Assembly: GCA_964011795.1 (NCBI GenBank)
Contig: CAXGQC010000001.1
Span: 1-51,810, forward strand
Length of the DNA: 51,810 nucleotides
Origin: an uncultured bacterium
GTDB lineage: Bacteria > Chloroflexota > Dehalococcoidia > UBA2979
Reading direction: 5' to 3'
Part shown: positions 1 to 51,810 of the stretch, in pieces
Layout of the letters: every line of letters starts with the position of its first letter
Numbering within the stretch: the first letter of the stretch is position 1
Program-made: the position numbers and the translations under genes
The notes under the pieces: generated by a model
Databases searched by the model: none
What the model was told of the DNA's origin: nothing
The model's input: only the letters and a program-made list of their open reading frames with translations

Positions 1-809
1 ATCGACCGGACGCACTCAATGCTATTTCTCAGGATCTCGAGCACGAATTTCATCACGCACTCGACATCGCTGCAGAAGACGAAGCAATCCGTTCCATCAT
101 CATTACTGGTAGCGGGCGCGCGTTCTCAGCGGGCTATGACATCTCAGGAGACAACAGCAAACGGCCTCGTCTCCCAACTAGCGCTCATCTAAAGCGTCAA
201 TGGGGTTCATCAATGCTCGGTACGGGCGGACCTGCCCACATCATGCATCTAATGGAGCATCCAAAACCCATCATCGCTGCCGTCAATGGCTGGTGTATTG
301 GAGGAGGCTTCTGGTACTCACTTGCTTGTGACATCACCATTGCCTCGGATCAGGCGACTTTCGGTCAGCCGGAGATTCGAATGACATCAAATACAACTGC
401 TTTGTTCGCACTGCTCTGTGGATGGAAAAATGCGCATCGATATGCGCTGACAGGGGACCATTTCGACGCGCAAGAAGCACTGCGTATGGGAGCGATCAAT
501 GAAGTGGTCCCACATGATCAATTATTACAAACAGCTCAAACACTGGCATTACGACTTGCAAAAGTACCGCCTGAATCGGTGCGACTCAACAAGGCGATTA
601 CCACCTACGGACTCGATGCGATGGGCCTGCGCTCTGCTCTAAATATGAATGGCGTGCTCTCAACACTCGTTGAGGCTGCAAACGACGGTCCGGATGTTGA
701 ACACCTTGATCGCGCACAGGCCGAAGGTGGCTTTGGTGCATTTCTTAAGGCACGGGATGAACCATTCCTGCCAGAGCCGTTCGGACCACGGAGCAAGCCC
801 CGTGATTGA
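1..809 (+). CDS. enoyl-CoA hydratase/isomerase (crotonase fold), 5'-truncated by window edge
   Basis: Frame 3 is open from nt 3. It translates as ...IIITGSGRAFSAGYDI...PIIAAVNGWCIGGGF...GQPEIRM, typical crotonase oxyanion-hole segments. The M at 213 is internal. Confidence 0.85.
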   Translation, partial: RPDALNAISQDLEHEFHHALDIAAEDEAIRSIIITGSGRAFSAGYDISGDNSKRPRLPTSAHLKRQWGSSMLGTGGPAHIMHLMEHPKPIIAAVNGWCIGGGFWYSLACDITIASDQATFGQPEIRMTSNTTALFALLCGWKNAHRYALTGDHFDAQEALRMGAINEVVPHDQLLQTAQTLALRLAKVPPESVRLNKAITTYGLDAMGLRSALNMNGVLSTLVEAANDGPDVEHLDRAQAEGGFGAFLKARDEPFLPEPFGPRSKPRD

Positions 810-1063
810 ATACATCGATTCTCATAAGGCCATCTCGTTCTAAGATATGCCTGACTCGTTACAGGGTGACTATGGTTGGTCCTCAGTAACGGGTCGCTTA
901 ACATGAATTGATCCGTACTGGACGATCTTTGCCGAGTTCACCAGTGCGGATCACTTTTTTACCTGATTTTTTTGGGTGATCGCTCCCAATCCATCCCAAC
1001 TCTTTCAGCTTGGAAGAAATAATACTTGAGTGACTGTGCTTAATGTATCCAAATGCTTCCAAC

Positions 1064-1192
1064 CTAGATGGCGGGATTCTCGTCGATTATTTGCAGTATT
1101 TCAAGGAGCTCAAGAAAACCGACTAGTCCAACAAATAGCATCACTCCTGCTAATACAAATGTGACAAATACAAACATGACTGTTCGGAACAT
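1064..1192 (-). CDS. mini-ORF, 42 aa, N-terminal single-TM peptide (MFRTVMFVFVTFVLAGVMLFVGLVGFLELLEILQIIDENPAI)
   Basis: Hand-translated and below the ORF-track cutoff. Its ATG overlaps the stop of the upstream mini-ORF (TAATG). It lies downstream of the lipoprotein gene on the same strand. No clear SD. Confidence 0.25.
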   Translation of the reverse strand: MFRTVMFVFVTFVLAGVMLFVGLVGFLELLEILQIIDENPAI

Positions 1193-1338
1193 TAATTCAG
1201 TACCACATACACAATGAGAAGCGAAATAATTAGAACCACAACAGCCCTTACTGGTGAAAACCCAATACCCTTCTCAGTAACTCTCTCAGTAATCCTTTTA
1301 GCTAACTGTGGTGGCAATGGTTCAAAGGGATCTTGCAT
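1192..1338 (-). CDS. mini-ORF, 48 aa, C-terminal single-TM peptide (MQDPFEPLPPQLAKRITERVTEKGIGFSPVRAVVVLIISLLIVYVVLN)
   Basis: Hand-translated. It starts 33 nt after the stop of the 1372..2070 gene, and its stop overlaps the next ATG. No clear SD. Confidence 0.25.
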   Translation of the reverse strand: MQDPFEPLPPQLAKRITERVTEKGIGFSPVRAVVVLIISLLIVYVVLN

Positions 1339-1371
1339 GCCGAAAGTGTAGCTGGTCACTGACCAAACACA

Positions 1372-2070
1372 CTAACGCCGGTTCCCGCCATTTCCCCTCA
1401 TGCCACTTGTGAAGCTGCCCTCCCGGCAATCAGCGATCGCTTTTGCGACATCAGGATCTTCCCTATCAATATCCTGGCCGGCAAACATGGTTCGCTGAGC
1501 GCTTCGAGTGCCTTGTGAAAAATCAGGGTCGACAACCGGTATATTTTGCTCTCTGAGGCAGGCCGCAAAGCTAAGGATTTGGTCCTGCAGTTCAATTTCA
1601 TCTTCGGTCGAACGGGATTGTCCGAAGCTGGCATCAGCCAACAATCCTCGGCACTTCCCAAGGGCCTCCCGTGTCTTCGGATCCTGCCGGTCGAAGTTTG
1701 GATCTTGGTTGAGTGTAGTAAAGAAGCCTCGCAAATCTACCGACCCATCCTGATTGACCTCAGGATCTGTCACACTGAACCCTTCATCTCGAAGACAAGC
1801 AGCAAATTCAGATGTGATATCTTCGTCTGTTTTATTGGAGACTACTTCTGGAATCGCTGTTTGTGTGGGTGCTGGGATGGTAGTACCTGAAACCAGTGCT
1901 TGAGATACTTGCTGGACAGTGGCAACCTTCGTGGGCACCGGTTCAGCGTCTCCAACCCGGGCAACACCATTCCCTGAATCTGAGTGTCCACCACAGGCCA
2001 ACAATACCAGTAGAAAGCCAGCCACAACTAGCATCACTAAATACTGTCTGTGCAGCTGACTAAAATTCAT
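1372..2070 (-). CDS. secreted lipoprotein with two Cys-pair repeats (FAACLR[DE]...DP...C), function unknown
   Basis: Signal peptide plus lipobox (LLVLLACGG). The ATG at 2070 is preceded by GGAG with an 8-nt spacer, which I prefer over the GTG at 2091. There is an internal duplication: FAACLRDEGFSVTDP...GKC and FAACLREQNIPVVDP...ADC. Confidence 0.6.
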   Translation of the reverse strand: MNFSQLHRQYLVMLVVAGFLLVLLACGGHSDSGNGVARVGDAEPVPTKVATVQQVSQALVSGTTIPAPTQTAIPEVVSNKTDEDITSEFAACLRDEGFSVTDPEVNQDGSVDLRGFFTTLNQDPNFDRQDPKTREALGKCRGLLADASFGQSRSTEDEIELQDQILSFAACLREQNIPVVDPDFSQGTRSAQRTMFAGQDIDREDPDVAKAIADCREGSFTSGMRGNGGNRR

Positions 2071-2118
2071 CAGGAATTCTCCAGTACACAAAAAGTTTAA
2101 ATTGTTTTATTAGCCGCC

Positions 2119-2220
2119 TCAAATTCTTGATAGATCTCCTTCATGAAATCTAACGGCGACGGCTAGGATCGCGGCTCCTATGGCAATCTGGGTGACGATC
2201 GATAACTGTTTCTCATCTAA
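2119..2220 (-). pseudogene. start-less remnant of the TM-anchor of the P-family (see 6306, 9796, 14370)
   Basis: Translates as LDEKQLSIVTQIAIGAAILAVAVRFHEGDLSRI*. By hand count, 11 of 19 residues match the P1 anchor QLAIIAQIVTGIATLAVAM, and the nucleotide similarity is codon-aligned. There is no ATG/GTG/TTG in frame after the upstream TGA. Confidence 0.3.
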
Positions 2221-2223
2221 TTT

Positions 2224-2257
2224 TACAAAAAAAGAAGCCGCCCCGTAAGGCGGCCTC
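2224..2257 (-). terminator. rho-independent terminator-like hairpin (minus strand)
   Basis: The minus-strand RNA reads GAGGCCGCC-UUACGG-GGCGGCUUC followed by UUUUUUU. The stem is 9 bp with one G-U pair. Confidence 0.5.
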
Positions 2258-2664
2258 GAATTGACTCATTCAATTATAACACAAATCTAATTGTCTCCGC
2301 TGTGCAGGTATGCAACAGACAGTGACTAATTAGCCCGACAATCAAAATATTCTAAAGGCGTTATAGATCCCATACGCCACTACCGGGATCAGCAGCAATG
2401 AAAATTTCCACATGACAACAGTTCCTTACAAAAAGTTCCTCATCGACTGGTCACCTGCGATTACTCACAGTATCTCACTGAAGTCGCGACGATCCACAAT
2501 GTCTTTTGAACTTTTTTTCCTTTTCAGCAGCTTCTTTCCACGCCTTGAGTTCAGCCTGGGTAGCCGTTTGCCAATAATTAAAGCCCCAGTCATCTTTCTC
2601 TTGATCGGGTCTATTTTCGTTCTCACTCATGCCGAGAGTGTAGCTCTCGCCTAAACTTGGTGGT

Positions 2665-3462
2665 ATGACCCGGTCACTAATTCTTATATTTTGTTCCGTG
2701 TTAATAGTCGTCGGATGCACGACCTCAGCAAATACTTGGAGCAGGTTTATTCATGGGTCGCCCTATGCCGGAACGGTCTGGAATTTTCCAGATGTGATTA
2801 ATTCAGAGGATCCGTCATCGTTTCTAGAAATCACCTACTCTGGGAAAGAATCACGACAAATGTACGACAGAGGGCAAAACGGCTGGATTCAAGATACTCC
2901 ACATCTGTTCATTGCCCAGTACTCAGACAATTTAACCATTGAAGTTCAAGTAAATTCGGAGTTTGAAGATTTGGACATTGCGCGTGAAATAGCGTCTGAT
3001 TATGCATGGCGGGTGGGACAGTTGCCGACGTTATTAAGAAAAGGGGTTAAAACTCTTTGGATTCATAATGGCAAACATCCGTTTGGTGGTGGCAACGAAA
3101 GCATTGACATATATATTGAGCAAGGGAAGGAATATGCGTCGCACAATGTTCTCGAAGAAGTGCTCATACATGAGGGAGCACATGCCTCACTTAACTGGCC
3201 TGGGCCATTACTGGATCACGGAAAGACACCAGGATGGTTACTGGCTCAGCAGTCAGATGAAGGATTTATTTCTCTGTACGCCAAACAGCACCCGCAAAGA
3301 GAAGATATTGCCGAGAGTTTCTTACCTTGGTTTGCATTGCGGTATCGTCTGGACAGGATTTCAGAGTCCGATCAACGCAAAATATTAGAAGCAATTCCTC
3401 ACCGACTTAGATATTTCGACGAACAAGAGTTTGCTATGTATCCGGTCACGGCAAGCAACTAG
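2665..3462 (+). CDS. lipoprotein with HExxH zinc-metallopeptidase-like motif
   Basis: Signal peptide plus lipobox (VLIVVGCTT). The motif VLIHEGAHASL is present. ORF is 265 aa. Confidence 0.65.
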   Translation: MTRSLILIFCSVLIVVGCTTSANTWSRFIHGSPYAGTVWNFPDVINSEDPSSFLEITYSGKESRQMYDRGQNGWIQDTPHLFIAQYSDNLTIEVQVNSEFEDLDIAREIASDYAWRVGQLPTLLRKGVKTLWIHNGKHPFGGGNESIDIYIEQGKEYASHNVLEEVLIHEGAHASLNWPGPLLDHGKTPGWLLAQQSDEGFISLYAKQHPQREDIAESFLPWFALRYRLDRISESDQRKILEAIPHRLRYFDEQEFAMYPVTASN

Positions 3463-3773
3463 TTAGCAGGTGGCCAACTGTCACCTAATCTCACTTTGTC
3501 AGCATCGAGATAATCAGTATCTAAGTCCACATCATAAGTATTGCCATGAGGGGTTCGGATGGTAAATTTTGTATATTCAGATACTTTCCTGAACATCGTT
3601 ACAACTGAGGCACATTCGTTCGCACCCCGGACAGCCAAAACTTGATTTCCATTCCATACTTCGCACTCAGCGATTATTCCGACAACGATATCTTCTTCCG
3701 CAGCTGATGAACTCAAATCGCTGCAACCAACCAGAAGAAATAGAGGAACTAGAAGCATTAATAATTTTTTCAT
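3459..3773 (-). CDS. small lipoprotein, function unknown
   Basis: N-terminus MKKLLMLLVPLFLLVGCSD is a signal peptide with lipobox. 104 aa. Its stop overlaps the stop of the convergent gene (CTAG). Confidence 0.6.
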   Translation of the reverse strand: MKKLLMLLVPLFLLVGCSDLSSSAAEEDIVVGIIAECEVWNGNQVLAVRGANECASVVTMFRKVSEYTKFTIRTPHGNTYDVDLDTDYLDADKVRLGDSWPPAN

Positions 3774-3815
3774 CTATAACGAAACTACATCAATGTTCGC
3801 TAATGGAGTAACCAA

Positions 3816-6215
3816 TCAGTCAGACGGTGGGATTTCTCCAATCACCCCGTCTCGACGAAGTGTCTCCAATGTCTCACTATCCATCCCAAGCTCACCACCA
3901 AGTATCTCGTTGTTATGTTGACCAAGGGTCGGTGCAGTGCGGCGATAGGTCACCGGAGTTAATTCCAGGCGAATGGCATTCCCCGGGTAGCGGCGGAGAC
4001 CTACATCTGGATGAGGCAGCTCAGCCCAGAAGTCCCGCTCGGCGAGCTGTCTATCCTCAACGAGGTCACGTGCGTCGGAGACCACCGCTGCTATTATCCC
4101 TGCTGCCTGTAACCGCGCCATCAAAGAGTGGGGGCTGAAAGAGCGGGTGTAGTTAGCGATAAGAGTATCAAGTTCTTCGTGTCGAGCATGCCGGTCCTCG
4201 CGGGTCAGTGCCGTAAGTTCGGAGTCTAAATCTGCAAGCGTCGCGAGCGCACGCCACTCCTCATTCGAAGTTACTGATATAGCAATCCAGCGGTCATCCC
4301 CGGCACACGGGTACAGCCCTTGAGGCGCGTTGAATGGATCTCGATTACCCATTCGTTCGCGATTTCCCCCCCTGACCTGTGCCCCTAGAAGCTCCTCACC
4401 GACAAACGAACCCATAGCCTCGATCATTGCTATTTCTATCGAACGTCCAGCGTGATTTGGGTCAGCCTCCCTGTCTCTAAGTGCGATTAGCAGAGCCGAA
4501 ACTGAGTTCATTCCAGCAACGGGATCTGGCCACGCAATGCCTGATCGATAGGGGCCGGTGTCGAGATAACCCATCATCGATGACAGTCCAGCACCAGCCT
4601 CGATCAGCGGACCCAGTGCAGTTCGCTCACTATCAGGGCCAGTACTGCCATAACCAGGCATCGCCGCATAGATAATCGACGGGTTGAGTATTTTCAGCTG
4701 CTCGAAATCAAAGCCAAGTTGAGGCATGACGCGAGGGCTGAAATTCTCGATCACTATGTCTGCCTCAGCGACCAATTCTGCAAATAGCCCGCGGCCACGT
4801 TCATCGCGAAAGTTAAGAGTGACCGAGCGACGGTTGCGGTGTAGCTTGTTGAAGCCACCAAAGCGGTTCCATGGTCGCTCGCCAATCTCATTTTCCGGGT
4901 AGAGATGACTGACGAAGGCAGCTGAATCTGGCACGTCCCGAGGTCCTCTGTTGAAAATCGCTTCAATCGAAATCACGTCAGCACCGAGGTCACCAAGCAT
5001 CCGGCCAGCCCACGGCCCTGCCCAAACACGGGTGAGGTCCAGAATGCGTATCCCTTCTAAAGGGCCATCTGCCGGCAGTGCCTCGTGTTTTCCAGCGTGC
5101 ACGTCGCTGAAGTCAGACCAACTGATACTTTCATCAGGTGTCGATGGTGGCCGTGGGTCAGGATCACGGTCACTGATCCAGAAGGGACCACGCGGGATCT
5201 GCAGTGGGGGACTACCATTGATTTCACGCCAATAGTCGCGAAATGAGAGCTGAGGGTCATCCAGGAGCTGGAGCATTGTCGGGACCGGTCCAACCGGCGC
5301 AAAAACACTACGACCGATAGCGATGATTTCCTCGGCTGTATGTTCCATCAGCCATGGAATAAATGCTTCATCAAACTCGTCCTTGTGGGCCCCTCGCGCG
5401 TAGTCATCCTTGAAGCGTGGATCTTCTGCTATTTCGGTCAGACCTGCGAGGGTGAGGAAATCCATAAGCTTCACACCAGAGGCAAGGCTGAGCTGTACAT
5501 ACCCATCACTACATGGATATACCCCTACAGGATGCCATGACCCTGGTTGGCGATTGCCTTCGCGCTTGAGGATGTGGGCGCCGTGTGTCCACATCGTCGT
5601 TGTATGTTGATGGAGCGTCGCCGATCCTTCGAAATGTGAAATCTCGACGATCTGCCCCCGCCCGGTGAGATCTTGCACACGTAGTGCCGCCATCGTCCCT
5701 ATAAAACCATGGGTACCAGCTTGGTAAGCCATGTGCAGGCCAGGCCGTCGAATAGGCTCACGTGAGGGTTCTCCGTTCGGGTAGAGTTGTCCACCAATCG
5801 CCTCATCAGTAAATAAATTCGAACGGTAATTAGAGTAGGGACCAGAACTTCCGAAAGGAGAAATACGAGCACTAACCAGTCGCATATTATTCGCAATATC
5901 AACACGAGAGATCAGTGGTTCTGGGGAAGAACTTTCAATCACTGCATCCGCCTCGACCAACAGTGACATCAACCCCGCATGGTCATTCTGATCAACGAAT
6001 ATCGATTGTTTTGAAGTATTGAGATAAGCCCAGGTGGTACCTACTACGTCACCGTTGGGTAGCGTCCATGGTTCGCCCTCGGTACGCAACGGATCACCAT
6101 CAAGTGGCTCTACCTTGATCACTGTCGCCCCATGATCCGCAAACATTTTGGCCGTGTACGCGCCAGCCGCAGAACCAGCAATTTCAACGATACGTAAGTC
6201 CTCAAACTGTTTCAT
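3816..6215 (-). CDS. two-domain family III (CaiB/BaiF) CoA-transferase fusion, 799 aa
   Basis: Two full family III domains. The N-domain has LRIVEIAGSAAGAYTAKMFADHGATVIKVEP...LNTSKQSI. The C-domain starts about aa 386 with IRILDLTRVWAGPWAGRMLGDLGADVISIE...PWNRFGGFNKLHRNRRSVTLN. Confidence 0.9.
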   Translation of the reverse strand: MKQFEDLRIVEIAGSAAGAYTAKMFADHGATVIKVEPLDGDPLRTEGEPWTLPNGDVVGTTWAYLNTSKQSIFVDQNDHAGLMSLLVEADAVIESSSPEPLISRVDIANNMRLVSARISPFGSSGPYSNYRSNLFTDEAIGGQLYPNGEPSREPIRRPGLHMAYQAGTHGFIGTMAALRVQDLTGRGQIVEISHFEGSATLHQHTTTMWTHGAHILKREGNRQPGSWHPVGVYPCSDGYVQLSLASGVKLMDFLTLAGLTEIAEDPRFKDDYARGAHKDEFDEAFIPWLMEHTAEEIIAIGRSVFAPVGPVPTMLQLLDDPQLSFRDYWREINGSPPLQIPRGPFWISDRDPDPRPPSTPDESISWSDFSDVHAGKHEALPADGPLEGIRILDLTRVWAGPWAGRMLGDLGADVISIEAIFNRGPRDVPDSAAFVSHLYPENEIGERPWNRFGGFNKLHRNRRSVTLNFRDERGRGLFAELVAEADIVIENFSPRVMPQLGFDFEQLKILNPSIIYAAMPGYGSTGPDSERTALGPLIEAGAGLSSMMGYLDTGPYRSGIAWPDPVAGMNSVSALLIALRDREADPNHAGRSIEIAMIEAMGSFVGEELLGAQVRGGNRERMGNRDPFNAPQGLYPCAGDDRWIAISVTSNEEWRALATLADLDSELTALTREDRHARHEELDTLIANYTRSFSPHSLMARLQAAGIIAAVVSDARDLVEDRQLAERDFWAELPHPDVGLRRYPGNAIRLELTPVTYRRTAPTLGQHNNEILGGELGMDSETLETLRRDGVIGEIPPSD

Positions 6216-6305
6216 ACATATCGTCCTTGCCCTTACTGTCAGACCAAGAATACTTGACTAAACCAACATGTGGTCTATGTAATCTCTGGACTAGTCGGTT
6301 ACTTA

Positions 6306-6749
6306 CTAGGGTGATTTGGCAGTGTCAATAAACTGAACAAATGAACCCTCATGGAGATTGGCACCGATCTCGGACCAGAATCTCTCTACACCGGGACCAA
6401 CTCCGAAAATATTTTTCACTCTCCGTTGGATATTTGTATAATCATTGCCATTTTCCCAGTGATCCTTGAATTGAGCGAAATATTGCAGCATATATATGTT
6501 GAATCGATGCTGATCAATTTTGTCGAGTTCGCCCGAATCTTCACAACCTAACAAAAAAATATTGGCGAAGTCTCGATTTGTATACATACTCCGATTCATA
6601 TCATCTACTTGAGTACCAATCGTCAGTCGCAAACTCATCACGGAATCCCTGTGCTGTTGCCAGAGCTGACTCGCCAGGAACATTGCTACGGCCAACGTTG
6701 CAATCCCTGTGACAATCTGAGCGATGATCGCTAACTGTTCCCATTCCAT
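6306..6749 (-). CDS. P-family copy 1: N-terminally TM-anchored protein, unknown function
   Basis: N-terminus MEWEQLAIIAQIVTGIATLAVAMFLASQLWQQHRDS. GAGGA SD upstream. Paralogous to 9796..10308 and 14370..14861. Confidence 0.75.
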   Translation of the reverse strand: MEWEQLAIIAQIVTGIATLAVAMFLASQLWQQHRDSVMSLRLTIGTQVDDMNRSMYTNRDFANIFLLGCEDSGELDKIDQHRFNIYMLQYFAQFKDHWENGNDYTNIQRRVKNIFGVGPGVERFWSEIGANLHEGSFVQFIDTAKSP

Positions 6750-6843
6750 AATCTGTCCTCACTTTCATAAAAGACTACTTGACTACTTATGTTATATATG
6801 ACGAGACAATTCAGGCTTATGAAGGAATGAGAGAGGCAACAAT

Positions 6844-7152
6844 ATGATTTTCCATGTGATAGCTGAACATGACCACAGCACCTGTGGCCGTGTCGAAAAT
6901 GGTGTAGTAACTAAAACTTGGGAAGATGTTGCGCCAAATGCTACGGCTTGGGTAGAAGGCAGTGACGACGCGAACGTCCTGGGTGTCTGGGGCTATCCCG
7001 TCCAACATCGTATTTTTGCAATAGTTGAGGCAGACACATTTGAGGCTGTCGAATCACTATTCGATTTTCATCTCGCTAAGGGACCAGTTGAGGTTTTACC
7101 AGTGAGGGATTTGATTCAGAGCCGAAAAGATCTCGGATTATGGGGCCAATAA
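6844..7152 (+). CDS. S-family copy 1: ~100-aa soluble protein with HVIAEHDHSTC motif, unknown function
   Basis: 102 aa, divergent from P1. Paralogue of 10585..10878, with 45 of 58 identical residues over the C-terminal half by hand count. Confidence 0.75.
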   Translation: MIFHVIAEHDHSTCGRVENGVVTKTWEDVAPNATAWVEGSDDANVLGVWGYPVQHRIFAIVEADTFEAVESLFDFHLAKGPVEVLPVRDLIQSRKDLGLWGQ

Positions 7153-7250
7153 GTAGCCGCCAGAAGCTTTGTGTGATTGCAGATCATCTGACCCTGATAC
7201 GGCTGGGGGACTGAATCGTATACTTAGGACATTCAATAATGTCGTGGGTA

Positions 7251-8618
7251 TTACGACCAGTTGTCACCAACCAATTCGATACTTTTTTGCTCTGCCTTCC
7301 TGGAGAACTCCTCAGCAAAATATGAACAGAGACCCGTATATTGCTCTGGATCGAGCAGCTCAGAAATTGCGTTTGTGGTTAATCGTTCTTTTATGTCGGG
7401 CTCTTCTTGTAGTGTCTCTGTAAATGGCCTCCCCTCGTTAACAGATCTTTGCGCCGCTTCATAAACAACGTCGTGAGCCTTTTGCCGGCCCATTTCTCGG
7501 CCCAGTTCGAGCATGATTTTCTCAGAGAGTATTAATCCACCACTGAGTTCAAGATTCTGTCTCATCCGATCAGGGAAAACTTTGAGATCCGAAAATATCT
7601 CAATCAGTGCAGCGGTAATTTGTCCCATTAGTATGCATGTTCTATCGATAGCTGAGTTGATCATCATACTGGTGGTTTTATCAGCCTCGTGCTCAGTTTG
7701 CATCGCTTCCAGCGACATTGGTACGAATGTACGGATTTCTGACGCCCAAGCAACAACGTCCTGGCACAGACGTGGATTGCGCTTCTGAGGCATGGTTGAT
7801 GACCCAACTGCGCCCAGAGGCACAGGTTCTTCAACTTCACCGAACTCCTGTTTCATCATGGTATAGATTTCACGAGACATTTTGCTTGCGGTAGCAGCAA
7901 GCATGGCAAGAATAGTGATGTACTCCGTCAGATGATCGCCGATCACCCTAGACGGCATAGACATCGATCCTAATCCTAACTCCTCGCCAATTAGCCTTTG
8001 AGTCTCAAGACCCTCGAGACCGACCGAAGCCATCGTCCCTGCTCCTCCACCAAGCATCGCCACAAAGACTCGTTCCTCGCTCCCTTGCAGGCGCTCTACA
8101 TGTCGTATTAATTCGTCAATCCACACAGCTACTTTGTAGCCGAAGGTTGCCGGAACAGCATGCTGCCCGTGAGTCCTTCCAGGTAGGGCATAGTCCTTCG
8201 TCTCTTCTGCCAATCTACCGAGCACATGGAGCAGAGTCCCGAGATCCTTCAAAAACCTCTCATGACACTCTTTAACCAGCAGTATCTTGCCTGTCTGCGT
8301 GATGTTTTGAGTGGTGGCACCCCAGTGTATATACCCACCTGCTTCTTCACCGCAGATTCTGTCTAATTCCCAAATCAGCGGGACTAAGGGGTGTCCTGTT
8401 TTATCTAATCCGTCGTAAATATTTTGCAAATTTAGCAATTCAAGCTTTGCTCTTTCCGTTATCACACCAGCAGCCTCAGTCGGAATTATCCCTTGACTTG
8501 CCTGCGCTCGAGCGAGCGCCGCTTCGACGTCCAAATAAGACTGAAACAAATTGGATTCACTAAATAATTCACTCACAGAGTTACTATTACTATCCCCAGA
8601 AGATGTATTTCCTTGCAT
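7251..8618 (-). CDS. fumarate-lyase superfamily enzyme (adenylosuccinate lyase / 3-carboxymuconate cycloisomerase-like)
   Basis: Signature GSSTMPQKRNP is present. 455 aa. AAGGGGA SD before the ATG. Confidence 0.85.
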   Translation of the reverse strand: MQGNTSSGDSNSNSVSELFSESNLFQSYLDVEAALARAQASQGIIPTEAAGVITERAKLELLNLQNIYDGLDKTGHPLVPLIWELDRICGEEAGGYIHWGATTQNITQTGKILLVKECHERFLKDLGTLLHVLGRLAEETKDYALPGRTHGQHAVPATFGYKVAVWIDELIRHVERLQGSEERVFVAMLGGGAGTMASVGLEGLETQRLIGEELGLGSMSMPSRVIGDHLTEYITILAMLAATASKMSREIYTMMKQEFGEVEEPVPLGAVGSSTMPQKRNPRLCQDVVAWASEIRTFVPMSLEAMQTEHEADKTTSMMINSAIDRTCILMGQITAALIEIFSDLKVFPDRMRQNLELSGGLILSEKIMLELGREMGRQKAHDVVYEAAQRSVNEGRPFTETLQEEPDIKERLTTNAISELLDPEQYTGLCSYFAEEFSRKAEQKSIELVGDNWS

Positions 8619-8662
8619 GTGTCTTCCCCTTGTTAATCTGTGCTACCACTTTCTCTATTCCG

Positions 8663-8767
8663 TCACCAACTAAAAAACCAACCTGCTGCACGAATAATTA
8701 GTGAGAACGAGACAAGTAAGCCACCTATACCAAAAGTAATCGCTGCAAGTATCCGGAATATTTTCAT
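8663..8767 (-). CDS. mini-ORF, 34 aa single-TM peptide (MKIFRILAAITFGIGGLLVSFSLIIRAAGWFFSW)
   Basis: Hand-translated. It lies in the gap between the ADH and lyase genes on the same strand. Confidence 0.2.
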   Translation of the reverse strand: MKIFRILAAITFGIGGLLVSFSLIIRAAGWFFSW

Positions 8768-8782
8768 AGATATTATAAAAAA

Positions 8783-9799
8783 CTAAAACTTGATTACCAT
8801 TTGTATCTGATTTGAGGGCTTGATCAATGACTCAAAGGCTTCCTGTATGTCCTTGAGTTCGATCGTATCGGTATCAGACAATAAAGGTTCCAATACAAAT
8901 TTTTTAGAGGCAATCAGGTCTACCGCGACTTTAAAATCATATGGTTCACTGGCGAAGGTAGTGTTCAGCTGGATTTCTTTACCTGCCCAATCTACCGGCA
9001 ATAGTGGGACATCCTCCCACGCAAGAGCCACCAACATTACGTTGCCTTTTCTTCTCACCATATCCAGAGCATCATGCAGAGTAGGTTTCGCTGCGGCACA
9101 TTCATACACCACATGAGGACCGGCACCATCTGTTAGTTCAATGATGGCTTTTACCGGGTCTTGGGAAGTTGGATCTACCACTGCGTCAGCACCCAGCTCC
9201 AAAGCCACAGATCGTCTGGCTTCGGACGGTTCGGAGACAATAACTTTGGTCGCGCCAGCCGCTTTCGCAGCCTGCAAGCATAAAAGCCCTATCGGACCCG
9301 CCCCCAATACTGCAACGGTATCTCCTAGTTTCTGATTCGATAGTCTGACCGCCCTCGTCACTATGGCACATGGCTCCGCCAAAGCACCCTCCAAATTTGA
9401 TACCTGATCAGGCAGTCTGAGTGGTTCCCATTCCTTAGCAACCGTGTATTCCGCATATCCCCGAGTTCGAGTATTGGTAATGCCCTCAAGACGATAGTTG
9501 TACTGGTCTTGCCTTCTTAGAGGGGATTCCTTACCTGGAGGTGGAGTCCCACCAAGGCCAATCACTCGGTCGCCTACCTTAAACCGGGTTACATCTGAAC
9601 CGACTTTGGAAATTTCTCCGGCGAATTCATGTCCCAACACCGTGTCGGGCGGAGCTATGTCATACAGATATACGTGCACATCTGTGCCACATATCGCACT
9701 GTGCGAAATCTTGATCTGCACTTCATCTGATTGCGGCTCGGGAGTAGGAATTTCTTCCACAACTAAATTCTGTTTACTTTTATACACTGCAGCTCTCAT
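8783..9799 (-). CDS. zinc-dependent alcohol dehydrogenase (MDR family)
   Basis: Motifs CGTDVH, GHEFAGEI and the Rossmann loop GAGPIGL. 338 aa. Confidence 0.9.
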   Translation of the reverse strand: MRAAVYKSKQNLVVEEIPTPEPQSDEVQIKISHSAICGTDVHVYLYDIAPPDTVLGHEFAGEISKVGSDVTRFKVGDRVIGLGGTPPPGKESPLRRQDQYNYRLEGITNTRTRGYAEYTVAKEWEPLRLPDQVSNLEGALAEPCAIVTRAVRLSNQKLGDTVAVLGAGPIGLLCLQAAKAAGATKVIVSEPSEARRSVALELGADAVVDPTSQDPVKAIIELTDGAGPHVVYECAAAKPTLHDALDMVRRKGNVMLVALAWEDVPLLPVDWAGKEIQLNTTFASEPYDFKVAVDLIASKKFVLEPLLSDTDTIELKDIQEAFESLIKPSNQIQMVIKF

Positions 9800-10308
9800 T
9801 TTTCCTCCTCATTAACTTCTACTCCGTCGAATAAGTCGGGCAGCACTCCCTTTTCACCTTCGCTGGAAATACGATCGATCAACGCATCGATTTTATTCTG
9901 AAACTCTTGTGGAAATGCGTTCCGTGCCTCGGAAAAGAATTCGCGGGTCCCCTTCTGCGAAAATAATCCATAGTAGAGCTCGTCCATGTCATATCCTATG
10001 GAATCCTCGTACTCTCCCATGTTCATCCAAGAGGTCATCATCCCTGTAGCGAGCCAAAAAAATTGTTGTTTCTCTTTTTGATCCAAAGACTGATAATCCA
10101 CTTGACCCCGTATAAAAAGATCACTTAGTTCACGATCTTTTCCCATAGCACTACGATACGTATCGAGTCTGCTCTGAATTCGCATAGTTATATCTTTTTG
10201 AGAATCTCTATGCTGTAAACGCAACTGACTTGCAAGAAACACTGCGACTCCAAGGGTAGCGATACCGGTTATGATTTGCGCTGTGATCGCAACCTGCTCC
10301 CAGTCCAT
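9796..10308 (-). CDS. P-family copy 2: TM-anchored protein, unknown function
   Basis: N-terminus MDWEQVAITAQIITGIATLGVAVFLASQLRLQHRDS. Its stop overlaps the ADH start codon (4-nt overlap). Confidence 0.8.
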   Translation of the reverse strand: MDWEQVAITAQIITGIATLGVAVFLASQLRLQHRDSQKDITMRIQSRLDTYRSAMGKDRELSDLFIRGQVDYQSLDQKEKQQFFWLATGMMTSWMNMGEYEDSIGYDMDELYYGLFSQKGTREFFSEARNAFPQEFQNKIDALIDRISSEGEKGVLPDLFDGVEVNEEEK

Positions 10309-10400
10309 GACTGTATCCCTTCATCGCCAGATGAGGGTAGCTGTTTTTGAAGTGATTTGTAACAAATCGAGAGCACTGAATAATTAGGAGCGCCGGCTAT

Positions 10401-10559
10401 CTAATCTTCTTTTGTTTCCAAAGAGTCGAGGAAAATAACTGTAGCAATACCAGCAACAAGGCCAATAATGGTGCTTGGGACCGTACCTCCACCTGCGAAA
10501 GTAACGATACTAAAGTTGACGACCATCCCTACAACTACGCCGATAACTAGATTTCGCAT
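10401..10559 (-). CDS. mini-ORF, 52 aa, two-TM Gly-rich peptide (MRNLVIGVVVGMVVNFSIVTFAGGGTVPSTIIGLVAGIATVIFLDSLETKED)
   Basis: Hand-translated. It sits between S2 and P2 on the same strand. Confidence 0.35.
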   Translation of the reverse strand: MRNLVIGVVVGMVVNFSIVTFAGGGTVPSTIIGLVAGIATVIFLDSLETKED

Positions 10560-10584
10560 AACTCATTCTAGCTCTTATGGAAAT

Positions 10585-10878
10585 CTAATTCGCTCCCCAA
10601 AAACCTTGATCTTTCCGAAGTTGAACTAAGTCCTTCACTGGAAGTACTTCCACAGGGCCCATACCAAGATGAAAATCAAACAGTGATTCCACATCCTCGA
10701 ATGTATCGGCCTCAACCACGGAGAAAACACGATGCGACACTGGATATCCCCATACTCCGAGAATGTTCACCTTGTCATTTCCCTCAACCCAGGTCATCCC
10801 AGACTTTGCAAAACCTGGCCCTTCCTTCACCCTGTTACAGGTACTGTGGTCATGTTGTGCAATTACATGAAAAATCAT
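10585..10878 (-). CDS. S-family copy 2: ~100-aa protein with HVIAQHDHSTC motif
   Basis: The ATG at 10878 has a perfect AAGGAGG SD, and the product aligns with S1 from residue 1 (MIFHVIA). The longer 10905 start is not supported. Confidence 0.8.
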   Translation of the reverse strand: MIFHVIAQHDHSTCNRVKEGPGFAKSGMTWVEGNDKVNILGVWGYPVSHRVFSVVEADTFEDVESLFDFHLGMGPVEVLPVKDLVQLRKDQGFWGAN

Positions 10879-11050
10879 GTATACCTCCTTCATCATCCCT
10901 GTCACGCGCGGAATCTATGGTCTACACCACCAACACCCCGATGCTCAAACTTGACAAATTTTGTCAGGTTTACAAGACTATATCGGAAAACCCAAACTTG
11001 AACGAAAATCACGTGGGTTTGGAAAAAGCACAATTTGCAAAGGAGACGCA

Positions 11051-11458
11051 ATGTTAGGTGAAAAAGTAGGTAATATATCTGGTCCAACAGCGGTAAAGGC
11101 CCTTCCGGCTACAAACGGGAATCCTACGTTTGAAACGACCGCAGCCGGGCTCAGCGGCACACTCGCTGGCGTCGAAGTACAAAGCTTTGCTACATATTCG
11201 GCAGAGATGAAACCAAATGGCAAACTTTACGGTGAATGTCCTAATGCAGGCGTAGTGATGACAGCAGATGGAGTTGCGACCTTTCGAGCGACCGGGGTGG
11301 GACAATTCATGGAAGATGGTAGTGCCGTCTTTAAGGGCGTTGTCTACTTTGAAGCGTCTGCTCCCTCTCTGGCTTCTATAGATGGAATTGCCGTGGTGTA
11401 TGACTGGGTAGTCGATCCACAGGGGAACGCTACTTGGGATCTATGGGAGTGGAAATAA
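11051..11458 (+). CDS. 135-aa Gly/Val/Thr-rich (beta-rich) protein, unknown function
   Basis: AAGGAGA SD 5 nt before the ATG at 11051. A strong hairpin follows the stop. Confidence 0.65.
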   Translation: MLGEKVGNISGPTAVKALPATNGNPTFETTAAGLSGTLAGVEVQSFATYSAEMKPNGKLYGECPNAGVVMTADGVATFRATGVGQFMEDGSAVFKGVVYFEASAPSLASIDGIAVVYDWVVDPQGNATWDLWEWK

Positions 11459-11471
11459 CCCATATTTATCA

Positions 11472-11513
11472 TTGGTGAGAGATCGCCATCAAATGATGGC
11501 GATCTCTCACCAA
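11472..11513 (+). terminator. perfect 19-bp stem hairpin (TTGGTGAGAGATCGCCATC-AAAT-GATGGCGATCTCTCACCAA)
   Basis: Read directly from the sequence, 14 nt after the stop of 11051..11458. The downstream T-tract is weak. Confidence 0.5.
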
Positions 11514-11628
11514 GCAGTGCTCTTTATCTGAATACGCTCAATTTACTCTATTCAAAATATGACTCACTTACTCCCACGATCTATAATTGACTTAGAAGCG
11601 CACGCAGCAAAGACCGTAATGAGACGAT

Positions 11629-12021
11629 ATGGCTATTACACCAGAACAAGCACTACGGGAATCTGTTGAGGCTATCGGGACGAGCAAGAAGAAAAAATAT
11701 AGAGATACTATTCATCCTCCTGTACATCAGATTATTGTCTCTGACTTCGAGGATCGACGATTTGATGAATCAAATATACCGGAGTACATGTCTGATATTT
11801 GGGAGGAATATTTGCCGGATTGGGCCGGCAGCACTTGCACCTTGGACTCTTTCGAAATAATTATTCAGGACTCGTTGAAAGTCGCATATCTAATTAAAGC
11901 AAGTCGCTTATTTCCTGATGGGTCGCTAATGCAAACATTCAACGCGATTTTCACCGTTGGTAATAAAGACGGGGATTGGAGACTCATCAGTCGAAATCCC
12001 TTCAACATCACCAAGGCGTAA
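11629..12021 (+). CDS. NTF2/SnoaL-like small protein (tentative)
   Basis: 130 aa. Size and C-terminal pattern (GDWRLISR) resemble the cone-like alpha+beta NTF2 fold. Weak call. Confidence 0.5.
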   Translation: MAITPEQALRESVEAIGTSKKKKYRDTIHPPVHQIIVSDFEDRRFDESNIPEYMSDIWEEYLPDWAGSTCTLDSFEIIIQDSLKVAYLIKASRLFPDGSLMQTFNAIFTVGNKDGDWRLISRNPFNITKA

Positions 12022-13210
12022 ACCTATTTTCCCAAAACTAACAGGGTTACGGCTTCTCTCACTGTGGTGGATATTTCGATGGGCATCTCTTGGTGAAGCG
12101 ATATGGTCTGTTTATCTAATAGAACAGCGCGGATTGAGCTTGGGAACGGTACTTGCATTCGAGGCGGCTTGGTGGATATTCGTAATCTCACTTGAAGTAC
12201 CAACTGGGTTAATTACTGACCGCTGGGGACGAAAGAAATCATTAGTTACTGGATCAATCCTTGGAACATTGGGTTTCCTCGTTTTTGGTTTCTCAGCGAG
12301 TCCGTTTCTTCTTTTGTTTGCGTATCTGATTTGGGGTTTAGGGGACACTTTCATATCTGGTACTGATTCAGCATTCTTGTTTGAAAAACTGAAAAACAGA
12401 GGCGAAGAACACCGATATGCGCAGTACGAAGGTTGGCTGAATGCCGGTGCACTAGTAGTTATTGCAACCACAACCGCCCTTGGACCTCTACTACTGATTT
12501 GGACATCACTCGCAGTACCCTTCATCCTCACATCAATTTTTGGAGTGCTGCTAATCGCCGTGTCGCTATCGCTGAAAGAACCCGAAGATCTGCAGGATGG
12601 CACCACTGACGAATCTTATTCCAAAGGTTTTAGATCAGCTATTGGAATCATAACCACACCAGCGGTCGCGGGAATTGTATGCCTCAAAGCCATTCCGGAA
12701 ATGTCCTTGGCGATACTGCTACTGACGCTTCCAAAAACACTCGCAAATTATGGCCTCAGCACCTACGAATTCGGATGGTGGATGGCGCTAATTTTCCTAT
12801 TAATGGCGGGGACCTCAATATTCGCTGGTCGTGCCACAAAACTTTTCTCTATCTGGCAGTGGTTAGGACTGGCAGGGATCGCCTCAGCAGCTGCATTTAT
12901 CTTGTCCACCGGCTCCTCGCTTTGGTTATTTCCTCTATGTGTTTTGCCTGCCCTATTCCTACCGGTTACAGAACCGCATGTCCATCAATTCTTGGCCGAC
13001 AGAACGGACGTAGCCAATCGAGCCACAACACTCTCAGTCGCCAACGCTACTATGTCGATTGTTATTGCCACATCTATATTCGGCGGAGCCTGGATTATGG
13101 ACGAGTTCGGATTCCTCACCGCTATGAGAATTTTCGCCTGTGCCACAGCCGTATTGTTAGTCATTGGGTTTGCATTTTGGTCCCTTGACCGACAAAACTA
13201 CGCGCGATGA
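11957..13210 (+). CDS. MFS transporter
   Basis: About 12 predicted TM segments and the loop 2-3 motif GLITDRWGRKK. The start is uncertain: the only ATG overlaps the upstream gene by 65 nt. Confidence 0.8.
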   Translation: MVIKTGIGDSSVEIPSTSPRRKPIFPKLTGLRLLSLWWIFRWASLGEAIWSVYLIEQRGLSLGTVLAFEAAWWIFVISLEVPTGLITDRWGRKKSLVTGSILGTLGFLVFGFSASPFLLLFAYLIWGLGDTFISGTDSAFLFEKLKNRGEEHRYAQYEGWLNAGALVVIATTTALGPLLLIWTSLAVPFILTSIFGVLLIAVSLSLKEPEDLQDGTTDESYSKGFRSAIGIITTPAVAGIVCLKAIPEMSLAILLLTLPKTLANYGLSTYEFGWWMALIFLLMAGTSIFAGRATKLFSIWQWLGLAGIASAAAFILSTGSSLWLFPLCVLPALFLPVTEPHVHQFLADRTDVANRATTLSVANATMSIVIATSIFGGAWIMDEFGFLTAMRIFACATAVLLVIGFAFWSLDRQNYAR

Positions 13211-13279
13211 TCCCTTGAAGCAGATGTACCCCTACCATGGGCATGAAGCAGCAAGGCGTTAATCGAGGAGAAAAACCAA

Positions 13280-14311
13280 ATGCTTGAGAGCGTACAGTTA
13301 GGGACAAGCGGACTAAGTGTCTCGCAACTATGTCTCGGAACAATGAATTTTGGAATTCCCGGACGAGGACATCAGGGTGATTGGACATTAACGCTCGACG
13401 AAGCTCGGCCAATCTTCAAGGCTGCACTCGATCACGGTCTATATTATTTTGACTGTGCGGATGTCTACGGGCTCGGCGCTTCCGAAGAAGTAGTTGGAGC
13501 CTTACTCAATGAACTTCTTCCCCGAGATGAATATGTGCTCGCTACAAAAATAGCCCAACCAATGGGAAGGGGAGCAAATCAAGGCGGACTTTCCCGTAAG
13601 CATGTTATGGAAGGTGTGGATGCCTGTTTAAAAAGACTTGGACATGACTATATAGATCATTTAGTGATCCATCGCCACCCACATGGAATACGGGGCCAGC
13701 ATGCCGAAGTGCCCATCGAGGAGACTATGGAAGCGCTGAATGACGTGGTGAAGGCTGGAAAAGTCCTGTATCTTGGTGCATCTTCCATGTTTGCGTGGCA
13801 ATTTGCTGAACTCCAACTCACTGCTGAACTGCACGGATGGCAAAAGTTTGTCTCCATGCAGAATCATTACAATCTGGTTTATCGAGAAGAAGAGCGGGAA
13901 ATGAACCCGTATTGTGAAAAATCAGGCGTTGCGCTCACTCCTTGGTCACCACTGGCCCGAGGTATCCTCGCGGGCGCTTACAAAGGCGGATTTGAGTCGG
14001 GAAGTACTAACCGATCTCAGGGACAGGACAGAGCCCGTACTGAGGGTCTGTATCACGGCGATCATGTGTTTCCTATTGCTGAACGAGTGGGGGAAATAGC
14101 GAGCAAGTACGAAAAGACTTCAGCCCAGATTGCGCTCGCATGGTTAGCAAATAAGTCAGAGATCACAGCTCCAATTGTTGGGGTGTCGAAGTTAAAACAA
14201 CTCGATGAACTAGTCGACTCAATGAGCATCAACCTCGACCAAGAAGATATTGACTACCTAGAGGAACTCTACAATCCAGTTGAAAACTTACTTTCATTTG
14301 GCTATTCATAG
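13280..14311 (+). CDS. aldo/keto reductase
   Basis: N-terminus LGTSGLSVSQLCLGTMNFG...FDCADVYG, 343 aa. GGAG SD upstream. Confidence 0.9.
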   Translation: MLESVQLGTSGLSVSQLCLGTMNFGIPGRGHQGDWTLTLDEARPIFKAALDHGLYYFDCADVYGLGASEEVVGALLNELLPRDEYVLATKIAQPMGRGANQGGLSRKHVMEGVDACLKRLGHDYIDHLVIHRHPHGIRGQHAEVPIEETMEALNDVVKAGKVLYLGASSMFAWQFAELQLTAELHGWQKFVSMQNHYNLVYREEEREMNPYCEKSGVALTPWSPLARGILAGAYKGGFESGSTNRSQGQDRARTEGLYHGDHVFPIAERVGEIASKYEKTSAQIALAWLANKSEITAPIVGVSKLKQLDELVDSMSINLDQEDIDYLEELYNPVENLLSFGYS

Positions 14312-14369
14312 GAATAGTAGATTCGCTACCTGATAGTTATTTTCCGCATCAGATCATGATTCGCTCGAC

Positions 14370-14861
14370 TTATATCTCGGATAGTGAGAGATCCACTTCT
14401 CTGCCGGCAAACTTTTGAAACACTGAATCACCTATCGCACGCAAAGCATCATCATAGAGAAAAGTCCGGCCTCGTAGCTCATAGTATTGGCGCATTCCTC
14501 GTCGATCAAAAAGCAATCCAAATTGTATTTTCACCCGATCTGTACTGGCGCCATCTCGTCCAAGACGCCAGAGGGATCCTGACATTAGAAACATTTGCTG
14601 GTAGATCACGTCCACACGGAACTTATCTGATGGTGAGAGACCAACGAAATCTTCATTACCTCTCACCATCGCTTCTGCCAGCGAAGCATCTGCAACGGTG
14701 GCTAGCAGCAAATTCTCCTGTCGGTTCTCAGAGGCAAATGTCAATTCCCGTTGCGCATCCTGGTGCTGCAGCCTCAACTGACTCGCCAAAAATATCGCGA
14801 CTGCGAGAGTTGCAAACCCACTGGCAATTTGAGCAACTATCGCTATTTGATCCCAGTCCAT
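14370..14861 (-). CDS. P-family copy 3: TM-anchored protein, unknown function
   Basis: The start at 14861 gives MDWDQIAIVAQIASGFATLAVAIFLASQLRLQHQDA, matching the paralogue starts. Confidence 0.75.
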   Translation of the reverse strand: MDWDQIAIVAQIASGFATLAVAIFLASQLRLQHQDAQRELTFASENRQENLLLATVADASLAEAMVRGNEDFVGLSPSDKFRVDVIYQQMFLMSGSLWRLGRDGASTDRVKIQFGLLFDRRGMRQYYELRGRTFLYDDALRAIGDSVFQKFAGREVDLSLSEI

Positions 14862-14999
14862 TAATTTCCCTTTCAGTGCAGAAACAGGATACCTGCAGCC
14901 CAATAATCATGCGTCAAACAACACTTGCGCATTAAGTGTTTTCGCGTAGAGTCGATCATGGAGAAGCCAGACCACGGAAAAATTATTATGGAGGTGGAA

Positions 15000-15497
15000 A
15001 TGCTTCTCAAAGCACGCGTTTTTATAGTCTCTTTACTGTTGGTAGCCCTAATGGCCTGTGGCTCAGAATCAACAGAACCTGCAAAATCAAGCTCTTCGAC
15101 TAGTTCAAGTGAAACTACCGCGGTGTCTGCCGCACAGCCAGCTTGCGATGCTGAACTAACAGTCGAATTGGCAAATGACGGACCGTACGCTATTACCGCA
15201 CCCGAGAGCTTCCAAGGGGATTGTGAGATGACTCTGGCTATCAAAAATTATGCCGTCTTAGTCCATAATTTCAGAATCCTCAAGACCAGTCTTGCACTCG
15301 ATGCTTTGCCAATCGACGAAGCAACTGCGATGGTCGATATCGAAGCTGCTGGTGAGATTCTTTATTCCTCTGGTGATTTAGAACAAGAAGCCACGGAGAC
15401 TGGCACGGTGAGTCTCGATTCTGGAGAGTATGTCCTGTTTTGTAACATCGCGGGGCACTATCAGCTTGGTATGGTGAAGAGCTTCACTGTCAATTAG
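15000..15497 (+). CDS. type-1 copper (cupredoxin) lipoprotein, auracyanin-like
   Basis: GGAGGTGG SD before the ATG at 15000. Lipobox LVALMACGS and a Ser/Thr-rich linker. Copper ligand pattern H (LVHNF) ... C-x4-H-x4-M (FCNIAGHYQLGM). Confidence 0.8.
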   Translation: MLLKARVFIVSLLLVALMACGSESTEPAKSSSSTSSSETTAVSAAQPACDAELTVELANDGPYAITAPESFQGDCEMTLAIKNYAVLVHNFRILKTSLALDALPIDEATAMVDIEAAGEILYSSGDLEQEATETGTVSLDSGEYVLFCNIAGHYQLGMVKSFTVN

Positions 15498-15702
15498 TAG
15501 TCCAGCCTGGACCTCACGAGATATGATTTGTTGATGAGTGGTAGACGATTAGGCAAAAAAACAGGACCTGGAGCAACAAAAAAAGTTGCTCCAGCATCGG
15601 AATCGTCGAGGTCTAACCTCGGAGAGTTGCCGGATTATGCGGCGAAAAACATCGATCTTGAAGAAGATATGTTTCAGAAACCGAATGAATAGCGGAAACC
15701 AG

Positions 15703-16146
15703 TCAGTCCTGCTGTCTCTTAGCTATTTGTGCGCGAAGCCCTGATAGGTTTCTGCGCCAAATCATACCCAAAATGGGTTTTGCGAATATCTCACCAATTG
15801 GTCCACCAAAGACAGCAGGGAGTTTCAGTTCCTCAACCCAGGCGAATCTCGTTCCCGTCGCAATGGGCGACAGCGTGAACACACCTTCACCGGTGACTAG
15901 GCCTTCATGTCTTACGCCCATCATTCGGTTGGGGGCCCACCCAGTGATCTCCATCTTGTCGAGCGTACGAAGCGGGCCAACCCCTGTCAGACAGTCAAAA
16001 GTTGTTCCAATTCCCTCTTTGCTTGTAGATGTAATATCGATACTGAGAGCATCATGCATCCAGTCAGTATGACTGGTGATATCCCGCAGGTATGCCCAGA
16101 CATTTTCCGGGCTGTCTGGCAAATCGGTCGAAACAAAAATCTTCAT
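15703..16146 (-). CDS. SRPBCC (START/polyketide cyclase-like) family protein
   Basis: 147 aa. The N-terminus ...PENVWAYLRDITSHTDWM is typical of SRPBCC ligand-binding proteins. Confidence 0.7.
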   Translation of the reverse strand: MKIFVSTDLPDSPENVWAYLRDITSHTDWMHDALSIDITSTSKEGIGTTFDCLTGVGPLRTLDKMEITGWAPNRMMGVRHEGLVTGEGVFTLSPIATGTRFAWVEELKLPAVFGGPIGEIFAKPILGMIWRRNLSGLRAQIAKRQQD

Positions 16147-16289
16147 AACTTATGGCCCCGCTCAATCTAACAAAAAACTCGAATTGATCTCATCTTACGC
16201 GTATCAATCTTAGTGACCAGCCTCTTCTTCTTGTATGATTGAACGACTTTCCTGAGTGGTCTGATCCAGTCCCTTGAGTTAGTTGTAAG

Positions 16290-17615
16290 GTGCCAAAGAG
16301 TATGAAGCGAGAACTACATCTAAATCTGTTCATCAACAGTCGTGGTCACCACGAAGCCTCTTGGAGGCATCCTGACGCATCTGAGCTGGACTTAACTGAC
16401 GTGCAGTATCTACAAGGATTGTCCCAGCGGGCCGAAGAAGGTCTGTTTGATTCGATATTCCTTGCCGATCAATTGTCGTTCAGGGGTGGTGGTGCTGCAC
16501 TCAGCCTTGAGCCCCTAACTGCTTTGGCTGCTTTGGCAGTCTCCACTACTCAAATTGGACTCATCGCCACGGCGTCAACCACATATACAGAGCCTTTCAA
16601 CCTCGTCCGCCAATTCGCCTCGCTTGACCACATTAGCAACGGTCGAATCGGCTGGAACATAGTCACGTCGTGGTCCGCTCCTGCTGCTAAAAATTATGGA
16701 TACGATGAGCAGCCGACGCATACAGATAGATATGCTCGTGCCGACGAGTTCATGAAAGTAGCAAAGAGTCTATGGGATAGCTGGTCAGATGATGCTGTCG
16801 CGGACGATCGAGCAGCCGGCACATATATTCACAAAAACCGAGTCCGACCGATAGACCATAGTGGTGACTATTATCGGGTCGAGGGGCCACTGAATGTTCC
16901 TCGTCCGCCACAAGGTTGGCCGGTCTTAGTACAGGCCGGATCGTCAGACACTGGCAGACAATTTGCGGCTGAACATGCTGAGGCAGTATTCACTGCCCAC
17001 ATGGAGAAATCTACTGCGAAGGCTTTTTATCATGATTTGAAGTCCTTGGTTCGAGCTCAGGGGCGAGACGAGAGTCAGTGTCTTATTTTGCCCGGATTGA
17101 GTCCGATCATCGCCTCGACTGAAGATGAAGCAAAACGATACAGTCAGGACCTCAATGAGCTGACAGATACCGATGAAGGATTAGCGCGACTCTCAGCCCG
17201 CTTTGGTGGCGCTGATTTTTCGCACCTCCCACTCGACACTCCGTTGTCCACTGATGATTTCCCAGATCCGTCGACAGTAGAGGCTGCGAGGAGCAGAACC
17301 GAGGTGATAACTGGCGTGGTTCGGACGGAAAAACCAACCCTCAGACAATTACTCGCGAAACTAGCCGGAGCTCGCGGCCATTATGTTGTGGCCGGAACTC
17401 CAGAAGATATAGCTGACTTAATTGAAGATTGGTTCACAGATGGTGTAGCCGATGGGATCAACTTAATGCCCCCGGTACTCCCTAAAATGCTGGATGTATT
17501 CATCGACGAGGTAGTTCCGCTACTACAAAAGAGAGGGATCTTCAGAACTGCATATCAAGGAACTACTCTCCGAGAACGCTACGGTTTACATAGGCCCGAT
17601 AATATTTTCAAATGA
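16290..17615 (+). CDS. luciferase-like flavin monooxygenase, NtaA/SnaA/DszA subfamily
   Basis: N-terminus LHLNLFINSRGHHEASWRHPDA, about 440 aa. The ATG at 16302 is probably the true start; 16290 is a GTG. Confidence 0.9.
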   Translation: MPKSMKRELHLNLFINSRGHHEASWRHPDASELDLTDVQYLQGLSQRAEEGLFDSIFLADQLSFRGGGAALSLEPLTALAALAVSTTQIGLIATASTTYTEPFNLVRQFASLDHISNGRIGWNIVTSWSAPAAKNYGYDEQPTHTDRYARADEFMKVAKSLWDSWSDDAVADDRAAGTYIHKNRVRPIDHSGDYYRVEGPLNVPRPPQGWPVLVQAGSSDTGRQFAAEHAEAVFTAHMEKSTAKAFYHDLKSLVRAQGRDESQCLILPGLSPIIASTEDEAKRYSQDLNELTDTDEGLARLSARFGGADFSHLPLDTPLSTDDFPDPSTVEAARSRTEVITGVVRTEKPTLRQLLAKLAGARGHYVVAGTPEDIADLIEDWFTDGVADGINLMPPVLPKMLDVFIDEVVPLLQKRGIFRTAYQGTTLRERYGLHRPDNIFK

Positions 17616-17886
17616 GCCAAAAGTGGCCGGATAGGAAGAAAAATAGGCGAACGTCTGCTGGCCGTCCTGCTCTATAAAATATAGTTGCTGCTCCATTCGC
17701 TGATTCGCCTCTATTACCTGTTTGAAGTAGTTGTCAGCTATCGGCGTACGATCACTTTGCTCGGTCATGAATCAATAATACTCTTTGCTCAAACTATTCA
17801 TGACTTCCCTCGTCAGGTATAGATTTTTTTATCACGATCCTCTAGGGTAAACAAATTAATAACGTGAATGCTTAGGAGTGTAATTT

Positions 17887-18288
17887 ATGACGAAAGTACT
17901 AAATCCAGTCATTTGGTTGTGGGTCTTTGCGATCCTAAATCTGGTCATGGGATCAGGACCAGCTTTGCTTGATGGCCAGTCCGTTGCTGAGATGGGCTGG
18001 GGTGAGGGAAATACTGGCGAACATGACGCAATGTACGAGACCTTGCTGGGAATAACGTTGGCCCTATTCTCCATACTTACTGCTGGAATTGCCCTTTTCA
18101 CGTCGGGTGCCGCCCGAGCTAAAATGACCGCTCTCGTGGGAATAAGTATGCTCGGATTAATGGTGGTCTGGCTCACATATGCCAACGCGGAAGGCTACGA
18201 CTTTGGCGGTCCAATGATTATTATTCCAATCGCACTGTTCAGTATGCTGACTCTAAGCGGACTAGCTAATCTCAAGAGTGCCGAGTAG
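17887..18288 (+). CDS. integral membrane protein (about 4 TM), unknown function
   Basis: AGGAG SD upstream. Hydrophobic segments throughout. 133 aa. Confidence 0.6.
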   Translation: MTKVLNPVIWLWVFAILNLVMGSGPALLDGQSVAEMGWGEGNTGEHDAMYETLLGITLALFSILTAGIALFTSGAARAKMTALVGISMLGLMVVWLTYANAEGYDFGGPMIIIPIALFSMLTLSGLANLKSAE

Positions 18289-18308
18289 AGCACTCGGGAA
18301 TTATTGTA

Positions 18309-18551
18309 GTGAAACTGACTGGGGTTAGACTTTCTGCCAGATATTTCGACTCGTCGTGGGCTCGGCGTAAAGCACGCCCAAGAAGGGGCTGGAAATTGGC
18401 AGGCGGTCTGGCATCGGCTGGTTTCATTTTTATTGTCGGCGGATTGGTCACCTATGTGATCCGGTCTGCGAGACTCGTGAGTCGGGTCATCAACCCGAAC
18501 ATCAGTAGTTCTAGTGAAAACTACTCCATCGAAAGGGTATCGTCCGAATGA
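18309..18551 (+). CDS. single-TM protein, unknown function (GTG start)
   Basis: 80 aa with an Arg-rich N-terminus followed by a TM segment. Its stop overlaps the RidA start (ATGA). Confidence 0.35.
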   Translation: MKLTGVRLSARYFDSSWARRKARPRRGWKLAGGLASAGFIFIVGGLVTYVIRSARLVSRVINPNISSSSENYSIERVSSE

Positions 18552-18940
18552 GCATTGAATTTATAAATCCCCCGAGTGCCCCACCGTCAGCTGGCGGATA
18601 TAGACAACTCGCCATTGTTCCATCTAATAGACGCCTTTTGGTTTTAGCGGGGCAAATCGGGAATACGATGGATGGAACAATCGTTGACGGGCTTGAACAA
18701 CAATATGAACAGGCTTTAGCGAATATCGTCGCCATCGTGGAATCAGAAGGAGGCACGTCCTCTGACGTTGCTCGAATTACAGTATTTTTGACTGAAAAGC
18801 CGGAGGGGTCCCGAAAAATTGGCGAGGCGAATGATAAATATTTCCCCAACGGACAGCCAGCAATGTCATGGATATACGTGGCTGGACTTTTTCGGCCTGA
18901 CGTGAAGGTAGAAATTGAAGCAATCGCTGCGGTGGATTAG
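18548..18940 (+). CDS. RidA/YjgF/L-PSP family protein
   Basis: 130 aa. Contains PPSAGGYRQ...AGQIG and the typical C-terminal beta strand ...VKVEIEAIA. Confidence 0.85.
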   Translation: MSIEFINPPSAPPSAGGYRQLAIVPSNRRLLVLAGQIGNTMDGTIVDGLEQQYEQALANIVAIVESEGGTSSDVARITVFLTEKPEGSRKIGEANDKYFPNGQPAMSWIYVAGLFRPDVKVEIEAIAAVD

Positions 18941-19017
18941 TCAGATTTAGCGACGTAAACCCGAACAGGTTATGCTTCCCTTCGTACCTATGTGATGTAT
19001 GTGAGGGAATAAAGATT

Positions 19018-21282
19018 ATGAGCACCACTGACTTCAAAGGGAAAATAGGAACTACTTTCTCGAACTCTACTCCTGACTGGCCAGAAGCACCTTCTTCCCA
19101 TGATGGAACCAGTCCAAACGTCTTGGTCGTACTTCTTGATGACACCGGCTTTGGAAACTTTGGTTGCTACGGATCGGTGATAGATACCCCGTATTTTGAC
19201 GAACTTGCTGCCGGTGGTCTTCGATATTCGAATTTCCACGTCACACCGCTCTGTTCCCCCACTCGGGCTTCATTGTTGACAGGAAGAAATCATCATGCGG
19301 TTGGCATGGGGAGTCTTGCAAATATGCACGACATTGGCTTCCCAAGCCGACGCGCTCTAGTTTCCCGCAACGCAGGCACTCTCGCTGAGATTTTGAGAGA
19401 GGAAGGATATTCCACCTATGCTCTGGGTAAATGGCATTTAAATCCGGCTGAGCATAATTCAGCGGCAGGCCCGAGGCACGGATGGCCTTTGCAACGTGGT
19501 TTCGATAGGTTCTATGGTTTTCTTCCTGGAGCCACTGACCAGTACTATCCTGAACTGACTCATGACAATCACCCCGTATTCCCTCCGAAAACGCCGGACG
19601 AGGGGTACCACGTGACTGATGACCTCGTCGATCACGCAATTGAATACATTAATGACCAAAAGTCGATCTATCCTGACACTCCGTTTTTCATGTACTTTGC
19701 TACAGGTGCCATGCACGAACCTCATCATGCCCCCAAGGACTATATAGATAAGTATCGTGGAAAGTTTGATGCAGGCTGGGATGTGATTCGTGAAGAATAC
19801 TTCCGCCGACAAAAAGAATTAGGCGTCATACCCAGTGACACAGTCCTCCCGCCTCGGAATCCTGGGGTCAAACCATGGGATGAACTAGAAGATAAAGAAA
19901 AAACTTTCATGTGCCGCCTACAGGAAACATGGGCTGGATTCCTCGAGCATACAGATAGACAAATTGGACGTATTGTCGACCATTTGAAATCAATCGATCA
20001 GTTTGATAACACCATAATCGTCCTGACAGCAGACAACGGAACCAGCCAGGGAGGCGGACCGACAGGTGTCATGTATCTCGGGTCAGGAGGTGGATTGAGT
20101 GCATTGAATGACGGCCGTGCCGCAATTGAGGCTCGAGGTCGAAAACTCAATGAAGAAAATATGGATGAAATGGCTGAAGTTATGGACGATATCGGAGGGC
20201 CAAAAAGTTTCACAGATATCCCATGGGGCTGGTCACAAGTAGGCAACACACCACTTCGGTGGTACAAGCAGGACACTCACGGAGGAGGTGTGAGAGTACC
20301 GATGATTGTGCACCATCCGGAGTCTATCAAAACTGGTGGATCTGTCCGAAATCAATTCCACCATGTGTCTGATATCACGCCAACAATTCTAGATATGCTC
20401 GATATAACTCCGATGGATAGTTACAACGGGCACGCGCAACTTCCTATCACTGGAACGAGTTTCAGATATACCTACGAAAATCCCGACCAGCCATCCCAAA
20501 AGGGTGTGCAGTATTTTGAAATGATTGGACATCGAGGCATATGGCATGATGGCTGGAAAGCAGTGACACGTCACGCACCAGGTGCCTCCTATGACGACGA
20601 TGTCTGGGAGTTATACAACCTAGCTGAAGATTTTTCAGAAATGAATAATCTGGCCGAATCTGAACCTGAACGTTTGAGAGAACTCATAGACCTTTGGTGG
20701 ATCGAGGCCGGTAAAAATAATGTCCTGCCACTGGCAGATCGCACAATTCAGTCAGGAGGAAGTAGCCCCCACCCAGGCGCATATCACGAAAGTCTTCGAT
20801 ATCGGTTCACGCCGCCGATTTCGCATATTCCGAGTTCGCTAGCTCCGCAGATAGGACGAGGGAATTGGCAAGTTGACGCCAGTATCCAAATATCAGGAGA
20901 TGATTCGGAAGGCGTTATTTATTCACAGGGGTCAGTGATTGATGGTTTTTCGCTCTACATCAAGGATAAGCAAATATGTTTCGCTCATAGCGCTTTAGGA
21001 AAAGGTATGTCGGTGTCTTCTCCTTTCAAGCTAGAGCCAGGACCGATGCAAGTTTCAGTCAGATTTGAATACGCAGAGCGGGGCCGTGGAGGTACGGCAA
21101 CTATCATGGTCGATGGAGAACCACTCGAGAGCTTAACAGTCCCGATCAATCGCAATGCTCAAAAAAATGGTGCCGATATCGGGAAAGATATTCTGTCTCC
21201 TGTCACTGATAACTATTCAGCTCCATTCGCATTCACTGATGTGATTCATTCAGTTGAAGTTGTCATAGATCCTAGGAAGTAA
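19018..21282 (+). CDS. arylsulfatase (formylglycine-dependent, long AtsA-like form), no signal peptide
   Basis: Contains LLDDTGFG and the FGly motif CSPTRASLLTGR, also GKWHL and TADNG. 754 aa. Confidence 0.9.
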   Translation: MSTTDFKGKIGTTFSNSTPDWPEAPSSHDGTSPNVLVVLLDDTGFGNFGCYGSVIDTPYFDELAAGGLRYSNFHVTPLCSPTRASLLTGRNHHAVGMGSLANMHDIGFPSRRALVSRNAGTLAEILREEGYSTYALGKWHLNPAEHNSAAGPRHGWPLQRGFDRFYGFLPGATDQYYPELTHDNHPVFPPKTPDEGYHVTDDLVDHAIEYINDQKSIYPDTPFFMYFATGAMHEPHHAPKDYIDKYRGKFDAGWDVIREEYFRRQKELGVIPSDTVLPPRNPGVKPWDELEDKEKTFMCRLQETWAGFLEHTDRQIGRIVDHLKSIDQFDNTIIVLTADNGTSQGGGPTGVMYLGSGGGLSALNDGRAAIEARGRKLNEENMDEMAEVMDDIGGPKSFTDIPWGWSQVGNTPLRWYKQDTHGGGVRVPMIVHHPESIKTGGSVRNQFHHVSDITPTILDMLDITPMDSYNGHAQLPITGTSFRYTYENPDQPSQKGVQYFEMIGHRGIWHDGWKAVTRHAPGASYDDDVWELYNLAEDFSEMNNLAESEPERLRELIDLWWIEAGKNNVLPLADRTIQSGGSSPHPGAYHESLRYRFTPPISHIPSSLAPQIGRGNWQVDASIQISGDDSEGVIYSQGSVIDGFSLYIKDKQICFAHSALGKGMSVSSPFKLEPGPMQVSVRFEYAERGRGGTATIMVDGEPLESLTVPINRNAQKNGADIGKDILSPVTDNYSAPFAFTDVIHSVEVVIDPRK

Positions 21283-21320
21283 TAACTGGTTCAATCCAAG
21301 TGAACCAGGAAGGAATTCGA

Positions 21321-22115
21321 ATGCCAGAGCTCGACGTCAGAAAAACCGACCGCAAACTAGAGATAGTGTTGAATCGTCCAGCTGAAGAGAACCGATTGAC
21401 GTACAGCATGATGATGCTAATAAGAGACACCGTCATCGAGTCTCAGAATGATGCTGATATACGCGCCGTGGTATTCAGAGGGGAGGGTACACACTTTTGT
21501 GAGGGAGAAAGTCGGCAAGACCTCGGTGAGTGGCCCACAGAGTTCGCTGGAAGAGCCCCGGGAGGTGAACACGGCGCTCCGCCGCTTCCACAACAAGCAA
21601 TGATTAGCGCAGTGCGTTCTTGTTCGAAACCAACTATCGCTCTACTGACGGGTCATACTTCGGGAATCGGACTTGATCTTGCGTGTGCATCCGACCACAG
21701 GCTGGCGTCAAAAAGTGCCGTCCTGTCAGACGGTAGAGTGAAAGAGGCCTCTCACGTTGCTACAGGCATAACCCATATGCTTCCACGGCTAATTGGGCTA
21801 TCACAAGCTACTCGACTCATTCTGCTTGGGGATAAATTGCCGGCGGAGGAAGCTCTCAGTATGGGACTGGTTCATGAAGTTTATTCAGACAAGGACTTTG
21901 AAAAGCAGACCAAGGAATTTATAGATACTATTGCTCGTCTCGCGACACGATCGTATTCGATAATCAAAGAACAAACCATCGAACAGCTAGATATGCCGTA
22001 TGAATGGGCACTCAAACATTCGCTAGCTGTTAGACAAACAAATGTGATCGAAGATCGGATGGAAGCTGCCGATGCATTTCGCGAAAAACGCGATCCGGAA
22101 TTTTCAGGAAGATAA
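21321..22115 (+). CDS. enoyl-CoA hydratase/isomerase family protein
   Basis: Crotonase fold (VVFRGEGTHFCEG..., C-terminal AFREKRDPEF). GGAAGGA SD before the ATG at 21321. Confidence 0.85.
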   Translation: MPELDVRKTDRKLEIVLNRPAEENRLTYSMMMLIRDTVIESQNDADIRAVVFRGEGTHFCEGESRQDLGEWPTEFAGRAPGGEHGAPPLPQQAMISAVRSCSKPTIALLTGHTSGIGLDLACASDHRLASKSAVLSDGRVKEASHVATGITHMLPRLIGLSQATRLILLGDKLPAEEALSMGLVHEVYSDKDFEKQTKEFIDTIARLATRSYSIIKEQTIEQLDMPYEWALKHSLAVRQTNVIEDRMEAADAFREKRDPEFSGR

Positions 22116-22126
22116 AGGTATTAAAC

Positions 22127-22855
22127 ATGTCTGAAGGTACCGAACCCCTTGTCTTCGACGACCGTGAAATCGAAGGACTACGCCACATTCGGCTGAACAA
22201 CCCGAAAAAACTCAATGTGCTTAGTTCAGACCAGCAGGAGCAGATAATAGAGGCAATCTTACAAGCCCGCGACGACACCGCAGTTCGTTGCCTCGCATTC
22301 AGTGGCGAGGGTCGGGCATTTTGCGCCGGAAACGATATCGTCGGACCATCAAAACCTCTATCACAATACAGCCAACACCAAGTCAAATTACAGATTGGTT
22401 CAGGTCCTATTGGCCTCCACAAGCTGATAACTACTATTAAGGATTTTCCAAAACCAACAGTGGTGCTTATGCAGGGTTTCGCACTCGGTGCCGGATATGA
22501 TCTCGCAACTTCTTGCGATATTCGGGTCGCTACGACCGACTGTAAAATTGGCGATCCACGAGTCCATCGGGCACTTTGGGCGGCCGAGGGTTGGTCATAT
22601 AAAATCACCAGACTTATCCCTCAGGCACACGCGGCGACTATGCATTTCCGTGGCGAACTACTCACGGGACTCAGAGCCCGTGAAATTGGCCTCGTGCACA
22701 GGATCTATAACTCCGACACCGACCTATTAGAGCAGTCAGCAGATCTCCTGAAATATCTTGTGGCACTACCTACTGACTCCTTTGCCGATGCAAAGAGACT
22801 TCTACACATGAATCTTGATCGAAGATTCGCAGACAGCATGGGCACCAGTATTTAA
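22127..22855 (+). CDS. enoyl-CoA hydratase/isomerase family protein
   Basis: Contains AFSGEGRAFCAGNDI and VVLMQGFALGAGYDL. Confidence 0.85.
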   Translation: MSEGTEPLVFDDREIEGLRHIRLNNPKKLNVLSSDQQEQIIEAILQARDDTAVRCLAFSGEGRAFCAGNDIVGPSKPLSQYSQHQVKLQIGSGPIGLHKLITTIKDFPKPTVVLMQGFALGAGYDLATSCDIRVATTDCKIGDPRVHRALWAAEGWSYKITRLIPQAHAATMHFRGELLTGLRAREIGLVHRIYNSDTDLLEQSADLLKYLVALPTDSFADAKRLLHMNLDRRFADSMGTSI

Positions 22856-22928
22856 CCCCCGTCACTTAACATAAAATGCAAGGGACATTCTTCGTTCGGA
22901 AAACATTATTTGAATTAAGTGGTGAGAA

Positions 22929-23372
22929 ATGAAACTCCATGGACCGTGGTCTTCTGAAGAGATACAACGTTTCCTAAAAGAGACTACTATCCCTATGCAA
23001 ATAGCAGTGAACGATACGAACACAAACCCGTTACTAATATCTCTGTGGTTCATATCTGATGGCCTATCACTATGGTGCGCGACCCAAAACAGTGCGAAAA
23101 TCCTTAGCCACCTGCAATCTCACCCCGTGTGTGGATTTCAGATATCACCTGAAACAATGCCTTACAGAGGGGTCCGTGGGCAGGCAAAAGTTACACTGTC
23201 GGATGATGACGGGCCCCGCATCCTGGAAACTCTCGTCGACAAATATATCGCTGAACAAGAATCCGACTTCAGTCGATGGCTGTTGGCACGGAAAGATACA
23301 GAAATCGCCATAAAATTGGAACCGCTCAAGATAACTTCATGGGACTACAGTGCAAGAATGAAAAAAAAATAG
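22929..23372 (+). CDS. pyridoxamine 5'-phosphate oxidase-like (FMN/F420 split-barrel) protein
   Basis: 147 aa. Split-barrel pattern ...MQIAVNDTNTNPLLISLWF...YRGVRGQAKV. Confidence 0.65.
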   Translation: MKLHGPWSSEEIQRFLKETTIPMQIAVNDTNTNPLLISLWFISDGLSLWCATQNSAKILSHLQSHPVCGFQISPETMPYRGVRGQAKVTLSDDDGPRILETLVDKYIAEQESDFSRWLLARKDTEIAIKLEPLKITSWDYSARMKKK

Positions 23373-23385
23373 TTGGGAATGATAT

Positions 23386-23808
23386 ATGAAAACAGTTAGT
23401 AACGCCGTCGGTGAATTTTTAAAGCGTCCTTTAGTCAGCACCCTTGCGACAATCGACGAAGATGGCTCGCCGAGAACACGAGCGATCTGGCATGACTGGA
23501 GCGAACAGGGACTGCTACTTTTCACTTCGACCAAATCGCCAAAGTGGAAAAACATCGAAATAGATAATCGAGTGTCTCTATGTGTTGATGATCCAGAACC
23601 ACCTTACAAATCGGTGATTATTGACGGTCACGCTGTAAGAAAATCCGGTGAAGAGGATCTCCTGTACCCAATAGTCCTCAAAATGGCAAAAAAATATTAT
23701 GGCGAAACCGAAGGCAGAAACTTCGCAAATTCGTACCAAAACATGACACCTGCTGATGTGGCACTCTTCGAAATTGTCATAGACCGCATAACAACACAGG
23801 AAATTTAA
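23386..23808 (+). CDS. PPOX-class (FMN/F420-dependent) split-barrel protein
   Basis: Contains LVSTLATIDEDGSPRTRAIW...KWKNIEIDNRVSLCVDD...VIIDGHA. Confidence 0.8.
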   Translation: MKTVSNAVGEFLKRPLVSTLATIDEDGSPRTRAIWHDWSEQGLLLFTSTKSPKWKNIEIDNRVSLCVDDPEPPYKSVIIDGHAVRKSGEEDLLYPIVLKMAKKYYGETEGRNFANSYQNMTPADVALFEIVIDRITTQEI

Positions 23809-23861
23809 GGGTTCGGATAACCGCTAGTAGCCTGAGAATATTTTTAGTGAATATTAGCCCG

Positions 23862-24026
23862 CTACTTATTCCTGCCACCGAACCGTACAGGGATAAATGC
23901 GATGGCGCCGGTAATAACAGCTGCAGCGAGACCAGTACCCACCGCCAGCCAGAGGTTATCGATGAAGACAGCAGACACCAAGCCCACCAACCCACCAATA
24001 ATCAACGCGAAGATTAGTTCACCCAT
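23862..24026 (-). CDS. mini-ORF, 54 aa two-TM peptide (MGELIFALIIGGLVGLVSAVFIDNLWLAVGTGLAAAVITGAIAFIPVRFGGRNK)
   Basis: Hand-translated. It is in a different frame from the track ORF 23777..23998, and its composition is more membrane-like. Confidence 0.35.
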   Translation of the reverse strand: MGELIFALIIGGLVGLVSAVFIDNLWLAVGTGLAAAVITGAIAFIPVRFGGRNK

Positions 24027-24141
24027 GGGTTCATACTAAACTCAGGGGTACTTGGGGGCGAGCATCACCTCCTGTCTCACCCACCATTAGCTTCTAGAAC
24101 TAAATATAATTGCCGTTACAGTCTGTAAGGAGTGCCTCTCA

Positions 24142-24534
24142 ATGCCTTCGTCCCCTGAAACAGAAGCCACCCGTGCAATAGAGGACTACATGCGAGCACT
24201 GAATAATCGAGATGATTCTCATTTACTTGATCTGCTGCACCTTCCCCACATTCGCATATCTGGAGCAGGCGTGAAAATATATACGAGTCGCAAGCAACTC
24301 GAAGAGGAGTATCTGGCAGAGTTCCATGAGCGTGCCGGGACAGAGTGGGACCACACCGATCTTGACTCGGTTGAGGTATTGCATATCTCCGAACAGAAAG
24401 TGCACCTATTTATTCAATGGACTAGACGTCGAAATGATGAGACCGCAATCACGACACAACAGGCACTATGGGTCATGACAGAAATCGACGGGATTTGGGG
24501 TGCTCAGGCCAGATCTAGCTTTGCGCCAGCATGA
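24142..24534 (+). CDS. NTF2/SnoaL-like protein
   Basis: AAGGAG SD upstream, 130 aa. Contains AIEDYMRALNNRD...IWG, an NTF2-like pattern. Confidence 0.6.
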   Translation: MPSSPETEATRAIEDYMRALNNRDDSHLLDLLHLPHIRISGAGVKIYTSRKQLEEEYLAEFHERAGTEWDHTDLDSVEVLHISEQKVHLFIQWTRRRNDETAITTQQALWVMTEIDGIWGAQARSSFAPA

Positions 24535-24613
24535 AATCGATTAAGCTCCGCTACTCATCAGAAACTAGAAAAACTTGACCATGCTCATTATCCTTCCCTG
24601 ACAGGAAGAGTTT

Positions 24614-25828
24614 ATGGAAACAGTTGGGCCATTAGCGGGACTACGTGTCCTCGAAATCGGAGACTTTATATCGGTCGGCTATGCGGGCAAGTTACTCGCT
24701 GATCTTGGTGCCGATGTTATAAAAATTGAAGACCCTATCGATGGCGATTCTGTTCGCGGTCATGGACCATTTCCAGATGATATTGTGCACCTTGAAAAAA
24801 GTGGACTACATCTTTTCCTCAATACGAATAAGAAAAGTCTGACACTTGACTATATGTCCGTCAAAGGGAGACAGATACTAGATAAGCTCATACCGCACAC
24901 AGACCTGATCATCAGCAATAATACTCATCAGGAGATACAGGATTACTCCCTCGACTATGCGTCACTGTCGCGAAACAACCCGCAACTGAGCGTCAGTTCT
25001 ATCACTGTCTTTGGATACGACACGCCCTATAGGGACTGGCTTGGCACCGCGCTGACTGCTACAGCTGCTTCGGGAGCTCCAACGAAAATAGGACATCCCG
25101 AAAAAGCTCCCTTATGGCTCCCTTACTGCGCGGCAGACTTTCATGGTGGGGTGCACGGGGCTATCGCGGCTTTATTGGCATTGAGGATGGGGAAAATATC
25201 TGGTCAGGGCCATCACGCGTGGATCTCTACTGTCGAAGTCATCGCAAGTTACTTAAATGGCTCTGGCGTGCCGCACTTCGTCTTCAATGGTGGACTGGCA
25301 TCCCGTGACGGTACGCACCGGAGTGGATTCTACCCGTGGCAGGTTGTACCGGCCGCTGACGGTTACATGGAAGTAATCACTATGGTTGATGATCAGTGGA
25401 ACCGATTTACCAAACTGATGGGAAATCCAGACTGGGCAAAAGACGAGCGTCTTCGAGACCGCTGGACATCGTTTGAATGGCATGAAGAGCTAGACGCATA
25501 TTGGCACCCTTGGCTGAAAGAAAGAACGCGTGAAGAATTATTTGAAATTTTCTCGGAGCATAGAATCCCATTCCAGCCGGTTAATCGCATCGATGAGGTA
25601 GTAGCGAGTGAGCACCTTGAAACGCGTGATTTCTGGCAGACGGTCGAGCACCCCGTGATGGGAACATACACAACACTTGGGGCGCCCTATAAATTCTCAG
25701 AAACACCATGGCACATATATCGACCAGCGCCTCTATTAGGGCAGCACAACCAAGAAATTCTTACGAATCTAGTGGGTCTATCTGAATACGAACAGGAGAG
25801 ATTAAGAGACAGTGGAGTAATCGTATGA
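24614..25828 (+). CDS. family III CoA-transferase (alpha-type of pair 1)
   Basis: Contains LRVLEIGDFISVGYAGKLLADLGADVIKIEDP and LNTNKKSLTLD. Confidence 0.9.
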   Translation: METVGPLAGLRVLEIGDFISVGYAGKLLADLGADVIKIEDPIDGDSVRGHGPFPDDIVHLEKSGLHLFLNTNKKSLTLDYMSVKGRQILDKLIPHTDLIISNNTHQEIQDYSLDYASLSRNNPQLSVSSITVFGYDTPYRDWLGTALTATAASGAPTKIGHPEKAPLWLPYCAADFHGGVHGAIAALLALRMGKISGQGHHAWISTVEVIASYLNGSGVPHFVFNGGLASRDGTHRSGFYPWQVVPAADGYMEVITMVDDQWNRFTKLMGNPDWAKDERLRDRWTSFEWHEELDAYWHPWLKERTREELFEIFSEHRIPFQPVNRIDEVVASEHLETRDFWQTVEHPVMGTYTTLGAPYKFSETPWHIYRPAPLLGQHNQEILTNLVGLSEYEQERLRDSGVIV

Positions 25829-27072
25829 GCATGGAAACGCTGGGGCCTCTTTCGGGGATTCGAGTGCTCGATCATGGGCACGTGTGGGCCGGGCCTTTAC
25901 TAGGGATGAGTTTTAAAGATATGGGAGCTGAGGTAATAAAAATTCAGTCGCCAAGCGGGAATTCTGGAGTCTCCATGGGCGGACGTGGAATGCCGGGAAC
26001 CACTGCCGGTGGTGACGTCGAAGAACTCGATCCTATGGGATTCCATGCTTTCGACCGGGGCAAGAAAAGTCTGACGCTTAATCTCCAGTCTCCAGAGGGT
26101 GTCGAAATTTACAAGCGGCTGGTCGCAAAAACAGATGTAATTGTTGAAAACTTCTCCGCTCGAGTCATGCCCGCGTTAGGTCTGGCATACGAGGTCTTAT
26201 CCGAAATCAATCCACGAATAATTCTTGCGTCGTTATCTGCTTCAGGTGCCACGGAAGGTCCATGGAGAGACCTTGTCACCTACGGGCCATCACTCGCAGC
26301 GTTATACGGAATAAAAAGTGTGCTCGGATACCACGACTCGGAACATCCTCAGGAAGACCAAGCTGATCTCGATCCTACGGCCGCAGGCCACGCATTTTTT
26401 GCGACTCTCGCGGCTCTCGAAGCTCGAGACAGAACGGGTAAAGGTCAGCATCTAGATATCGCACAAGGAGAGGCATCTATCCAAAGAATAGGTGAGCCCA
26501 TTATGGACTATCTCCTTACAGGGCGAATCGCCGGTCCTCAGGGAAATCGTTATCCAGGGATGGCTCCGCACGGCTTTTATCGCTGTAGTGGAGATGACAG
26601 TTGGATATCAATTTCTATCCGTGATGAAGATGAATGGACTCGATTAATTGAGTTTTGCGGAGAAATGGTACCGGCAATAAGAGACGAACGATTTTCCGCC
26701 CTGAGTGACCGCCTTACCTTTCAGGACGAGTTGGATTCCATACTTGAGCGTTGGACACTCAATTATGAATCATGGGATCTCACACGACAACTGCAAAAAA
26801 TCAGAATTCCTGCTTATCCAGTGATGGGGGCCATTGAACTAGCAGCAGACGAAAACTTTAACGCGCTCAATCAATCGAATCTTGTGATGCGCAATACGAC
26901 ATACTCAAAAGACGCTATCTATCGCGGGGTGGTCTGGAAACTCGATGACGGCTGGGGTGAAATATCGGGCTCACTCCCAAAAGCCGGGGCCGACAACAAT
27001 GACATCTTGATTGACCTGCTAGGGTATGACGGAAATACTGTTAAGGACTTCGAGATGCGTGGTGTTATCTGA
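25825..27072 (+). CDS. family III CoA-transferase (beta-type of pair 1)
   Basis: Contains IRVLDHGHVWAGPLLGMSFKDMGAEVIKIQ. ATGA overlap with the upstream paralogue. Confidence 0.9.
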   Translation: MSMETLGPLSGIRVLDHGHVWAGPLLGMSFKDMGAEVIKIQSPSGNSGVSMGGRGMPGTTAGGDVEELDPMGFHAFDRGKKSLTLNLQSPEGVEIYKRLVAKTDVIVENFSARVMPALGLAYEVLSEINPRIILASLSASGATEGPWRDLVTYGPSLAALYGIKSVLGYHDSEHPQEDQADLDPTAAGHAFFATLAALEARDRTGKGQHLDIAQGEASIQRIGEPIMDYLLTGRIAGPQGNRYPGMAPHGFYRCSGDDSWISISIRDEDEWTRLIEFCGEMVPAIRDERFSALSDRLTFQDELDSILERWTLNYESWDLTRQLQKIRIPAYPVMGAIELAADENFNALNQSNLVMRNTTYSKDAIYRGVVWKLDDGWGEISGSLPKAGADNNDILIDLLGYDGNTVKDFEMRGVI

Positions 27073-27119
27073 TCCGCTCGAATGCGCTAAGCTATTCGGG
27101 CGTGAGTACGGGGGTATGA

Positions 27120-27926
27120 ATGTCAATCAATACGAATGGACTGTTGGAGGGTAAGGTAGCTGTAATCACAGGTGCCTCCCGTGGCATTGGTGAAGCCATT
27201 GCAATCCGCTACGCGATGGAAGGGGCGAAAGTCGTTGTATCAGCAAGAACAGTAGACGATGGTGACCATATCCTTCCGGGAAGCATGAATTCCGTTGTCC
27301 AACGGATCAATGACGCGGGCGGTGAAGCAGCAGCGATCAGATGTGACATGGCTTTAGCGGAAGATCGAATTGCCTTGATTGCAGAGACGGAAAAACTGTT
27401 TGGCGGAGTGGACATTCTGGTTAACAATGCCGCCGTAACTTATTTCATACCAATCGCAGATTTCCCCGACAAAAGGGAAAAACTCATGTTCGAGGTCCAG
27501 GTACATGGGCCAGTGCATCTCGCGCAACTAGCAATGGAAAACATGAGACAGAAAAAGAATGGTTGGATTCTTAACATATCATCGCACGCTGCGCTGCATC
27601 CTGAGGTAGACGCAGCTGGGTCCGGGGGCACCGTGTATGGGATGTGCAAGGCCGCACTAGAGCGCTTCTCCACGGGACTGGCCTCGGAGGTCAACGATCA
27701 CAACATTCGTGTGAACGCGATTTCACCTGGATTGGTTGCGACGCCTGGGGTCGTTCATCATGGACTAGTAAATGACACCAATAAAGATCGTGTTGTTCCA
27801 GTGGAGAATATGGCGGAGGCGTGTCTCAGACTCGTGCACGATCATGGAGGCCCACTTTCAGGACGTATTACTTACGCGGACGTCATGCTGGAAGAATTCT
27901 CTTTAGCGCCCGCAGATTTGATTTAA
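27120..27926 (+). CDS. short-chain dehydrogenase/reductase (SDR)
   Basis: Contains TGASRGIGEAIA, NNAA and the Y-x3-K motif (YGMCKAAL). Confidence 0.9.
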   Translation: MSINTNGLLEGKVAVITGASRGIGEAIAIRYAMEGAKVVVSARTVDDGDHILPGSMNSVVQRINDAGGEAAAIRCDMALAEDRIALIAETEKLFGGVDILVNNAAVTYFIPIADFPDKREKLMFEVQVHGPVHLAQLAMENMRQKKNGWILNISSHAALHPEVDAAGSGGTVYGMCKAALERFSTGLASEVNDHNIRVNAISPGLVATPGVVHHGLVNDTNKDRVVPVENMAEACLRLVHDHGGPLSGRITYADVMLEEFSLAPADLI

Positions 27927-27989
27927 ATTATCGGGCTCAGCTGAGCTCGTAGATTATTATGAGGAAGTCTTAAATTAAGGAGACAAAAA

Positions 27990-29108
27990 ATGGAAGGCAA
28001 TCCACTACACACACGGCTTTGCGAAGAATACGGTTGTGAAATACCGGTAGTCGCATTTGCTCATACAAAAGATGTTATTGCGGCAGTTTCGAATGCTGGT
28101 GGTATAGGTATCCTCGGGGCGACCGGCCTAAAACCAGAGGAACTCCGATCAGATATTGCATGGATTAGGGACAAGATTGGTGACAAGCCGTTCGGCGTCG
28201 ATCTTCTTGTGCCAGCTTCATTTGTTGAAGGTAATCGCGAAGATTTAGACGAAATGATCCCCGACGAGCATCGGGAATTTGTAACACACATTAAGTCGGT
28301 TTCAGGTGCTCCTGATTCGCCACCACCGAGCGATATTGACCCGACTTACTCGGGTTATGAAAACCTGCTCGAGCGATCTAGGCAACAGTTAGATGTCTTA
28401 TTTGAGGAAAAAGTACCCATATTTGCCTCAGGTCTAGGAAGCCCCGCTTTCATCATTGAACGGGCTCATCAAGAGGGTATGAAAGTCTGGGGACTCGTTG
28501 GACTTCCTCGACAGGCCCGCAGACAGATTGAAGCAGGCGTGGATGTTGTAGTCGCCCAAGGTTATGACTCGGGCGGGCACAGTGGAACCGTGGGCACCTT
28601 CACCCTGGTACCGGAAGTCGTAAAAATGGCGGAAGGCACAGACACGTTAGTGCTGACAGCGGGTGGAGTATCTAGCGGTAAACATCTTGCAGCTTCCATT
28701 GCTATGGGTTCAGCCGGAGTCTGGACAGGCACTATCTGGCTAGCTACGCATGAATCAGAGACTGCCATGTTCCTAAAACAACGAATAATTGATTCAAAAG
28801 TAGAGGATGCAGTCCAGTCCAGGGCTATGTCTGGCAAACCAATCCGACAACTCAGATCACGATGGTCAGATATCTGGAAAGAGGACGGAGCTCCTGATAC
28901 GCTCCCCATGCCGCTTCAGGGTATGCTCGTGAATGATGTGCTCAGGGATATTAAGGAAGCCAATCTCGAAGATTGGATGACTACACCAGCTGGTCAAGCA
29001 ATCGTTGGTATTGACGCGATTAAACCGGCCGCTGAGGTAGTGTATGACATGGCTGATGAGGCACTCGAACTCTTTGAGCGTGCTACTGAAACGTCAGCCA
29101 CCGCTTAA
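27990..29108 (+). CDS. nitronate monooxygenase / NPD-like FMN-dependent oxidoreductase
   Basis: Contains AGGIGILG and QGYDSGGHSG. 372 aa. AAGGAG SD upstream. Confidence 0.85.
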   Translation: MEGNPLHTRLCEEYGCEIPVVAFAHTKDVIAAVSNAGGIGILGATGLKPEELRSDIAWIRDKIGDKPFGVDLLVPASFVEGNREDLDEMIPDEHREFVTHIKSVSGAPDSPPPSDIDPTYSGYENLLERSRQQLDVLFEEKVPIFASGLGSPAFIIERAHQEGMKVWGLVGLPRQARRQIEAGVDVVVAQGYDSGGHSGTVGTFTLVPEVVKMAEGTDTLVLTAGGVSSGKHLAASIAMGSAGVWTGTIWLATHESETAMFLKQRIIDSKVEDAVQSRAMSGKPIRQLRSRWSDIWKEDGAPDTLPMPLQGMLVNDVLRDIKEANLEDWMTTPAGQAIVGIDAIKPAAEVVYDMADEALELFERATETSATA

Positions 29109-29128
29109 TCCCACGTCAGGTATTTCCC

Positions 29129-29410
29129 ATGACTGAAAAAACGGAGCAGGGACAACCAAGAGATTCGATGCAGATCACGCTTGATTCTGAACTTGTGGGC
29201 AGGCGGGCAGAGGCGGACGGTGGAACTCAAGTGGGTAACACTAATTTCGCGTCACGCGCAGCCTTTGAGGGTGTCCTAACCGGACGGAAAATAGTCCAGG
29301 GAGATCCCCCCTGGTACTGGTTAGAAATTGGTCAATTATCGGTCAAACCAGACGATTTCGAGGACGAGTTCGTCTGGTGTGAGGAATCCTACGTTTATTT
29401 CATCGACTGA
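29129..29410 (+). CDS. 93-aa acidic protein, unknown function
   Basis: The ORF fills the NMO-etfB gap exactly on the same strand. No clear SD and no recognisable motif. Confidence 0.4.
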   Translation: MTEKTEQGQPRDSMQITLDSELVGRRAEADGGTQVGNTNFASRAAFEGVLTGRKIVQGDPPWYWLEIGQLSVKPDDFEDEFVWCEESYVYFID

Positions 29411-29422
29411 GTCTTTGGAGAT

Positions 29423-30250
29423 ATGAGGCACGCTATGCATATTCTTGTCGCTGCAAAGCAAGTATTGGATCCTGATGGGATTAACAGTTACGCACTTTGG
29501 GGCCGTCTAGAAGTCAGTGAGGACGGACGAGGATTCAATACCGGTGAGACAGTTCCTCGTATTATCAATGCCTATGACGAACAAGCGATGGAAGCCGCCC
29601 TGCAAATCGCCGAGACACGAGAGGATGTCCGAATCACGGCGGTCACTGTCGGCTCAGATACAGCCCCTGATGTACTGAAACGATGCTATGCAATGGGTGC
29701 TGAAAATACCATCCATGTGCACGACGAAGAAAGCCGACCAGGTGATCCGTTCCGAGTTTCCCAGATACTTGCAAGTGTGGCGGAGAACCTCGGAGATGTT
29801 GACTTAATTTTATGCGGTCGGCAGGGGTCTGATTATGACCAAGGAGCTGTTCCTGCCATACTGTCCGAGGATCTCGGACTGCCTTTCATTACCATGGCGG
29901 CTAAAGTGAAGTTAGATGAAGCAACAGGTTCACTGCATGTCGAGGTTGTGACTCCAGACGGACCGGAAACATTAGAATGCGATTTGCCGGCAGTGGTTGC
30001 CGTCAGTAATGAAATTGGTCAGCCACGCTATCCGAGTAGCCGGCGAATGATTCAGGCCCGCCGCAACCCTCCTACTGTGTTTCAGGCGAGCGAATTATTA
30101 CAGGAGCCAACGACAGGAAAGATGAGTATCAAACTCCTTACAGTCCCATTAGTGCAAGGCAACTGCGAGATAATTGAAGGCGGTGACCCGAAAGAGAAGG
30201 CATCACAGCTACTCCAGATCCTTCGCGAGCGAGGTGCTATAAATGGCTGA
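29423..30250 (+). CDS. etfB: electron transfer flavoprotein beta subunit
   Basis: Contains ILVAAKQVLDP...NAYDEQAMEAAL...ILCGRQGSDYDQG. Confidence 0.9.
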   Translation: MRHAMHILVAAKQVLDPDGINSYALWGRLEVSEDGRGFNTGETVPRIINAYDEQAMEAALQIAETREDVRITAVTVGSDTAPDVLKRCYAMGAENTIHVHDEESRPGDPFRVSQILASVAENLGDVDLILCGRQGSDYDQGAVPAILSEDLGLPFITMAAKVKLDEATGSLHVEVVTPDGPETLECDLPAVVAVSNEIGQPRYPSSRRMIQARRNPPTVFQASELLQEPTTGKMSIKLLTVPLVQGNCEIIEGGDPKEKASQLLQILRERGAING

Positions 30251-31214
30251 TCCTATTCTTGTGCTGGCACATATTGACGAGACTTTGGAAATTGATATCG
30301 GCACCAAAGAAGCTCTCGGTTTTGCGCTCAATGTATCCAAACAAACGGGTAGCACTGTGGAATGCGGACTCATTGGTACGGATAACGCATCGGCTGTTGA
30401 TGCCGTTACAGGACTCGGCGCTACTAAGGTCTATACGGTCGAAGATTCTTCGCTCGCTCGTTTTTCTGGTGACAATGTAGTCTCAGCCGCATCCCGCATA
30501 GTTTCCAGCTCAGGAGCAGGCCTCGTGCTACTTGGAAGACATCCATCGACACTCGAATTCGTACCTCGATTGTCAAAACGCGTCGGGGGCAGCTGTGTCA
30601 TGAACGTGACAGGAATTGCAGCCATAGATGCTCAATATACAGAAGTTGAGGCCGCTGTTTACGGTGGGGCAGCTAGAGCACTGTATCAGGTTGATTCTGG
30701 TCTACCGGCGGTTCTTGGCCTGAGACCTGCTGCTGCCGAAGCCCCAGAGCCTCTATCGGACAGTTCTTCTGACGTGGTACCACTCAGTCTTGAACCTACA
30801 ACTGAGCGAGTGCGGGTTATCACGGCGGCAACCGCTGATAGAGGACCACGTTTGGAAGATGCAGAGATAGTCGTGTCAGGCGGTCGAGGCTTACAAAATG
30901 CTGAGAATTTTGGTCTGGTGCGGGAGTTGGCGAGTCTTCTTAACGGCCTGCCTGGGGCTTCTCGTGCAATTGTTGATGAATACTGGGCCCCACCCACTGA
31001 GCAAATTGGACTAACAGGTACCACCGTTGCTCCCGCGTTGTATTTAGCAGCTGGTATTTCAGGAGCAAGTCAGCACATGGCGGGATGTTCTAATGCCCGT
31101 TTGATAGTAGCAATTAATTCCGACCCCGAAGCTCCGATCTTCAAATATGCTGACGTAGGCATCGTGGATGATTGCCTAGCTGTTCTACCTGAACTCATTC
31201 AGCTTCTGCGCTAG
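30243..31214 (+). CDS. etfA: electron transfer flavoprotein alpha subunit
   Basis: Contains VVSGGRGL...GASRA.VD...QIGLTG..V.P.LYLAAGISGASQHMAG. 8-nt overlap with etfB. Confidence 0.9.
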   Translation: MADPILVLAHIDETLEIDIGTKEALGFALNVSKQTGSTVECGLIGTDNASAVDAVTGLGATKVYTVEDSSLARFSGDNVVSAASRIVSSSGAGLVLLGRHPSTLEFVPRLSKRVGGSCVMNVTGIAAIDAQYTEVEAAVYGGAARALYQVDSGLPAVLGLRPAAAEAPEPLSDSSSDVVPLSLEPTTERVRVITAATADRGPRLEDAEIVVSGGRGLQNAENFGLVRELASLLNGLPGASRAIVDEYWAPPTEQIGLTGTTVAPALYLAAGISGASQHMAGCSNARLIVAINSDPEAPIFKYADVGIVDDCLAVLPELIQLLR

Positions 31215-31260
31215 AATTCAGTGATCCATAAACAGTAAACCTAAAAGGCGCTAATTTTCC

Positions 31261-31920
31261 GTGAGCTCTGATATCCAACTGGAATCCCCGAGACAATACC
31301 GGCCAGATGGTGGTTCTGTTATCGAGATGCATGCCCATAGCTCAGATAAATCACTCGATAGTGGGGTGAGTGTGGAGAAACTCGTAGAACAAGCAGCTGC
31401 CAGAGGACTAGATGGCATCTGCCTAACTGAGCACAACGCACTATGGCCTGAGGAAGATACTCGGCGACTTAGCGAAATCTTCGAGATTAACGTGCTTCCT
31501 GCAATCGAGTTAGGTACGAATTTTGGTCATATTCTCGCGTATGGTTTCTCACGATATCGACCTCAACTACTCATGATGGATCACCTAATTAAGAGTGCCG
31601 AGGAAGAGGGTGTTGCACTAATCGTGGCACATCCGATGCGGTCAACGGGCACCGCACGCAGGCCGTCTAGCGAGGAAATACAACGCTGGTTCACTGGCAT
31701 TGAAGCAGTCAATGGTGATCATTCAGACAGTGATGACGGCTACTACGTGAGACTGGCACAAGAACTAGGTGTCGTCGCGATTGGCGGTTCCGACGCGCAT
31801 TCGGTTCAAGCGGTTGGACGGGCAGCCACCATATTCCCAACGGAAATCAAAACAATAAGCGATCTTGTTTTTGCACTGCAGCAAAGAAATGCATCGCCCT
31901 TAGATCTGAGGATCAGCTGA
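31261..31920 (+). CDS. PHP-domain metal-dependent phosphoesterase
   Basis: Contains EMHAHSSDKSLDS...GLDGICLTEHN...AHP...GGSDAHS. The GTG start is uncertain. Confidence 0.75.
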   Translation: MSSDIQLESPRQYRPDGGSVIEMHAHSSDKSLDSGVSVEKLVEQAAARGLDGICLTEHNALWPEEDTRRLSEIFEINVLPAIELGTNFGHILAYGFSRYRPQLLMMDHLIKSAEEEGVALIVAHPMRSTGTARRPSSEEIQRWFTGIEAVNGDHSDSDDGYYVRLAQELGVVAIGGSDAHSVQAVGRAATIFPTEIKTISDLVFALQQRNASPLDLRIS

Positions 31921-31929
31921 TTTTCAGGT

Positions 31930-34900
31930 CTACCAAGCGTCGATGAACGGTCGTTTCTTGCCTGATCTCACCGGTGGTGACTTTGCAGCCTTAAGCGTTC
32001 CGGCAATCCACGCTCTAGATTCAGATGGGTCAATTGTGTCATCGAAACCAAAGTTCATGCCAGTATTTAATGCTTTGCCACGCTCATACGCGCGAGCCAC
32101 CATCGCCTCATATTTTTCGAGTCGCTCTACAGGGTCTTCAATCGAGGCAAGTTCATCGCGATATCCTAGCTTTACCGACCCTTCCAAACCCATGCCACCA
32201 AATTCCCCGGTTGGCCACGACACAGTAAATTGAGGCTGTCGATAATTGCCACCAGTCATAGCTATCGCACCGAGTCCATAGGCTTTCCGCAAAATAATTG
32301 ACATGAAAGTTGTCTCAATATTTGCTCCATGCAGGAATAGACGGTTCGCGTGGCGCACCAGAGCTGTCTTTTCTACTTCTGGGCCGACCATGATTCCAGG
32401 AGTATCAACCAAAGTGAGTAACGGAAGATCAAACGCATCACAAAGCTGCATAAATCGAGCCGCCTTGTCAGCACCATCTGAGTCAATAGCGCCGCCAAGA
32501 TGGCCAGGATTGTTGGCGATAATCCCCAAACTTTTCCCTTCCACTCGTACCAGGGCCGTGACCATTCCAATTCCAAAGTCAGGACGTATTTCAAGAATCG
32601 AATCCACATCTGCAAGCGTATGAATCACGTCCCGAACGTTGTATACACGCAACCTATTCTCCGGAACAATCTGGCGCATTTCTCGTTGATCAGGAGCCTC
32701 CCAATCATTAATTGGCCCCTGGAAGTAAGACAGGTATTTCTTAGCTACTGTGACTGCTTCTTCCTCGTCTTTAACAGATATATCTACTACGCCGTTAGGT
32801 ATTTGTATTTCCATTGGCCCTATATCTTCAGGAGCAAAAATGCCTAGGCCACCCCCTTCGATCATTGCTGGACCACCCATACCGATATTTGATCCTTCTG
32901 TGGCGATAATTACATCACAGCAGGCAAGTAACGAAGCATTCCCTGCAAAACAACGCCCAGTCGTGATCCCAACCATCGGAACAAGGCCACTCAAAGTGGA
33001 AAAAGAAGCAAAGGTAGAACTACCACCAGCTGCGTGTAGACCGTCATCGCCAGGACGACCACCGCCACCTTCGGCGAATAAGACAAGAGGTAGTCTGGAA
33101 TTTCGAGCGACCTCAATCATACGGTCTGTTTTTTGATGATTTCTATTCCCTTGTGTACCTGCCAGCACCATATAGTCATATGCGATGGTCGCGACCATAC
33201 TTTCAGGATCGGAAAATAGATCTCCATTCACACTTCCGATACCGGTGATCATTCCGTCACGGGGAGTCTTTGCAATCAACTCGTCTAGGCTACGTCGTGA
33301 GAATTGGTTAGCGAGGACCAAAGGTCCGTACTCCAAAAATGTTCCCGTATCAAACAAATCTTCAACATTTTCCTGAACTGTCCTCAGTAGTCGAGCATGA
33401 CGTTTGGACACTGCCTCTTCTCTGTTCGCATCCAGTGCCGCTGCTCGACGCGTCAAAATTTCTTCGAGATCCGGACGTATAAAATCCAGATCGATAGAAC
33501 TCTCTCCTTCAATCAAACCGCCAATAACCTCGTGCTCTTCAATAATCATCAGCGCATGATTCTCCCAAAGAGTATCTCCACGACCCACGTTTATAGCACT
33601 TATCGAACCACTCATATGAGCTCGTATCTCATGTTGCATCTTCATCGATTCCATCACTGCGAGGAGTTGTCCAGCCTGCACTTCCTGGCCAACAGACACC
33701 TCAATTGATACGACCGTACCTTGCAGAGGTGATCTTACCGATCCTGGAAGGTCACCCTGTCCAGTACGATCTTCGAGACTTGATGTGTCCTGGCCTCGAC
33801 TGGCTTGCATCCCGTATTCCAACACAGCCAACGGGTCGTCAGAATCGATTGACGCTCCAGCTTGCTCACTTAGCTCGCCTCTCTGAAACGGAGTTGAGTC
33901 CGTGAGTTCTTGTGCTAGCTGGACGAGTTCGGCGGCCTCCAAATCGACGAAACGCGTATGTATCTCTCCGCTCAAAAATGAGGGATGGACCAATAGAGAC
34001 CGCAAAAAGGAAATATTAGTATCGACACCTTCGACATCGAACTCAGCGAGCGCAGTTTCAACTCGTTTCACAGTCGCATCGAAATCGTCTGAACTGGAGT
34101 ATCCAATTACTTTGGCTAACAGTGAGTCAAAACTTGTGGCTGTCTGGTACCCGTTATAGCCGAATGTATCAGTCCGTACTCCTCTACCTGATGGTGGGTT
34201 AAATACAGATAATGTTCCAGCAGAGGGAATTACACTACCATCCTCATTGATCTTCTCCATGTTCACTCTCGCCTGTATGGCGTAACCCCTAGCCGGAACG
34301 ATCTGTTCCTGGCGTAGCCCGAGTGAGTCGAGACTTGCACCTGAAGCGATCTGTAACTGAGTCTGTACTAAGTCAATTCCGGTGACTTCCTCAGTGACTG
34401 TATGCTCCACCTGTAGTCTTGGATTCACCTCAATGAAAAAGAACTCTTCCGAATTTTCTTGGTGTGTCGAAACTAAAAATTCGACCGTGCCCAAATTTTC
34501 GTAACTTGCGGCCCTCCCAAGTGTCACAGCTGCGTCAAGTAATGCGTCACGAGAAGTCGTGGACAAAAAGGGCGCAGGGGCGATCTCAAGGATTTTTTGA
34601 TGCCGCCTTTGCACCGAGCAGTCTCGCTCCCAGAAATGAGATATCGACCCCGCTGAGTCTCCCGCTACCTGCACTTCGATATGACGAACGTTGGGGATAT
34701 ATCTCTCAATATAGAGATCTCCATTTCCAAATGATGCTGCGGCTTCTGCCTGTGCCCCTCGAAAAGCCTGCTCAACATCACTGTCCTTATCAAGCATACG
34801 GACCCCGCGTCCACCTCCACCGTGGACTGCTTTGAGGATTGCCGACTGGCTCTCATCTAATGATCCGAGAAATTCAGTCGCCTCTGCCGCCGTTACCGGA

Positions 34901-35316
34901 TGGTCTAGACCTGGCAAAACAGGTATTCCGTGCTGAACCGCAAGCTTTCTTGCCGACACCTTGTCACCAAATACATCCAGTGAAGACGGCGCTGGACCTA
35001 CAAATTTCATCCCAGCTGCTTCACACTTCGTAGCAAATTCTGAATTCTCACTGAGAAACCCATATCCTGGGTGGACTGCATCACATCCACTCTGCAGACC
35101 AACTTGCACTATTTGATCTACATCCAAATAAGGTAGCGCGCCCTGGCCCTCAAGTAGCAGCGCTTCATCAGCCCTCTGCCAATGGATCGAATTAATGTCT
35201 GCTTCAGAATATATCGAGCAAGTCTGCACTCCTAATTCCTTGGCAGCTCTGATAATACGGACAGCTATTTCACCACGATTGGCTATTAGTAATTTCTGCA
35301 CTTCAATATCCCCCAT
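31930..35316 (-). CDS. single-chain biotin-dependent acyl-CoA carboxylase (BC - linker - BCCP - carboxyltransferase)
   Basis: The N-terminal biotin carboxylase has KLLIANRGEIAVRIIRAAKELG and an ATP-grasp region. The biotinyl motif is AVMESMKMQHEI. The C-terminal ~530 aa form an acyl-CoA carboxyltransferase (PccB/AccD5-like) domain. The ATG at 35316 is preferred over the TTG at 35322. Confidence 0.9.
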   Translation of the reverse strand: MGDIEVQKLLIANRGEIAVRIIRAAKELGVQTCSIYSEADINSIHWQRADEALLLEGQGALPYLDVDQIVQVGLQSGCDAVHPGYGFLSENSEFATKCEAAGMKFVGPAPSSLDVFGDKVSARKLAVQHGIPVLPGLDHPVTAAEATEFLGSLDESQSAILKAVHGGGGRGVRMLDKDSDVEQAFRGAQAEAAASFGNGDLYIERYIPNVRHIEVQVAGDSAGSISHFWERDCSVQRRHQKILEIAPAPFLSTTSRDALLDAAVTLGRAASYENLGTVEFLVSTHQENSEEFFFIEVNPRLQVEHTVTEEVTGIDLVQTQLQIASGASLDSLGLRQEQIVPARGYAIQARVNMEKINEDGSVIPSAGTLSVFNPPSGRGVRTDTFGYNGYQTATSFDSLLAKVIGYSSSDDFDATVKRVETALAEFDVEGVDTNISFLRSLLVHPSFLSGEIHTRFVDLEAAELVQLAQELTDSTPFQRGELSEQAGASIDSDDPLAVLEYGMQASRGQDTSSLEDRTGQGDLPGSVRSPLQGTVVSIEVSVGQEVQAGQLLAVMESMKMQHEIRAHMSGSISAINVGRGDTLWENHALMIIEEHEVIGGLIEGESSIDLDFIRPDLEEILTRRAAALDANREEAVSKRHARLLRTVQENVEDLFDTGTFLEYGPLVLANQFSRRSLDELIAKTPRDGMITGIGSVNGDLFSDPESMVATIAYDYMVLAGTQGNRNHQKTDRMIEVARNSRLPLVLFAEGGGGRPGDDGLHAAGGSSTFASFSTLSGLVPMVGITTGRCFAGNASLLACCDVIIATEGSNIGMGGPAMIEGGGLGIFAPEDIGPMEIQIPNGVVDISVKDEEEAVTVAKKYLSYFQGPINDWEAPDQREMRQIVPENRLRVYNVRDVIHTLADVDSILEIRPDFGIGMVTALVRVEGKSLGIIANNPGHLGGAIDSDGADKAARFMQLCDAFDLPLLTLVDTPGIMVGPEVEKTALVRHANRLFLHGANIETTFMSIILRKAYGLGAIAMTGGNYRQPQFTVSWPTGEFGGMGLEGSVKLGYRDELASIEDPVERLEKYEAMVARAYERGKALNTGMNFGFDDTIDPSESRAWIAGTLKAAKSPPVRSGKKRPFIDAW

Positions 35317-35458
35317 CAACAACGAATATATGAACTATGTTGCACCGATGCTGAACACTTATCTCACATAGTGGAGTCTTTAGCAAATCTTCTCGGAAAC
35401 AGTTACACTCGCACGACAATAATCCAATAAAGTAATGGAAACACGGTGAGGTTGACTA

Positions 35459-36319
35459 ATGACTAACACTATCGACAGTATTCAGGATATTTCGAACGGA
35501 GATGTAATCGCCGAGTTAGACGATGAAGGTGTGCTCCTCACCACGTTCAATCGGCCTGAACAGATGAATGCTCTAAATCAAACACTTGGACTTGGACTTG
35601 GAGCTGCACTCAAGTTTGCTTCAGAAGAGGACTCAGTAAGAGCCATGGTGATCACGGGAAGTGGCCGAGCATTTTGTGCTGGCGCAGAAATTAGTGGAGA
35701 CAGAACTCCAGCCGAATCAGGTGAAGCACCAAGTGATGCGGCACCAACCGTTAGTCGCCATGAAAGACTTGTTCATCACAACCGTTCTGTACAGACAGCA
35801 CTAGGATTTATAAAGTCTGACGTCCCGATAATAGGCGCAATTAATGGCGCGACTGCTGGAGCAGGCTTTGGTATGGCAATGGCCTGCGATGTTCGCATTG
35901 CAGGAAAGTCGGCTCGTATGGGACCCATTTTTTTCAAACGCGGGATAGTGTCTGACTATGGAGTCCTTTGGTTTCTACCCAGAGTCGTCGGGAGTGCCAA
36001 GGCGTTCGAGGTGATGTATCACAGTGACGTCATGCCTTCAGAAAAGCTCTTAGAAATGGGACTAGTGAACCGTGTCGTCGAAGATGATGACCTCCTTACT
36101 GAGGCCTTAGCATATGCCAGAAAGGTAGCAGCAGGACCTCCATTAGCTGCATCAGAAATAAGGAGACTCCTGCATTCTTCACTAGATGCCACCGGGTCAG
36201 CCGAGCAATGGCTAATCCAAGAATGGAACGCTCAGGCAAGCCTACTAAAAACAACTGATGCCAAAGAAGGATTTCGCTCATTTGTAGAGAGGCGAGACCC
36301 TGACTTTAGGGGTTACTAG
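35459..36319 (+). CDS. enoyl-CoA hydratase/isomerase family protein
   Basis: Contains VITGSGRAFCAGAEI, GAINGATAGAGFGMAMACD and a C-terminal FVERRDPDF. Confidence 0.9.
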   Translation: MTNTIDSIQDISNGDVIAELDDEGVLLTTFNRPEQMNALNQTLGLGLGAALKFASEEDSVRAMVITGSGRAFCAGAEISGDRTPAESGEAPSDAAPTVSRHERLVHHNRSVQTALGFIKSDVPIIGAINGATAGAGFGMAMACDVRIAGKSARMGPIFFKRGIVSDYGVLWFLPRVVGSAKAFEVMYHSDVMPSEKLLEMGLVNRVVEDDDLLTEALAYARKVAAGPPLAASEIRRLLHSSLDATGSAEQWLIQEWNAQASLLKTTDAKEGFRSFVERRDPDFRGY

Positions 36320-36359
36320 GGACAAGTAAGTACGTGGTCCCTTACAGACGGTTTTAAAT

Positions 36360-37568
36360 ATGAGCAGACAACTATTCGAAGGTATCAAAGTCTTAGAACT
36401 GGGGACCATGGTTGGAGTTCCCTATTCTGGCAAACTCTTTGCAGACTACGGGGCAGAAGTGGTTAAGATAGAGCCACCAGAGGGCGATCCCTCCCGCTTA
36501 GAAGGGCCATTTCTCAACGACATCCCAGATAAAGAAGCCTCAGCTCTTTTTCTGCATCTGAATACGAGCAAAAGGTCCATAACATGCGATCTCTTTTCAT
36601 CAGCTGGGCGAGACATAGTCCGCACCTTAATTGAGCAACATGACATAGTGATTGAAAATTTTCCGCCGGGAACTCTCGATTCTTTAGGTTTGGGTTTCCA
36701 AGCGTTCGCGAAGGAAAAGCCTGACCTTGTATTAGGATCATTGACACCCTTCGGACAAACCGGTCCATGGAAGGATTTCAAGGGTTCAGAACTCGTCCTA
36801 CAAGCTATGGCCGGACCAATGCATATAAACGGGCACAGTTCACGTGAACCAATAAAACTCGGTGGGAATCTAGCTCACTATCACGCTGGATTAGCTTTGA
36901 CATATGCTTGCGCCCTGGCTCGACTAAGGGTCGAACGAGGAGGCTCGGGTGAGCATATAGACCAATCAGTATATGAAGCACAAGCCGGCTTCCGTGACAG
37001 AAGAACTCCGGGTCTCACGGCAGCATCTTACAGCGGCAAAAGTAGTAAAAGAGGAGGTCTTTCATCGCGGGTTGCCTCAGGACCACGACCGGCAAGTGAT
37101 GGGTATGCGAATATTTTCGCTGGGGCGAGTAAACACGTTCCTGAATTCTTAAGACTCATTGGCCGACCTGATCTGGCTGAACAACCAGATGCAGAAAAAC
37201 CATTTACTCAAATGGGAGAACAGTTCATAGAGGAACTTGAAGGTGCCTATGGAATTTGGCTCATTGAACGGACAAAGCGCGAGGCCGTTGCAGCGACCCA
37301 AGCAATCGGAATCCTGGGTGGAGCTGTTTTAACTATTGAGGATCTTCTCGATGATCCGCATTACCAAGAGCGTGACGTATGGGAAACCGTTGACCATCCT
37401 GTTACGGGTTCTATGCGTTATCCAGGAAGACATTTCGTGACGTCAGGCGCCACCAGACAACAAATGAACCGCGCACCACTACTCGGTGAACACACTGTGG
37501 AAATTCTCTCAAATATCGGATATTCGAATTCAGACTTAGTTCAGCTACGTCGGGCGAAGGTGATTTAG
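36360..37568 (+). CDS. family III CoA-transferase (alpha-type of pair 2)
   Basis: Contains IKVLELGTMVGVPYSGKLFADYGAEVVKIEPPEGDP and LNTSKRSI. Closely resembles the N-domain of the 799-aa fusion. Confidence 0.9.
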   Translation: MSRQLFEGIKVLELGTMVGVPYSGKLFADYGAEVVKIEPPEGDPSRLEGPFLNDIPDKEASALFLHLNTSKRSITCDLFSSAGRDIVRTLIEQHDIVIENFPPGTLDSLGLGFQAFAKEKPDLVLGSLTPFGQTGPWKDFKGSELVLQAMAGPMHINGHSSREPIKLGGNLAHYHAGLALTYACALARLRVERGGSGEHIDQSVYEAQAGFRDRRTPGLTAASYSGKSSKRGGLSSRVASGPRPASDGYANIFAGASKHVPEFLRLIGRPDLAEQPDAEKPFTQMGEQFIEELEGAYGIWLIERTKREAVAATQAIGILGGAVLTIEDLLDDPHYQERDVWETVDHPVTGSMRYPGRHFVTSGATRQQMNRAPLLGEHTVEILSNIGYSNSDLVQLRRAKVI

Positions 37569-37569
37569 T

Positions 37570-38922
37570 ATGAGCGACTCACAAAGCTCCCGAATGCTTC
37601 CTCTTGACGGCGTAAAAGTTGCTGCAGTGACAGTTGTATGGGCGGGACCACACTGCACTCAGGTCTTGGCTGAGTGGGGGGCCGAGGTCATTAGAGTAGA
37701 GCCAATTGACGCTATCCAGCCCTACTCGAGAGGGGCCGAGCGGATTGCGACGAAGGAGCAGGTAATCGAGAGCGTAAAGAATGGACTAACTCTGTTCGCT
37801 TATCCCGACTATGACCCTGGTCAAGAACCATGGAACAGGAATCCTGGTTTCAACTCTCATAGCCGTAATAAAAAGTCTATGGCCTGCAACATCATGACCC
37901 CCGAAGGGAAAATAGCTTTCTTGAAATTAATCAAAGAAGTCGACGTGTTAGTCGAAAACAATGTCCCTACAACTATTGAAAAGGCTGGGATCACCTACGA
38001 AACTCTCAAGGAAATAAATCCTCGTTTGATCATGCTTCGCATGCCCGCTTACGGGCTTTCAGGTCCGTACAAAGGGTACAGAGCATTCGGCACGCATGTA
38101 GAGGCAATGATTGGTCACCACTACATTCGTGGCTACCCCGACGGAACCCCTGATGAAACGGGCGAGGCTTTCACCGCCGATGCCTTCGCTGGACTTCTGG
38201 GAGCTACAGCGATCACTGCTGCTCTGCGCTATCGAGATACCACAGGTGAAGGTCAGCAAATTGAGATGCCACTTGCAGAAGGATTTCTACCAAATCTTGG
38301 GGAATTCATACTTGACTTTGAAATGAATGGTCGAGTCGCAGGACCTCAAGGAAATACACATCACTCGCACGCGCCTCACGGAGTCTTCCCAACATCAGGG
38401 GATGATCAATGGATAGCAATTGACGTATCAGAAGATGAAGAATGGTTTTCGCTTTGCGAGGTATTAGGTGCCGATACTCTCGCTAATGATGCTCGATTCC
38501 ACACCCAGTTATCAAGATTTCAAAATCGCGCGGTCTTGCATGATGAGCTGAACAAATACACAATCAAGCACCAAAAGTTCGACCTTTTTATAGAACTGCA
38601 GCGGTCTGGAGTATGTGCAGGGCCGGTCACAGATGATATGGAACTCCTCGAATCTCCCCAGTTGATCGATCGTGGTTTCTTTGAGGAACTCGAATCACCA
38701 GTCATCGGTAAACACAGATATCCGGGGATCATGACCAAGTGGGTTGGCACACCAAACTCAATCCGCACTCCTCCACCAAGACTGGGGGAGCACACCGAGG
38801 AAATATATAAACAGTTACTGGGCTACAGTGATGAGGAATATAACAAGCTACTCGAGGAGGGTCAGGTCGGTGACAGGTATCCAGACCATCTCCTACCGGA
38901 CTTCCTCAAAACGTCAAAATAA
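37570..38922 (+). CDS. family III CoA-transferase (beta-type of pair 2)
   Basis: Contains VTVVWAGPHCTQVLAEWGAEVIRVEP and PWNRNPGFNSHSRNKKSM. Resembles the C-domain of the fusion. Starts 1 nt after the upstream stop. Confidence 0.9.
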   Translation: MSDSQSSRMLPLDGVKVAAVTVVWAGPHCTQVLAEWGAEVIRVEPIDAIQPYSRGAERIATKEQVIESVKNGLTLFAYPDYDPGQEPWNRNPGFNSHSRNKKSMACNIMTPEGKIAFLKLIKEVDVLVENNVPTTIEKAGITYETLKEINPRLIMLRMPAYGLSGPYKGYRAFGTHVEAMIGHHYIRGYPDGTPDETGEAFTADAFAGLLGATAITAALRYRDTTGEGQQIEMPLAEGFLPNLGEFILDFEMNGRVAGPQGNTHHSHAPHGVFPTSGDDQWIAIDVSEDEEWFSLCEVLGADTLANDARFHTQLSRFQNRAVLHDELNKYTIKHQKFDLFIELQRSGVCAGPVTDDMELLESPQLIDRGFFEELESPVIGKHRYPGIMTKWVGTPNSIRTPPPRLGEHTEEIYKQLLGYSDEEYNKLLEEGQVGDRYPDHLLPDFLKTSK

Positions 38923-38937
38923 TCAGAAACTAGTAAT

Positions 38938-39759
38938 TTGCTGACGGAAATAATTGAACCCTTGCTTCTCATTTTCATTGGTGCAGCCATCGGTACATAT
39001 GCTGGTGCGATCGGGGCAGGGGGCGGGTTCCTGATCGCACCTTTTCTACTGTTCCGATATCCTACTGCGACTGCAGCGGAGATAACTGCCGCCTCGCTCT
39101 TATATGTAGTTGTCAATTCCGCTCTTCAGGTTTTAGTCGCATTCAAGGAAAATCGAATTGATGGCCGTCTGGTAGTGCTGCTTGCTGCGATAGGGGTACC
39201 AGCTGCGGTTGTGGGAGGAGCTACAACAGGATTAGTTCCCCGAGACTACTTCGCAGTTGGATTTGGCGTCTTCTTGGTACTAATCGGCATATACGTAATT
39301 GTCCGACCAACGGCAGTCCCGGAACCCACAACTGGCGACGGATGGCAAAGGAATATCAAAGACAGAAATGGGACTATCTTTCGGTTTAGGATTCCTCTAA
39401 TTCGTTCGGCATTAGCTCAGGCAGCTACCGCATTTTTCTCAGCCCTTGCGGGTATCGGCGGCGGGCCAATAGGAATGCCTGTAATGACTCGCGTGCAGAA
39501 AGTGCCTCATGAAATCGCGGTCCCAAGCATGCATCTACTAATATTTATCCAATCAATCTCTGTCACAGGCCTGCATATAGTGAATGGGGTAAACGGATCT
39601 CCTCTTGGTGATCTCCCATGGTTAGCAGCAGGCGTAATAATATCGGCTCCTCTAGCGGCCAAATTCCGTCGGATCAGTGGCGAGGGGAAATTAATGAGAG
39701 CTCTTGCGATTGGACTTATTGCCATCGGTGCAAGTGCGGTCTTCGATATTTTCAGATAA
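38938..39759 (+). CDS. TauE/SafE (TSUP, DUF81) family anion exporter
   Basis: Multi-TM protein with two GAIGAGGG / LAGIGGGP repeats typical of TSUP. TTG start, no nearby ATG. Confidence 0.75.
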   Translation: MLTEIIEPLLLIFIGAAIGTYAGAIGAGGGFLIAPFLLFRYPTATAAEITAASLLYVVVNSALQVLVAFKENRIDGRLVVLLAAIGVPAAVVGGATTGLVPRDYFAVGFGVFLVLIGIYVIVRPTAVPEPTTGDGWQRNIKDRNGTIFRFRIPLIRSALAQAATAFFSALAGIGGGPIGMPVMTRVQKVPHEIAVPSMHLLIFIQSISVTGLHIVNGVNGSPLGDLPWLAAGVIISAPLAAKFRRISGEGKLMRALAIGLIAIGASAVFDIFR

Positions 39760-39770
39760 TATTCATCTTT

Positions 39771-41084
39771 ATGAGTCCCGATAATCTAATTTCTAAAGAA
39801 GAGTTCCTGAAACGGCGCGAACGTTTTATGAGAAAAATAGGGGATGGAAATGTTGCAGTCGTCGTATCTGGTGAGGAAATCATAAGAAATGGAGACGTAC
39901 ATTATCCATTTAGACAGAATTCGTCCTTCCACTACCTGACAGGATTTCCAGAACCGAGCTCAGTTGCGGTGTTTGCCCCGGGTACTGAGAAACCATACAG
40001 CCTATTTGTCCGGCCGCATGATCCTGTGATGGAAACGTGGGTTGGTCCCCGGATAGGTCTTCGCAAAACTATAAGCCGATTCGGTGCCGACCGTTCATTC
40101 GATATCGCGGACATTCTTGAGGAACTCCCGAAACTTTTGAACCAAGCTGACACCATTTGGTACAGCATCGGTAGCAACGCAAAAATCGATCAAATCGTTG
40201 GCAACCAAATTTCTGAACGAAGAGACGGACTACAACGGGGTGGTGCTGCCTTGGAAGCCGTCCGAGACCCACAAGAATTAATTGACGAACTAAGGTTAAT
40301 TAAATCGCGAAGTGAGATAAGCGCGTTACAGAGAGCCATAGACATCACTGCTGCTGGACTCGCCCATATCAGAGACTATGTCGAGCCCGGAAAAACAGAA
40401 TACGAGGTCCAAGGAACTTTGGAGTCTGAATATCGAAAGCTAGGATCACCTCGGGATGGTTTCCCTTCGATAGTCGCAGCAGGACATAATTCCTGTACGC
40501 TTCATTATATCGACAATCGTGATCTCATTAAAAACGGAGATTTGCTCCTACTCGATACAGGCGCTGAATGGGATTTTTATTCTGCCGATGTCAGTCGTAC
40601 CTACCCGGCAAACGGTAAATTCACCTCCGTTCAGAAAGACGTCTACGATATTGTCTGGTCGGCACAGCAAACAGCGATCGAAGCAGTACGGCCAGGGGCT
40701 AGTTTCTATGACCCACACGATGCGGCTGTCCGGGTCTTGATAGAAGGGCTGAAAGATCTGAAAGTGCTCAAGGGTAATAGGAAGTCGATCGAATCGTCAT
40801 TCGGCTATAGACCATACTACATGCATGGCACCAGTCATTGGCTTGGTCTGGATGTTCATGACGCTGGAAAATATCGAAACGCTGATCAAACACCAGTAGC
40901 TCTAAAACCAGGAATGGTACTCACGGTTGAACCTGGTCTCTACTTCCCTAGATCGATCGACGGCATTCCAGCTGAGCTGCGTGGAATCGGAATTAGAATC
41001 GAAGACGACATTCTTGTTACCCGAACAAAATACCGAAATCTCTCAGCGGCAATACCATCTAAATCAGACGAAGTGTCAGATTAA
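39771..41084 (+). CDS. pepP: Xaa-Pro aminopeptidase (M24B)
   Basis: Contains [42 protein letters not shown] and IRIEDD. The start at 39771 is chosen because the longer track ORF overlaps the TauE gene. Confidence 0.9.
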
Positions 41085-44000
41085 CTACAACCTGTCGTTT
41101 CCCCACATATCACGCATTTTAGACAAGTTCCGGATCGCACCATCTTGAATTCACCACACATAGGACAGGCATCGCCCTCAAAACCATATCTCTTCGCCTC
41201 GATCTGCTGAGCCATAAGGGTTGGTTCACCAGTCTCTGAAATCAAATTACTGGCAGCCGTGGGCACTGGGATTTCTGATTTTGGTTCATCAATAACAGGT
41301 AACGCCGCAGGAAATTCCAATACGGATATATTGTCTGGTGCTTCACTCTGCTCGCTTGAATATACCTCTGTATTTGTTTCATCTATCTCAGCCTCAATAG
41401 CTGGTACATGAGCAAGATTATCCATACCGAGATATGTGACACCAAGATCTCTGAATATATAGTCGATAATCGATCGTGCATTCTTAATTCGGTCATGTCC
41501 TTGTACGATACCGGCTGGCTCAAAAGCCCTGAAGGTAAACTTATCAACGAATGTTTCCAACGGGACGCCATGCTGCAGACCCACTGACACCGCTGTCGCA
41601 AAACAGTTCATCAGACTTCTAAAGGCTGCACCATCCTTCGCGGTGTCAATAAATATCTCACCAAGCCGGGGTCTGCCGTCACGCCCTACCTCTGGATAGT
41701 CTCCAGTCCTGAGATAAATTGTGTGGCCACCGACTGTCGCCTTTTGGGTATAGCCGCCCGGCCGTCTAGCCGGAAGCTCTTCCCGCTGACCTCGTCCGAG
41801 ACCAACCAATCTTTCGGCGGACTCCACAATGGCCTGGGTGAATTCCTCTGTATCCTCAAACTCATCCGCTCCGAAAAGTAAGGCGCTCTTGTCGGAAGAA
41901 AGTGGTTGTGAAAGTTTCGAACCATCTCGATATAGTGCCAATGCCTTGACCCCAAGAGATGCCGCCTCATCATAGACCTCTGTGACTTCCGTGACGGTAG
42001 CCTCAGCGGGCATATTGATTGTCTTCGATATGGCTCCTGACAGGAATGGTTGTGCAGCTGCCAACATCCGAACATGCGCCATAGGATCAATGTACCGCGT
42101 GCCGTAATCACCACACTTATTTGCGCAATCAAATACTGCGAGATGTCCGTCTTCTAGATATGGTGCACCTTCAACTGTCATTCGACCATTCACATAGTCG
42201 TTGGCCTCAGTGATTTGTTCAAGAGAATAGCCAACTGCACTCAACAGATCGAACCCAAACACAGACGAGTCATCCTCGCTGAGACCAATCTTAGATATAA
42301 AGCCCTCCCTGGCAACCAAAGTGTTGAAAGCGACAGAAATATGAGGGGCCCATACCAAAGCATCTTCGACCGCCCGAATGTCGTCACTTTCAAATCCAAT
42401 AGTCGTCAGTGATCCTATATTGATACCCGGAGCACCTTCTAGCGTATGAGCTCCAATAGTGTATTGAGTGATCTCCTGGATTTGCTCCTCTGAATAACCA
42501 AGCTCCTTTAACGCTAATGGCACCGACTCGTTAATTATTCGGAAGAAACCGCCACCAGCTAGCTTTTTGAACTTGACTAGCGCGAAATCTGGCTCCACGC
42601 CAGTAGTATCACAATCCATTAGCAGACCGATAGTGCCGGTTGGTGCGATTAGTGTGGTCTGAGCATTTCTAAACCCGTGGGCTTCGCCCAATTCTACAGC
42701 TATATCCCACCATTTCCTCGCCGAAGACAGAAGTTTTTCATCAGCATCGATCTCATTGATCGGCATCGGGAGAACACTAAGTTGTTCATAATCATCCGGT
42801 GGCGATGCAATGGCCGCTCTTCTATGATTCCGCATAACGCGCATCATATTTTCTGCGTTTTCTTCGTATCGTGGGAATGGTCCTATTTCAGATGCCATTT
42901 CCGCCGACGTAGCATAAGAACATCCTGTCATGATCGCAGTTAATGTCCCAGACATTGCCAACGCCTCAGGTGAATCGTAAGGCACACCCTTCTGCATGAG
43001 CAGTGCACCTAAATTGGCATAACCCAAACCAAGGGTTCTATAGTCATACGACCGTCGAGCAATAGCTTCCGAAGGAAACTGAGCCATGAGGACGGAAATC
43101 TCTAGCACGATAGTCCACAGTCTTATTCCATGCTCATAGCCCTCAATATCGAACTCTTTGGTCGTGGTGTCATAAAATGACGCAAGATTCAATGAAGCCA
43201 AGTTACACGCAGTATCATCCAAGAACATGTATTCAGAACAGGGATTCGAGCCATTAATCCGCCCACCAGCTGGGCTAGTATGCCACTCATTTATCGTGGA
43301 ATCATACTGAACACCAGGATCAGCACTTTGCCAAGCTGCTAGAGCCACTTTCGACCATAAGTCTTTTGCTCGAATAGTCCTCGAAACGTTTCCGTCAGTA
43401 CGGCGCGTTAGGTCCCACGAGTCATCTCGGCGGACAGCATCAAGAAATTCAGCGGTAACCCGAATGGAATTATTTGAGTTTTGCCCAGATACACTCTGAT
43501 AAGCTTCACCCTGCCAATCCAAATCAAACTCCGCAAAATCAAGCTGACCAAGACCTTGCTCAACCAAGTCCAACACGCGAACAATCACAGCTTCAACTAC
43601 GTTATCAGCACGTGCAAGGCGGATGGCCTTACGCAGTGATTTATTTTTTTCTACATCAGTCCCACCGATTGATTGATCAGATGCTAGATCGAAAATACTA
43701 GTCAAATGGCGTCTAGTTATTTTCGCTCCCGTTACAAGGGCAGCTACTTTCTGCTCTTCATTGACCTTCCAGTCCACGAATTCCTCAATATCGGGATGAT
43801 CAGCATCAAGTATCACCATCTTTGCTGCTCGTCTTGTAGTTCCACCGGATTTGATAGCACCAGCTGCCCGGTCACCGATTTTCAAAAAAGACATTAGACC
43901 GGAGGATTGGCCGCCACCCGATAATTCCTCACTGTCACCTCTTATAGAGGAGAAATTCGACCCGGTACCCGACCCATATTTGAACACTCGTGCCTCACGA

Positions 44001-44632
44001 GTCCAAAGATCCATTATCCCGCCTTGATTAACCAAATCATCAGCCACAGATTGGATAAAACAGGCGTGAGGTTGAGGTCGCTCATACGCCGACGTTGACG
44101 GTTTCATTTCTGCTGATTCAGGATCTACAAACCAGTGACCTTGAGGTGGACCTTGTATTCCGTAGGCCCAATTGAGTCCTGTGTTAAACCACTGCGGGGA
44201 ATTAGGAGCGACCATCTGCCGTGCCATCATATGCCTTACTTCATCAGCGAAAGCTAAAGCATTTTCCTCATCATCAAAATAACCATTTTTCAATCCCCAG
44301 TAAGCCCATGTCAGCCCCAGGCGATCGAAAGCTTCACGAGCATCGACTTCTCCTCTGAAGTTGGTTCCCTCTGCAGGCACCCTCCTCTGAGCCCACTCTG
44401 GTACTCCTTCCTCAGGAACTGGAACGGACTCTTCGGGTACGCCGGCTCTGCGAAAATACTTTTGAGCCATCACATCAGTCGCCACCTGTGAAAATGATTC
44501 CGGGATCAGAATGTCGTTAGCCTCAAATACGACAGTCCCATCAAATTCAGTTATCCTTGAATCTTTTTTTACAAAATTAACGCCCTGATATGGACTCTGA
44601 CCTGCCTTAGTGAAACGACGTTCGATATGCAT
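41081..44632 (-). CDS. nrdJ: class II (adenosylcobalamin-dependent) ribonucleotide reductase, long form
   Basis: Contains [21 protein letters not shown] and [36 protein letters not shown], with a C-terminal Cys4 finger CPMCGEF...[15 protein letters not shown] upstream. Confidence 0.95.
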
Positions 44633-44743
44633 TTGTTACTCCTAATGAAGTGCGTACGATTTCTTTCTATCTAGCACCGATTCTCGAGCGAATTTATAAC
44701 GTTAGTCGCCCGAGTATTTGCGTCAAAAAACACTGGGTAATGA

Positions 44744-44773
44744 ACTGTACAATTTTTCCTAGTGGCCTGTCAA
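44744..44773 (-). promoter_or_regulatory. candidate sigma70-type promoter of nrdJ (TTGACA-18 nt-TACAGT)
   Basis: Read on the minus strand about 110 nt upstream of the nrdJ ATG. Sequence match only. Confidence 0.3.
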
Positions 44774-44864
44774 TATCAAGTGCATAGGCGCCTATACATT
44801 TAGGGAGAAAAAACTAACCAATTCGATAATTGATTAACAATGACGCTATTGAACCGTTTACTAA

Positions 44865-45632
44865 TCAGCCTCTAAGGAAAACTGGACCTGTCTCGGTCGA
44901 CAAATCATGACTGTATTCGTAGCCTTCTTCTCGAAAACTCTCGAGATCTGAAGGTTGATCAATACGATTCTTTATCATCCATCTGGCCATCACACCCCTG
45001 GCATTCTTGGCAAAAAACGAAATAATCTTATATTGGCCGTTCTTCCAGTCTTTGAACACTGGTGTATTAACAGTCACAGTATCTCGATTCATCGAAACTG
45101 CCTTGAAGTACTCATTCGAAGCCAAATTAACGATAATTTCATCACCAGATGTCTCCAGATCGTCAATAATCTGCTCAAAGATTTGTGTCCCCCAATAGTC
45201 ATATAGATCTGAGCCAATCGACGTTTTCACCCTGGTTCCCATTTCGAGGCGATACGGCTGGATAAGATCCAAGGGGCGCAACAGCCCATATAAACCTGAC
45301 AAAATTCTCAGATGATCCTGCGCATATTCGAGGTCTTCATCATTGAATTTTTCAATATCTAATCCCTTGTATACGTCACCCGAGAACGCGTACGCCGCAG
45401 GTTTCGAATTATTCTCCGTAAAGGGAGTCCTAAATGAGTCAAATCGCTCCGCTGTTAACGCACCAATCTTCTCACTCACAGACATGAGCGACATGAGATC
45501 GGCCGCGCTGTAAGACCTCATCGTTTCTACAAGGTCCTTACTCTTGTTCAATAAACGGGGCTCGGTACTCTGCACATTACATTGCCATCGATCAAAATTT
45601 TGTCCCTTTGCCGGTGACAATAAAATGAGCAT
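44865..45632 (-). CDS. yaaA: YaaA (UPF0246/DUF328) peroxide-stress protein
   Basis: N-terminus MLILLSPAKGQNF. 255 aa. Confidence 0.9.
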   Translation of the reverse strand: MLILLSPAKGQNFDRWQCNVQSTEPRLLNKSKDLVETMRSYSAADLMSLMSVSEKIGALTAERFDSFRTPFTENNSKPAAYAFSGDVYKGLDIEKFNDEDLEYAQDHLRILSGLYGLLRPLDLIQPYRLEMGTRVKTSIGSDLYDYWGTQIFEQIIDDLETSGDEIIVNLASNEYFKAVSMNRDTVTVNTPVFKDWKNGQYKIISFFAKNARGVMARWMIKNRIDQPSDLESFREEGYEYSHDLSTETGPVFLRG

Positions 45633-45827
45633 GATTCAAACCCGTTCTGCCATCGAGCTACGTTTCTCTATTTCTATGGCTCTTACAGGATATCAATATA
45701 TAAAGAGTTTAGGCTTCGTTAATTAGCTTGACTAACTCCCATGACAACATAGACGATTATCGCACCCCAAATTAAGCGAATCGATATCACTGGAGATGTT
45801 GTCTGTATAACTTTGTGCCCCTTGAAC

Positions 45828-46562
45828 TCAATAGACTCGTCGAACATCACTAACGTTGCGAAGTGCATCTGCCAGTTCGGATAGAACCCAGTCACTTGCC
45901 CCGGAATCACCACCCCAATCCCAGGCCCGCTGTAGGCGTGGCATTACCTCGGTCTCTAGTGAATGCGACAGCCGACCAACTGCATCAAGGCTCATTCGAC
46001 TCATACCAAGAGTCATTCCGAACTTTGTACGGCGGTAGTCCTCAGCGTAAAGTTGTAATTTTTGACCACCCAGGAGCGCATCTATTTCTTCGATTGCAGT
46101 CAGTTCGATTTTGCTGAATGTAGTGGGCTCACGTTGGGGAGGTCTCCGCTTTTCCTCGTCCGATATCTTTCCACTAATTTCACGTCTAAACCATGAGACT
46201 CGCTCGTCAATAGGACGGTTGTTCAGCTGACTCTGCACTTCTTCAATAGATGCTGACATACCTTTCGCCAGGAGTTTTCGAGAATTTTCCAGATATTCAC
46301 TGACGTACTCTCTTAACTCATCATCGGTCATTTCGGAAAGTTGTTTGGATTTGGGCAACTCATTATCCTCTGTTTCGATATGCACACGTTTGAGCCTACT
46401 GAAATGCTGAGAATCATTCAATCTGAATCCTCCTCCAAGACCCGCAAATTTACGTGTGGTCCATCCACCACCGCTTATAACAGCAAGTTTCACCCTAGAT
46501 ACGTACTCGCACTTAATGCGCGGCCAACACAGCAAAGCTGCTGATTCGGTGGAGGATTTCAT
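45828..46562 (-). CDS. 244-aa protein, unknown function
   Basis: Long ORF with AGGAG 4 nt upstream of the ATG. No motif recognised. Charged central region. Confidence 0.5.
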   Translation of the reverse strand: MKSSTESAALLCWPRIKCEYVSRVKLAVISGGGWTTRKFAGLGGGFRLNDSQHFSRLKRVHIETEDNELPKSKQLSEMTDDELREYVSEYLENSRKLLAKGMSASIEEVQSQLNNRPIDERVSWFRREISGKISDEEKRRPPQREPTTFSKIELTAIEEIDALLGGQKLQLYAEDYRRTKFGMTLGMSRMSLDAVGRLSHSLETEVMPRLQRAWDWGGDSGASDWVLSELADALRNVSDVRRVY

Positions 46563-46589
46563 CTCCTGAATACGGAAAGTTATTTTGAA

Positions 46590-46618
46590 ATTGGTAGCAG
46601 ATTGGTAGCAAATACCAA
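46590..46618. repeat. tandem ATTGGTAGCA x2 (11-bp register) overlapping palindrome TTGGTA-N5-TACCAA
   Basis: Read directly from the sequence, 28-56 nt upstream of the 45828..46562 start. Confidence 0.6.
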
Positions 46619-46648
46619 AAATAGGAAAACCCCCGTGACTGGGGGTTT
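46617..46648 (-). terminator. rho-independent terminator after tRNA-Lys
   Basis: The minus-strand RNA reads AAACCCCC-AGUCAC-GGGGGUUU followed by UCCUAUUUUU. Confidence 0.55.
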
Positions 46649-46685
46649 CTCTTTTCCCTTGCTACATAAGGGATTTAGGGTCCAT

Positions 46686-46760
46686 TGGTGGGCCCGGTGG
46701 GGATCGAACCCACGACCAATGGGTTAAAAGCCCACTGCTCTACCACTGAGCTACAGGCCC
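46686..46760 (-). tRNA. tRNA-Lys: tRNA-Lys (anticodon UUU), CCA encoded
   Basis: Hand-folded cloverleaf: GGGCCTG/TA/GCTC-AGTGGTA-GAGC/A/GTGGG-CTTTTAA-CCCAT/TGGTC/GTGGG-TTCGATC-CCCAC/CGGGCCC/A/CCA. 75 nt. Confidence 0.95.
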
Positions 46761-46867
46761 AAAGAAATGATACATAAGAATTACCCTACAGGTGAGCACC
46801 TGTCGCACTTGGAGGAAAATCAAGATATCCTTCTCTTCCGCTTCACGGATAGGTTGGGGATAAAATT

Positions 46868-47437
46868 ATGTTGACTCAGACTCACAAAATGGTGCTCCGG
46901 ACTTTAGCCAGTGTGATTGAAGAAGCCACTCAAGAACCAACTGACTGGGCATTAATAGGCTCTAGTTCTCTCCAACTGCAAGGCATCAACATCGAGTCAA
47001 ACACCATTGAATTCATGACAACCAAGAACATAGCTTCGATCATCGGCGACATGCTCGGCGCTGAGATCAAAGAATCACAAAATTCACCGATAAAAGGATC
47101 ACGTCTTCATCTTGAACGGGAAGGCATTTCTATTTATATATTCGGCGACCCTCAATTCGAAGGTGAAGACGAAAATTTTCAACCTGTGAAGATTCCCTCA
47201 CTTTGGACTGGTCTCAATAACGGGTCACTGGACGGCCACCAGATTCCCTGTTCACCTCCCGAATGGGAACTGATATTGGCGATTGCCTTGAACGCTACTA
47301 ATCGAATAAATGAGATTCAGCAATATTTATCAGAATTTGGTTATGACAGTCGGCTCGTCGTCAGGCTCCTCAGAGAAGGTCATGCCTCAGTGGCTACTGA
47401 AAACATAATCTGGGCTCTTCTCGAGGAGCAAGTCTAA
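46868..47437 (+). CDS. 189-aa protein, unknown function (possible degenerate nucleotidyltransferase-fold)
   Basis: The N-terminal pattern WALIGSSSLQLQGINIESNTIEFM resembles G[SG]-x9-13-[DE]x[DE] of minimal NTases, but with the acidic residues partly replaced. Confidence 0.5.
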   Translation: MLTQTHKMVLRTLASVIEEATQEPTDWALIGSSSLQLQGINIESNTIEFMTTKNIASIIGDMLGAEIKESQNSPIKGSRLHLEREGISIYIFGDPQFEGEDENFQPVKIPSLWTGLNNGSLDGHQIPCSPPEWELILAIALNATNRINEIQQYLSEFGYDSRLVVRLLREGHASVATENIIWALLEEQV

Positions 47438-47461
47438 ATAGCAGTCGTATCTGACAACCCG

Positions 47462-48226
47462 CTAGTCAGCATGACCGGAAATAAAGTTGAGAACCCTACT
47501 CCAGGCGTCGGCTGACTGGTCAGCAAACTCCTCATAATGTCTGTCGAAAAAAGAGTGAGGAGCACCATCATATATAACAATCTCAGACTCTACACCTTGC
47601 TGTTTAAGCTCTTGTTCGAATTCAGAAACTATTTCCTTAGGAATGCCTTGATCTGCTCCGCCCATCAGGCCAAGAATGGGACAAGATATATCAGTGACCC
47701 GTTGCTGCACGCCAGGAGCATTTTGTGGGAACTCCGGCCGGTTGGGATGACCATAAAATCCTACTGCGCCTGCTAAATCAAGCCCGTTAGCTGCCTGATG
47801 CCAAGAGTTGGAGCCACCAAAACAAAATCCGAGTGTGAATACCGGTCGATCTGGATTCGACTTTCGAAGATAGGCCACCGCTGCAGCCACATCTGACCGT
47901 ACTCCATTGAACGTTGACTGAGCCACGTGCTCCTGCCACTCAAAATCTGCATCTCGTTTTTCGAGTCCGGCAGTGCGCCCAAAGTAATCTATTGCGAGAG
48001 CATCGATATTCTGATCCGCGAAACGAAGAGCAAGCTCTTCATAGAATCTGAAAAGACCTCTAACATCAGGGAGCACCACCACCGAGGCCTCACGAGAACC
48101 ATCCCCTTCGGCTAGGAAAGCTGAGAACACATTTCCGTCCTCGGCTTCTAAGGTCAGGTCGGTGTGCTCCACACTACCTCCTGCTAGCCGCGCAATAGGT
48201 GGCTCCGCATCATATGGAAAACACAT
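47462..48226 (-). CDS. dienelactone hydrolase family protein
   Basis: Nucleophile elbow GFCFGG, an alpha/beta-hydrolase layout and a C-terminal His (GAPHSF). Confidence 0.85.
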   Translation of the reverse strand: MCFPYDAEPPIARLAGGSVEHTDLTLEAEDGNVFSAFLAEGDGSREASVVVLPDVRGLFRFYEELALRFADQNIDALAIDYFGRTAGLEKRDADFEWQEHVAQSTFNGVRSDVAAAVAYLRKSNPDRPVFTLGFCFGGSNSWHQAANGLDLAGAVGFYGHPNRPEFPQNAPGVQQRVTDISCPILGLMGGADQGIPKEIVSEFEQELKQQGVESEIVIYDGAPHSFFDRHYEEFADQSADAWSRVLNFISGHAD

Positions 48227-48331
48227 TGAAAACTCCTTAACACTTTGTCTCTTAGCAATAGTTGCCTACTAGTCTAAGTGACTATTTAAAATGTATACCG
48301 CACCAGACAACTGAAAAGTTTTCCGCGGGTG

Positions 48332-48358
48332 CTAGCACTCTCCGCGGGAGAGTGCTAA
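48332..48358 (+). promoter_or_regulatory. CIRCE operator (HrcA site): CTAGCACTC-N9-GAGTGCTAA
   Basis: Matches the consensus TTAGCACTC-N9-GAGTGCTAA at 17 of 18 positions. Located upstream of groES. Confidence 0.85.
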
Positions 48359-48565
48359 CATTTGTTCTGTTTGCGGTGGGTTGCATAACGAGTACTTTCG
48401 CTTTTAGCCAGAGTCTCGGTGTTTCAATTAACCAATTACAGTAGTTGTTTGTCCACCTAACCGATGGGCCATCAACTGTCTGGGTTCATTGCTTGCTTCG
48501 GCATCATTGGGCCTTTAAGAAATTAGGCAAAGTAATTTTAGGTAAGTGAACAAGGAGTGATCGAT

Positions 48566-48865
48566 ATGGCGACAAGTGTAGTTCCAGTGACAGACCACAT
48601 TATTCTGAAGGCTGTAGAAGCCGAAGAAATAACGAGCAGTGGATTAATCATCCCTGACTCGGCAAAAGAGGCACCGCAGCACGGACACGTGGTTGCGGTT
48701 GGACCTGGTAAGCCTCTTGAAAGTGGTGAAGTTCAGACATTCGATGACCTGAAGGCAGGCGATCGTGTCCTATACCAAAAGTATACGGGTCAAGAAGTAG
48801 CTGTCGATTCCGAAGAGTACATAATCATTAGATTCCAAGACGTACTCGCGAAGCTCGAAGACTAG
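48566..48865 (+). CDS. groES: co-chaperonin GroES
   Basis: AAGGAG SD upstream. Contains PVTDHIILKAVEAEEITSSGLIIPDSAKE. 99 aa. Confidence 0.95.
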   Translation: MATSVVPVTDHIILKAVEAEEITSSGLIIPDSAKEAPQHGHVVAVGPGKPLESGEVQTFDDLKAGDRVLYQKYTGQEVAVDSEEYIIIRFQDVLAKLED

Positions 48866-48925
48866 TCTTCTGGCTATCGGACCTGTTAACCAATAAAGCT
48901 TACTTAGATATTTGAGGAGCAAGAT

Positions 48926-50593
48926 ATGACTGCTAAGCGACTTCGCTTCGATGAAGCAGCCCGACGTGAACTCCGGCATGGTGTGGACGTATTAGCCAAC
49001 TCTGTGCGAGCCACTCTGGGGCCAAAAGGCCGCAACGTCGTGCTAGATAAAAACTATGGACCTGCGGTAATCACAAAGGATGGTGTGACTGTCGCACGAG
49101 AAATTGAGCTCACCGATAGATTCCACAACATGGGAGCTCAGCTGGTCAAGACCGTCGCTGTGCGAACCAACGATATAGCGGGTGATGGAACGACTACTGC
49201 AACTGTATTCGCTCAAGCTATGTTCCAAGAGGGAATGCGAAATATTGCTGCCGGGGCAAATCCCATGTACCTGCGAAAAGGTATGGAAGCTGCCACGCGC
49301 GCTGCAATTGGACATCTTGTCGGACAATCGGTGCCAGTCGAAGAAAAAGAAATGATTCAGGCCGTTGCCTCGATTTCTGCCAATGAAAAGCGCATTGGTG
49401 ACCTAATCGGTGACGTCATGGAACAGGTCGGCAAAGACGGCGTCATCACGATTGAAGATGGTAGAGGCCTCGATGACGAAATTGAAATAGTCGATGGTCT
49501 GCAGATTGACCGTGGTTATATCTCACCGTATTTCGTAACGAATAATGACCGTATGGAGACTCAGCTTGATGATCCTTACATCCTCATAACCGATCACAAA
49601 ATCGACAACCTACAGGAATTCCTGCCTCTACTAGAAAAAGTTTTGGCAGTCTCAAAGAACTTCTTTGTGATCTGTGAAGATCTCGAAGGTGAGGCGTTAC
49701 AAACTCTGGTCGTGAACAAGATGAAGGGTGCAGTTAATCCCTTGATTATCAAGGCTCCTTCTTTCGGTGACAGACGAAAGGCAATGCTTGAGGATTTAGC
49801 GATCCTCACCGGTGCCACCTATATCACTAATGATATGGGTCGAAAACTCAGCGATGCACAACTTGCCGATCTCGGACACGCTCATAGAGTCGTGGCCGAC
49901 TCGAGCATGACCACGATTATTGAGGGCGCTGGCTCTGATGAAGCGATCCAACAACGTATTAGACAGATTAGAGCTCAAATCCAAGACGCCAATTCTGACT
50001 TCGATCGGGAGAAGATGCAGGAGCGACTCGCTAAACTCGTTGGCGGAGTGGCTGTGATCAAAGCCGGTGGGGCAACTGAAGTCGAAGTACGGGAGAAAAA
50101 ATTCCGTCTCGAAGATGCGCTGTCTGCGACGCGAGCTGCTGTTGAGGAAGGTGTCGTAGCTGGTGGTGGTGTTGCTTTCATTAGGGCGCAAGAGTCTATT
50201 GACCCAGTAATCGAATCCTTAACTGGCGACGAACGAACTGGTGCGCAACTAATCCGAAAATCGCTTGAAGCCCCACTTCGACAGATCGTTGATAATGCCG
50301 GTCAGGAACCTAGTGTTGTTGTTGAAATGGTTCGTGAAGCAGAAACTGCGACGACCGGATACAACGCTGCTACAGACGAGATGGGTGATATGTTCGATCT
50401 CGGCATCCTCGACCCTGTAAAAGTGTCGAGAGTCGCTCTCGAAAATGCCAACTCAATAGCCAGTCTCATGCTAACAACCGAAGTTGCTGTGGGTGAGATC
50501 CCAGAGCCGATCGTGCCACAGCCTGATCCTACAGGCGGCATGGGCGGTATGGACATGGGTGGTATGGGTGGTATGGGTGGTATGGGCTTCTAA
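48926..50593 (+). CDS. groEL: chaperonin GroEL
   Basis: Contains AGDGTTTATV and a GGM-repeat C-terminus. 555 aa. Confidence 0.97.
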   Translation: MTAKRLRFDEAARRELRHGVDVLANSVRATLGPKGRNVVLDKNYGPAVITKDGVTVAREIELTDRFHNMGAQLVKTVAVRTNDIAGDGTTTATVFAQAMFQEGMRNIAAGANPMYLRKGMEAATRAAIGHLVGQSVPVEEKEMIQAVASISANEKRIGDLIGDVMEQVGKDGVITIEDGRGLDDEIEIVDGLQIDRGYISPYFVTNNDRMETQLDDPYILITDHKIDNLQEFLPLLEKVLAVSKNFFVICEDLEGEALQTLVVNKMKGAVNPLIIKAPSFGDRRKAMLEDLAILTGATYITNDMGRKLSDAQLADLGHAHRVVADSSMTTIIEGAGSDEAIQQRIRQIRAQIQDANSDFDREKMQERLAKLVGGVAVIKAGGATEVEVREKKFRLEDALSATRAAVEEGVVAGGGVAFIRAQESIDPVIESLTGDERTGAQLIRKSLEAPLRQIVDNAGQEPSVVVEMVREAETATTGYNAATDEMGDMFDLGILDPVKVSRVALENANSIASLMLTTEVAVGEIPEPIVPQPDPTGGMGGMDMGGMGGMGGMGF

Positions 50594-50622
50594 CCACAAG
50601 ACCTAAATATTTTGCCAATTAG

Positions 50623-50647
50623 GAGACCCCGGTTATACCGGGGTCTC
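50623..50647 (+). terminator. hairpin terminator after groEL (GAGACCCCGG-TTATA-CCGGGGTCTC)
   Basis: Perfect 10-bp GC-rich stem between convergent genes, followed by a modest T-rich tail. Confidence 0.6.
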
Positions 50648-50652
50648 TCTAT

Positions 50653-51177
50653 TTACCTAGCTCTCTGGCTCCGGTGGATTTCCTGGCCTGTCAGCGGCCT
50701 AACCCCAGATGGCACAAAAGCAATATTTGTAGAAACCACCTTGTCCCAGAGCGTCTGTCGATCTCGATCCCACAAGAGCCACGCTCCAGCAATTATTGGG
50801 ACTATACCGAACGAAATGGTGGACAAAACTCCCCAAAATAATAAGGATTTGATGATCCATTCCCTCAAGAATGTATACCAGCCTCCTGCTCGTGTGTCAT
50901 CTTCTCGCATCACGTAGAGCTGCAGGAAAGATTTCCCAGGTGTCTGACCATTCCGCAAACACCATATGCGCCAAAAGATAATTGACGCAAAAAATATCAC
51001 TGCAAGTAACCCAAATGAGGTTGTTACGGCACCACTACCGCTCACGGCTCCAATTAGAAAAATAAGTATAGGCCCCGCCCACAACGCAATCTCAACTACT
51101 ACATCAATACAATATGCAGCTAATCGACGTAATGGAGTTGCCAGTTCGAACTCAAGTATTTCCATCTCATCACGCAT
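50653..51177 (-). CDS. RDD-family membrane protein
   Basis: Contains RRLAAYCIDVVV, TM segments and a C-terminal ...WDRDRQTLWDKVVST motif. Confidence 0.75.
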   Translation of the reverse strand: MRDEMEILEFELATPLRRLAAYCIDVVVEIALWAGPILIFLIGAVSGSGAVTTSFGLLAVIFFASIIFWRIWCLRNGQTPGKSFLQLYVMREDDTRAGGWYTFLREWIIKSLLFWGVLSTISFGIVPIIAGAWLLWDRDRQTLWDKVVSTNIAFVPSGVRPLTGQEIHRSQRAR

Positions 51178-51207
51178 AGTTCACATACCTCTAATACAGC
51201 AACTGGT

Positions 51208-51810
51208 CTATTCAACGTTAGAGTCTAACCGAGCCCCATTGCTCTCCGGCCATAGATGGAACACGACCTGCAGAGGTGTCAGCGTCGCGAGCAATATCGT
51301 CGACGCCAGAATTAGTCTAAATGGTCCAGGATCGAACTCGTCGGATAATGCGATTACACCAAATGTGAAGCCAAGAAGGCTTGCGAGAAGGTAGATGCCA
51401 AGTACAAATATTTGTTGATTTTCGCGAGTCTCTCTAAGAATACTGTAGATAATTCCAGCGAGAATGAAATAAGCGATCAGAGCAACGATGAATGCTACAC
51501 CCACCTGACCAAAGCCGTCAGTGAGAGTGTCTTCATAATTGATATCTCCTTGTAACCAGAGCGCCTCGAGTGATTCAATTGCAGCTACTGCTGCTATTAC
51601 ATACATAAACCAACGGAGTAGCCTCCATTTATTGGGAAGTCTGCCGACTCCAATAACGGAACAATATGCACCCGCAAGACCGAGAGCTAGAAAACTATAG
51701 GTAAGCCGCAGTGTCGTCTGGCTTGCTTCATCAAATCCCACCCAGATAAATACCGTGAGTAATGCAATCCCAGGAAGTGTGATTGCCGCACAAAGTGGGG
51801 GAAGATAGTG
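51208..51810 (-). CDS. polytopic membrane protein, unknown function, 5'-truncated by window edge
   Basis: The frame stays open upstream of the GTG at 51741 all the way to nt 51810 (...HYLPPLCAAITLPGIALLTVFIWVGFDE...), so the gene probably starts outside the window. Confidence 0.55.
   Translation of the reverse strand, partial: HYLPPLCAAITLPGIALLTVFIWVGFDEASQTTLRLTYSFLALGLAGAYCSVIGVGRLPNKWRLLRWFMYVIAAVAAIESLEALWLQGDINYEDTLTDGFGQVGVAFIVALIAYFILAGIIYSILRETRENQQIFVLGIYLLASLLGFTFGVIALSDEFDPGPFRLILASTILLATLTPLQVVFHLWPESNGARLDSNVE

What the first reader, a model, noticed from the sequence alone, without database searches (positions are those of the whole stretch)
6306..7152. Unnamed two-gene module, copy 1: membrane-anchored 'P' protein with a hyper-conserved TM anchor, divergent from a ~100-aa 'S' protein carrying H-x4-H-x-H-x2-C
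P1 (6306..6749, minus) and S1 (6844..7152, plus) share a 94-nt divergent intergenic region.

P proteins occur three times in this window (also 9796..10308 and 14370..14861). The conservation pattern is inverted relative to normal. The N-terminal TM anchor M[DE]W[ED]Q.AI.AQI..G.ATL.VA.FLASQL..QH.D is nearly invariant, with 27 of the first 36 residues identical between P1 and P2 by hand count. The ~110-aa soluble part keeps only scattered motifs ([FM][ILV].G..D...L......F and G..[ER].[FY][WFY].E). That argues the helix itself is a specific interaction, sorting or processing determinant rather than a passive anchor.

S proteins (two copies) conserve MIFHVIA[EQ]HDHSTC, a further His (GYPV.HR[IV]F) and ADTFE.VESLFDFHL..GPVEVLPV. 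That combination could be a metal or redox site on a small alpha+beta fold.

I cannot assign either protein to a characterised family. From memory, P loosely recalls DUF6082-type architecture and S recalls DUF3303/GYD/Dabb-like folds. Neither recollection is verified.

P1 sits directly upstream of the 799-aa CoA-transferase fusion on the same strand.
Basis: partly seen in the sequence, partly recalled or inferred. Interest (0 to 1): 0.75.

Follow-up and report, generated by a model that had tools for sequence, protein, structure and literature searches.

The report
Two uncharacterised neighbours, not a module
Two small genes of unknown function in a marine SAR202 bacterium are real and sit together more often than chance predicts, but they are loosely linked neighbours from two known unnamed protein families, not a fixed two-gene system.

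Summary
P1, S1, their 94-nt divergent spacer, P2, P3 and S2 are all where stated. The P anchor really is the best-conserved part: 24-28 of the first 36 residues are identical, against 30-36% overall.

S belongs to Pfam DUF3303. P is a SAR202-expanded clade, with at least 8 copies per MAG, of a large superfamily whose nearest Pfam entry is DUF6082. P1-P3 themselves fall below that model's threshold.

Anchor conservation reflects protein-level selection, not gene conversion. Synonymous sites are as diverged in the anchor as elsewhere. Variability follows helical periodicity (p=0.0007), leaving a polar Q/T/G/A face conserved. Flanking charges predict an N-out/C-in topology.

The "two-gene module" is only partly supported. 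P lies within 1.3 kb of S in 4 of about 10 S locus types, in four different arrangements. Most P loci have no S. Sister strains carry a 157-nt frameshifting deletion in P1 while S1 stays intact. A P C-terminal domain was swapped next to an unchanged S.

My best reading is that P is a membrane-tethered cytoplasmic helical bundle that associates through its transmembrane helix. S is probably a small His/Cys protein with a ferredoxin-like fold. The two are facultative neighbours, and neither function is known.

The parts
6306..6749 (-). P1: 147-aa single-pass membrane protein of the DUF6082-related, SAR202-expanded family
   Evidence: ORF. The family HMM scores it 191 bits. AF2 pLDDT is 86.8, showing one continuous helix over residues 3-57 followed by a helical bundle. 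There is no Pfam hit at or near threshold.
6642..6749 (-). Coding region for P1 residues 1-36: the MEWEQ N-tail, the transmembrane helix (about residues 6-28) and the juxtamembrane QLxxQHRDS motif
   Evidence: T18, A22, L25, Q28 and Q32 are invariant. Q11, T14, G15, A17, L19, V21, L29, H33 and D35 are at least 90% conserved in 50 sequences. Helical periodicity of variability gives p=0.0007, net charge is -1.7 before the helix, and about 2.8 K/R follow it.
6306..6641 (-). P1 cytoplasmic helical-bundle domain, the variable and swappable part of the family, plus the stop codon
   Evidence: Mean pairwise identity is 26% across paralogues, but 61-76% among P1 orthologues. Foldseek finds no PDB or viral structural match. 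Sister strains delete 157 nt inside this part.
6750..6843 (.). 94-nt divergent spacer between P1 and S1. It contains the tandem 8-mer GACTACTT x2 at 6773..6788
   Evidence: Sequence. The consensus scan finds no sigma-70-like promoter inside the spacer. In contig L036 the matching position holds a 1.3-kb insert carrying a DUF805 gene and another P gene.
6844..7152 (+). S1: 102-aa cytoplasmic DUF3303-family protein with the H4/H9/H11/C14/H55 cluster
   Evidence: Pfam DUF3303 scores 18.9 bits against a cutoff of 21.2. All 13 relatives hit the model, best E=3.5e-11. Invariant residues are listed. The AF2 model is poor (pLDDT 59) and shows a beta/alpha layout.
9796..10308 (-). P2: second P paralogue. 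Its stop overlaps the start of the Zn-dependent alcohol dehydrogenase gene (8783..9799) by 4 nt (ATGA)
10585..10878 (-). S2: second DUF3303 paralogue, 276 nt upstream of P2 on the same strand
   Evidence: Pfam DUF3303 scores 22.1 bits, above the cutoff of 21.2. It is 69% identical to S1.
14370..14861 (-). P3: third P paralogue, convergent with the aldo/keto reductase gene 13280..14311. No S gene is adjacent
   Evidence: It gives a weak DUF6082 match of 13.6 bits, E=0.05, with residues 9-128 aligned to profile positions 11-120 of 163.
3816..6215 (-). 799-aa double CoA-transferase family III protein downstream of P1 (context only, not conserved with P1)
   Evidence: Pfam CoA_transf_3 at 3.1e-151 with two domains. 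P1 orthologues elsewhere precede ApbA or stand alone.
7251..8618 (-). Lyase_1/ADSL_C family lyase, convergent with S1 (context only)
   Evidence: Pfam. It is 3.4 kb from the S orthologue in L044.

Best explanation
P1 and S1 are two separately transcribed genes that are facultative neighbours. They are not an obligate two-gene system.

P1 belongs to a multi-copy family of bitopic membrane proteins, with at least 8 genes per SAR202 MAG. The family is a clade of a very large superfamily with a conserved M-[DN]-W-E N-terminus, remotely related to Pfam DUF6082.

I infer the following about P. A short acidic N-tail is placed outside the cell. One transmembrane helix spans the membrane. A helical bundle of about 110 residues sits in the cytoplasm on a helical stalk. 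The transmembrane helix is conserved because about three quarters of its surface, including Q11, T14, G15, T18, A22, L25, Q28, L29 and Q32, makes specific helix-helix contacts in the membrane. Those contacts could be with copies of itself, with its paralogues, or with one common membrane partner. Only a narrow stripe (positions 9, 13, 16, 20, 23, 27, 31) faces lipid. The cytoplasmic domain is the specificity module. It defines orthologous subfamilies and can be exchanged by recombination behind the conserved 5' part of the gene.

S1 is a DUF3303 protein, most likely with a small ferredoxin-like fold. Its invariant His4/His9/Thr13-Cys14/His55 cluster is probably a metal-binding or catalytic site.

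The ORFs, family links, selection pattern, periodicity, co-occurrence counts, deletion allele and domain swap are shown by tool results. The topology, the oligomerisation or docking role of the helix, and the metal or catalytic role of the S cluster are inferences.
For: Family placement:
- All S relatives hit DUF3303.
- The P profile finds 1880 representative proteins. Of 109 representatives taken from the 150 best hits (all E<=5.3e-10 to the P profile), 9 hit DUF6082, best 2.5e-8. Sub-threshold hits cover the full length.

Anchor under protein-level selection:
- Third codon positions match at only 12-19 of 36 sites.
- The same-codon fraction at identical residues is 0.36 in the anchor and 0.37 in the soluble part.
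- Variability periodicity peaks at 100-105 degrees, with permutation p=0.0007. The N-tail carries net charge -1.7, and about 2.8 K/R follow the helix.
- The AF2 model has pLDDT 86.8, with one helix over residues 3-57 followed by a bundle.

P is multi-copy and dispersed:
- It occurs in tandem arrays and in unrelated contexts such as nifU, panBC, ftsZ-recA and varied enzyme genes.

The P-S link is loose:
- Four arrangements were seen: divergent at 94 nt, S then P at 276 nt, P then S at 100 nt, and S then P at 1.1-1.25 kb.
- Six S clades have no P within 4-10 kb.
- P1 orthologues occur without S.
- P1 carries a 157-nt frameshifting deletion in sister strains (protein found on 22 contigs read; deletion checked in one) with S1 intact.
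- A P C-domain was replaced between contigs that are 95-99% identical, while S was unchanged.

The association is still non-random. My rough count is about 5 P genes in about 33 kb within 1.5 kb of S, against 3-4 in about 135 kb further out. Remote DUF3303 paralogues also sit near P genes in L008, L012, L025 and L049.
Against: - No experiment or complex prediction supports helix-helix association. AlphaFold-Multimer was not available.
- The topology rests only on the positive-inside rule.
- The homologue sets were partly gathered with anchor-derived words or patterns. This inflates apparent anchor conservation, although the word-free HMMER search shows the same trend.
- The repeated juxtaposition of P and DUF3303 genes from different subclades is more than I can explain by chance. 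It could reflect a real functional link.
- The S model has low confidence (pLDDT 59), so fold-based statements about S are weak.
Confidence: 0.55

Rival explanations
1. P and S form a genuine functional pair. Cytoplasmic S binds the part common to all P proteins, the juxtamembrane stalk QLRxQHRDS. P thereby recruits S to the membrane or regulates it, and any P paralogue can serve.
For: - P lies within 1.3 kb of S in four independent arrangements that involve at least four P subclades.
- Remote DUF3303 paralogues (22-30% identity) also neighbour P genes in L008, L012, L025 and L049.
- The P1...S pair is retained between the window and L036 although both outer flanks differ.
- S stays put while the P C-domain is swapped. 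This fits S recognising the constant part of P.
Against: - Six S clades have no P within 4-10 kb, and most P loci have no S.
- Order, strand and spacing are not conserved.
- P1 is frameshifted in many sister-strain contigs with S1 intact.
- P copies (at least 8 per MAG) far outnumber the S copies seen nearby.
- There is no co-variation between the two proteins.
Confidence: 0.2
2. P proteins are membrane-active effectors or sensors. The conserved polar face of the transmembrane helix (Q11, T14, T18, Q28, Q32) lines an oligomeric pore. The variable cytoplasmic domain is a trigger or sensor under diversifying pressure, as in stress, abortive-infection or competition systems.
For: - The transmembrane face is polar, helically periodic and conserved.
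- The family is multi-copy, with tandem arrays and cassette-like C-domain exchange.
- The P1 gene is 94.5% identical at nucleotide level between lineages whose neighbouring S genes are only 75% identical, which suggests recent gene-sized exchange.
- A loss-of-function P1 allele is common in sister strains.
Against: - PADLOC and PHROGs give no hit, and no relatives occur on viral contigs.
- P genes sit among housekeeping and catabolic genes, not in recognisable defence islands.
- P2 is translationally coupled to an alcohol dehydrogenase.
- Orthologous C-domains are under purifying, not diversifying, selection (dN 0.10-0.15 with saturated dS).
Confidence: 0.1
3. The anchor is conserved because of DNA-level concerted evolution (gene conversion among paralogues, or a conserved 5' nucleic-acid element), not because the helix has a specific protein function.
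For: - In a "core" set of paralogues from related contigs, a leader of about 100 nt and the anchor-coding DNA are near-identical. The 27-mer GGTTACACTCTGTCGGGAATGGAAAGG is exact in 8 loci.
- In that set the same-codon fraction is 0.55 in the anchor against 0.31 in the soluble part.
- Recombination breakpoints fall at the end of the anchor-coding segment.
Against: - For the three window copies, and for 190 non-core pairs, same-codon use is no higher in the anchor than elsewhere (0.36 against 0.37).
- Third positions are near random.
- The canonical leader is absent from the window.
- The same anchor pattern (M[DN]WE...YLAxQ[IL]R) persists in very distant superfamily members.
Confidence: 0.07
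4. The N-terminal segment is a cleaved signal or sorting signal, either Sec/SPase I at A20-V21-A22 or a pilin-like class III signal, and the C-domain is exported.
For: The hydrophobic N-terminus contains an AxA-like motif, ATLAVA. A conserved N-terminal helix with a variable C-domain superficially recalls pilins.
Against: - The n-region is acidic (MDWEQ, net -1.7) and has no K/R. Positive charges follow the helix instead.
- Conservation continues unbroken through and beyond the putative cleavage site (FLASQLRxQHRDS).
- There is no leader peptide or G/A-F/M-xxx-E prepilin site, because the protein starts directly at the hydrophobic segment (sequence).
- AF2 models one continuous helix over residues 3-57.
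Confidence: 0.03

Closest known systems
Pfam DUF6082 (PF19560), an uncharacterised family that I recall as mostly actinobacterial
   Same: Both have an N-terminal transmembrane helix followed by a helical domain of about 120 aa, in proteins of about 150-180 aa. P3 aligns to profile positions 11-120 of 163. Nine of 109 superfamily representatives found with the P profile hit it, best 2.5e-8, and sub-threshold hits cover nearly the full length.
   Different: P1 and P2 give no hit. P3 scores 13.6 bits against a cutoff of 26.7. None of the 80 closer homologues carries any precomputed Pfam domain. The SAR202 clade has its own near-invariant anchor, MDWEQLTIIAQIATGxATLAVAxFLASQLRxQHRDS. Neither family has a known function.
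Pfam DUF3303 (PF11746), an uncharacterised small-protein family
   Same: S2 passes the gathering score. All 13 S relatives match, best E=3.5e-11. Size is the same, at about 92-105 aa in a single domain.
   Different: S1 alone is just below threshold (18.9 against 21.2 bits). This clade carries an invariant H4/H9/T13-C14/H55 cluster. I could not check its generality in DUF3303 outside SAR202.
SCO4226 of Streptomyces coelicolor (PDB 4OI3/4OI6; DUF4242), a low-affinity nickel-binding ferredoxin-like dimer (PMC4186839)
   Same: It is the top Foldseek hit for the S1 model (E=0.047, probability 0.90). It is also the only non-trivial PDB sequence hit (E=0.19-0.43). Both are small His-rich alpha+beta proteins of about 82-102 aa.
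   Different: None of these scores is significant, and the S1 model is poor (pLDDT 59). The nickel ligands of SCO4226 (His76, Asp43, Ser46; PMC4186839) could not be mapped onto S. SCO4226 has no Cys-containing N-terminal motif. This is a fold-level lead only.
Muconolactone isomerase, ClcF and other dimeric alpha+beta-barrel small enzymes
   Same: These are lower-ranked Foldseek hits (probability 0.2-0.6). They are enzymes of about 90-100 aa that need no cofactor. S1 lies next to a Lyase_1/ADSL_C gene, the fold family that, from my own knowledge, includes carboxymuconate cycloisomerases. CoA-transferase genes are also nearby.
   Different: There is no sequence match, and the synteny with the lyase is not conserved. 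The idea is speculative.
Type IV pilins and polymorphic toxin systems (analogy of architecture only)
   Same: Both have a conserved hydrophobic N-terminal helix, or constant N-terminal part, joined to variable C-domains. Both have multiple paralogues, and C-terminal parts are exchanged by recombination.
   Different: P has no prepilin leader or cleavage motif, and its C-domain is predicted to be cytoplasmic and all-helical. The downstream gene S does not co-vary with the swapped domain, unlike a toxin-immunity pair.

Membership tests
Pfam DUF3303 (PF11746) | Whole-protein HMM score at or above the gathering cutoff of 21.2 bits | tested here: met
   S2 scores 22.1 bits. S1 scores 18.9 bits, just below. 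All 13 aligned relatives match, best E=3.5e-11.
Pfam DUF3303 (PF11746) | Single-domain protein of about 90-105 aa covering most of the 92-position profile | tested here: met
   S2 residues 2-86 align to profile positions 3-84 of 92.
Pfam DUF3303 (PF11746) | Alpha+beta ferredoxin-like fold | tested here: inconclusive
   The AF2 model shows a beta-beta-beta-alpha-beta-alpha layout but has pLDDT 59.4. Foldseek hits to ferredoxin-like proteins all have E>=0.047.
Pfam DUF6082 (PF19560) | Whole-protein HMM score at or above the gathering cutoff of 26.7 bits | tested here: not met
   P3 scores 13.6 bits (E=0.05). P1 and P2 give no hit at E<=1.
Pfam DUF6082 (PF19560) | Homology through intermediate sequences | tested here: met
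   The P profile finds 1880 representatives. Nine of 109 of these hit DUF6082, best 2.5e-8. Others hit below threshold over nearly the full length, for example residues 8-170 against profile positions 3-158 of 163.
Pfam DUF6082 (PF19560) | N-terminal transmembrane helix plus a helical domain, total about 150-200 aa | tested here: met
   AF2 shows a helix over residues 3-57 plus a bundle. P proteins are 147-170 aa.
SCO4226 / DUF4242 nickel-binding proteins | Significant sequence or structure similarity, and conservation of the Ni-1 ligands His76, Asp43 and Ser46 | tested here: inconclusive
   Sequence E=0.19-0.43. Foldseek E=0.047 with a low-confidence query. No Pfam DUF4242 hit was listed at E<=1. 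Ligand equivalence was not established.
Conserved two-gene operon or module (P+S) | Adjacency, order and orientation conserved across genomes that carry either gene | tested here: not met
   Four different arrangements occur. Six S clades and most P loci lack the partner.
Conserved two-gene operon or module (P+S) | Both genes retained together (joint loss or joint retention) | tested here: not met
   P1 carries a 157-nt frameshifting deletion in sister strains with S1 intact.
Type IV pilin-like (class III signal peptide) proteins | Short basic leader, G/A cleavage site, and Glu at position +5 of the mature protein | tested here: not met
   The protein begins MDWEQ directly at the hydrophobic segment, with no leader and no basic residue before the helix.
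Sec-type cleavable signal peptide | Positively charged n-region, and conservation that drops after the cleavage site | tested here: not met
   The n-region has net charge -1.7, and K/R follow the helix. Residues 23-36 are as conserved as the helix itself. No dedicated predictor was available.
Polymorphic toxin / immunity cassette | Variable C-terminal domain that co-varies with the downstream gene | tested here: not met
   The C-domain was swapped between L036 and L037 while the downstream S and 8.4 kb of flank stayed 99% identical.
Known anti-phage defence or phage protein families | Match to PADLOC or PHROGs models, or presence on viral contigs | tested here: not met
   PADLOC gives no hit. 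PHROGs give only E>0.1. No relatives occur in IMG/VR.

The most novel reading that the evidence does not exclude
The P paralogues of a SAR202 cell (at least 8) assemble through their near-identical polar transmembrane helices into one mixed membrane platform. That platform displays a set of different cytoplasmic helical domains. The cell changes the set by cassette-like recombination between a conserved 5' module (leader plus anchor) and the gene's 3' end. DUF3303 proteins such as S1, with their His/Cys site, are soluble clients that dock on the constant stalk. This would be a new kind of modular membrane scaffold in one of the most abundant deep-ocean bacterial groups.
Probability: 0.12. Interest if true: 0.7.

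Novelty: new variant of a known kind. Interest (0 to 1): 0.4.

Why it matters
SAR202 bacteria are among the most abundant cells in the dark ocean. They are known for large paralogue expansions of catabolic enzymes. This work adds an expanded non-enzymatic family: P has at least 8 copies per MAG and belongs to a superfamily with 1880 representative clusters that current Pfam thresholds do not capture.

The selection signature of P is unusual and points to a specific, testable intramembrane interaction. There is also direct evidence that its cytoplasmic domain is exchanged as a unit. If the helix proves to be an assembly determinant, it would give a handle on how these cells organise proteins at the membrane.

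For annotation, the practical result is modest. S1 and S2 should be labelled DUF3303-family. P1-P3 should be labelled as DUF6082-like membrane proteins. They should not be annotated as a two-gene system.

Tried and rejected
- Gene conversion as the cause of anchor conservation is rejected for the window copies. Third-position identity is 12-19 of 36, and the same-codon fraction is 0.36 against 0.37. It does contribute in a subset of related loci.
- A genome-specific anchor, meaning co-evolution within each genome, is rejected. In MAG CAJXBM the P1 orthologue has a variant anchor while the other paralogues keep the canonical one.
- PDB sequence searches with P and S profiles found nothing significant.
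- Foldseek of the confident P1 model against PDB and BFVD gave no match with E<1.
- PADLOC, PHROGs and NCBIfam gave nothing.
- Viral contig scans for P and S gave nothing.
- Rfam on the whole window found only a tRNA.
- The promoter and terminator scan of 6150..7300 found nothing above the shuffle expectation and nothing in the spacer.
- Literature searches for DUF6082, DUF3303 and SAR202 paralogous membrane proteins returned nothing relevant.
- A search with a broader superfamily HMM for a cryptic P-like partner next to the S genes that lack P found none.
- A conserved downstream partner of P1 was not found. The CoA-transferase is not conserved there: ApbA follows in L036, and P1 is monocistronic in L009.
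Full report
**1. Observation**

- P1 is 6306..6749(-), 147 aa.
- S1 is 6844..7152(+), 102 aa.
- The divergent spacer is 94 nt (6750..6843).
- P2 is 9796..10308(-), 170 aa.
- P3 is 14370..14861(-), 163 aa.
- S2 is 10585..10878(-).

tblastn and HMM scans of the whole 51.8-kb window find three P and two S genes and no more. There is also one 23-residue anchor-like remnant at 2152..2220(-) that runs into a stop codon.

In the first 36 residues, P1/P2 share 28, P1/P3 share 24 and P2/P3 share 26. Whole-protein identity is 30-36%. P1 ends 90 nt upstream of a 799-aa protein with two CoA-transferase III domains.

**2. Origin and context**

The P1 protein matches at 100% identity a gene on a contig of the MAG "Dehalococcoidia bacterium UBA2979". 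All relatives found in the genome collection come from SAR202 or Dehalococcoidia MAGs.

The surroundings are typical SAR202 catabolic genes. They include enoyl-CoA hydratase, CoA-transferase, a Lyase_1/ADSL_C lyase, a Zn-dependent alcohol dehydrogenase, an MFS transporter, an aldo/keto reductase, a cupredoxin-like protein, an SRPBCC protein and a luciferase-like monooxygenase.

**3. What S is**

S2 passes the Pfam DUF3303 gathering score (22.1 against 21.2 bits). S1 is just below it at 18.9 bits. All 13 aligned relatives match DUF3303, including copies only 22-30% identical. The best E-value is 3.5e-11, and one relative also touches the GYD domain.

Across this divergent set the invariant residues are M1, H4, H9, T13, C14, H55, G80, P86 and V87. 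H11 and H76 are conserved only in the close clade. S1 orthologues show dN of 0.09-0.31 with dS of 0.76 to saturated.

The AF2 model is poor (pLDDT 59) but has a beta/alpha layout. Its best PDB neighbour is SCO4226, a ferredoxin-like, low-affinity nickel-binding dimer (Foldseek E=0.047, probability 0.90; PMC4186839). The same protein is the only non-trivial PDB sequence hit (E=0.19-0.43). Muconolactone-isomerase-type and other alpha+beta-barrel proteins follow at lower rank.

None of these scores is significant. S is best described as a DUF3303 member, probably ferredoxin-like, with an invariant His/His/Cys/His cluster that looks like a metal or catalytic site. That last point is an inference.

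**4. What P is**

P1 and P2 have no Pfam hit. P3 has a weak DUF6082 match of 13.6 bits, E=0.05, with residues 9-128 aligned to profile positions 11-120. A word-seeded profile search found 80 homologues, none with a precomputed Pfam domain.

An exhaustive HMMER search of 1.84 billion representative proteins found 1880 at E<=1e-3 and 109 at E<=1e-10. Most are 150-180 aa and match end to end. I took 109 representatives from the 150 best hits, and 9 of them hit DUF6082, best 2.5e-8. Others hit below threshold over nearly the whole profile.

The distant members share the motif M-N-W-E-A-[IL]-G-A-I-G-E...[YF]-L-A-x-Q-[IL]-R-Q-N. The conserved N-terminal anchor is therefore a hallmark of the whole superfamily, and the SAR202 clade has its own sharper version.

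AF2 gives a confident model (pLDDT 86.8). It shows one continuous helix over residues 3-57, covering the transmembrane segment and a stalk, followed by a bundle of five to six short helices. Foldseek finds nothing comparable in PDB or BFVD. PADLOC, PHROGs and NCBIfam are silent. No relatives occur on viral contigs.

**5. Why the anchor is conserved**

In 50 family members, mean pairwise identity is 67% for residues 1-36 and 26% for the rest. T18, A22, L25, Q28 and Q32 are invariant. Q11, T14, G15, A17, L19, V21, L29, H33 and D35 are at least 90% conserved.

This is not DNA-level homogenisation in the window copies.
- Third codon positions match at only 12-19 of 36 sites.
- At identical residues, the same codon is used no more often in the anchor than in the soluble part. 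P1-P3 give 8/26, 11/22 and 10/24 in the anchor, against 9/18, 9/16 and 8/17 in the soluble part. Across 190 non-core pairs the fractions are 0.36 and 0.37.

Variability along residues 6-33 has alpha-helical periodicity, peaking at 100-105 degrees with permutation p=0.0007. A narrow variable stripe covers positions 9, 13, 16, 20, 23, 27 and 31. The opposite face is conserved and carries the polar and small residues.

The N-tail is acidic (net -1.7), and about 2.8 Lys/Arg follow the helix. By the positive-inside rule this predicts an N-out/C-in topology with a cytoplasmic C-domain. It also argues against a Sec or pilin-type signal.

I infer that the helix makes specific protein contacts in the membrane, either self or paralogue oligomerisation or docking to a common partner.

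Two caveats apply. Part of the homologue sampling was seeded with anchor words or patterns. Among P1 orthologues the anchor actually evolves faster (dN 0.35-0.39) than the soluble domain (dN 0.10-0.15). So the inverted conservation is a between-paralogue property. C-domains define orthologous subfamilies, and the anchor is shared across them. The anchor is not genome-specific.

**6. Is P+S a module?**

I scanned 28 P-anchored loci from MAGs and 38 S-anchored metagenome loci, plus contigs found by exact protein look-up. I used HMMs for both families.

S locus types with a P gene within 1.3 kb:
- S1 and P1 divergent, 94 nt apart (this window and close relatives).
- S2 followed by P2 on the same strand, 276 nt apart.
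- P followed by S on the same strand, 100 nt apart, in an ftsZ...recA housekeeping context (L035-39, L054, L077, L080).
- S followed by P3-like after two intervening genes, 1.1-1.25 kb apart (L029, L046, L049).

S types with no P in 4-10 kb of flank:
- L043-45, L052 and L053
- L055, L056 and L073
- L057-59
- L062-64
- L065-67 and L076
- L068-71

A broader superfamily HMM finds no cryptic P there either. Most P loci have no S. These include P1 orthologues at 70% identity with 10-kb flanks (L009, L010). P genes are dispersed next to unrelated genes and often form tandem arrays.

Three further observations separate the two genes.
- In sister strains, P1 carries a 157-nt frameshifting deletion between AGATTC microhomologies, while S1 is intact at 95% identity. 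The truncated protein was found on 22 contigs read, and the deletion itself was checked in locus L001.
- Between two contigs that are 95-99% identical on both sides, the P gene 100 nt upstream of S has had only its C-domain coding part replaced by another subfamily. S is unchanged.
- Between the window and L036, the P1 gene is 94.5% identical in DNA but S only 75%. A 1.3-kb insert (a DUF805 gene plus another P gene) separates them in L036.

The proximity is nevertheless not random. My rough count gives about 5 P genes in about 33 kb within 1.5 kb of S, against 3-4 in about 135 kb further out. Remote DUF3303 paralogues also lie near P genes in L008, L012, L025 and L049.

I conclude that P and S are facultative neighbours within a rearranging gene neighbourhood. 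A real but non-obligate functional link is still possible, and I put that at about 0.2.

**7. Comparison with known systems, and novelty**

S is a member of DUF3303. P is an outlying clade related to DUF6082 that fails that model's threshold. Neither family has a known function, and no paper in the searchable library mentions either.

Pilins, polymorphic toxins and defence systems share single architectural features but each fails its defining tests (see the membership table).

The finding is a new variant of known but uncharacterised kinds. Its most interesting content is the selection signature of the helix and the modular exchange of the C-domain, not the proposed two-gene module.

**8. Verdict**

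Interest is 0.4. The most novel reading still open is a mixed-paralogue membrane scaffold with exchangeable cytoplasmic domains and DUF3303 clients. I give it a probability of about 0.12 and an interest of 0.7 if true.

Noticed in passing
L036:7374-7901 compared with L037:1336-1812 (both 100 nt upstream of the S homologue): The two contigs are 99% identical downstream and 95% identical upstream, including the first ~120 nt of the P gene. Yet they carry different P C-terminal domains at the same position. The L037 version is 80% identical to another P paralogue elsewhere in L036 (4507..5049). The breakpoints fall at the end of the anchor-coding segment and at the stop codon, so this is a cassette-like domain swap.
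   Followed up: yes
window 6305..6759 compared with L036:6207-6661: The P1 gene alone is 94.5% identical in DNA between two lineages whose adjacent S genes are only 75% identical and whose outer flanks are unrelated. This suggests recent gene-sized exchange. In L036 a 1.3-kb insert (a DUF805 gene plus another P gene) separates the P1 orthologue from S.
   Followed up: partly
L001:10001-10294, with the same truncated gene in L002-L006 and L013. Corresponds to about window 6380..6536: Sister strains carry a 157-nt deletion inside P1, flanked by an AGATTC direct repeat. It truncates the protein to 97 aa with a frameshifted tail. This truncated protein was found on 22 contigs read. The adjacent S1 orthologue is intact.
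   Followed up: yes
Upstream of P genes in L031, L035, L036, L037, L054, L077, L079 and L080, for example L036:6652-6760(-): A conserved leader of about 100 nt precedes many P paralogues from different subfamilies. Its consensus is ...GGCGTTGCyACCCCTAGTCCCTGTGTTGGGGGACTGCTCTTATACAAAACATCTGGGAGAAATGGTTACACTCTGTCGGGAATGGAAAGGACAGGGT-ATG, and the 27-nt core is exact in 8 loci. The anchor-coding DNA in this group shows excess synonymous identity (0.55 against 0.31). The canonical form is absent from the window. It could be a promoter, a 5'UTR or a recombination anchor.
   Followed up: partly
Immediately 3' of the stop codon of several P genes, for example L077 after 1442, L035 after 7901 and L030 after 3741: A conserved near-palindromic tail, TAG-GGCCTACCGTAGGCGAATCTAGG, follows the stop codon. 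Its core is GCCTAC-C-GTAGGC. In tandem arrays it runs straight into the conserved leader of the next P gene. It is not present after P1-P3 in the window.
   Followed up: no
window 9796..9799: The P2 stop codon overlaps the start codon of the Zn-dependent alcohol dehydrogenase gene (8783..9799) in an ATGA motif. This implies co-transcription and translational coupling. The same overlap occurs in close relatives (L001 6439..6951 and 6948..7964).
   Followed up: partly
window 6773..6788: A perfect tandem 8-mer, GACTACTT GACTACTT, lies in the P1-S1 spacer. It is not conserved in sister-strain locus L001, so it is probably not an operator.
   Followed up: no
window 2152..2220 (-): A 23-residue stretch resembles a P anchor (LDEKQLSIVTQIAIGAAILAVAV, tblastn E=0.027 against P3). 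It runs into a stop codon and lies upstream of a lipoprotein-like ORF (1372..2091). It may be a decayed P remnant or a chance match.
   Followed up: no
window 10961..13210, and L044:10001-12243: S-family genes recur next to a gene of about 130 aa with no Pfam hit (window 11629..12021) followed by an MFS transporter. The arrangement is S, then the 130-aa gene, then MFS in L044. In the window S2 is divergent from a 165-aa gene, the 130-aa gene and MFS. The aldo/keto reductase, the lyase and P3 also reshuffle within the same neighbourhood across MAGs.
   Followed up: partly
window 14925..15497 (+): A 190-aa secreted or lipoprotein-like protein gives a weak sulfocyanin (SoxE) match (E=0.003). It carries a C-x4-H-x4-M motif, CNIAGHYQLGM, typical of type-1 copper sites. 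Its orthologue lies between S and the P3-like gene in L029 and L046.
   Followed up: no
L034:9892-10468: The P2-like gene in MAG CAJXBM appears frameshifted within the anchor-coding region, with the ORF restarting at MAVAVFLASQL. An intact version (P0007) exists in metagenomes. This is either a pseudogene or an assembly error.
   Followed up: no
window 46689..46760 (-): A tRNA gene is the only Rfam match in the window at gathering thresholds.
   Followed up: no

Follow-up and report, generated by a model that had tools for sequence, protein, structure and literature searches.

A multi-copy family of predicted bitopic membrane proteins and a variable gene run upstream of a zinc-type alcohol dehydrogenase

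Results and Discussion

Organization of the locus

The locus lies on the minus strand of a 51,810-bp stretch of DNA, here called the window, and consists of four genes in the order S2, M2, P2 and ADH. The DNA belongs to a marine SAR202 bacterium (Dehalococcoidia), and a P2 copy 99% identical at the protein level is carried by a contig of Dehalococcoidia bacterium UBA2979. S2 (10585..10878) encodes 97 aa between an ATG at 10878..10876 and a stop codon at 10587..10585, and an AAGGAGG SD that can be read directly off the sequence lies 5 nt 5' of the ATG (10884..10890). A longer S2 ORF beginning with GTG at 10905 was rejected as an over-extension; all homologues begin at MIFH. After 25 nt S2 is followed by M2 (10401..10559), a Gly-rich mini-ORF of 52 aa with two TM segments and GxxxG-type motifs, and after another 92 nt by P2 (9796..10308), whose 170-aa product is predicted to be a bitopic membrane protein. 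The last gene, ADH (8783..9799), encodes a Zn-type alcohol dehydrogenase of 338 aa. The P2 stop codon and the ADH start codon share the four nucleotides ATGA at 9796..9799 (TGA 9798..9796, ATG 9799..9797), and an SD for ADH, GAGGAGG, is located within the 3' end of P2 at 9804..9810, 4 nt 5' of the ATG. The gene positions, the AAGGAGG motif and the overlap all agree with the preliminary description of this DNA, as does the placement of a first P copy ahead of a CoA-transferase gene: P1 (6306..6749, minus strand) lies 90 nt upstream of a 799-aa double CoA-transferase (3816..6215).

The window contains further paralogues. S1 (6844..7152, plus strand), a DUF3303 paralogue 70% identical to S2, is divergent from P1. 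P3 (14370..14861, minus strand), a third P paralogue absent from the preliminary description, has only a convergent gene downstream of it. Divergent from S2 is the orphan ORF U165 (11054..11458, plus strand), encoding 134 aa from its ATG or 165 aa from a TTG at 10961; Pfam, NCBIfam, PHROGs and PADLOC yielded no family for it, and it occurs only in loci with the same haplotype as the window. U165 is followed by a perfect 17-bp inverted repeat with a 4-nt loop (11476..11513), detected as a blastn self-match at the edge of a 979-bp segment (10588..11566) that comprises S2, its upstream region, U165 and the hairpin. An Rfam search at E <= 1 returned only two sub-threshold miRNA models, both on this hairpin.

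Transcription and translation

No terminator-like site was identified on the minus strand between S2 and the ADH start, and promoter-like sites in this interval are no commoner than in shuffled sequences; this includes the P2-ADH junction, where the preliminary description had proposed to look for either element. S2, M2, P2 and ADH are a real gene run and probably a single transcription unit. P2 and ADH in particular, being on the same strand and overlapping by ATGA with no terminator-like site and no excess of promoter-like sites between them, form a predicted operon. The preliminary description went further and regarded co-translation of P2 and ADH as almost certain. Co-transcription and some translational coupling are plausible, but ADH owns a GAGGAGG SD and coupling to P2 is therefore not needed for its translation. 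Compared with shuffled sequences, the 5' leaders of P1, P2, P3, M2 and S2 show no excess folding stability (z -1.7 to +1.3), and an apparent hairpin over the P2 SD was dropped for this reason.

The mini-protein M2

Only two clusters of M2 homologues (94% and 78% identity) were found among 5.8 billion proteins, and searches of Pfam, NCBIfam, PHROG and PADLOC gave no family for M2. Its ORF is intact in every relative compared. Synonymous and non-synonymous codon differences stand at 5:1 in L010, 3:2 in L011 and 14:11 in L142, where all replacements are conservative; pooling L010 and L011 gives a binomial p of 0.001. This substitution pattern marks M2 as a genuine gene kept by purifying selection; it is limited to a narrow clade. 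Conservation of the mini-ORF in related genomes had been suggested as a check on its place beside P and S, and M2 turns out to be restricted to a species-level clade, and the other P genes are not preceded by a comparable small TM ORF.

ADH, the adjoining lyase and the S proteins

ADH matches PF08240 (E = 5e-19) and PF00107 (E = 5e-30) over its full length and belongs to the Zn-dependent medium-chain ADHs. It has the ADH_N and ADH_zinc_N domains of the medium-chain dehydrogenase/reductase superfamily, but it falls far below every NCBIfam equivalog cut-off; the best match, L-threonine 3-dehydrogenase, reaches 170 bits where 458 are required, and ADH is therefore not an equivalog. The comparison with L011 reveals 59 synonymous and 7 non-synonymous differences, which points to strong purifying selection on ADH. 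The adjoining class-II lyase-family gene (7251..8618) stays under the cut-offs of two models, reaching about 400 bits for an adenylosuccinate-lyase subfamily and 326 bits for 3-carboxy-cis,cis-muconate cycloisomerase. M2, ADH and this lyase gene, in that order, are the stable core of the locus.

S2 is a member of the DUF3303 family: it scores 24.8 bits on PF11746 (cut-off 21.2), covering model positions 1-84 of 92, and like other DUF3303 proteins it is about 100 aa long and ferredoxin-like. S1 scores 18.9 bits, under the cut-off. The 25 S homologues carry the source names DUF3303 or YCII-related in NCBI and UniRef, and a literature search found no mention of DUF3303. The AF2 model of S2 (pLDDT 86) has the order beta-alpha-beta-beta-alpha-beta over about 95 residues, that of a ferredoxin-like fold, and according to this model S2 is a small soluble ferredoxin-like alpha+beta protein. 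Residues H4, H9, T13-C14, H49 and H70 are strongly conserved in the SAR202 S subgroup, possibly as part of a metal or active site. A candidate homologue of S, the SCO4226-like protein encoded after P in L041, was rejected on an hhalign probability of 0.6%.

The best PDB matches of the S model in Foldseek are the 5-chloromuconolactone isomerase ClcF (TM 0.58-0.61, probability 1.00), SCO4226 and ABM monooxygenases. S could accordingly be read as a muconolactone-isomerase-like enzyme that forms one pathway with a PcaB-like lyase, ADH and the CoA-transferases, with P and M2 as bystanders. The score of the 7251..8618 lyase on the muconate cycloisomerase model fits such a route, as do a dienelactone hydrolase and several CoA-transferases in the window, and the neighbours of S elsewhere include lactonase, MR/MLE enolase-superfamily, luciferase-like monooxygenase and SDR genes. 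However, S shares with ClcF and other dimeric alpha+beta-barrel proteins a predicted fold at only 11-15% identity and with marginal E-values (about 1e-3); all the Foldseek matches are ferredoxin-like proteins, a very common fold, and SCO4226, NIPSNAP, ABM and PduA score about equally. By sequence, neither single S proteins nor their profile matched any solved structure. Among the 66 S neighbours censused there is no single recurrent enzyme family, just the usual SAR202 enzyme mix, and in L011 the ADH-lyase cluster persists without S2. We consider a shared lactone or muconate pathway unlikely. The likeliest reading of S, a ferredoxin-like protein of the dimeric alpha+beta-barrel type, is that of a small enzyme or a ligand- or metal-binding protein of SAR202 catabolic neighbourhoods that acts independently of P.

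Haplotypes among close relatives

The relatives of the window fall into three haplotypes. H1, with S2, M2, P2 and ADH, is found in the window, L010, L012 and L062-65. H2, represented by L011 (91% nucleotide identity), lacks 10588..11566 and retains M2, P2 and ADH with their ATGA overlap, which is also kept in L010. H3, found in L142 and L143, lacks both the 979-bp segment and 9834..10417 (minus strand), a stretch that runs from the 3' end of M2 through the spacer to about codon 158 of P2.

The breakpoints of the 979-bp segment were placed by blastn at window positions 10587/10588 and 11566/11567. The S2-less junction is identical in three contigs (L011, L142 and L143), and visual inspection of the junctions revealed no direct repeats at the indel boundaries. 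In H3, M2 is followed by 54 nt and then ADH, an arrangement recovered from two independent assemblies. The 54-nt spacer holds an in-frame remnant of the P2 tail, SDLFDGVEVMEEWK and stop, together with the SD and the ATGA; remnant and ATGA persist in L142, and the GGAGGAG upstream of ADH is retained in both P2-less contigs. P0002, a P2 orthologue of 80% identity, has GVIPNLFGGIEH at the equivalent place, so the tail is native to P2 and H3 is a deletion derivative. The deletion haplotypes, like the disrupted P copies described below, all come from metagenome assemblies. H1, H2 and H3 amount to a clean natural deletion series, in which metagenome and metatranscriptome data could reveal an effect of P2 or S2 on ADH.

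Neighbourhood comparison

The preliminary description treated S, the mini-ORF and P as a module and had P repeatedly heading catabolic operons as a possible membrane tether, scaffold or sensor. None of these proposals survived comparison with other genomes. Genes of a conserved module should be adjacent across near and distant genomes, and neither the S-M-P set nor any P-enzyme pair behaves in this way. S2 is missing in L011, L142 and L143, and P2 in L142 and L143. The P2 orthologues of 80% and 51% identity, in L144 and L013, adjoin a convergent UbiA/CyoE-like gene, and no S, M2 or ADH adjoins them. Across about 17 independent contexts, P is often followed by another P and otherwise by an alpha/beta hydrolase, MOSC, DinB_2, a methyltransferase, MFS, an SCO4226-like protein, DUF3303, an orphan or a convergent gene; an ADH or CoA-transferase gene follows P only in the two cases from the window, and there is no preferential linkage to either oxidoreductases or CoA-transferases. 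The window is rich in such genes, with five CoA_transf_3 and four ECH genes, and P neighbours of this kind are therefore expected by chance. On the side of S, 15 of 20 lineages have no P within 4 kb. P and S are neighbours in three of the S lineages, each time in a different orientation; with P rare across the genome (a neighbour frequency of 0.8%) this is more than chance would give (p = 5e-4), but with P locally dense, as in the window (12%), it is not (p = 0.44). Overall, the locus is probably a strain-specific mosaic of recent origin rather than a conserved functional module.

Some couplings of P to downstream genes are tight. P overlaps the downstream soluble-protein gene by 4 nt for ADH, 4 nt for MOSC and 8 nt for a methyltransferase, and lies 12-37 nt from alpha/beta hydrolase and DinB_2 genes (12 nt in a hydrolase case, 22 nt in a DinB_2 case). 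The pair of P and alpha/beta hydrolase is kept in L007, L022 and L029 at 73-80% nucleotide identity. Because P is often tightly coupled downstream, it may have a partner-specific role in each operon.

The tether reading holds that P recruits the soluble enzyme encoded downstream (ADH for P2, the CoA-transferase for P1), with S and M2 as accessory subunits. It draws on these couplings, on the uninterrupted P2-ADH junction, on the three P-S adjacencies, and on the topology predicted for P (see below), which would place the variable domain in the cytoplasm, the same compartment as the enzymes. Natural variants, however, separate P from its neighbour while leaving the enzyme start intact: L142 and L143 have lost P2, yet ADH, its SD and its start codon are unimpaired, and in L011 the P1 orthologue has a 148-bp deletion and a frameshift (seen in one assembly only), yet the start of the CoA-transferase is intact. 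The accessory subunits fare no better, with S2 absent from H2 and H3, no P near most S genes and M2-like ORFs missing from every other P locus. Many P copies, moreover, sit in tandem arrays or ahead of a convergent gene only. We regard a tether, scaffold or sensor role as very improbable.

Metabolic setting

In the dark ocean, SAR202 ranks with the most abundant bacterial groups. Work by Saw and colleagues from 2020 reportedly described catabolic paralogue expansions in this group, with recalcitrant dissolved organic matter as the presumed substrate. The window is rich in such enzymes, with abundant CoA_transf_3, ECH, luciferase-like monooxygenase, AKR, SDR and ADH genes, the same catabolic enzyme families that figure in the account of SAR202 paralogue expansions in Landry et al. 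2017 (PMC5395668). The paralogue families taken up in that account are enzyme families, and the paralogue-rich catabolic sets are thought to target recalcitrant dissolved organic matter (PMC5395668). Small membrane proteins organizing these enzymes would, if real, add a new layer to SAR202 metabolism. The locus does not show a membrane organization of enzymes, and its parts come and go between close relatives.

The P family

A profile search retrieved 1463 clusters at E <= 1e-3. A single MAG carries at least nine copies on four contigs, and tandem arrays of 2-4 copies occur. P2 has a hydrophobic segment at about residues 6-29, with an acidic N-terminus and a basic C-flank, from which we infer an N-out/C-in topology with a cytoplasmic variable domain. 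The AF2 model of P2 is confident (pLDDT 93) and all helical, with one helix from residue 3 to 57 and six shorter helices after it; no PDB or BFVD structure matches the fold at E <= 0.001.

The two parts of the protein differ sharply in conservation. Mean pairwise identity is 0.82 over residues 1-35 versus 0.31 over residues 36-150. In the branch that unites SAR202 and marine Acidimicrobiia, the TM segment is near-invariant (MDWEQLTIIAQIATGVATLAVAVFLASQLRxQHRD), with conserved small residues at positions 10, 14, 15, 17, 22 and 26, together with Q/E11, L25 and Q28. Gene conversion was rejected as the cause of the conserved N-terminus: synonymous sites differ among the three paralogues, so the conservation reflects selection on the protein. 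The conserved TM helix is, in our view, the sole intriguing feature of the locus.

The ratio of non-synonymous to synonymous differences is 7:14 for P2 versus 7:59 for ADH (the latter from the L011 comparison; Fisher p = 0.035), and disrupted P copies are present in L011, L013 and L017. P is a large, multi-copy family of predicted bitopic proteins with birth-and-death dynamics; it has no NCBIfam name, and its recognition adds a family that combines an unusually conserved TM helix with a confidently predicted fold lacking a solved relative.

Such turnover would also be expected of a non-metabolic accessory family involved in, for example, conflict, immunity or exclusion, or envelope stress, whose copies duplicate and insert into tolerant operons, with the N-terminus as the functional or effector part and a diversifying C-terminus. 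The tandem arrays, the many copies per genome, several of them pseudogenized or deleted, the elevated substitution ratio and the contrast between N- and C-terminus are all in keeping with this. One distant member matches phrog_32627 (E = 2e-5), a phage family without an assigned function, and a distant member in L145 lies within a run of small unannotated genes (the contexts of the distant relatives L145-L147 come from short contigs and say little). Against it, PADLOC gave no match for any P member tested, nor for the S and M2 proteins of the window, and PHROG gave none for the three P copies or the S and M2 proteins of the window. A tblastn search of 72,556 plasmids with a distant P member produced a single weak match, and there is no integrase, transposase or toxin-like gene among the neighbouring genes examined. 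A variable domain inferred to be cytoplasmic also fits poorly with diversifying selection on exposed surfaces. An accessory role of this kind seems to us quite unlikely.

We tentatively propose, at less than even chances, that the P proteins are bitopic membrane proteins, N-out/C-in, whose TM helix self-associates or docks onto a single shared membrane partner. In each paralogue the cytoplasmic helical domain, which evolves fast, would then have its own binding or regulatory, not catalytic, role, and the role of P would be independent of whichever enzyme happens to lie downstream. Co-expression of P2 and ADH would be a consequence of where P2 landed. S2, for its part, sits with the orphan U165 on the 979-bp segment, which has no counterpart in the S2-less relatives.

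A bolder variant would make the P proteins docking adaptors: the TM helix would serve as an address for a shared partner or hetero-oligomer, and the C-terminal domain of each paralogue would capture a different soluble protein, often encoded next door (ADH, MOSC, DinB, alpha/beta hydrolase, methyltransferase or DUF3303). In SAR202 and marine Acidimicrobiia, parts of the expanded soluble catabolic enzyme sets would thereby be organized at the membrane. We rate this variant as a long shot.

P may have remote kin among the DUF6082 proteins (PF19560), a family for which a literature search found no mention. P2 and P1 do not match the DUF6082 model, and P3 matches it weakly (13.3 bits against a gathering threshold of 26.7, E = 0.064). 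Among distant P members, 6 of 54 match at E <= 0.01, with a best E of 2.5e-8. The kinship suggested by these scores is remote and short of membership, and the two families share an architecture of 150-190 aa, made up of an N-terminal TM helix and, after it, about 130 aa of helical domain.

Gene organisation of the S2-M2-P2-ADH locus

The window genome is of the SAR202 type within the Dehalococcoidia, and its P2 protein, a member of a multi-copy transmembrane (TM) helix family, is 99% identical to a copy on a UBA2979 contig. The window encodes five CoA_transf_3 and four ECH genes, together with a luciferase-like monooxygenase, AKR, SDR, nitronate monooxygenase, dienelactone hydrolase and ETF subunits. 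Such crowding with paralogous catabolic enzymes is typical of SAR202 genomes (PMC5395668). A 799-aa protein (3816..6215, minus strand) contains two CoA_transf_3 stretches, as if two family-III CoA-transferases had been fused; there are four further CoA_transf_3 genes in the window. By tblastn, the window holds three P copies (P1, 6306..6749; P2; P3, 14370..14861) and two copies of the small DUF3303 gene S (S1, 6844..7152; S2).

S2 (10878 to 10585), the 52-aa mini-ORF M2 (10559 to 10401), P2 (10308 to 9796) and the Zn-type alcohol dehydrogenase gene ADH (9799 to 8783; 338 aa) are collinear on the minus strand, a layout given in the preliminary description and borne out by the sequence. The run is real and tightly spaced, with gaps of 25 nt between S2 and M2 and 92 nt between M2 and P2. 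S2 has an AAGGAGG Shine-Dalgarno site (SD) 5 nt ahead of its ATG. The ADH start codon overlaps the P2 stop codon in an ATGA, and its own SD (GAGGAGG, 4 nt ahead of the ATG) lies within the final P2 codons. From S2 to the ADH start, no terminator-like sites were found on the minus strand and promoter-like sites were no more frequent than in shuffles; the 5' leaders fold no better than shuffles, and an Rfam search gave no relevant match. The four genes are probably co-transcribed. The overlap and the absence of a terminator-like site make the proposed operon and P2/ADH coupling plausible, while the accompanying ideas of a P/S module and a membrane tether gain no support. ADH has ADH_N and ADH_zinc_N domains and scores far under every NCBIfam equivalog cut-off.

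M2 has no family in Pfam, NCBIfam, PHROGs or PADLOC, and among 5.8 billion proteins its homologues form two clusters only (94% and 78% identity). The ratio of synonymous to non-synonymous codon differences is 5:1, 3:2 and 14:11 against the relatives L010, L011 and L142, respectively; the ORF is intact in all three, and every replacement in L142 is conservative. M2 is a real gene. It had been counted as part of the P module, a view that gains no support, as no M2-like small TM ORF was found upstream of any other P gene.

Haplotypes and recombination

Close relatives carry the locus in three forms. H1 (the window, L010, L012 and L062-L065) has S2-M2-P2-ADH. H2 (L011, about 91% nucleotide identity) lacks precisely window positions 10588..11566 and keeps M2-P2-ADH with the ATGA overlap. 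H3 (L142 and L143, two independent assemblies reached via the M2 homologue of 78% identity) shares the S2-less junction, also lacks 9834..10417, and so reads M2, 54 nt, ADH. The 979-bp indel separating H1 from the others comprises S2, its upstream region, the divergent orphan ORF U165 (11054..11458) and a hairpin with a perfect 17-bp stem and 4-nt loop (11476..11513). One boundary of this cassette-like unit lies within 1-3 nt of the S2 stop codon, and inspection by eye showed no direct repeats on its flanks.

The 54-nt spacer of H3 encodes SDLFDGVEVMEEWK and a stop codon in the P2 frame, with SD and ATGA retained. P0002, an 80% P2 orthologue at another genomic place, carries the homologous tail GVIPNLFGGIEH, which identifies the coding remnant in the spacer as what is left of P2 and shows that H3 arose by deletion. 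Although diverged from each other (M2 about 80% nucleotide identity), H2 and H3 have the S2-less junction in common, with H1 nested near H2; most simply, S2 and U165 would have been inserted in the H1 lineage. The locus is also a recombination mosaic, since L142 matches the window at 97.5% over the AKR-MFS-U130 flank, 79.5% in M2 and 86% at the ADH start. The drop from 97.5% to 79.5-86% (L142:1-2848 against 2845-3169) falls exactly at the intergenic junction of M2 and the orphan ORF U130, which points to homologous recombination there between diverged SAR202 lineages. The components of the gene run each have an evolutionary history of their own, and in nature they are dispensable one by one; the stable core of the locus is M2-ADH(-lyase). 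H1, H2 and H3 form a natural deletion series that retains interest, since environmental data could directly show with it whether P2 or S2 affects ADH.

U130 (11629..12021, plus strand; 130 aa) matches nothing in the four family libraries that were searched. Several SAR202 lineages have it at 81-85% conservation, and it recurs close to S and/or P genes (L019, L085-L091); in the S2-less haplotypes it adjoins M2 in divergent orientation. A TTG-started MFS ORF (11957..13210), whose true start is probably later, overlaps the 3' end of U130.

Genomic neighbours and turnover of P genes

P had been proposed to head catabolic operons repeatedly. The gene that follows P differs greatly among about 17 independent contexts. 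Where P genes stand in tandem arrays of 2-4, it is a further P copy (L001, L014-L018); elsewhere it is an alpha/beta hydrolase (L007, L022, L029), MOSC with a 4-nt overlap (L025, L027), DinB_2 (L023, L032, L037), a methyltransferase overlapping P by 8 nt (L039), MFS (L031), an SCO4226-like protein (L041), U130 (L019), DUF3303 (L047-51) or, in further contexts, a convergent gene only. ADH or CoA-transferase follows P in the window's lineage only. The 80% and 51% P2 orthologues (L144, L013) adjoin a convergent UbiA/CyoE-like gene, without S, M2 or ADH. The P-hydrolase pair is kept at 73-80% nucleotide identity in L007:6001-7424 (an unbinned metagenome contig), L022:3795-5189 and L029:1610-2830. 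The latter two belong to MAGs that carry a marine Actinobacteria label (MedAcidi-G3, Microthrix UBA2110), so marine Acidimicrobiia and SAR202 have the P family and its conserved TM helix in common.

That P recruits the downstream soluble enzyme to the membrane, as suggested earlier, would fit its often tight coupling to diverse soluble proteins; it is very unlikely, given that P2 is lost in H3 and P1 frameshifted in L011 with the ADH and CoA-transferase starts kept. The P2-ADH coupling may instead be a consequence of where P2 landed. The L011 orthologue of P1 (L011:3951-4420) has a 148-bp deletion and a frameshift, ahead of an intact CoA-transferase start; a copy in L013 (5001-5468) has an in-frame stop at codon 11, and one in L017 (5568-6085) is split by a frameshift. 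Whether true pseudogenes or errors of assembly, these copies and the P2 deletion suggest that turnover is high. Relatively more replacement is seen in P2 than in ADH (non-synonymous to synonymous, 7:14 vs 7:59; Fisher p = 0.035), and one MAG has at least nine P copies on four contigs. Such a birth-and-death pattern fits a conflict or accessory-gene family, but databases offer this no support and we regard it as unlikely. P genes often stand in tandem arrays (L001-L006, L014-L018, L047) of 2-4 divergent copies, with 30-105 nt between them; in L047 three copies fall within 5 kb, beside housekeeping YggS-like, proC, yggT, recA, recX and rny genes.

Nor is a P/S module supported. The 80 metagenomic S loci surveyed fall into 20 clusters at ≥85% identity, and 15 of these have no P within 4 kb; S2 is missing from H2 and H3, and P2 orthologues occur without S. 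P is the immediate neighbour in 3/20 clusters, and the orientation differs among the three: S1 and P1 are divergent, the second case is S2-M2-P2, and in the L047/L076 type S comes after P. This exceeds chance at a P frequency of 0.8%, rare genome-wide (p = 5e-4), but not at the window's local P density of 12% (p = 0.44). We read this as co-clustering by region in variable genome parts, with at most a weak association. S has no recurrent partner among its neighbours, which are the usual SAR202 enzyme mix.

The P family

P1, P2 and P3 all stay under the family thresholds of Pfam and NCBIfam, the sole match being a sub-threshold one of P3 to DUF6082. A word-indexed search returned 19 P relatives; searched with a profile, 1.84 billion representatives yielded 1463 clusters at E ≤ 1e-3. 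DUF6082 is matched by 6 of 54 diverse members (best 2.5e-8; P3 at 0.064), so P is an unnamed family distantly related to DUF6082, which is itself uncharacterised. The P proteins described here are new members of a DUF6082-like family and the S proteins new DUF3303 members, in a typical SAR202 setting.

In the AF2 model of P2 (pLDDT 93), residues 3-57 form one long helix at the N-terminus and the rest a compact helical domain, with nothing in the PDB or BFVD at E ≤ 0.001. The acidic N-terminus (MDWEQ) and the basic R30, H33, R34 and K38 beyond the hydrophobic segment suggest, by the positive-inside rule, an N-out/C-in topology. Mean pairwise identity among 20 SAR202-type members is 0.82 over residues 1-35 and 0.31 over residues 36-150. 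Synonymous sites vary freely among the three window paralogues, so this conservation reflects protein selection, and gene conversion is ruled out as its cause. Across the wider family L25 (54/54), Q28 (50/54) and Q/E11 (51/54) are conserved, with small residues at 10, 14, 15, 17, 22 and 26. Helix-helix packing typically involves a face of small residues every three to four positions and buried polar residues, and the P pattern may represent such a face. P proteins would be bitopic, their TM helix serving self-association or docking to one common partner, and the variable cytoplasmic domain may have a paralogue-specific, non-catalytic role independent of the adjacent enzyme. Interest also remains in this hyper-conserved helix in a large unnamed family.

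The S proteins

S2 matches Pfam DUF3303 (24.8 bits; cut-off 21.2), and its homologues are labelled DUF3303 or YCII-related in source databases. Its AF2 model (pLDDT 86) is a ferredoxin-like beta-alpha-beta-beta-alpha-beta fold. The nearest solved folds, all at marginal E-values, are ClcF/5-chloromuconolactone isomerase (TM about 0.6), SCO4226 and ABM monooxygenases; at sequence level S matches no solved structure. Residues H4, H9, T13-C14, H49 and H70 vary little if at all. S is probably a small ferredoxin-like enzyme or a ligand/metal-binding protein in catabolic neighbourhoods.

Between ADH and S1 lies a class-II lyase gene (7251..8618, minus strand) that matches the adenylosuccinate-lyase and 3-carboxy-cis,cis-muconate cycloisomerase models, both under cut-offs. 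Taken with a DLH-family gene at another place in the window and with the muconolactone-isomerase-like S fold, this lyase hints at a lactone/muconate-type route. A role for S in such a pathway is conceivable, if doubtful; it would draw on a weak structural analogy and on the presence of the PcaB-like lyase and the dienelactone hydrolase in the window. In other S lineages, two different small unannotated proteins adjoin S, neither of them related to P or M2: one of 68 aa with a C-terminal TM anchor lies downstream of S (L052:5427-5633), and one of 107 aa precedes S by 23 nt (L057:4655-4978).

Follow-up and report, generated by a model that had tools for sequence, protein, structure and literature searches.

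A conserved gene cassette encoding an NMO/FabK-family FMN enzyme and a second ETF in SAR202-type Dehalococcoidia and other phyla: a candidate acyl-CoA-oxidizing couple

In methylotrophs, trimethylamine dehydrogenase, a TIM-barrel FMN enzyme, acts as the dedicated donor of a specialized ETF. In the Bbs system (BbsEF, BbsG, BbsH, BbsCD, and BbsAB, with the Geobacter ETF 5OW0), a two-gene family-III CoA-transferase pair activates the substrate, an acyl-CoA dehydrogenase (ACAD), BbsG, works with a dedicated non-bifurcating ETF, and a crotonase and a short-chain dehydrogenase/reductase (SDR) follow. During steroid ring C/D (HIP) catabolism in actinobacteria, IpdC (PF03060, about 30% identical to FabK) and the SDR IpdF desaturate an alicyclic CoA thioester, and the crotonase EchA20 hydrates the product (PMC5380842). 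FabX of Helicobacter pylori, an NMO/FabK-family FMN enzyme, dehydrogenates an acyl thioester by running the FabK reaction backwards; PMC8626469 leaves open which acceptor takes its electrons in the cell. ETF electrons are passed to menaquinone by the EtfD family (PMC13083937). Our literature search found no paper on a couple of an NMO/FabK-type enzyme with an ETF.

The window analyzed here (the whole 51.8-kb contig C1) carries nine ORFs, all on the plus strand, at 24142-31920 (Table 1). The best explanation is that they form a single operon for a CoA-dependent catabolic pathway, the host being a Dehalococcoidia bacterium of the SAR202 type. An earlier sequence-only reading was right about the host, the nine co-directional genes, their coordinates, and two overlaps: an ATGA, read directly from the sequence, couples the two CoA-transferase genes, and the etfB and etfA reading frames share 8 nt. 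The remaining intergenic gaps measure 12-79 nt, and no terminator-like site was seen on the plus strand inside the cluster. That reading also had the window lacking an ACAD, a thiolase, and a classical 3-hydroxyacyl-CoA dehydrogenase, which tblastn and genome-wide Pfam matches uphold: the genome's own 16 ACADs found no tblastn match in the window at E ≤ 1e-3, all of the genome's matches to PF00441, PF00108, and PF02737 lie off contig C1, and neither a thiolase nor a class-I transferase pair was found in the window. The lack does not extend to the genome: its other contigs encode at least 16 ACADs, and it has a housekeeping ETF.

Table 1. Genes of the cluster and its convergent neighbour
Feature	Position	Strand	Evidence
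Weakly NTF2-like protein, 130 aa; first operon gene, genus-specific	24142..24534	+	sub-threshold Pfam matches
Family-III CoA-transferase, first of pair	24614..25828	+	PF02515 (CoA_transf_3) 285.8 bits
Family-III CoA-transferase, second of pair	25825..27072	+	PF02515 (CoA_transf_3) 261.7 bits
Short-chain dehydrogenase/reductase (SDR)	27120..27926	+	PF00106 148.8 bits
NMO/FabK-family FMN enzyme, 372 aa	27990..29108	+	PF03060 153.1 bits (gathering cut-off 28)
Orphan, conserved small all-beta protein, 93 aa	29129..29410	+	no Pfam family
EtfB of second ETF	29423..30250	+	PF01012 (ETF) 96 bits
EtfA, FAD-binding subunit	30243..31214	+	PF00766 (ETF_alpha) 108.8 bits; PF01012 63.6 bits
PHP-family metal-dependent hydrolase, last cassette gene	31261..31920	+	PF02811 (PHP), PF13263 (PHP_C)
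Single-chain BC-BCCP-CT acyl-CoA carboxylase, convergent neighbour	31930..35322	-	domain matches

The gene content recalls Bbs-type beta-oxidation in its transferase pair, ETF, SDR, and crotonases, but the window has neither the ACAD nor the thiolase. In place of BbsG there is a FabK/NMO-fold FMN protein, a 93-aa protein and a PHP hydrolase are added, and the cassette is carried by aerobic lineages from the sea and from soil; by analogy, the cassette would work like Bbs without being a member of it. Likeness to the Ipd enzymes, with IpdC compared by its published description, lies in the adjacent SDR and NMO genes and the crotonases nearby; however, PMC5380842 names neither an ETF nor an orphan-like protein alongside IpdC, and IpdAB is a class I-like transferase/hydrolase whereas the window pair belongs to family III. 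The gene context of IpdC (Rv3553) is of the KstR2 type, with ipdAB, fadE30-33, and echA20; neither ACADs nor a class-I transferase pair were found in the window. FabX differs in its acyl-ACP substrate, its isomerase activity, and its [4Fe-4S] cluster, and the window enzyme sits among CoA-transferases, not fatty-acid synthesis genes.

Gene order is conserved across genera and phyla for a core, and only within the genus for the full nine genes, which had been taken as one unit. The core comprises the CoA-transferase pair, the NMO/FabK enzyme, the orphan, EtfB, and EtfA, together with the PHP gene in Chloroflexota; linkage of the NTF2-like gene and the SDR is genus-restricted. By tblastn, the series NMO-orphan-EtfB-EtfA was found in the flanks of NMO orthologues and module EtfB genes in many Dehalococcoidia genera, and it also occurs in Binatia, Myxococcota, 'Deltaproteobacteria', Pseudomonadales (Gammaproteobacteria), and a Spirochaetales MAG. 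The arrangement is not a matter of chance, as the core recurs at dozens of independent loci. Among the 69 module loci with enough upstream DNA, 61 place the orphan immediately before EtfB, 43 have the NMO gene next in front in the same orientation, and 27 include CoA-transferase genes; module-ETF loci were gathered with an EtfB bait and unlinked NMOs with an NMO bait, so that such proportions are biased by sampling. From phylum to phylum the NMO gene and EtfB stay together although everything else around them changes, and in one case (G120) the two are directly adjacent, without an intervening orphan.

The outer genes are held less tightly. The 130-aa protein, which matches DUF4440 and DUF6841 (NTF2-like) at a sub-threshold E of about 0.006, has 60-62% identical counterparts in same-genus genomes and was not found beside the cassette elsewhere. 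The SDR adjoins the NMO-like gene within the genus only and occurs in 14 of the 69 module loci; in the route it probably acts on a hydroxyacyl-CoA or a ring alcohol, as a dehydrogenase with a role like that of IpdF or BbsCD. The convergent carboxylase (found at this position, with 83-85% identity, at same-genus loci alone) is a genus-level neighbour outside the conserved cassette, and the proposal that it and the next hydratase/transferase operon are parts of the route finds conservation within the genus only. Orthologues of the transferase pair (35-60% identity), by comparison, flank the cassette in many lineages and phyla. The best NCBIfam match of the first transferase is succinate-glutarate CoA-transferase (207 bits, far under the 750 cut-off); the second is only 66% identical in amino acids between congeners, as against 97% for the NMO-like enzyme. 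The two probably form a heteromer with a BbsE/F-like layout.

The NMO-like enzyme is assigned, from its Pfam score, to the NMO/FabK superfamily (PF03060) of FMN TIM-barrel enzymes, a family with thioesters as substrates. In the PDB it is closest to FabK enzymes; its DSGGHSG lines up with ESGGHIG of Thermotoga FabK (5GVJ), and the catalytic His of GGH is present. Identity with FabK (enoyl-ACP reductase II) is ruled out by a score of 162.1 bits against the equivalog TIGR03151, under its 453-bit cut-off, and the match falls into two stretches on either side of an insert of about 58 residues (77-134) that FabK structures lack. The translation contains just two cysteines (C11 and C16), so the enzyme lacks a FabX-type Fe-S cluster, and a FabX-type dehydrogenase/isomerase with [4Fe-4S] is ruled out. 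Between congeners it retains 97-98% amino acid identity at 82% nucleotide identity, which makes it the most constrained protein of the operon. All ETF- or orphan-linked NMO homologues fall in one clade, and the outgroup paralogues (about 40% identity) are never linked to an ETF or an orphan.

EtfB and EtfA are predicted to form a true ETF heterodimer; PF01012 and PF00766 are matched above cut-offs and the genes lie side by side. The best solved relative of the window EtfB is 5OW0_B; the motif GRQxSDxDxGxVP is common to both, and CGRQGSDYDQGAVP of the window protein aligns with AGRQSSDMDRGVVP of this Geobacter ETF. The window EtfB is without GRQAIDGDTAQVG, which is present in CarD (6FAH) and 4KPU chains and presumably surrounds the second (bifurcating) FAD. 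Judged by this single EtfB motif, the cassette ETF is not of the bifurcating Bcd/Car/Fix type and is probably non-bifurcating. Also among the matches of the window EtfB is PDB 1O94, which we take to be the trimethylamine dehydrogenase-ETF couple; that dehydrogenase differs in belonging to the old-yellow-enzyme group, in its 4Fe-4S cluster, and in oxidizing an amine, not a CoA thioester.

The genome has two ETF_alpha loci, one in the window and one on contig C56, where a gene of EtfD architecture is followed by a second etfBA. The C56 EtfD-like protein has a NarI-like domain, two 4Fe-4S domains, and two CCG domains, the same architecture described for mycobacterial EtfBA-EtfD, whose ETF shares the two-subunit fold of the cassette ETF (PMC13083937). 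The cassette ETF differs from this housekeeping system in being a separate paralogue (about 36-38% identity between the EtfBs), in a changed recognition loop, and in having NMO-like rather than ACAD neighbours; the EtfD-architecture protein beside the other etfBA is likely its electron outlet. Of 301 class genomes, 9 encode a module-type EtfB, defined by a score of at least 211 bits, and these are precisely the orphan carriers; at least two ETFs are present in five of five orphan-bearing genomes compared and exactly one in five of five same-family genomes without it.

The ETF-beta recognition loop (Pro189-Met198 in human) docks on acyl-CoA dehydrogenases (PMC4148887). It reads PRYPSSRRMI in the window EtfB versus PRYPKLPQIM in the housekeeping EtfB of C56, which keeps the conserved pattern PRYPKL[PQ]QIM. 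All module EtfBs examined (13, then 35 more) have PRYP[ST]xxxx and have lost Leu-Pro-x-Ile-Met, whereas housekeeping EtfBs (C56 and 10 from relatives) retain PRY[PS][KQ]Lx[QE]IM. With the P-R-Y-x-x-L-P-x-I-M loop changed, a canonical ACAD-serving (group 1, housekeeping) ETF is ruled out.

Two further cassette proteins might have been regarded as passengers, but both the orphan and the PHP protein are more tightly tied to the ETF than the SDR is. The orphan is kept across phyla with invariant G24, G31, G32, R43, G48, G52, G58, and W83, and its family numbers 136 clusters in a set of 5.8 billion proteins and 56 clusters at 50% identity among 1.84 billion proteins; it has no Pfam match. Its AF2 model (pLDDT 78) has six strands and found no match in the PDB at E < 0.1. 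We propose that it may sit between the NMO-like enzyme and the ETF, either as a small subunit or as an adaptor for docking. The last gene is predicted to encode a PHP-family metal-dependent phosphoesterase, with its HxH...E...H...H...DxH ligands intact (H24, H26, H58, E83, H90, H124, D178, and H180, invariant in 18 orthologues). The top fold matches of its AF2 model (pLDDT 92) are TM0559 (TM 0.72, E 4e-11, Foldseek), PsfC, and RNase AM. The gene follows EtfA, or comes straight after the orphan at loci without an ETF; it is a cassette member in Chloroflexota only.

In the reading that we prefer, at a probability of roughly 0.6, the NMO-like enzyme works as an acyl-CoA alpha,beta-dehydrogenase, like IpdC and FabX, and reduces a dedicated non-bifurcating ETF. 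The sequence-only reading had suggested as much in naming the FMN protein as possibly the ETF-coupled oxidoreductase for a CoA thioester supplied by the two transferases, and the proposal has come through the in silico tests of synteny and ACAD-free flanks; in particular, the same-genus cluster contigs of 83.9 kb and 49 kb hold no ACAD. The CoA-transferase pair would activate a carboxylic acid as its CoA thioester, with succinyl-CoA or a product of the pathway as the probable CoA donor, and the FMN enzyme would oxidize the acyl-CoA to the 2-enoyl-CoA, the FabK reaction reversed. The dedicated EtfBA, with the 93-aa beta-protein as its possible link to the enzyme, would accept the two electrons singly and pass them through an EtfD-type oxidoreductase encoded elsewhere in the genome to the membrane quinone pool; nearby crotonases and the SDR would hydrate and then oxidize the product. 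Ordinary ACADs would not accept the acid in question, and its breakdown would be a beta-oxidation of the Bbs kind. One dedicated ETF probably serves several NMO-like paralogues, as a housekeeping ETF serves many ACADs. Linkage within the cassette is not strict, which speaks against the couple: several close NMO paralogues have no nearby ETF.

It is possible, though we consider it unlikely, that the genes share a pathway without a direct couple, the ETF serving ACADs encoded elsewhere or upstream, the NMO-like enzyme being linked to NAD(P)H or O2, and adjacency reflecting co-regulation. FabK-family enzymes normally use NAD(P)H (NADH in FabK itself), so the NMO-like enzyme might need no ETF. Another PF03060 member, ArkA, which confers acrylate resistance, is predicted to use NAD (PMC4029986), and the IpdC assay was run with NAD+ and FMN, not with an ETF (PMC5380842). 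The many ACADs of the genome would offer such an ETF its clients, and at one locus (L120) two ACADs lie upstream of the cassette in the same gene run, so that an ACAD partner is possible there. NMO-orphan also occurs without a module ETF: genus g4 has NMO-orphan-PHP with a housekeeping ETF only, and at one locus a flavin reductase stands upstream in place of the ETF. Against this, ACADs already have the housekeeping EtfD-EtfBA, the sole ETF in relatives without the cassette, and the module EtfB has lost the loop by which they are recognized; ACAD-like genes lie within 6 kb of 10 of 74 module ETF loci and are adjacent in none, and the NMO-EtfB pairing outlasts every other neighbour across phyla.

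A couple running in the reductive direction, with the ETF feeding an NMO-like enoyl-CoA reductase in the manner of FixAB-CaiA or the clostridial acryloyl-CoA reductase ETF, appears improbable. The Cai system likewise joins a family-III CoA-transferase, a crotonase, and an ETF. FabK and ArkA act reductively, and among the best NCBIfam matches of EtfA and EtfB are FixA/FixB and the ETF subunits of clostridial acryloyl-CoA reductase, none of them near its cut-off. However, no FixCX-type or ferredoxin/NADH-input partner occurs among the identified cassette-adjacent genes, the EtfB is without the motif of bifurcating-type PDB chains, and the carriers are mostly aerobic heterotroph lineages. An EtfD-like gene is paired with the cassette in three non-Chloroflexota loci (about 1.8 kb from the NMO gene, divergent), and the flanking crotonase, SDR, and thiolase genes (the last in L093, L120, and L121, with a DUF35/ChsH2-type partner in some loci) fit oxidation. 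That orphan-EtfBA-PHP is a redox module of its own serving another donor, or a unit that matures or regulates the ETF, with the NMO gene close by accident, is very improbable: these four genes do stand alone in genus g6, beside an ion channel and a molybdoenzyme, and the role of PHP is unexplained, but g6 genomes retain an NMO orthologue at 73-74% identity elsewhere, NMO-orphan-EtfBA stays together outside Chloroflexota where PHP is missing, and the phyletic distributions of the NMO subfamily, the orphan, and the module ETF go together.

Taken more broadly, and at somewhat less than even odds, the oxidizing couple that we favour may represent a multi-phylum class of FMN-dependent (FabK/NMO-fold) acyl-CoA dehydrogenases with their own ETF paralogue and a docking beta-protein of about 90 aa, a second electron input of beta-oxidation for substituted or alicyclic carboxyl-CoAs. 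If so, it would form a branch parallel to ACAD/ETF for carboxyl-CoAs that ACADs cannot desaturate, and ETF would be worth considering as the physiological acceptor of enzymes of the IpdC and FabX types. Recurrence of the cassette in several phyla points to an undescribed feed of electrons from CoA-bound acids into respiration.

The best-supported reading of the cassette, which we class as a variant of the ETF-dependent dehydrogenase systems, is desaturation of a CoA thioester with delivery of electrons to a dedicated ETF. The CoA-transferase pair would form the thioester, the NMO-like FMN enzyme would desaturate it, and the electrons would pass to the ETF via the orphan as adaptor and then to an EtfD-type quinone reductase; crotonases and SDRs would carry on a Bbs-like beta-oxidation. 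The sequence-only reading had proposed the NMO-like protein as an ETF-coupled oxidoreductase acting on the product of the transferase pair; this prediction is well supported in silico by gene order, co-occurrence and a recognition loop in EtfB.

All nine plus-strand open reading frames described in the sequence-only reading (24142-31920) are present, and seven of their nine labels agree with Pfam or NCBIfam assignments; the first gene is weakly NTF2-like, and the 93-aa frame (the orphan) has no family. No terminator-like site was found on the plus strand inside the run, in a scan that gave fewer promoter and terminator matches than shuffled sequences. ACADs, thiolases and 3-hydroxyacyl-CoA dehydrogenases had been reported as lacking, and they are: the genome's own 16 ACADs, used as queries, have no match in the window, and none of its matches to the three families lies on this contig, which is the whole window. 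In two congeners, too, none of the 16-17 ACAD matches falls on the contig with the cluster (83.9 kb in one, 49 kb in the other).

Features of the window and of three loci elsewhere (C56, a contig of the same genome; L091 and L119, related loci)
Feature	Position	Strand	Remarks
First gene		+	weak NTF2-like resemblance
CoA-transferase pair	24614, 25825 (pair 24614-27072)	+	family III; ATGA overlap between the two
SDR		+	Pfam/NCBIfam
NMO-like enzyme	27990-29108	+	PF03060, NMO/FabK family
EtfB and EtfA		+	Pfam/NCBIfam; 8-nt overlap
PHP hydrolase		+	Pfam/NCBIfam
Carboxylase	31930-35322	-	single-chain BC-BCCP-CT, 1130 aa; convergent, 9 nt past PHP stop
Crotonase and second CoA-transferase pair	35459-38922	+	family-III transferases; divergent from carboxylase
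TauE-family ORF	38938-39759		overlaps next ORF by about 140 nt as listed
M24 aminopeptidase ORF	39618-41084		start probably downstream of first ATG
Class II ribonucleotide reductase	41081-44632	-	1183 aa; barrel domain matched in two stretches, may contain an insertion; C-terminal TSCPD domain
Housekeeping ETF locus	C56:116-5929		acyl-CoA synthetase, 743-aa membrane Fe-S protein, then EtfB and EtfA with canonical recognition loop
Flavin reductase, NMO, orphan and PHP	L091:6297-8948		PF01613 reductase directly upstream of NMO; ETF missing
Split NMO gene	L119:6403-7004		called as 141-aa and 59-aa pieces

The source is a SAR202-type bacterium; the closest relatives of the window are marine and sponge Dehalococcoidia MAGs. 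Its own MAG (1.68 Mb, 77% complete) has two ETFs and at least 16 ACAD loci, which rule out an organism without ACADs. The 743-aa protein of C56 is built like EtfD, the ETF:menaquinone oxidoreductase of mycobacteria (PMC13083937), with a NarI-like domain and a pair each of 4Fe-4S and CCG domains. With a synthetase and an EtfD-architecture gene before etfBA, C56 encodes the housekeeping ACAD-ETF-quinone branch, and the ETF of the window is therefore additional to it.

The nine-gene unit and its link to the carboxylase, both part of the route first suggested, are only genus-deep: synteny of all nine genes, the carboxylase and the crotonase/transferase operon that follows is confined to the genus (loci L062, L063 and L067-L073), and the arrangement of carboxylase, crotonase and second transferase pair is kept in congeners only, at 79-85% identity. 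What persists between genera is the core NMO-orphan-EtfB-EtfA-PHP (L048, L050, L051, L052, L054, L061 and L096-L098), in many cases accompanied by orthologues of the transferase pair 24614/25825. A cross-lineage search that used no bait but the module EtfB alignment, with one genome per species, gave 80 loci, 69 with sufficient upstream DNA for neighbour counts. The orphan lies immediately upstream of EtfB in 61 of these 69, and an NMO gene stands co-directionally just ahead of orphan/EtfB in 43; PHP (37), family-III CoA-transferases (27), crotonases (24) and SDRs (14) are also found. The layout CoAT< CoAT< NMO> orphan> EtfB> EtfA> occurs in Binatia, Myxococcales/Polyangiaceae, "Deltaproteobacteria", Gammaproteobacteria/Pseudomonadales and one Spirochaetales MAG, the cassette loci of which have no PHP gene. 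Three of these non-Chloroflexota cassette loci have a divergent EtfD-architecture gene, separated from NMO by about 1.8 kb.

Several loci show individual features. Genome G032 has the cassette twice (L052 and L054) plus tandem NMO paralogues; each time the ETF genes run divergently to PHP-NMO and not in the same direction. In several lineages (L093, L120 and L121) the flanks of the cassette contain luciferase-like monooxygenases as well as SCP-x-type thiolases, the latter with DUF35/ChsH2-type OB-fold partners; these flanks resemble steroid side-chain or Bbs-type thiolysis. In L119 the orphan-EtfBA-PHP run is intact, and the split NMO gene upstream of it reflects either gene decay or a frameshift error in long reads. 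Locus L173, on a contig of a MAG named as Nitrosopumilus sp., has a complete CoAT-CoAT-NMO-orphan-EtfBA set of bacterial type, and in the tree its NMO has a Myxococcales sequence as sister (support 100/95); the contig was probably placed in the wrong bin, and its genes are not archaeal.

Partial sets differ by lineage. Genus g6 has orphan-EtfB-EtfA-PHP alone, with a 73-74% identical NMO orthologue elsewhere in the genome; in genus g4, L072 and L091 the set is NMO-orphan-PHP, the ETF genes being missing from it, and the g4 genomes contain the housekeeping ETF only. L090 and L093 have NMO-orphan only; the neighbourhoods of L093 and L121 are near-identical, without and with etfBA inserted behind the orphan, and genome G120 has NMO-EtfB-EtfA and no orphan. 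The four families are thus linked pairwise in different lineages, a pattern expected for functionally interacting parts and not for a frozen accident. Of the rival explanations, an unrelated redox module is the weakest. The flavin reductase of L091, a JGI metagenome contig, could take the place of the ETF as redox partner.

Of 301 genomes sampled evenly across the class, nine contain the orphan; EtfB matches scoring 211 bits or more (identity 43% or above) are present in all of these nine and in no other, each beside the orphan, and the remaining EtfB matches are of housekeeping type at about 160 bits, save a few intermediates. All five orphan-bearing genomes compared have at least two ETFs, and five of five well-assembled genomes of the same family that lack the orphan have a single ETF. 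When 68 NMO homologues are arranged in a maximum-likelihood tree, a clade of 55 rows (support 93/82) takes in all ETF- or orphan-linked sequences; as the sampling for the tree and for co-occurrence is biased by the baits, these results are patterns, not frequencies. NMO paralogues of about 40% identity, including the type of the C109 copy in the same genome, are never ETF- or orphan-linked. Unlinked copies nested in the Dehalococcoidia part of the tree look like duplicates and could use the same ETF in trans.

The NMO-like protein scores 149 bits against FabK structures and 69 bits against true nitronate monooxygenases; it keeps the GGH catalytic histidine, has an insertion of about 58 residues and does not reach the FabK equivalog cut-off. 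It has two cysteines only, and so no FabX-type cluster. Compared with congeners (L062/L067) it is 97-98% identical as protein and only 82% as DNA, which makes it the most constrained protein of the operon and indicates very strong purifying selection; recent recombination as the cause is ruled out by the low nucleotide identity. The CoA-transferase pair is 66-67% identical in the same comparison, suggesting that the redox core is fixed and that the enzymes which load the substrate evolve fast. FabK catalyzes enoyl-ACP reduction. Among relatives, ArkA probably reduces acrylyl-CoA (PMC4029986), IpdC acts together with the SDR IpdF to desaturate an alicyclic CoA thioester, in a step that precedes a crotonase (PMC5380842), and FabX dehydrogenates acyl-ACP (PMC8626469). 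Published members of the NMO/FabK family thus work on thioesters in both directions, and a reductive, Cai/Fix-like couple is accordingly a rival, if an unlikely one, to the desaturation route.

The nearest solved relative of the window ETF is that of Geobacter metallireducens (5OW0), the non-bifurcating ETF of toluene catabolism. Its EtfB and that of the window share the motif GRQxSDxDxGxVP, and the GRQAIDGDTAQVG of CarD (6FAH) and 4KPU is missing from the latter. From this single motif we infer a probable one-FAD, non-bifurcating ETF and reject a bifurcating one.

The rival that survives best, though still improbable, holds that the true ETF partner is an ACAD encoded elsewhere. ACAD-like genes lie within 6 kb of the module ETF in 10 of 74 loci and adjacent to it in none; L120, with two ACADs upstream of the cassette within one gene run, is the main counter-example. 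Residues Pro189-Met198 of human ETF-beta form a conserved loop that docks on dehydrogenases (PMC4148887). This recognition loop reads PRY[PS][KQ]Lx[QE]IM in the housekeeping EtfB of the genome and ten relatives, PRYPSSR[RG]M or close variants in 13 Dehalococcoidia module EtfBs, and PRYP[ST]xxxx in another 35 module EtfBs, most of which come from other phyla; the docking surface is altered throughout the module clade.

The orphan is a real gene, conserved between Dehalococcoidia and Pseudomonadales; certain Gly, Arg and Trp residues are invariant, and it has a G-D-P-P-W motif. It belongs to a small family (136 clusters at 90% identity, 56 at 50%), with no Pfam match among 30 members. The predicted structure is a six-stranded beta protein (pLDDT 78) with no PDB match at E<0.1, and the longer proteins containing the domain include no informative fusion to NMO or ETF. 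Position and an acidic C-terminus make a putative adaptor or small subunit plausible. The PHP protein has all metal ligands and a confidently modelled PHP fold, matching only uncharacterised or generic PHP phosphoesterases; roles in FAD/FMN handling or on the 3'-phospho-ADP part of CoA were considered and dropped.

The textbook partners of ETF are acyl-CoA dehydrogenases and a few other flavoenzymes. Searches of full-text literature (NMO, nitropropane dioxygenase, FabK), a coverage mostly without subscription journals, found no description of an NMO-family/ETF couple, and the SAR202 genome paper treats CoA-transferase and SDR expansions, not ETF or NMO. If the desaturation route is true, ETF would gain a class of partner: a FabK/NMO-fold donor that comes with a dedicated ETF and a new adaptor protein. 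As the cassette is also present in Myxococcota and Pseudomonadales, groups that may include cultivable carriers, the hypothesis could be tested without a SAR202 culture. Landry et al. (2017, PMC5395668) proposed that SAR202 and similar lineages use CoA-transferases to feed unusual carboxylic acids into oxidation; the cassette would give that proposal a concrete, testable enzyme system.

Follow-up and report, generated by a model that had tools for sequence, protein, structure and literature searches.

A single-chain acyl-CoA carboxylase of the LCC family and its lineage-specific crotonase neighbour in a marine Dehalococcoidia genome

Main finding

The carboxylase gene described here, LCC in the following, most likely encodes a typical member of the already known and widespread single-chain LCC family (prototype PDB 4rcn), while its pairing with a crotonase gene is lineage-specific and incidental; we assign this reading a probability of roughly 0.8. 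The gene lies in a window of 51,810 nucleotides, the whole stretch of DNA that was analysed, and the following features of this window are of importance:

31261..31920, plus strand: PHP-domain metallohydrolase (PF02811, PF13263)
31930..35316, minus strand: LCC-family single-chain acyl-CoA carboxylase gene, 1128 aa plus stop (ORF, Pfam, 4rcn match)
31969..33384, minus strand: LCC carboxyltransferase (CT) domain, residues 645-1116 (PF01039, Carboxyl_trans)
33541..33738, minus strand: LCC BCCP domain, residues 527-592 (PF00364, Biotin_lipoyl)
33943..35301, minus strand: LCC biotin carboxylase (BC, ATP-grasp) domain, residues 6-458 (PF00289, PF02786, PF02785)
35317..35458, no strand: divergent intergenic region between LCC and crotonase, 142 nt (sequence)
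35459..36319, plus strand: ECH3, PaaG-like crotonase (Asp type), first gene of its operon (PF00378, PDB neighbours, active-site columns)
36360..38922, plus strand: split double family-III CoA-transferase, CaiB3/CaiB4 (PF02515, N-type/C-type assignment, Asp column)
38938..39759, plus strand: TauE/SafE-family anion permease, last specific gene of the crotonase/CoA-transferase operon (PF01925)

Integrity and family membership of the carboxylase

The LCC reading frame encodes BC, BCCP and CT as an intact fusion, and a dN/dS of about 0.05 against an orthologue of 84% identity indicates strong purifying selection. A single chain of 1128 amino acids with these three parts had been proposed in the preliminary description, and the Pfam domains bear this out in that order, the BC part being composed of Biotin_carb_N, CPSase_L_D2 and Biotin_carb_C. 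Both strings quoted there are found in the protein: AVMESMKMQHEI, which includes the biotinyl Lys559 (33640..33642), and FAEGGGGRPGDDG, the CT family signature (residues 747-759, 33040..33078). The stretch MESMKMQ with Lys559 aligns with LEAMKMQH of 4rcn. Within the BC part, GDK, HGGGGRGV, RHQK and EVNPRLQVEH are all intact, and by reference to E. coli biotin carboxylase we take GDK, GGGGRG, RHQK and EVNPRLQVEH to be the catalytic motifs. The open reading frame on the minus strand spans 31930..35322, and the ATG at 35316 yields 1128 residues. The start is nevertheless ambiguous: this ATG lacks a Shine-Dalgarno sequence, whereas a GTG at 35301 is preceded by GGGGGA, and the alignments to 4rcn start at about residue 8.

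LCC matches 4rcn, the M. avium LCC, with E = 0 and 1017 bits, and both halves are aligned (376 + 647 bits). With the full-length protein as query, the Deinococcus enzyme gave 576 bits for its CT (5fif) and 443 bits for its BC (5h80). Since matches in the PDB and in the protein collection reach E = 0, the similarity is not due to chance. At least 8000 matches were obtained from the protein collection, and the best 120 of these span several phyla, each aligning over at least 99% of the query with an identity of 56% or higher. The earlier statement that single-chain forms are known from a few actinobacteria was thus too narrow.

Conservation was computed over 168 family members, among which 415 of the 1128 positions are conserved (90% or more) at a median identity of 59%. 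LCC keeps 398 of these 415 positions, and its 17 deviations fall outside the signature motifs. The CT motifs E-GGGG-RPGD, GGPAM-EGGGLG and PGIMVGPE form invariant columns of the family alignment and are present in 4rcn and 5fif as well. One of these segments, FAEGGGGRPGD, had been considered unusual and a hint of a different substrate. However, it is invariant throughout the family, including MapLCC (4rcn) and Deinococcus 5fif, and is consequently uninformative on the substrate of this particular LCC.

Relationship to other carboxyltransferases

If only the CT domain is compared with the PDB, 4rcn (626 bits) and 5fif (578 bits) are followed by PCC-beta/12S (180-221 bits), GCC-beta (127 bits) and MCC-beta (97-116 bits). 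The resulting ranking places LCC far ahead of PCC-beta/12S/MMD-alpha, then GCC, MCC and finally GCD-alpha, the best match outside the LCC family reaching 221 bits. On these scores, the LCC CT appears to lie nearer to PCC/12S-type, alpha-carboxylating enzymes than to MCC/GCC, and the idea of an MCC/GCC-like, gamma-carboxylating CT could not be upheld. Published trees separate the CT of single-chain LCC, as a group of its own, from MCC/GCC (PMC6491548). As the nearest non-LCC CTs are PCC-beta, 12S and methylmalonyl-CoA decarboxylase alpha, alpha-carbon chemistry is the likeliest for LCC.

This genome holds at least three old paralogues, LCC among them. Contigs C48 and C78 harbour the further LCC paralogues, and C13 has a stand-alone CT of the LCC type, while C29 carries accC, accB and a PCC-beta-type CT (736 bits to TIGR01117), all separate from LCC. 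Besides the C29 set, the genome comprises five further CT genes. In our tree the PCC-type CT of the same genome sits on a very long branch, apart from all LCC CTs. Since two or more LCC paralogues besides this one and a distinct accB/accC/PCC-beta-type set are present, LCC is not the housekeeping enzyme. The preliminary description had named a housekeeping CT in a genome with no other ACC as the outcome that would speak against it; the C29 genes show a different picture.

A housekeeping acetyl/propionyl-CoA carboxylase was ruled out as a candidate by the C29 set, the further CTs and the very long CT branch. A biotin ligase gene was not found in the assembly (77% complete). Within the genome, the proximity of LCC-type genes to CoA-transferase genes exceeds expectation.

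Genomic neighbourhood

The LCC gene is monocistronic and lies between two CoA-ester operons. The PHP gene is convergent with it, with 9 nt between the stop codons, and ends a CoA-transferase/SDR/NMO/ETF operon whose gene order is kept in close relatives only. On the other side, the 142-nt gap and the divergent orientation towards a crotonase-family gene were confirmed, and this gene indeed heads a CoA-transferase pair (36360..37568 and 37570..38922). The intergenic region is weakly conserved in comparison with relatives of 83-85% identity; we found no sigma-70 consensus match in it, no inverted or direct repeats and no shared operator.

The crotonase-family gene had been taken for an enoyl-CoA hydratase. 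However, both catalytic Glu residues are absent from ECH3: Gly and Ile/Phe occupy the two hydratase Glu positions (GAGFGMAM and GPIFFKRG, versus GGGFEMAL and GLPEPRVG in hydratases of the same genome), and a PaaG-type Asp is present instead, within GIVSDYG. Homologues of ECH3 are annotated as PaaG-type isomerase. ECH3 therefore looks like a PaaG-like protein of the Asp type and not like a Glu/Glu hydratase. The first protein of the CaiB pair carries His in place of the catalytic Asp, the second one carries Asp, and the orthologues retain AHYHAG and FTADAMAG. The same layout, inactive N and active C, is found in 11 of the 11 fused double CaiBs of the genome. Orthologous operons possess an ArsB/CitMHS-type transporter in the position of the TauE/SafE-family permease.

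While every relative of 83-96% identity retains the carboxylase-crotonase arrangement, it is not conserved outside this group. Among 70 diverse LCC loci surveyed, no partner family occurs in more than 9; a crotonase adjoins LCC in 3 loci, and a CaiB lies at most three genes away in 8. In the sister lineage P0006, whose LCC is the closest one beyond the genus-level clade, the gene has neither a crotonase nor a CoA-transferase neighbour, and orthologous crotonase/CaiB/CaiB/transporter operons (50-61% identity; L116-L118) lack LCC alongside. Furthermore, the collinear gene order in close relatives also takes in nrdJ and pepP, which points to plain collinearity, and with some 50 CaiB and some 33 crotonase genes spread over 1.68 Mb, proximity comes cheap. 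Judged by this distribution, the divergent pairing is probably a recent, lineage-specific juxtaposition and not a conserved functional unit.

Mechanism and possible roles

Homology suggests the following mechanism: the ATP-grasp BC domain at the N-terminus would use ATP and bicarbonate to carboxylate the biotin on Lys559 of the BCCP domain, which would then swing over to the C-terminal CT domain. There, the carboxyl group would be moved to the alpha-carbon of an acyl-CoA to give an alkyl-malonyl-CoA, and the holoenzyme is probably a homohexamer. Single-chain LCC accepts C2-C16 acyl-CoAs, with a Km for palmitoyl-CoA 350-fold below that for acetyl-CoA (PMC6491548), and no natural role of the family was reported in the literature searched. 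For the LCC of this study, alpha-carboxylation and substrate range are both predicted from an enzyme that is identical to it at about half of the residues.

Three other readings were considered. It is possible, albeit unlikely, that LCC and the adjacent operon form a lineage-specific unit acting on an imported organic acid. The TauE-family permease would import the acid, the CaiB3/CaiB4 heterodimer with its one active site would load CoA onto it, the PaaG-like crotonase would shift or hydrate a double bond and LCC would carboxylate the resulting acyl-CoA. In favour of such a unit, the divergent 142-nt arrangement persists among the 83-96% relatives despite saturated dS, and CaiB3/CaiB4 resemble all fused double CaiBs of the genome in their layout. 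In addition, the C78 paralogue of LCC shares 4 nt with a fused double CaiB gene and is translationally coupled to it, the LCC gene of P0070 and a fused CaiB gene point away from each other with a crotonase close by, and the 8 of 70 loci with a nearby CaiB are probably above background; from these three observations, a functional link between LCC and the adjacent CoA-transferase operon may exist in this lineage. However, the sheer number of CaiB and crotonase genes, the collinearity that includes nrdJ and pepP, the operons of L116-L118, the locus of P0006 and an intergenic region devoid of a shared operator or repeat all argue against it. If true, the unit would give the single-chain LCC family a physiological setting, namely CoA transfer to an acid followed by carboxylation.

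Rather improbable is a general-purpose carboxylase that acts on common acetyl-, propionyl- or butyryl-CoA in anaplerosis or assimilation and for which the neighbours are irrelevant. The unusual conservation of the family across phyla, the range of chain lengths accepted and the lack of a fixed gene partner, as expected for one common substrate, would fit this role. In contrast, an accB/accC pair, a strongly PCC-like CT and four more PCC-type CTs are already present in the genome, the presence of three old LCC paralogues in a genome this small speaks for different substrates, and the reported Km values favour long chains (PMC6491548).

Very improbable, finally, is the Liu/Atu-like bypass of the preliminary description, in which the gamma-carbon (beta-methyl) of a beta-branched enoyl-CoA is carboxylated, the product hydrated and the branch removed as acetate by a lyase: although carboxylase and crotonase-family gene are divergent neighbours and degradation of branched and alicyclic acids has been proposed for SAR202-type genomes (PMC5395668), this is contradicted by the CT scores and published trees given above, by a crotonase with the PaaG-type Asp and without the Glu pair, by an adjacency not conserved outside the 83-96% relatives and by the failure to find an MCC/GCC-type CT in the 77%-complete genome (0 of 3 stand-alone CTs compared with the PDB). 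In a search of that genome, as far as it is complete, for HMG-CoA lyase, only LeuA-like and CimA-like proteins (509 and 562 aa) matched PF00682. We thus favour an ordinary LCC family member beside an incidental neighbour, and the suggestive motif and neighbour turn out to be uninformative on its substrate. An assay could take its lead from a lineage in which LCC and a CoA-transferase are reliably linked; the locus studied here is a weak example.

Comparison with known systems

The closest known system is the LCC of M. avium subsp. paratuberculosis (4rcn; 2015, Nature 518:120, as related in PMC6491548 and PMC4673880). Both proteins are one chain of about 1100 amino acids with the same BC-BCCP-CT order, both halves align, and they have the biotinylation site (MKMQH) in common as well as FAEGGGGRPGD and GMGGPAMIEGGGLG in the CT. 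In contrast to 4rcn, this LCC comes from a marine member of the Dehalococcoidia with at least three such genes, about half of its residues are different, and it is known here from its sequence. The single-chain carboxylase of Deinococcus radiodurans (5fif CT, 5h80 BC) shows the same signature motifs; only its separate domains were solved, and no reported substrate was found for it in the literature searched.

PCC beta, 12S and methylmalonyl-CoA decarboxylase alpha (1vrg, 1on3, 1x0u, 3n6r_B) provide the nearest CTs outside the family, yet, unlike in the one-chain LCC, the CT of these enzymes is a subunit of its own within alpha6beta6 or related complexes. MCC and GCC of the Liu/Atu pathways (3u9r_B, 5ikl_B) belong to the same superfamily of biotin-dependent acyl-CoA carboxylases, but consist of two subunits, act on the gamma-carbon of enoyl-CoAs and match the LCC CT much more weakly. 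HMG-CoA lyase and hydratases of the Glu/Glu type act alongside them; neither partner was seen here, in a genome that is 77% complete. The mycobacterial 'LCC' AccA3/AccD4/AccD5/AccE5 is a multi-subunit complex that carboxylates long-chain acyl-CoAs in mycolic acid synthesis (PMC13012033); it has the name and this type of reaction in common with the single-chain family, but is a different enzyme. SAR202-type genomes carry several old LCC paralogues alongside a normal carboxylase. As an enzyme, the LCC of this study is ordinary: another member of a large and highly conserved family with a solved structure.

Architecture and family membership of the single-chain carboxylase

The window is an entire contig of an assembly of 1.68 Mb in 209 contigs, which is 77% complete and whose closest public relatives are the marine MAGs Dehalococcoidia bacterium UBA2979 and Chloroflexota RS381 (Red Sea). 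Its acyl-CoA carboxylase gene (LCC) had been described as one chain of biotin carboxylase (BC), biotinyl carrier (BCCP) and carboxyltransferase (CT), and Pfam finds these parts in that order.

Features of the LCC gene
31930..35322, minus strand: single ORF; 1128 aa from the ATG at 35316
residues 6-458: BC domains (Pfam)
residues 527-592: biotinyl domain (Pfam); biotinyl Lys559 in MESMKMQ
residues 645-1116: carboxyltransferase domain (Pfam)
residues 747-759: segment FAEGGGGRPGDDG, quoted in the preliminary description

The choice of start codon is open to slight doubt: no ribosome-binding site precedes ATG 35316, and GTG 35301 is preceded by GGGGGA. The complete BC motif set (GDK, HGGGGRGV, RHQK, EVNPRLQVEH) was found, which presumably carries the catalytic residues, going by E. 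coli biotin carboxylase. Compared with an 84%-identical orthologue (contig L016), dN/dS is 0.05 with saturated dS, thus the gene is real and constrained. Its C-terminal tail G-K-K-R-P-x-I-D-x-W (window 31930-31990) is nearly invariant in eight diverse LCC CT domains that were aligned, and the displayed alignment to the structure 4rcn ends ahead of it.

The best solved relative of the protein is 4rcn (E = 0, 1017 bits; BC half 376 bits, BCCP-CT half 647 bits), the single-chain long-chain acyl-CoA carboxylase of M. avium subsp. paratuberculosis, followed by the CT (5fif) and BC (5h80) domains of a Deinococcus single-chain carboxylase. The CT segment once taken as a hint of a different substrate reads FAEGGGGRPGDTD in both the 4rcn and the 5fif alignments, and E-G-G-G-G-R-P-G-D is invariant in an alignment of eight diverse CT domains. 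We regard this segment as a family signature, without bearing on a special substrate of the window's LCC. Neither is the family limited to a few actinobacteria: the protein search delivered at least 8000 matches, and the best 120 of them, all with ≥99% query coverage and ≥56% identity, include Dehalococcoidia, Acidobacteriota, Binatus, Pseudomonadales, Rhodospirillaceae and others. Within 168 full-length family members 415 positions are ≥90% conserved; the window's LCC keeps 398 of these, while the 17 deviating ones all lie outside the signature motifs. Among 301 Chloroflexota genomes, searched with two candidates scored per genome, full-length LCC matches were listed in only three, which permits no count of paralogues. 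Judged by its sequence, the window's LCC is ordinary and very typical of its enzyme family, which is known and common.

CT type and expected chemistry

The CT was classified by PDB bit-score ranking, by a CT tree (quick tree search, with a PCC-type CT of the same genome as root) and by a published tree (PMC6491548).

Bit scores of the CT-only search
4rcn (LCC): 626
5fif (LCC type): 578
PCC-beta, transcarboxylase 12S, methylmalonyl-CoA decarboxylase alpha: 180-221
AccD1: 143
geranyl-CoA carboxylase beta (GCC): 127
methylcrotonyl-CoA carboxylase beta (MCC): 97-116
glutaconyl-CoA decarboxylase alpha: 50-62

In the published tree, LCC CT domains form a group of their own, separate from the MCC/GCC group, and the single-chain LCC is reported to accept C2-C16 acyl-CoAs with a Km that is 350-fold lower for palmitoyl-CoA than for acetyl-CoA (PMC6491548). 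The best inference is that the enzyme would carboxylate a saturated or otherwise ordinary acyl-CoA at the alpha position, while gamma-carboxylation of an enoyl-CoA in the style of the leucine/acyclic-terpene (Liu/Atu) pathways appears unlikely.

Other carboxylase genes of the genome

The window's LCC could have been simply the housekeeping acetyl/propionyl-CoA carboxylase. The genome, however, holds accC and accB together with a PCC-like CT elsewhere, and as far as these gene sequences tell, the window's LCC is distinct from the housekeeping carboxylase.

Carboxylase genes outside the window
contig C29: accC and accB, adjacent
contig C29: strongly PCC-like CT, 736 bits to TIGR01117
same genome: four further PCC-type stand-alone CTs
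contig C48: second full-length LCC, 56% identical to the window's LCC
contig C78: third LCC, cut by the contig end
contig C178: LCC-type C-terminal fragment
contig C13, 20027-21607: stand-alone LCC-type CT

The LCC paralogues occupy different parts of the family in the CT tree and are therefore old. For the three stand-alone CTs that were compared with the PDB, the best matches are beta subunits of PCC/ACC and not of MCC/GCC. Stand-alone LCC-type CTs (~525 aa, without BC or BCCP) occur in the metagenome loci L053, L055 and L090 as well as on C13, and their biotin-carrier partner is not obvious. In the 77%-complete assembly, no biotin-protein ligase (PF03099) was found despite at least four biotin-dependent carboxylase genes; most likely the ligase gene is located in the unassembled 23%.

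Conservation of the LCC-crotonase pairing

LCC and a crotonase-family gene (ECH3) indeed diverge from a 142-nt gap, as described before, with ECH3 leading a small operon.

Genes on the crotonase side
35459..36319, plus strand: ECH3, crotonase-fold protein
36360..37568, plus strand: CaiB3, family-III CoA-transferase
37570..38922, plus strand: CaiB4, family-III CoA-transferase
38938..39759, plus strand: TauE/SafE-family permease

Neither a sigma-70 consensus nor repeats were found in the gap. It has one conserved patch, without a second copy elsewhere in the window, and none of the window's genes was recognised as a regulator.

In relatives with 83-96% identical LCCs the whole block is kept (yaaA, nrdJ, pepP, tauE, CaiB4, CaiB3, ECH3, LCC on the opposite strand, PHP, etfA, etfB, NMO, SDR, CaiB2, CaiB1). 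As the block includes housekeeping genes, its conservation is mere collinearity. Within the block, the NMO-family flavoprotein (window 27990-29108) is 96-97% identical to its orthologues where neighbouring genes reach 65-85%, and its dN/dS of 0.016, compared to 0.04-0.09 for neighbours with estimable dS, indicates unusually strong constraint. The longest pepP ORF and the end of the TauE-family gene share 142 nt (window 39618-39759); pepP orthologues have ~437 aa instead of 488, thus translation probably begins further downstream.

Six more distant LCCs, representing five independent contexts, were looked up. One (P0070) lies divergently to a fused double CaiB and has a crotonase in its vicinity, and two from closely related loci (P0029, P0040) have a crotonase of an unrelated paralogue directly upstream. 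These two crotonases share 87% identity, but each has only 32-34% with ECH3. P0006, P0072 and P0120 are without adjoining CoA-ester genes. The LCC-adjacent crotonases of contigs L031 and L032 share the Asp type of ECH3 and were rejected as its orthologues (32-34% identity; best match in the genome is a different paralogue).

A further 70 LCC loci were retrieved from metagenomes by means of a CT alignment specific for LCC; their neighbours were clustered and the top families named by Pfam.

Neighbour families within three genes of LCC (number of the 70 metagenome loci)
SDR: 9
CaiB: 8
luciferase-like monooxygenase: 7
PPIase-like: 6
alpha/beta hydrolase: 5
DUF3604: 5
acyl-CoA dehydrogenase: 5

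With no family exceeding 9 of 70 loci, LCC has no fixed partner gene within three genes. A crotonase adjoins it in three loci, including one that is closely related to the window. CaiB or crotonase adjacency is scattered over the CT tree, and P0006, sister of the window's clade, has neither. DUF3604 proteins recur near LCC in unrelated contigs (L059 and others; L029, 7832-9709; L033, 20634-23216); one lies directly upstream of P0072, and a weak match lies ~7 kb downstream of P0120.

Seen from the other side, ECH3 (56%), CaiB3 (50-56%) and CaiB4 (61%) have orthologues in other Chloroflexota contigs, arranged there in the same operon, while their next-best paralogues in the own genome reach only 32-39%. 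Upstream of the orthologous operons, neither LCC nor any gene of the ETF/NMO block was found (three contigs). The comparisons from both sides thus indicate that the LCC/ECH3 juxtaposition arose within the window's genus-level lineage.

The operon itself, a PaaG-like crotonase, a CaiB without catalytic Asp (AHYHAG), a CaiB with Asp (FTADAxAG) and an anion transporter, recurs at 50-61% identity elsewhere in Chloroflexota.

Occurrences of the operon
window: 35459-39759
contig L116: 8001-12773
contig L118: 8001-13221

Among the three other Chloroflexota contigs (L116-L118), all have an anion transporter after the operon, and L116 and L117 then have pepP and nrdJ. The transporter is swapped non-orthologously, being of the TauE family in the window and of the ArsB/CitMHS/Na-sulfate-symporter type in other Chloroflexota. 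This arrangement suggests uptake and CoA activation of some organic anion.

One might speculate that LCC is functionally coupled to this operon, so that an acid is first activated and then carboxylated. In favour of such a link, there is a 4-nt overlap between the C78 paralogue and a fused 796-aa double CaiB, CaiB3/CaiB4 correspond to this double transferase in split form, and CaiB ranks high among the LCC neighbours of the metagenome loci (8 of 70). However, the genome comprises ~50 CaiB and ~33 crotonase genes, an abundance as described for SAR202 (PMC5395668), and proximity alone is therefore weak evidence. We consider such coupling at the window's locus unlikely.

The genome has 11 fused double CaiBs, every one with a CaiB1/CaiB3-like N half without the catalytic Asp and a CaiB2/CaiB4-like C half that possesses it.

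Examples of fused double CaiBs
window: 3816-6215, minus strand
contig C78: 2315-4705
contig C13: 13769-16192

At the Asp position CaiB3 has His and CaiB4 has Asp, a pattern kept in orthologues. Several adjacent single-gene CaiB pairs are likewise split, with one partner lacking Asp, whereas CaiB1 and CaiB2 (24614-27072) both possess it.

The crotonase and the Liu/Atu analogy

ECH3 was aligned with the genome's 28 other crotonase paralogues. Where the true hydratases read GGGFEMAL and GLPEPRVG, it reads GAGFGMAM and GPIFFKRG and therefore lacks both catalytic glutamates. The Asp of its GIVSDYG aligns to the P-D-S-G of the PaaG-like subgroup. PaaG-type isomerases of Thermus and E. coli are among the nearest solved relatives of ECH3, and many homologues of 45-57% identity are annotated (JGI) as 2-(1,2-epoxy-1,2-dihydrophenyl)acetyl-CoA isomerase. 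Judged by its active-site residues, ECH3 would more likely be a crotonase of the isomerase type than the hydratase which a Liu/Atu-like scheme needs. A search for Liu/Atu components in the 77%-complete genome found none, and its only HMG-CoA-lyase-like (PF00682-like) proteins are LeuA-like and CimA-like (509 and 562 aa). The proposal that carboxylase and hydratase together bypass a beta-methyl block is thus rejected, given a CT nearer to PCC/12S, a crotonase active site without the Glu pair, a lyase and an MCC/GCC-type CT that were not found in the 77%-complete assembly, and an adjacency that is not conserved.

The window's LCC, as a typical member of the single-chain family, should further be kept apart from the mycobacterial multi-subunit AccA3/AccD4/AccD5 complex, which is also called "LCC" in recent papers but is a different enzyme.

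Follow-up and report, generated by a model that had tools for sequence, protein, structure and literature searches.

Background

Family III CoA-transferases are interlocked dimers, in which each active site combines the large domain of one chain with the small domain of its partner; the large domain provides an Asp as the nucleophile. According to the established mechanism, the Asp attacks the donor acyl-CoA, and the reaction proceeds via a mixed anhydride and an aspartyl-CoA thioester to the transfer of CoA onto the acid. The homodimeric representatives Frc, YfdW, CaiB, SUGCT and 4ed9 resemble the products of the gene pair described below in fold, length and D-x-x-x-G motif, to which the beta product conforms fully and the alpha product except for the Asp. 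A dimer of any of these representatives comprises two identical active sites, whereas in the pair analyzed here one of the two appears degenerate.

The closest solved relative of this pair is BbsEF (PDB 9fn0, 9fol and 9fun), the benzylsuccinate CoA-transferase of the anaerobic toluene pathway, which is likewise built from two family III paralogues of ~400 aa encoded by adjacent genes. Both BbsEF chain types are deposited within one PDB entry. Chain A exhibits Tyr171 at the catalytic position, and the PDB entry 9fol is entitled 'D178-CoA adduct', with Asp178 belonging to chain B by residue count; the sequence and the entry title together suggest that chain A is catalytically silent. Within the literature collection searched, no publication was found that describes the BbsEF structures or states that BbsE lacks the Asp.

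In the two-domain class (DddD and PtmU4) the family III domains are arranged in tandem in one chain, to which the pair analyzed here corresponds as a split two-gene form, and the N-terminal domain of DddD is not known to carry the catalytic Asp. DddD has two CaiB domains (PMC5395668, PMC6006322) and is the best match of some SAR202 CoA-transferases (Landry et al. 2017, PMC5395668), while PtmU4 has a conserved catalytic Asp430 in its C-terminal domain, mutation of which lowers the activity 125–400-fold (PMC6006322). PtmU4 catalyzes a sulfur transfer and DddD performs an additional lyase step, but there is no sign of either chemistry in our pair. The searches revealed no match to a DddD model in NCBIfam and no two-domain family III chain in the PDB. 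Plasmid matches are annotated just as 'CoA transferase'.

Results

The alpha and beta genes

The window (the whole stretch of DNA analyzed, 51,810 nucleotides) contains two CoA-transferase gene pairs, of which pair 2 is the main subject of this report:

36360..37568, + strand: alpha subunit gene, predicted BbsE-type paralogue of the family III CoA-transferases, lacking the nucleophilic Asp, 402 aa
37570..38922, + strand: beta subunit gene, predicted BbsF-type family III CoA-transferase paralogue with the catalytic Asp, 450 aa
37556..37563, + strand: Shine-Dalgarno-like GAAGGTGA within the 3' end of the alpha gene, 6 nt before the beta ATG (direct sequence reading)

Both products were confidently identified as members of the CaiB/BaiF/Frc family (PF02515 in Pfam; alpha: residues 7–379, E-value 1.5e-83, 281 bits; beta: residues 12–409, E-value 1.9e-91, 307 bits; cut-off 23.3), with profile positions 1–366 or 2–366 covered, i.e. 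the family match is end-to-end. The model of alpha compares to family III structures with TM 0.7–0.8. As judged from its sequence, alpha is a structural member of family III and not a canonical catalyst. One homologue of beta carries the JGI name 'benzylsuccinate CoA-transferase BbsF subunit'. The junction reads GTG ATT TAG T ATG, so the alpha stop and the beta start are indeed separated by the single nucleotide noted originally, and the two genes are presumably coupled in translation.

Assignment of the catalytic position

The window also encodes a natural fusion of the two subunit types on the opposite strand, and the codons of interest are located as follows:

36876..36878, + strand: CAC codon, alpha His173, at the position of the family catalytic Asp (aligned to YfdW Asp169, 4ed9 Asp and SUGCT Asp)
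38179..38181, + strand: GAT codon, beta Asp204, predicted covalent-catalysis nucleophile of the complex (113/113 homologues; column of 9fn0_B Asp178)
3816..6215, - strand: 799-aa natural alpha-beta fusion with two PF02515 domains
5727..5729, - strand: Ala163 codon of the fusion N-domain, catalytic position
4524..4526, - strand: Asp564 codon of the fusion C-domain, catalytic position

The original prediction placed a His of the 36360 product at the position of the family catalytic Asp. This finding was confirmed by a profile derived from 34 alpha homologues and aligned with PDB sequences, in which alpha 173 lies opposite the Asp of 4ed9 (FADIFTG), human SUGCT (9br6, MTDLATG) and E. coli YfdW (1pt5, where chain index 190 minus the 21-residue tag gives Asp169), with top posterior confidence for all three reference regions. 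MAFFT and HMM alignments of six domains reproduced the residues listed before for the window, with Asp present in 37570 (D204), 24614 (D175), 25825 and the C-domain of the fusion (D564), and replaced by His in 36360 and by Ala163 in the N-domain of the fusion.

The Asp is found at alpha position 173 in 0 of 120 homologues (Gln 56, His 50, Ala 7, Leu 3, Asn 2, Glu 1, Ser 1), versus 113 of 113 homologues for beta Asp204, so the loss of the Asp is no matter of chance and characterizes the alpha clade as a whole. In the wider alpha lineage Tyr, Phe, Ile and Gly are also encountered at this position. The variability is local: the entropy of column 173 is 1.6 bits versus 0.1–0.6 for the following well-conserved Y174, H175, A176 and G177. 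Near the N-terminus, A-G-P and G-D-x-x-R are well conserved in the clade consensus (with G-V-P instead of A-G-P in the window alpha), and the R-D-R-R block at 212–215 is invariant in the clade. The conservation of residues 174–177 and of the two N-terminal motifs counts against a pure scaffold role, as a scaffold might not need it. At several positions the conservation seen among beta-type and one-domain enzymes has been lost in the alpha-type domains.

Relationship to BbsEF

The best solved matches of alpha are 4ed9 and 9fn0_A (BbsEF chain A, also the top Foldseek match, TM 0.81), and the best solved match of beta is 9fn0_B (BbsEF chain B, 3.4e-53); alpha thus pairs with chain A and beta with chain B in both sequence and fold. 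In the tree, obtained by a quick IQ-TREE search with long branches in several rows, alpha groups with 9fn0_A (98% SH-aLRT) and the beta clade includes 9fn0_B (95% SH-aLRT). Asp178 of BbsEF chain B falls in the same column as beta Asp204, while the Tyr of chain A corresponds to His in the window alpha and to His or Gln in its homologues. On the other hand, alpha and beta are only ~24–30% identical to BbsEF, beta possesses a ~30-residue insertion, absent from BbsEF chain B, behind the first strand-helix unit, and BbsEF originates from an anaerobic toluene degrader, whereas the host of the window is a marine, aerobic-type SAR202 member of the Dehalococcoidia. No other bbs-like genes were found near the pair. 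We therefore rejected the identification of the pair as BbsEF proper, i.e. a benzylsuccinate-specific enzyme of a bbs beta-oxidation operon, since the neighbors differ and the pair, at such low identity, is not an orthologue; the substrate is surely different. The one-site heterodimer design is already known from BbsEF, and the window pair is a probable further example.

Linkage, fusions and the source genome

Of 33 loci in other genomes, 31 have an Asp-less alpha whose direct successor or fusion partner is an Asp-bearing beta; the fused form occurs in 4 of the fetched loci, and the order is always alpha then beta. The remaining two loci (L024 and L033) possess an alpha-type gene without beta within 1.5 kb, and therefore alpha can be located away from its partner gene, or act alone. 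On average, alpha is 47% and beta 52% identical to its counterpart in the window pair, and beta has the higher value in 27 of 29 loci of other genomes; the two subunits thus diverge in step, beta at the slower pace.

The CoA-transferase set of the source genome comprises 47 genes, including 11 fusions and 7 split pairs. All 11 two-domain fusions combine an Asp-less N-domain with an Asp-bearing C-domain; the 799-aa protein and the ten others thus exhibit the polarity of PtmU4. Six of the split pairs, pair 2 among them, have one Asp-less member. An adjacent or fused beta accompanies 17 of the 18 Asp-less domains, the 18th being located at a contig end, and the stand-alone genes all have the Asp, except for one ORF cut by the end of a contig. 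A candidate orphan alpha with Phe at the site (C51, 8037–9347) was rejected because its ORF reaches the end of the 9349-base contig. One beta-type gene (C12, 6943–8232) stands alone.

The N-terminal half of the 799-aa fusion matches 9fn0_A and the C-terminal half 9fn0_B, and its AlphaFold model (pTM 0.86) indicates a compact two-domain body. In the model of the alpha monomer, pLDDT falls below 50 at the dimer-interface segments 131–168 and 210–235. In the fusion, residues 121–160 of the N-domain, roughly the first disordered segment of alpha, reach pLDDT 79–88, and the linker segment 203–226 is below 50.

In the other pair of the window (pair 1), the Asp originally reported in 24614 is present (D175) but not conserved: in 118 homologues the site is occupied by Gln (54), Asp (32), Glu (18), Leu (12) or His (2), and in the tree 24614 falls in the alpha lineage. 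Both observations weaken the reading of pair 1 as a two-site enzyme with the Asp in each member; because the Asp is kept in only 32 of the homologues, pair 1 is probably single-site as well.

Discussion

Predicted mechanism and alternative explanations

Residue conservation, linkage and fusion, and kinship with BbsEF agree, and because of this agreement we consider it likely that alpha and beta together form a single heteromeric CoA-transferase of family III, built like BbsE/BbsF from two subunit types and with one canonical site per dimer. The original prediction of a single canonical site in the alpha-beta dimer is thus supported by homology (the clade-wide loss of the Asp, the linkage, the tree and the 9fol entry). 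In such an enzyme beta would supply the nucleophile Asp204, which would attack the donor acyl-CoA to form the mixed anhydride and then the aspartyl-CoA thioester, from which CoA would pass to the acceptor acid. Alpha with its His173 would be unable to form these intermediates, so that one canonical active site would remain per dimer; alpha would complete the interlocked dimer and place its linker and small domain at the service of the beta-centered site. By analogy with BbsEF, we infer both the assembly of the heterodimer and the inactivity of the alpha site.

Could alpha and beta instead form separate homodimers, beta2 being an ordinary transferase and alpha2 serving another function, with the genes merely co-transcribed? 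Most family III enzymes are homodimeric, L024 and L033 have alpha but no neighboring beta, and the beta-type gene on C12 stands alone. Nevertheless, we regard this possibility as very unlikely: 11 source-genome genes and 4 fetched loci carry the two lineages fused, in the order alpha-beta throughout, the fusion is modeled as one compact body, the BbsEF deposition holds both chain types, the disorder in the model of the alpha monomer coincides exactly with the interface segments, and alpha and beta co-diverge. Still harder to credit is an artefact of the alignment or a moved nucleophile, i.e. another Asp or Glu of alpha occupying the site in three dimensions. BbsEF chain A does have an Asp four residues upstream (A-P-D-N-Q-A-Y), and Glu is seen at the position in a few alpha-type domains. 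Alpha, in turn, has Gly four residues upstream (K-L-G-G-N), pairwise HMMER, profile-versus-PDB and MAFFT L-INS-i alignments agree on an ungapped D-x-x-x-G register, and the eight positions before and the eight after the site contain no conserved acidic residue in the 120 alpha homologues. The concern that a misplaced indel had hidden an Asp or Glu was thereby dispelled, with no alpha-specific conserved acidic residue elsewhere. As to Glu, the formyl-CoA transferase variant with Asp169 changed to Glu (1vgr in the PDB) is reportedly nearly inactive.

Or perhaps the alpha site is not silent and performs a second job, such as non-covalent binding of a CoA ester or of the acceptor acid in regulation or substrate channelling, or a different chemistry like the lyase step that DddD couples to CoA transfer? 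The strong conservation of K-L-G-G-N-V-A-[QH]-Y-H-A-G around the variable position, together with the retained A-G-P, G-D-x-x-R and R-D-R-R elements, speaks in its favor, yet we find it unlikely, as position 173 drifts among seven residues inside one orthologous clade, no acidic or otherwise plausible catalytic residue is common to the lineage, and several positions conserved in the beta-type and one-domain enzymes have degenerated; the conserved neighbors may just hold the N-terminus of the helix and the dimer interface in shape. The more specific suggestion that [QH]-Y-H-A-G and an intact Rossmann-type CoA-binding face constitute a conserved second ligand site, binding a CoA ester or acceptor acid non-covalently, is distinctly improbable. 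If true, such a site would equip the many alpha-beta transferases of SAR202 with an inherent function in regulation, channelling or a second chemistry, and would go some way toward explaining the heavy duplication of the alpha-beta architecture over homodimers in a specialist for refractory organic acids.

Genomic neighborhood

The genes flanking the pair are:

35459..36319, + strand: enoyl-CoA hydratase (crotonase, ECH) gene directly upstream of alpha (PF00378, E-value 4.7e-50)
38938..39759, + strand: TauE/SafE-family anion permease gene directly downstream of beta (PF01925, E-value 9.7e-34)

No terminator-like site was found on the + strand between the crotonase gene and alpha. The crotonase probably catalyzes the next step on the CoA ester, and the pair would presumably function in a pathway with it. 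Further neighbors are an M24 peptidase and a divergent biotin carboxylase, with a sulfatase nearby. The order ECH-alpha-beta is retained in one orthologous locus (L001) and alpha-beta-TauE-M24 peptidase in another (L002). The linkage to ECH, TauE and M24 is limited to these closest orthologues and absent at the other loci, so a conserved operon naming a substrate was rejected and no pathway assignment is justified. A link to organosulfonates via TauE and the nearby sulfatase would be speculation, and we make no such claim.

Implications

Under the favored reading of pair 2 as one heteromeric, single-site enzyme, the mechanism does not go further than that of BbsEF and of the two-domain class, and the consequences concern annotation and the interpretation of genomes. 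The alpha and beta genes would be annotated as one enzyme, with a catalytic beta and a partner alpha, and not as two independent "CaiB-like CoA-transferases", and the characterization of such enzymes would need alpha and beta co-expressed. SAR202 bacteria exhibit an expansion of CoA-transferase paralogues (Landry et al. 2017, PMC5395668). In the source genome this expansion would consist largely of alpha-beta modules, which would roughly halve the number of distinct transferase activities inferred from domain counts.

The gene pair and its surroundings

On sequence grounds, pair 2 is the BbsEF-type split form of an alpha-beta family III CoA-transferase, a design already known from benzylsuccinate CoA-transferase (BbsEF; PDB 9fn0, chains A and B, and 9fol). 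Its members and the other genes of the window discussed here are as follows.

Window features (PF02515, Pfam CoA-transferase family III)
3816-6215, minus strand: two-domain fusion, 799 aa; N-domain Ala163, C-domain Asp564
24614-25828: first gene of pair 1; Asp175 at the catalytic position, alpha lineage by tree
31930-35322, minus strand: 1130-aa single-chain protein
35459-36319: crotonase gene, upstream of alpha-beta
36360-37568, plus strand: alpha, 402 aa; PF02515 over the whole profile, E 1.5e-83; His173
37570-38922, plus strand: beta, 450 aa; PF02515 over the whole profile, E 1.9e-91; Asp204
38938-39759: TauE/SafE permease gene, downstream of beta and followed by an M24 peptidase gene

The alpha/beta junction reads GTG ATT TAG T ATG, therefore the alpha stop and the beta start are separated by 1 base, as originally predicted; GAAGGTGA is located 6 nt 5' of the beta ATG. 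No terminator-like sites were found on the plus strand between the crotonase, alpha, beta and TauE/SafE genes. Conservation of the crotonase and TauE neighbors is limited to near orthologs, and the wider neighborhood is kept only in the closest ones (ECH-alpha-beta-M24 in locus L001, alpha-beta-TauE-M24 in L002). The NCBIfam search yielded no equivalog model at its cut-off, and the named homologs come from Dehalococcoidia/Chloroflexota metagenome bins. The 1130-aa protein, encoded divergently from the crotonase-alpha-beta genes, combines a biotin carboxylase, a biotinyl carrier domain and a carboxyltransferase; its NCBIfam matches all fall below the equivalog cut-offs.

The catalytic column

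A profile built from alpha and 33 homologs was searched against PDB sequences. Its position 173 (Gln/His) falls opposite the Asp of 4ed9 (FADIFTG), of human SUGCT 9br6 (MTDLATG) and of E. coli YfdW 1pt5 (ALGDSNTG), with top posterior confidence and no gaps nearby in all three alignments. The 1pt5 residue has chain index 190, which after subtraction of the 21-residue tag gives Asp169, the established covalent nucleophile of family III CoA-transferases. The same register was obtained from pairwise HMMER comparisons, from MAFFT on the six window domains, from an HMM alignment of all genome paralogs and from MAFFT L-INS-i with the PDB sequences. Because all methods agree, the residue table drawn up by eye in the original prediction is correct: Asp occupies this column in beta, in both genes of pair 1 (24614 and 25825) and in the fusion C-domain, while alpha has His and the fusion N-domain Ala.

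The substitution in alpha extends through its family. None of the best 120 homologs (45–99% identity) has Asp at position 173 (Gln 56, His 50, Ala 7, Leu 3, Asn 2, Glu 1, Ser 1), and Asp204 of beta is invariant in 113 homologs. Constraint is stronger on beta than on alpha, with a mean column entropy of 1.19 vs 1.37 bits; among 29 loci from other genomes with both partners present, beta is the more similar to its window counterpart in 27 (mean identity over the 29 loci 52% for beta, 47% for alpha).

The Asp originally assigned to gene 24614 is indeed present, but it is retained in only 32 of 118 homologs (Gln 54, Glu 18, Leu 12, His 2 in the others), which places Asp175 outside catalytic constraint. 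Pair 1 is thus probably a single-site heteromer too, to judge from these sequences.

Relationship to BbsEF and other enzymes

Among PDB sequences alpha matches 4ed9 best and BbsEF chain A (9fn0_A) second, far above chain B, whereas the best match of beta is chain B; the N- and C-terminal halves of the fusion match chains A and B, respectively. Modeled by AlphaFold (mean pLDDT 81), alpha also has 9fn0_A as its top Foldseek match (TM 0.81). In a maximum-likelihood tree of 55 domains from the window's own genome and four PDB sequences, a split with 98% support groups 18 Asp-less domains, including BbsEF chain A, together with gene 24614, and a clade with 95% support unites 18 Asp-bearing domains, including BbsEF chain B, beta, gene 25825 and every fusion C-domain except one. 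At the catalytic column chain A has Tyr171 (A-P-D-N-Q-A-Y-R-M-A-E) and chain B has Asp178 (N-Y-T-D-H-V-M), in the column of beta Asp204. The title of PDB entry 9fol, 'BbsEF, D178-CoA adduct + succinate', places the covalent intermediate on the beta-type chain. For the fused form, Dong et al. (PMC6006322) described PtmU4 and its homologs as sharing a conserved Asp in their C-terminal domain, and mutants of PtmU4 Asp430 lost activity 125-400-fold. A large CaiB/BaiF paralog family, with DddD-like members, was noted in SAR202 by Landry et al. 2017 (PMC5395668).

The beta-type proteins carry an insertion of ~30 residues past the first strand-helix unit (beta residues ~46-93, IDAIQPYSRGAE...EPWNRNPGF), with invariant Trp88-Asn89-Arg90, which is absent from BbsEF chain B and from one-domain enzymes; the equivalent fusion segment 421-452 is modeled at pLDDT <50. 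Many large plasmids of Actinobacteria and Proteobacteria carry full-length two-domain fusions that are 30-34% identical to the 799-aa protein, e.g. NZ_CP083975.1 24558-26921 (Rhodococcus), NZ_CP102773.1 (Bosea) and NZ_LR594668.1 (Variovorax); in 402 plasmid records the match spans at least 80% of the query, and the annotation says only 'CoA transferase'.

Distribution of Asp-less domains

In the window's own genome (1.68 Mb, 209 contigs, 77% complete), family III CoA-transferase domains occur in 47 ORFs (example loci, on contigs C1-C147: C7 16374-18830; C10 19855-22443; C10 25798-28290; C13 13763-16189). All 11 two-domain fusions (~800-860 aa) have another residue than Asp in the N-domain (Ala, His, Ser, Ser, His, Tyr, Glu, Ser, Tyr, Gly, Glu) and Asp in the C-domain. 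In six adjacent pairs one of the two members lacks Asp (pair 2 and pairs on C7, C10, C69, C76 and C139), both members of pair 1 carry Asp, and all stand-alone genes have Asp except C51 8037-9347 (Phe), an ORF that extends into its contig end. This census of fusions, pairs and stand-alone genes gives 17 of the 18 Asp-less domains a fused or adjacent Asp-bearing partner, the C51 ORF being the 18th. Two split pairs (C10 16798/18087 and C69 3487/4786) run the other way round, the Asp-bearing gene preceding its partner. The sole fusion that breaks the lineage rule is C9 12695-15271, both domains of which fall among one-domain (homodimer-type) enzymes in the tree, with Asp still lost from the N-domain (Ser); it may have acquired this asymmetry independently, and its placement is unsure given the length of both branches.

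Of 33 loci from other genomes (3 fetched via alpha homologs, 30 found by searching 201 genomes of the class), 31 have an Asp-less alpha-type domain followed directly by an Asp-bearing beta-type domain, fused in one frame in 4. The exceptions, L024 1489-2688 and L033 1360-2685 (genomes G144 and G090), are alpha-type genes (~42% identity, Gln at the site, motif LGGSVVQYYAGV), and the 1.5 kb downstream of each contains no beta-type gene; they could be orphans, or their partners could be encoded at another site.

Predicted mechanism

The homology supports the originally proposed single canonical active site per alpha-beta dimer, which would be borne by beta: beta would provide the nucleophile and alpha would complete the interlocked dimer. 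PMC9196870 and PMC6006322 summarize what the conserved Asp does. Each active site of a family III enzyme is formed where one chain's large domain meets the small domain of its partner chain (PMC9196870), therefore the alpha linker and small domain should line the beta-centered site. The R212-D213-R214-R215 block and R231, invariant in the alpha clade, are candidates for this role. In the model of the alpha monomer, residues 131-168 and 210-235 are disordered. In the fusion model, N-domain blocks over residues 121-160 reach pLDDT 79-88 and the whole two-domain chain has a pTM of 0.86 with an alignment of only seven sequences, which fits an intramolecular pseudo-heterodimer; the fusion's linker segment 203-226, however, is still <50.

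Could alpha possess a nucleophile at another position, or retain some function in its degenerate site? Relocation is disfavored, because the alpha lineage is degenerate at several positions that beta-type and one-domain enzymes conserve, e.g. the Asn of the E-N-F motif, and no conserved alpha-specific acidic residue was found in the MAFFT L-INS-i alignment with PDB sequences. A role of this site in ligand binding would agree with the almost fixed Y174-H175-A176-G177, the four residues after position 173, and with the well conserved N-terminal A-G-P and G-D-x-x-R motifs of the alpha-clade consensus (the window alpha reads G-V-P for A-G-P), and yet we regard such a role as quite improbable. Most of the CoA-transferase paralog expansion in this genome is made up of such alpha-beta modules.
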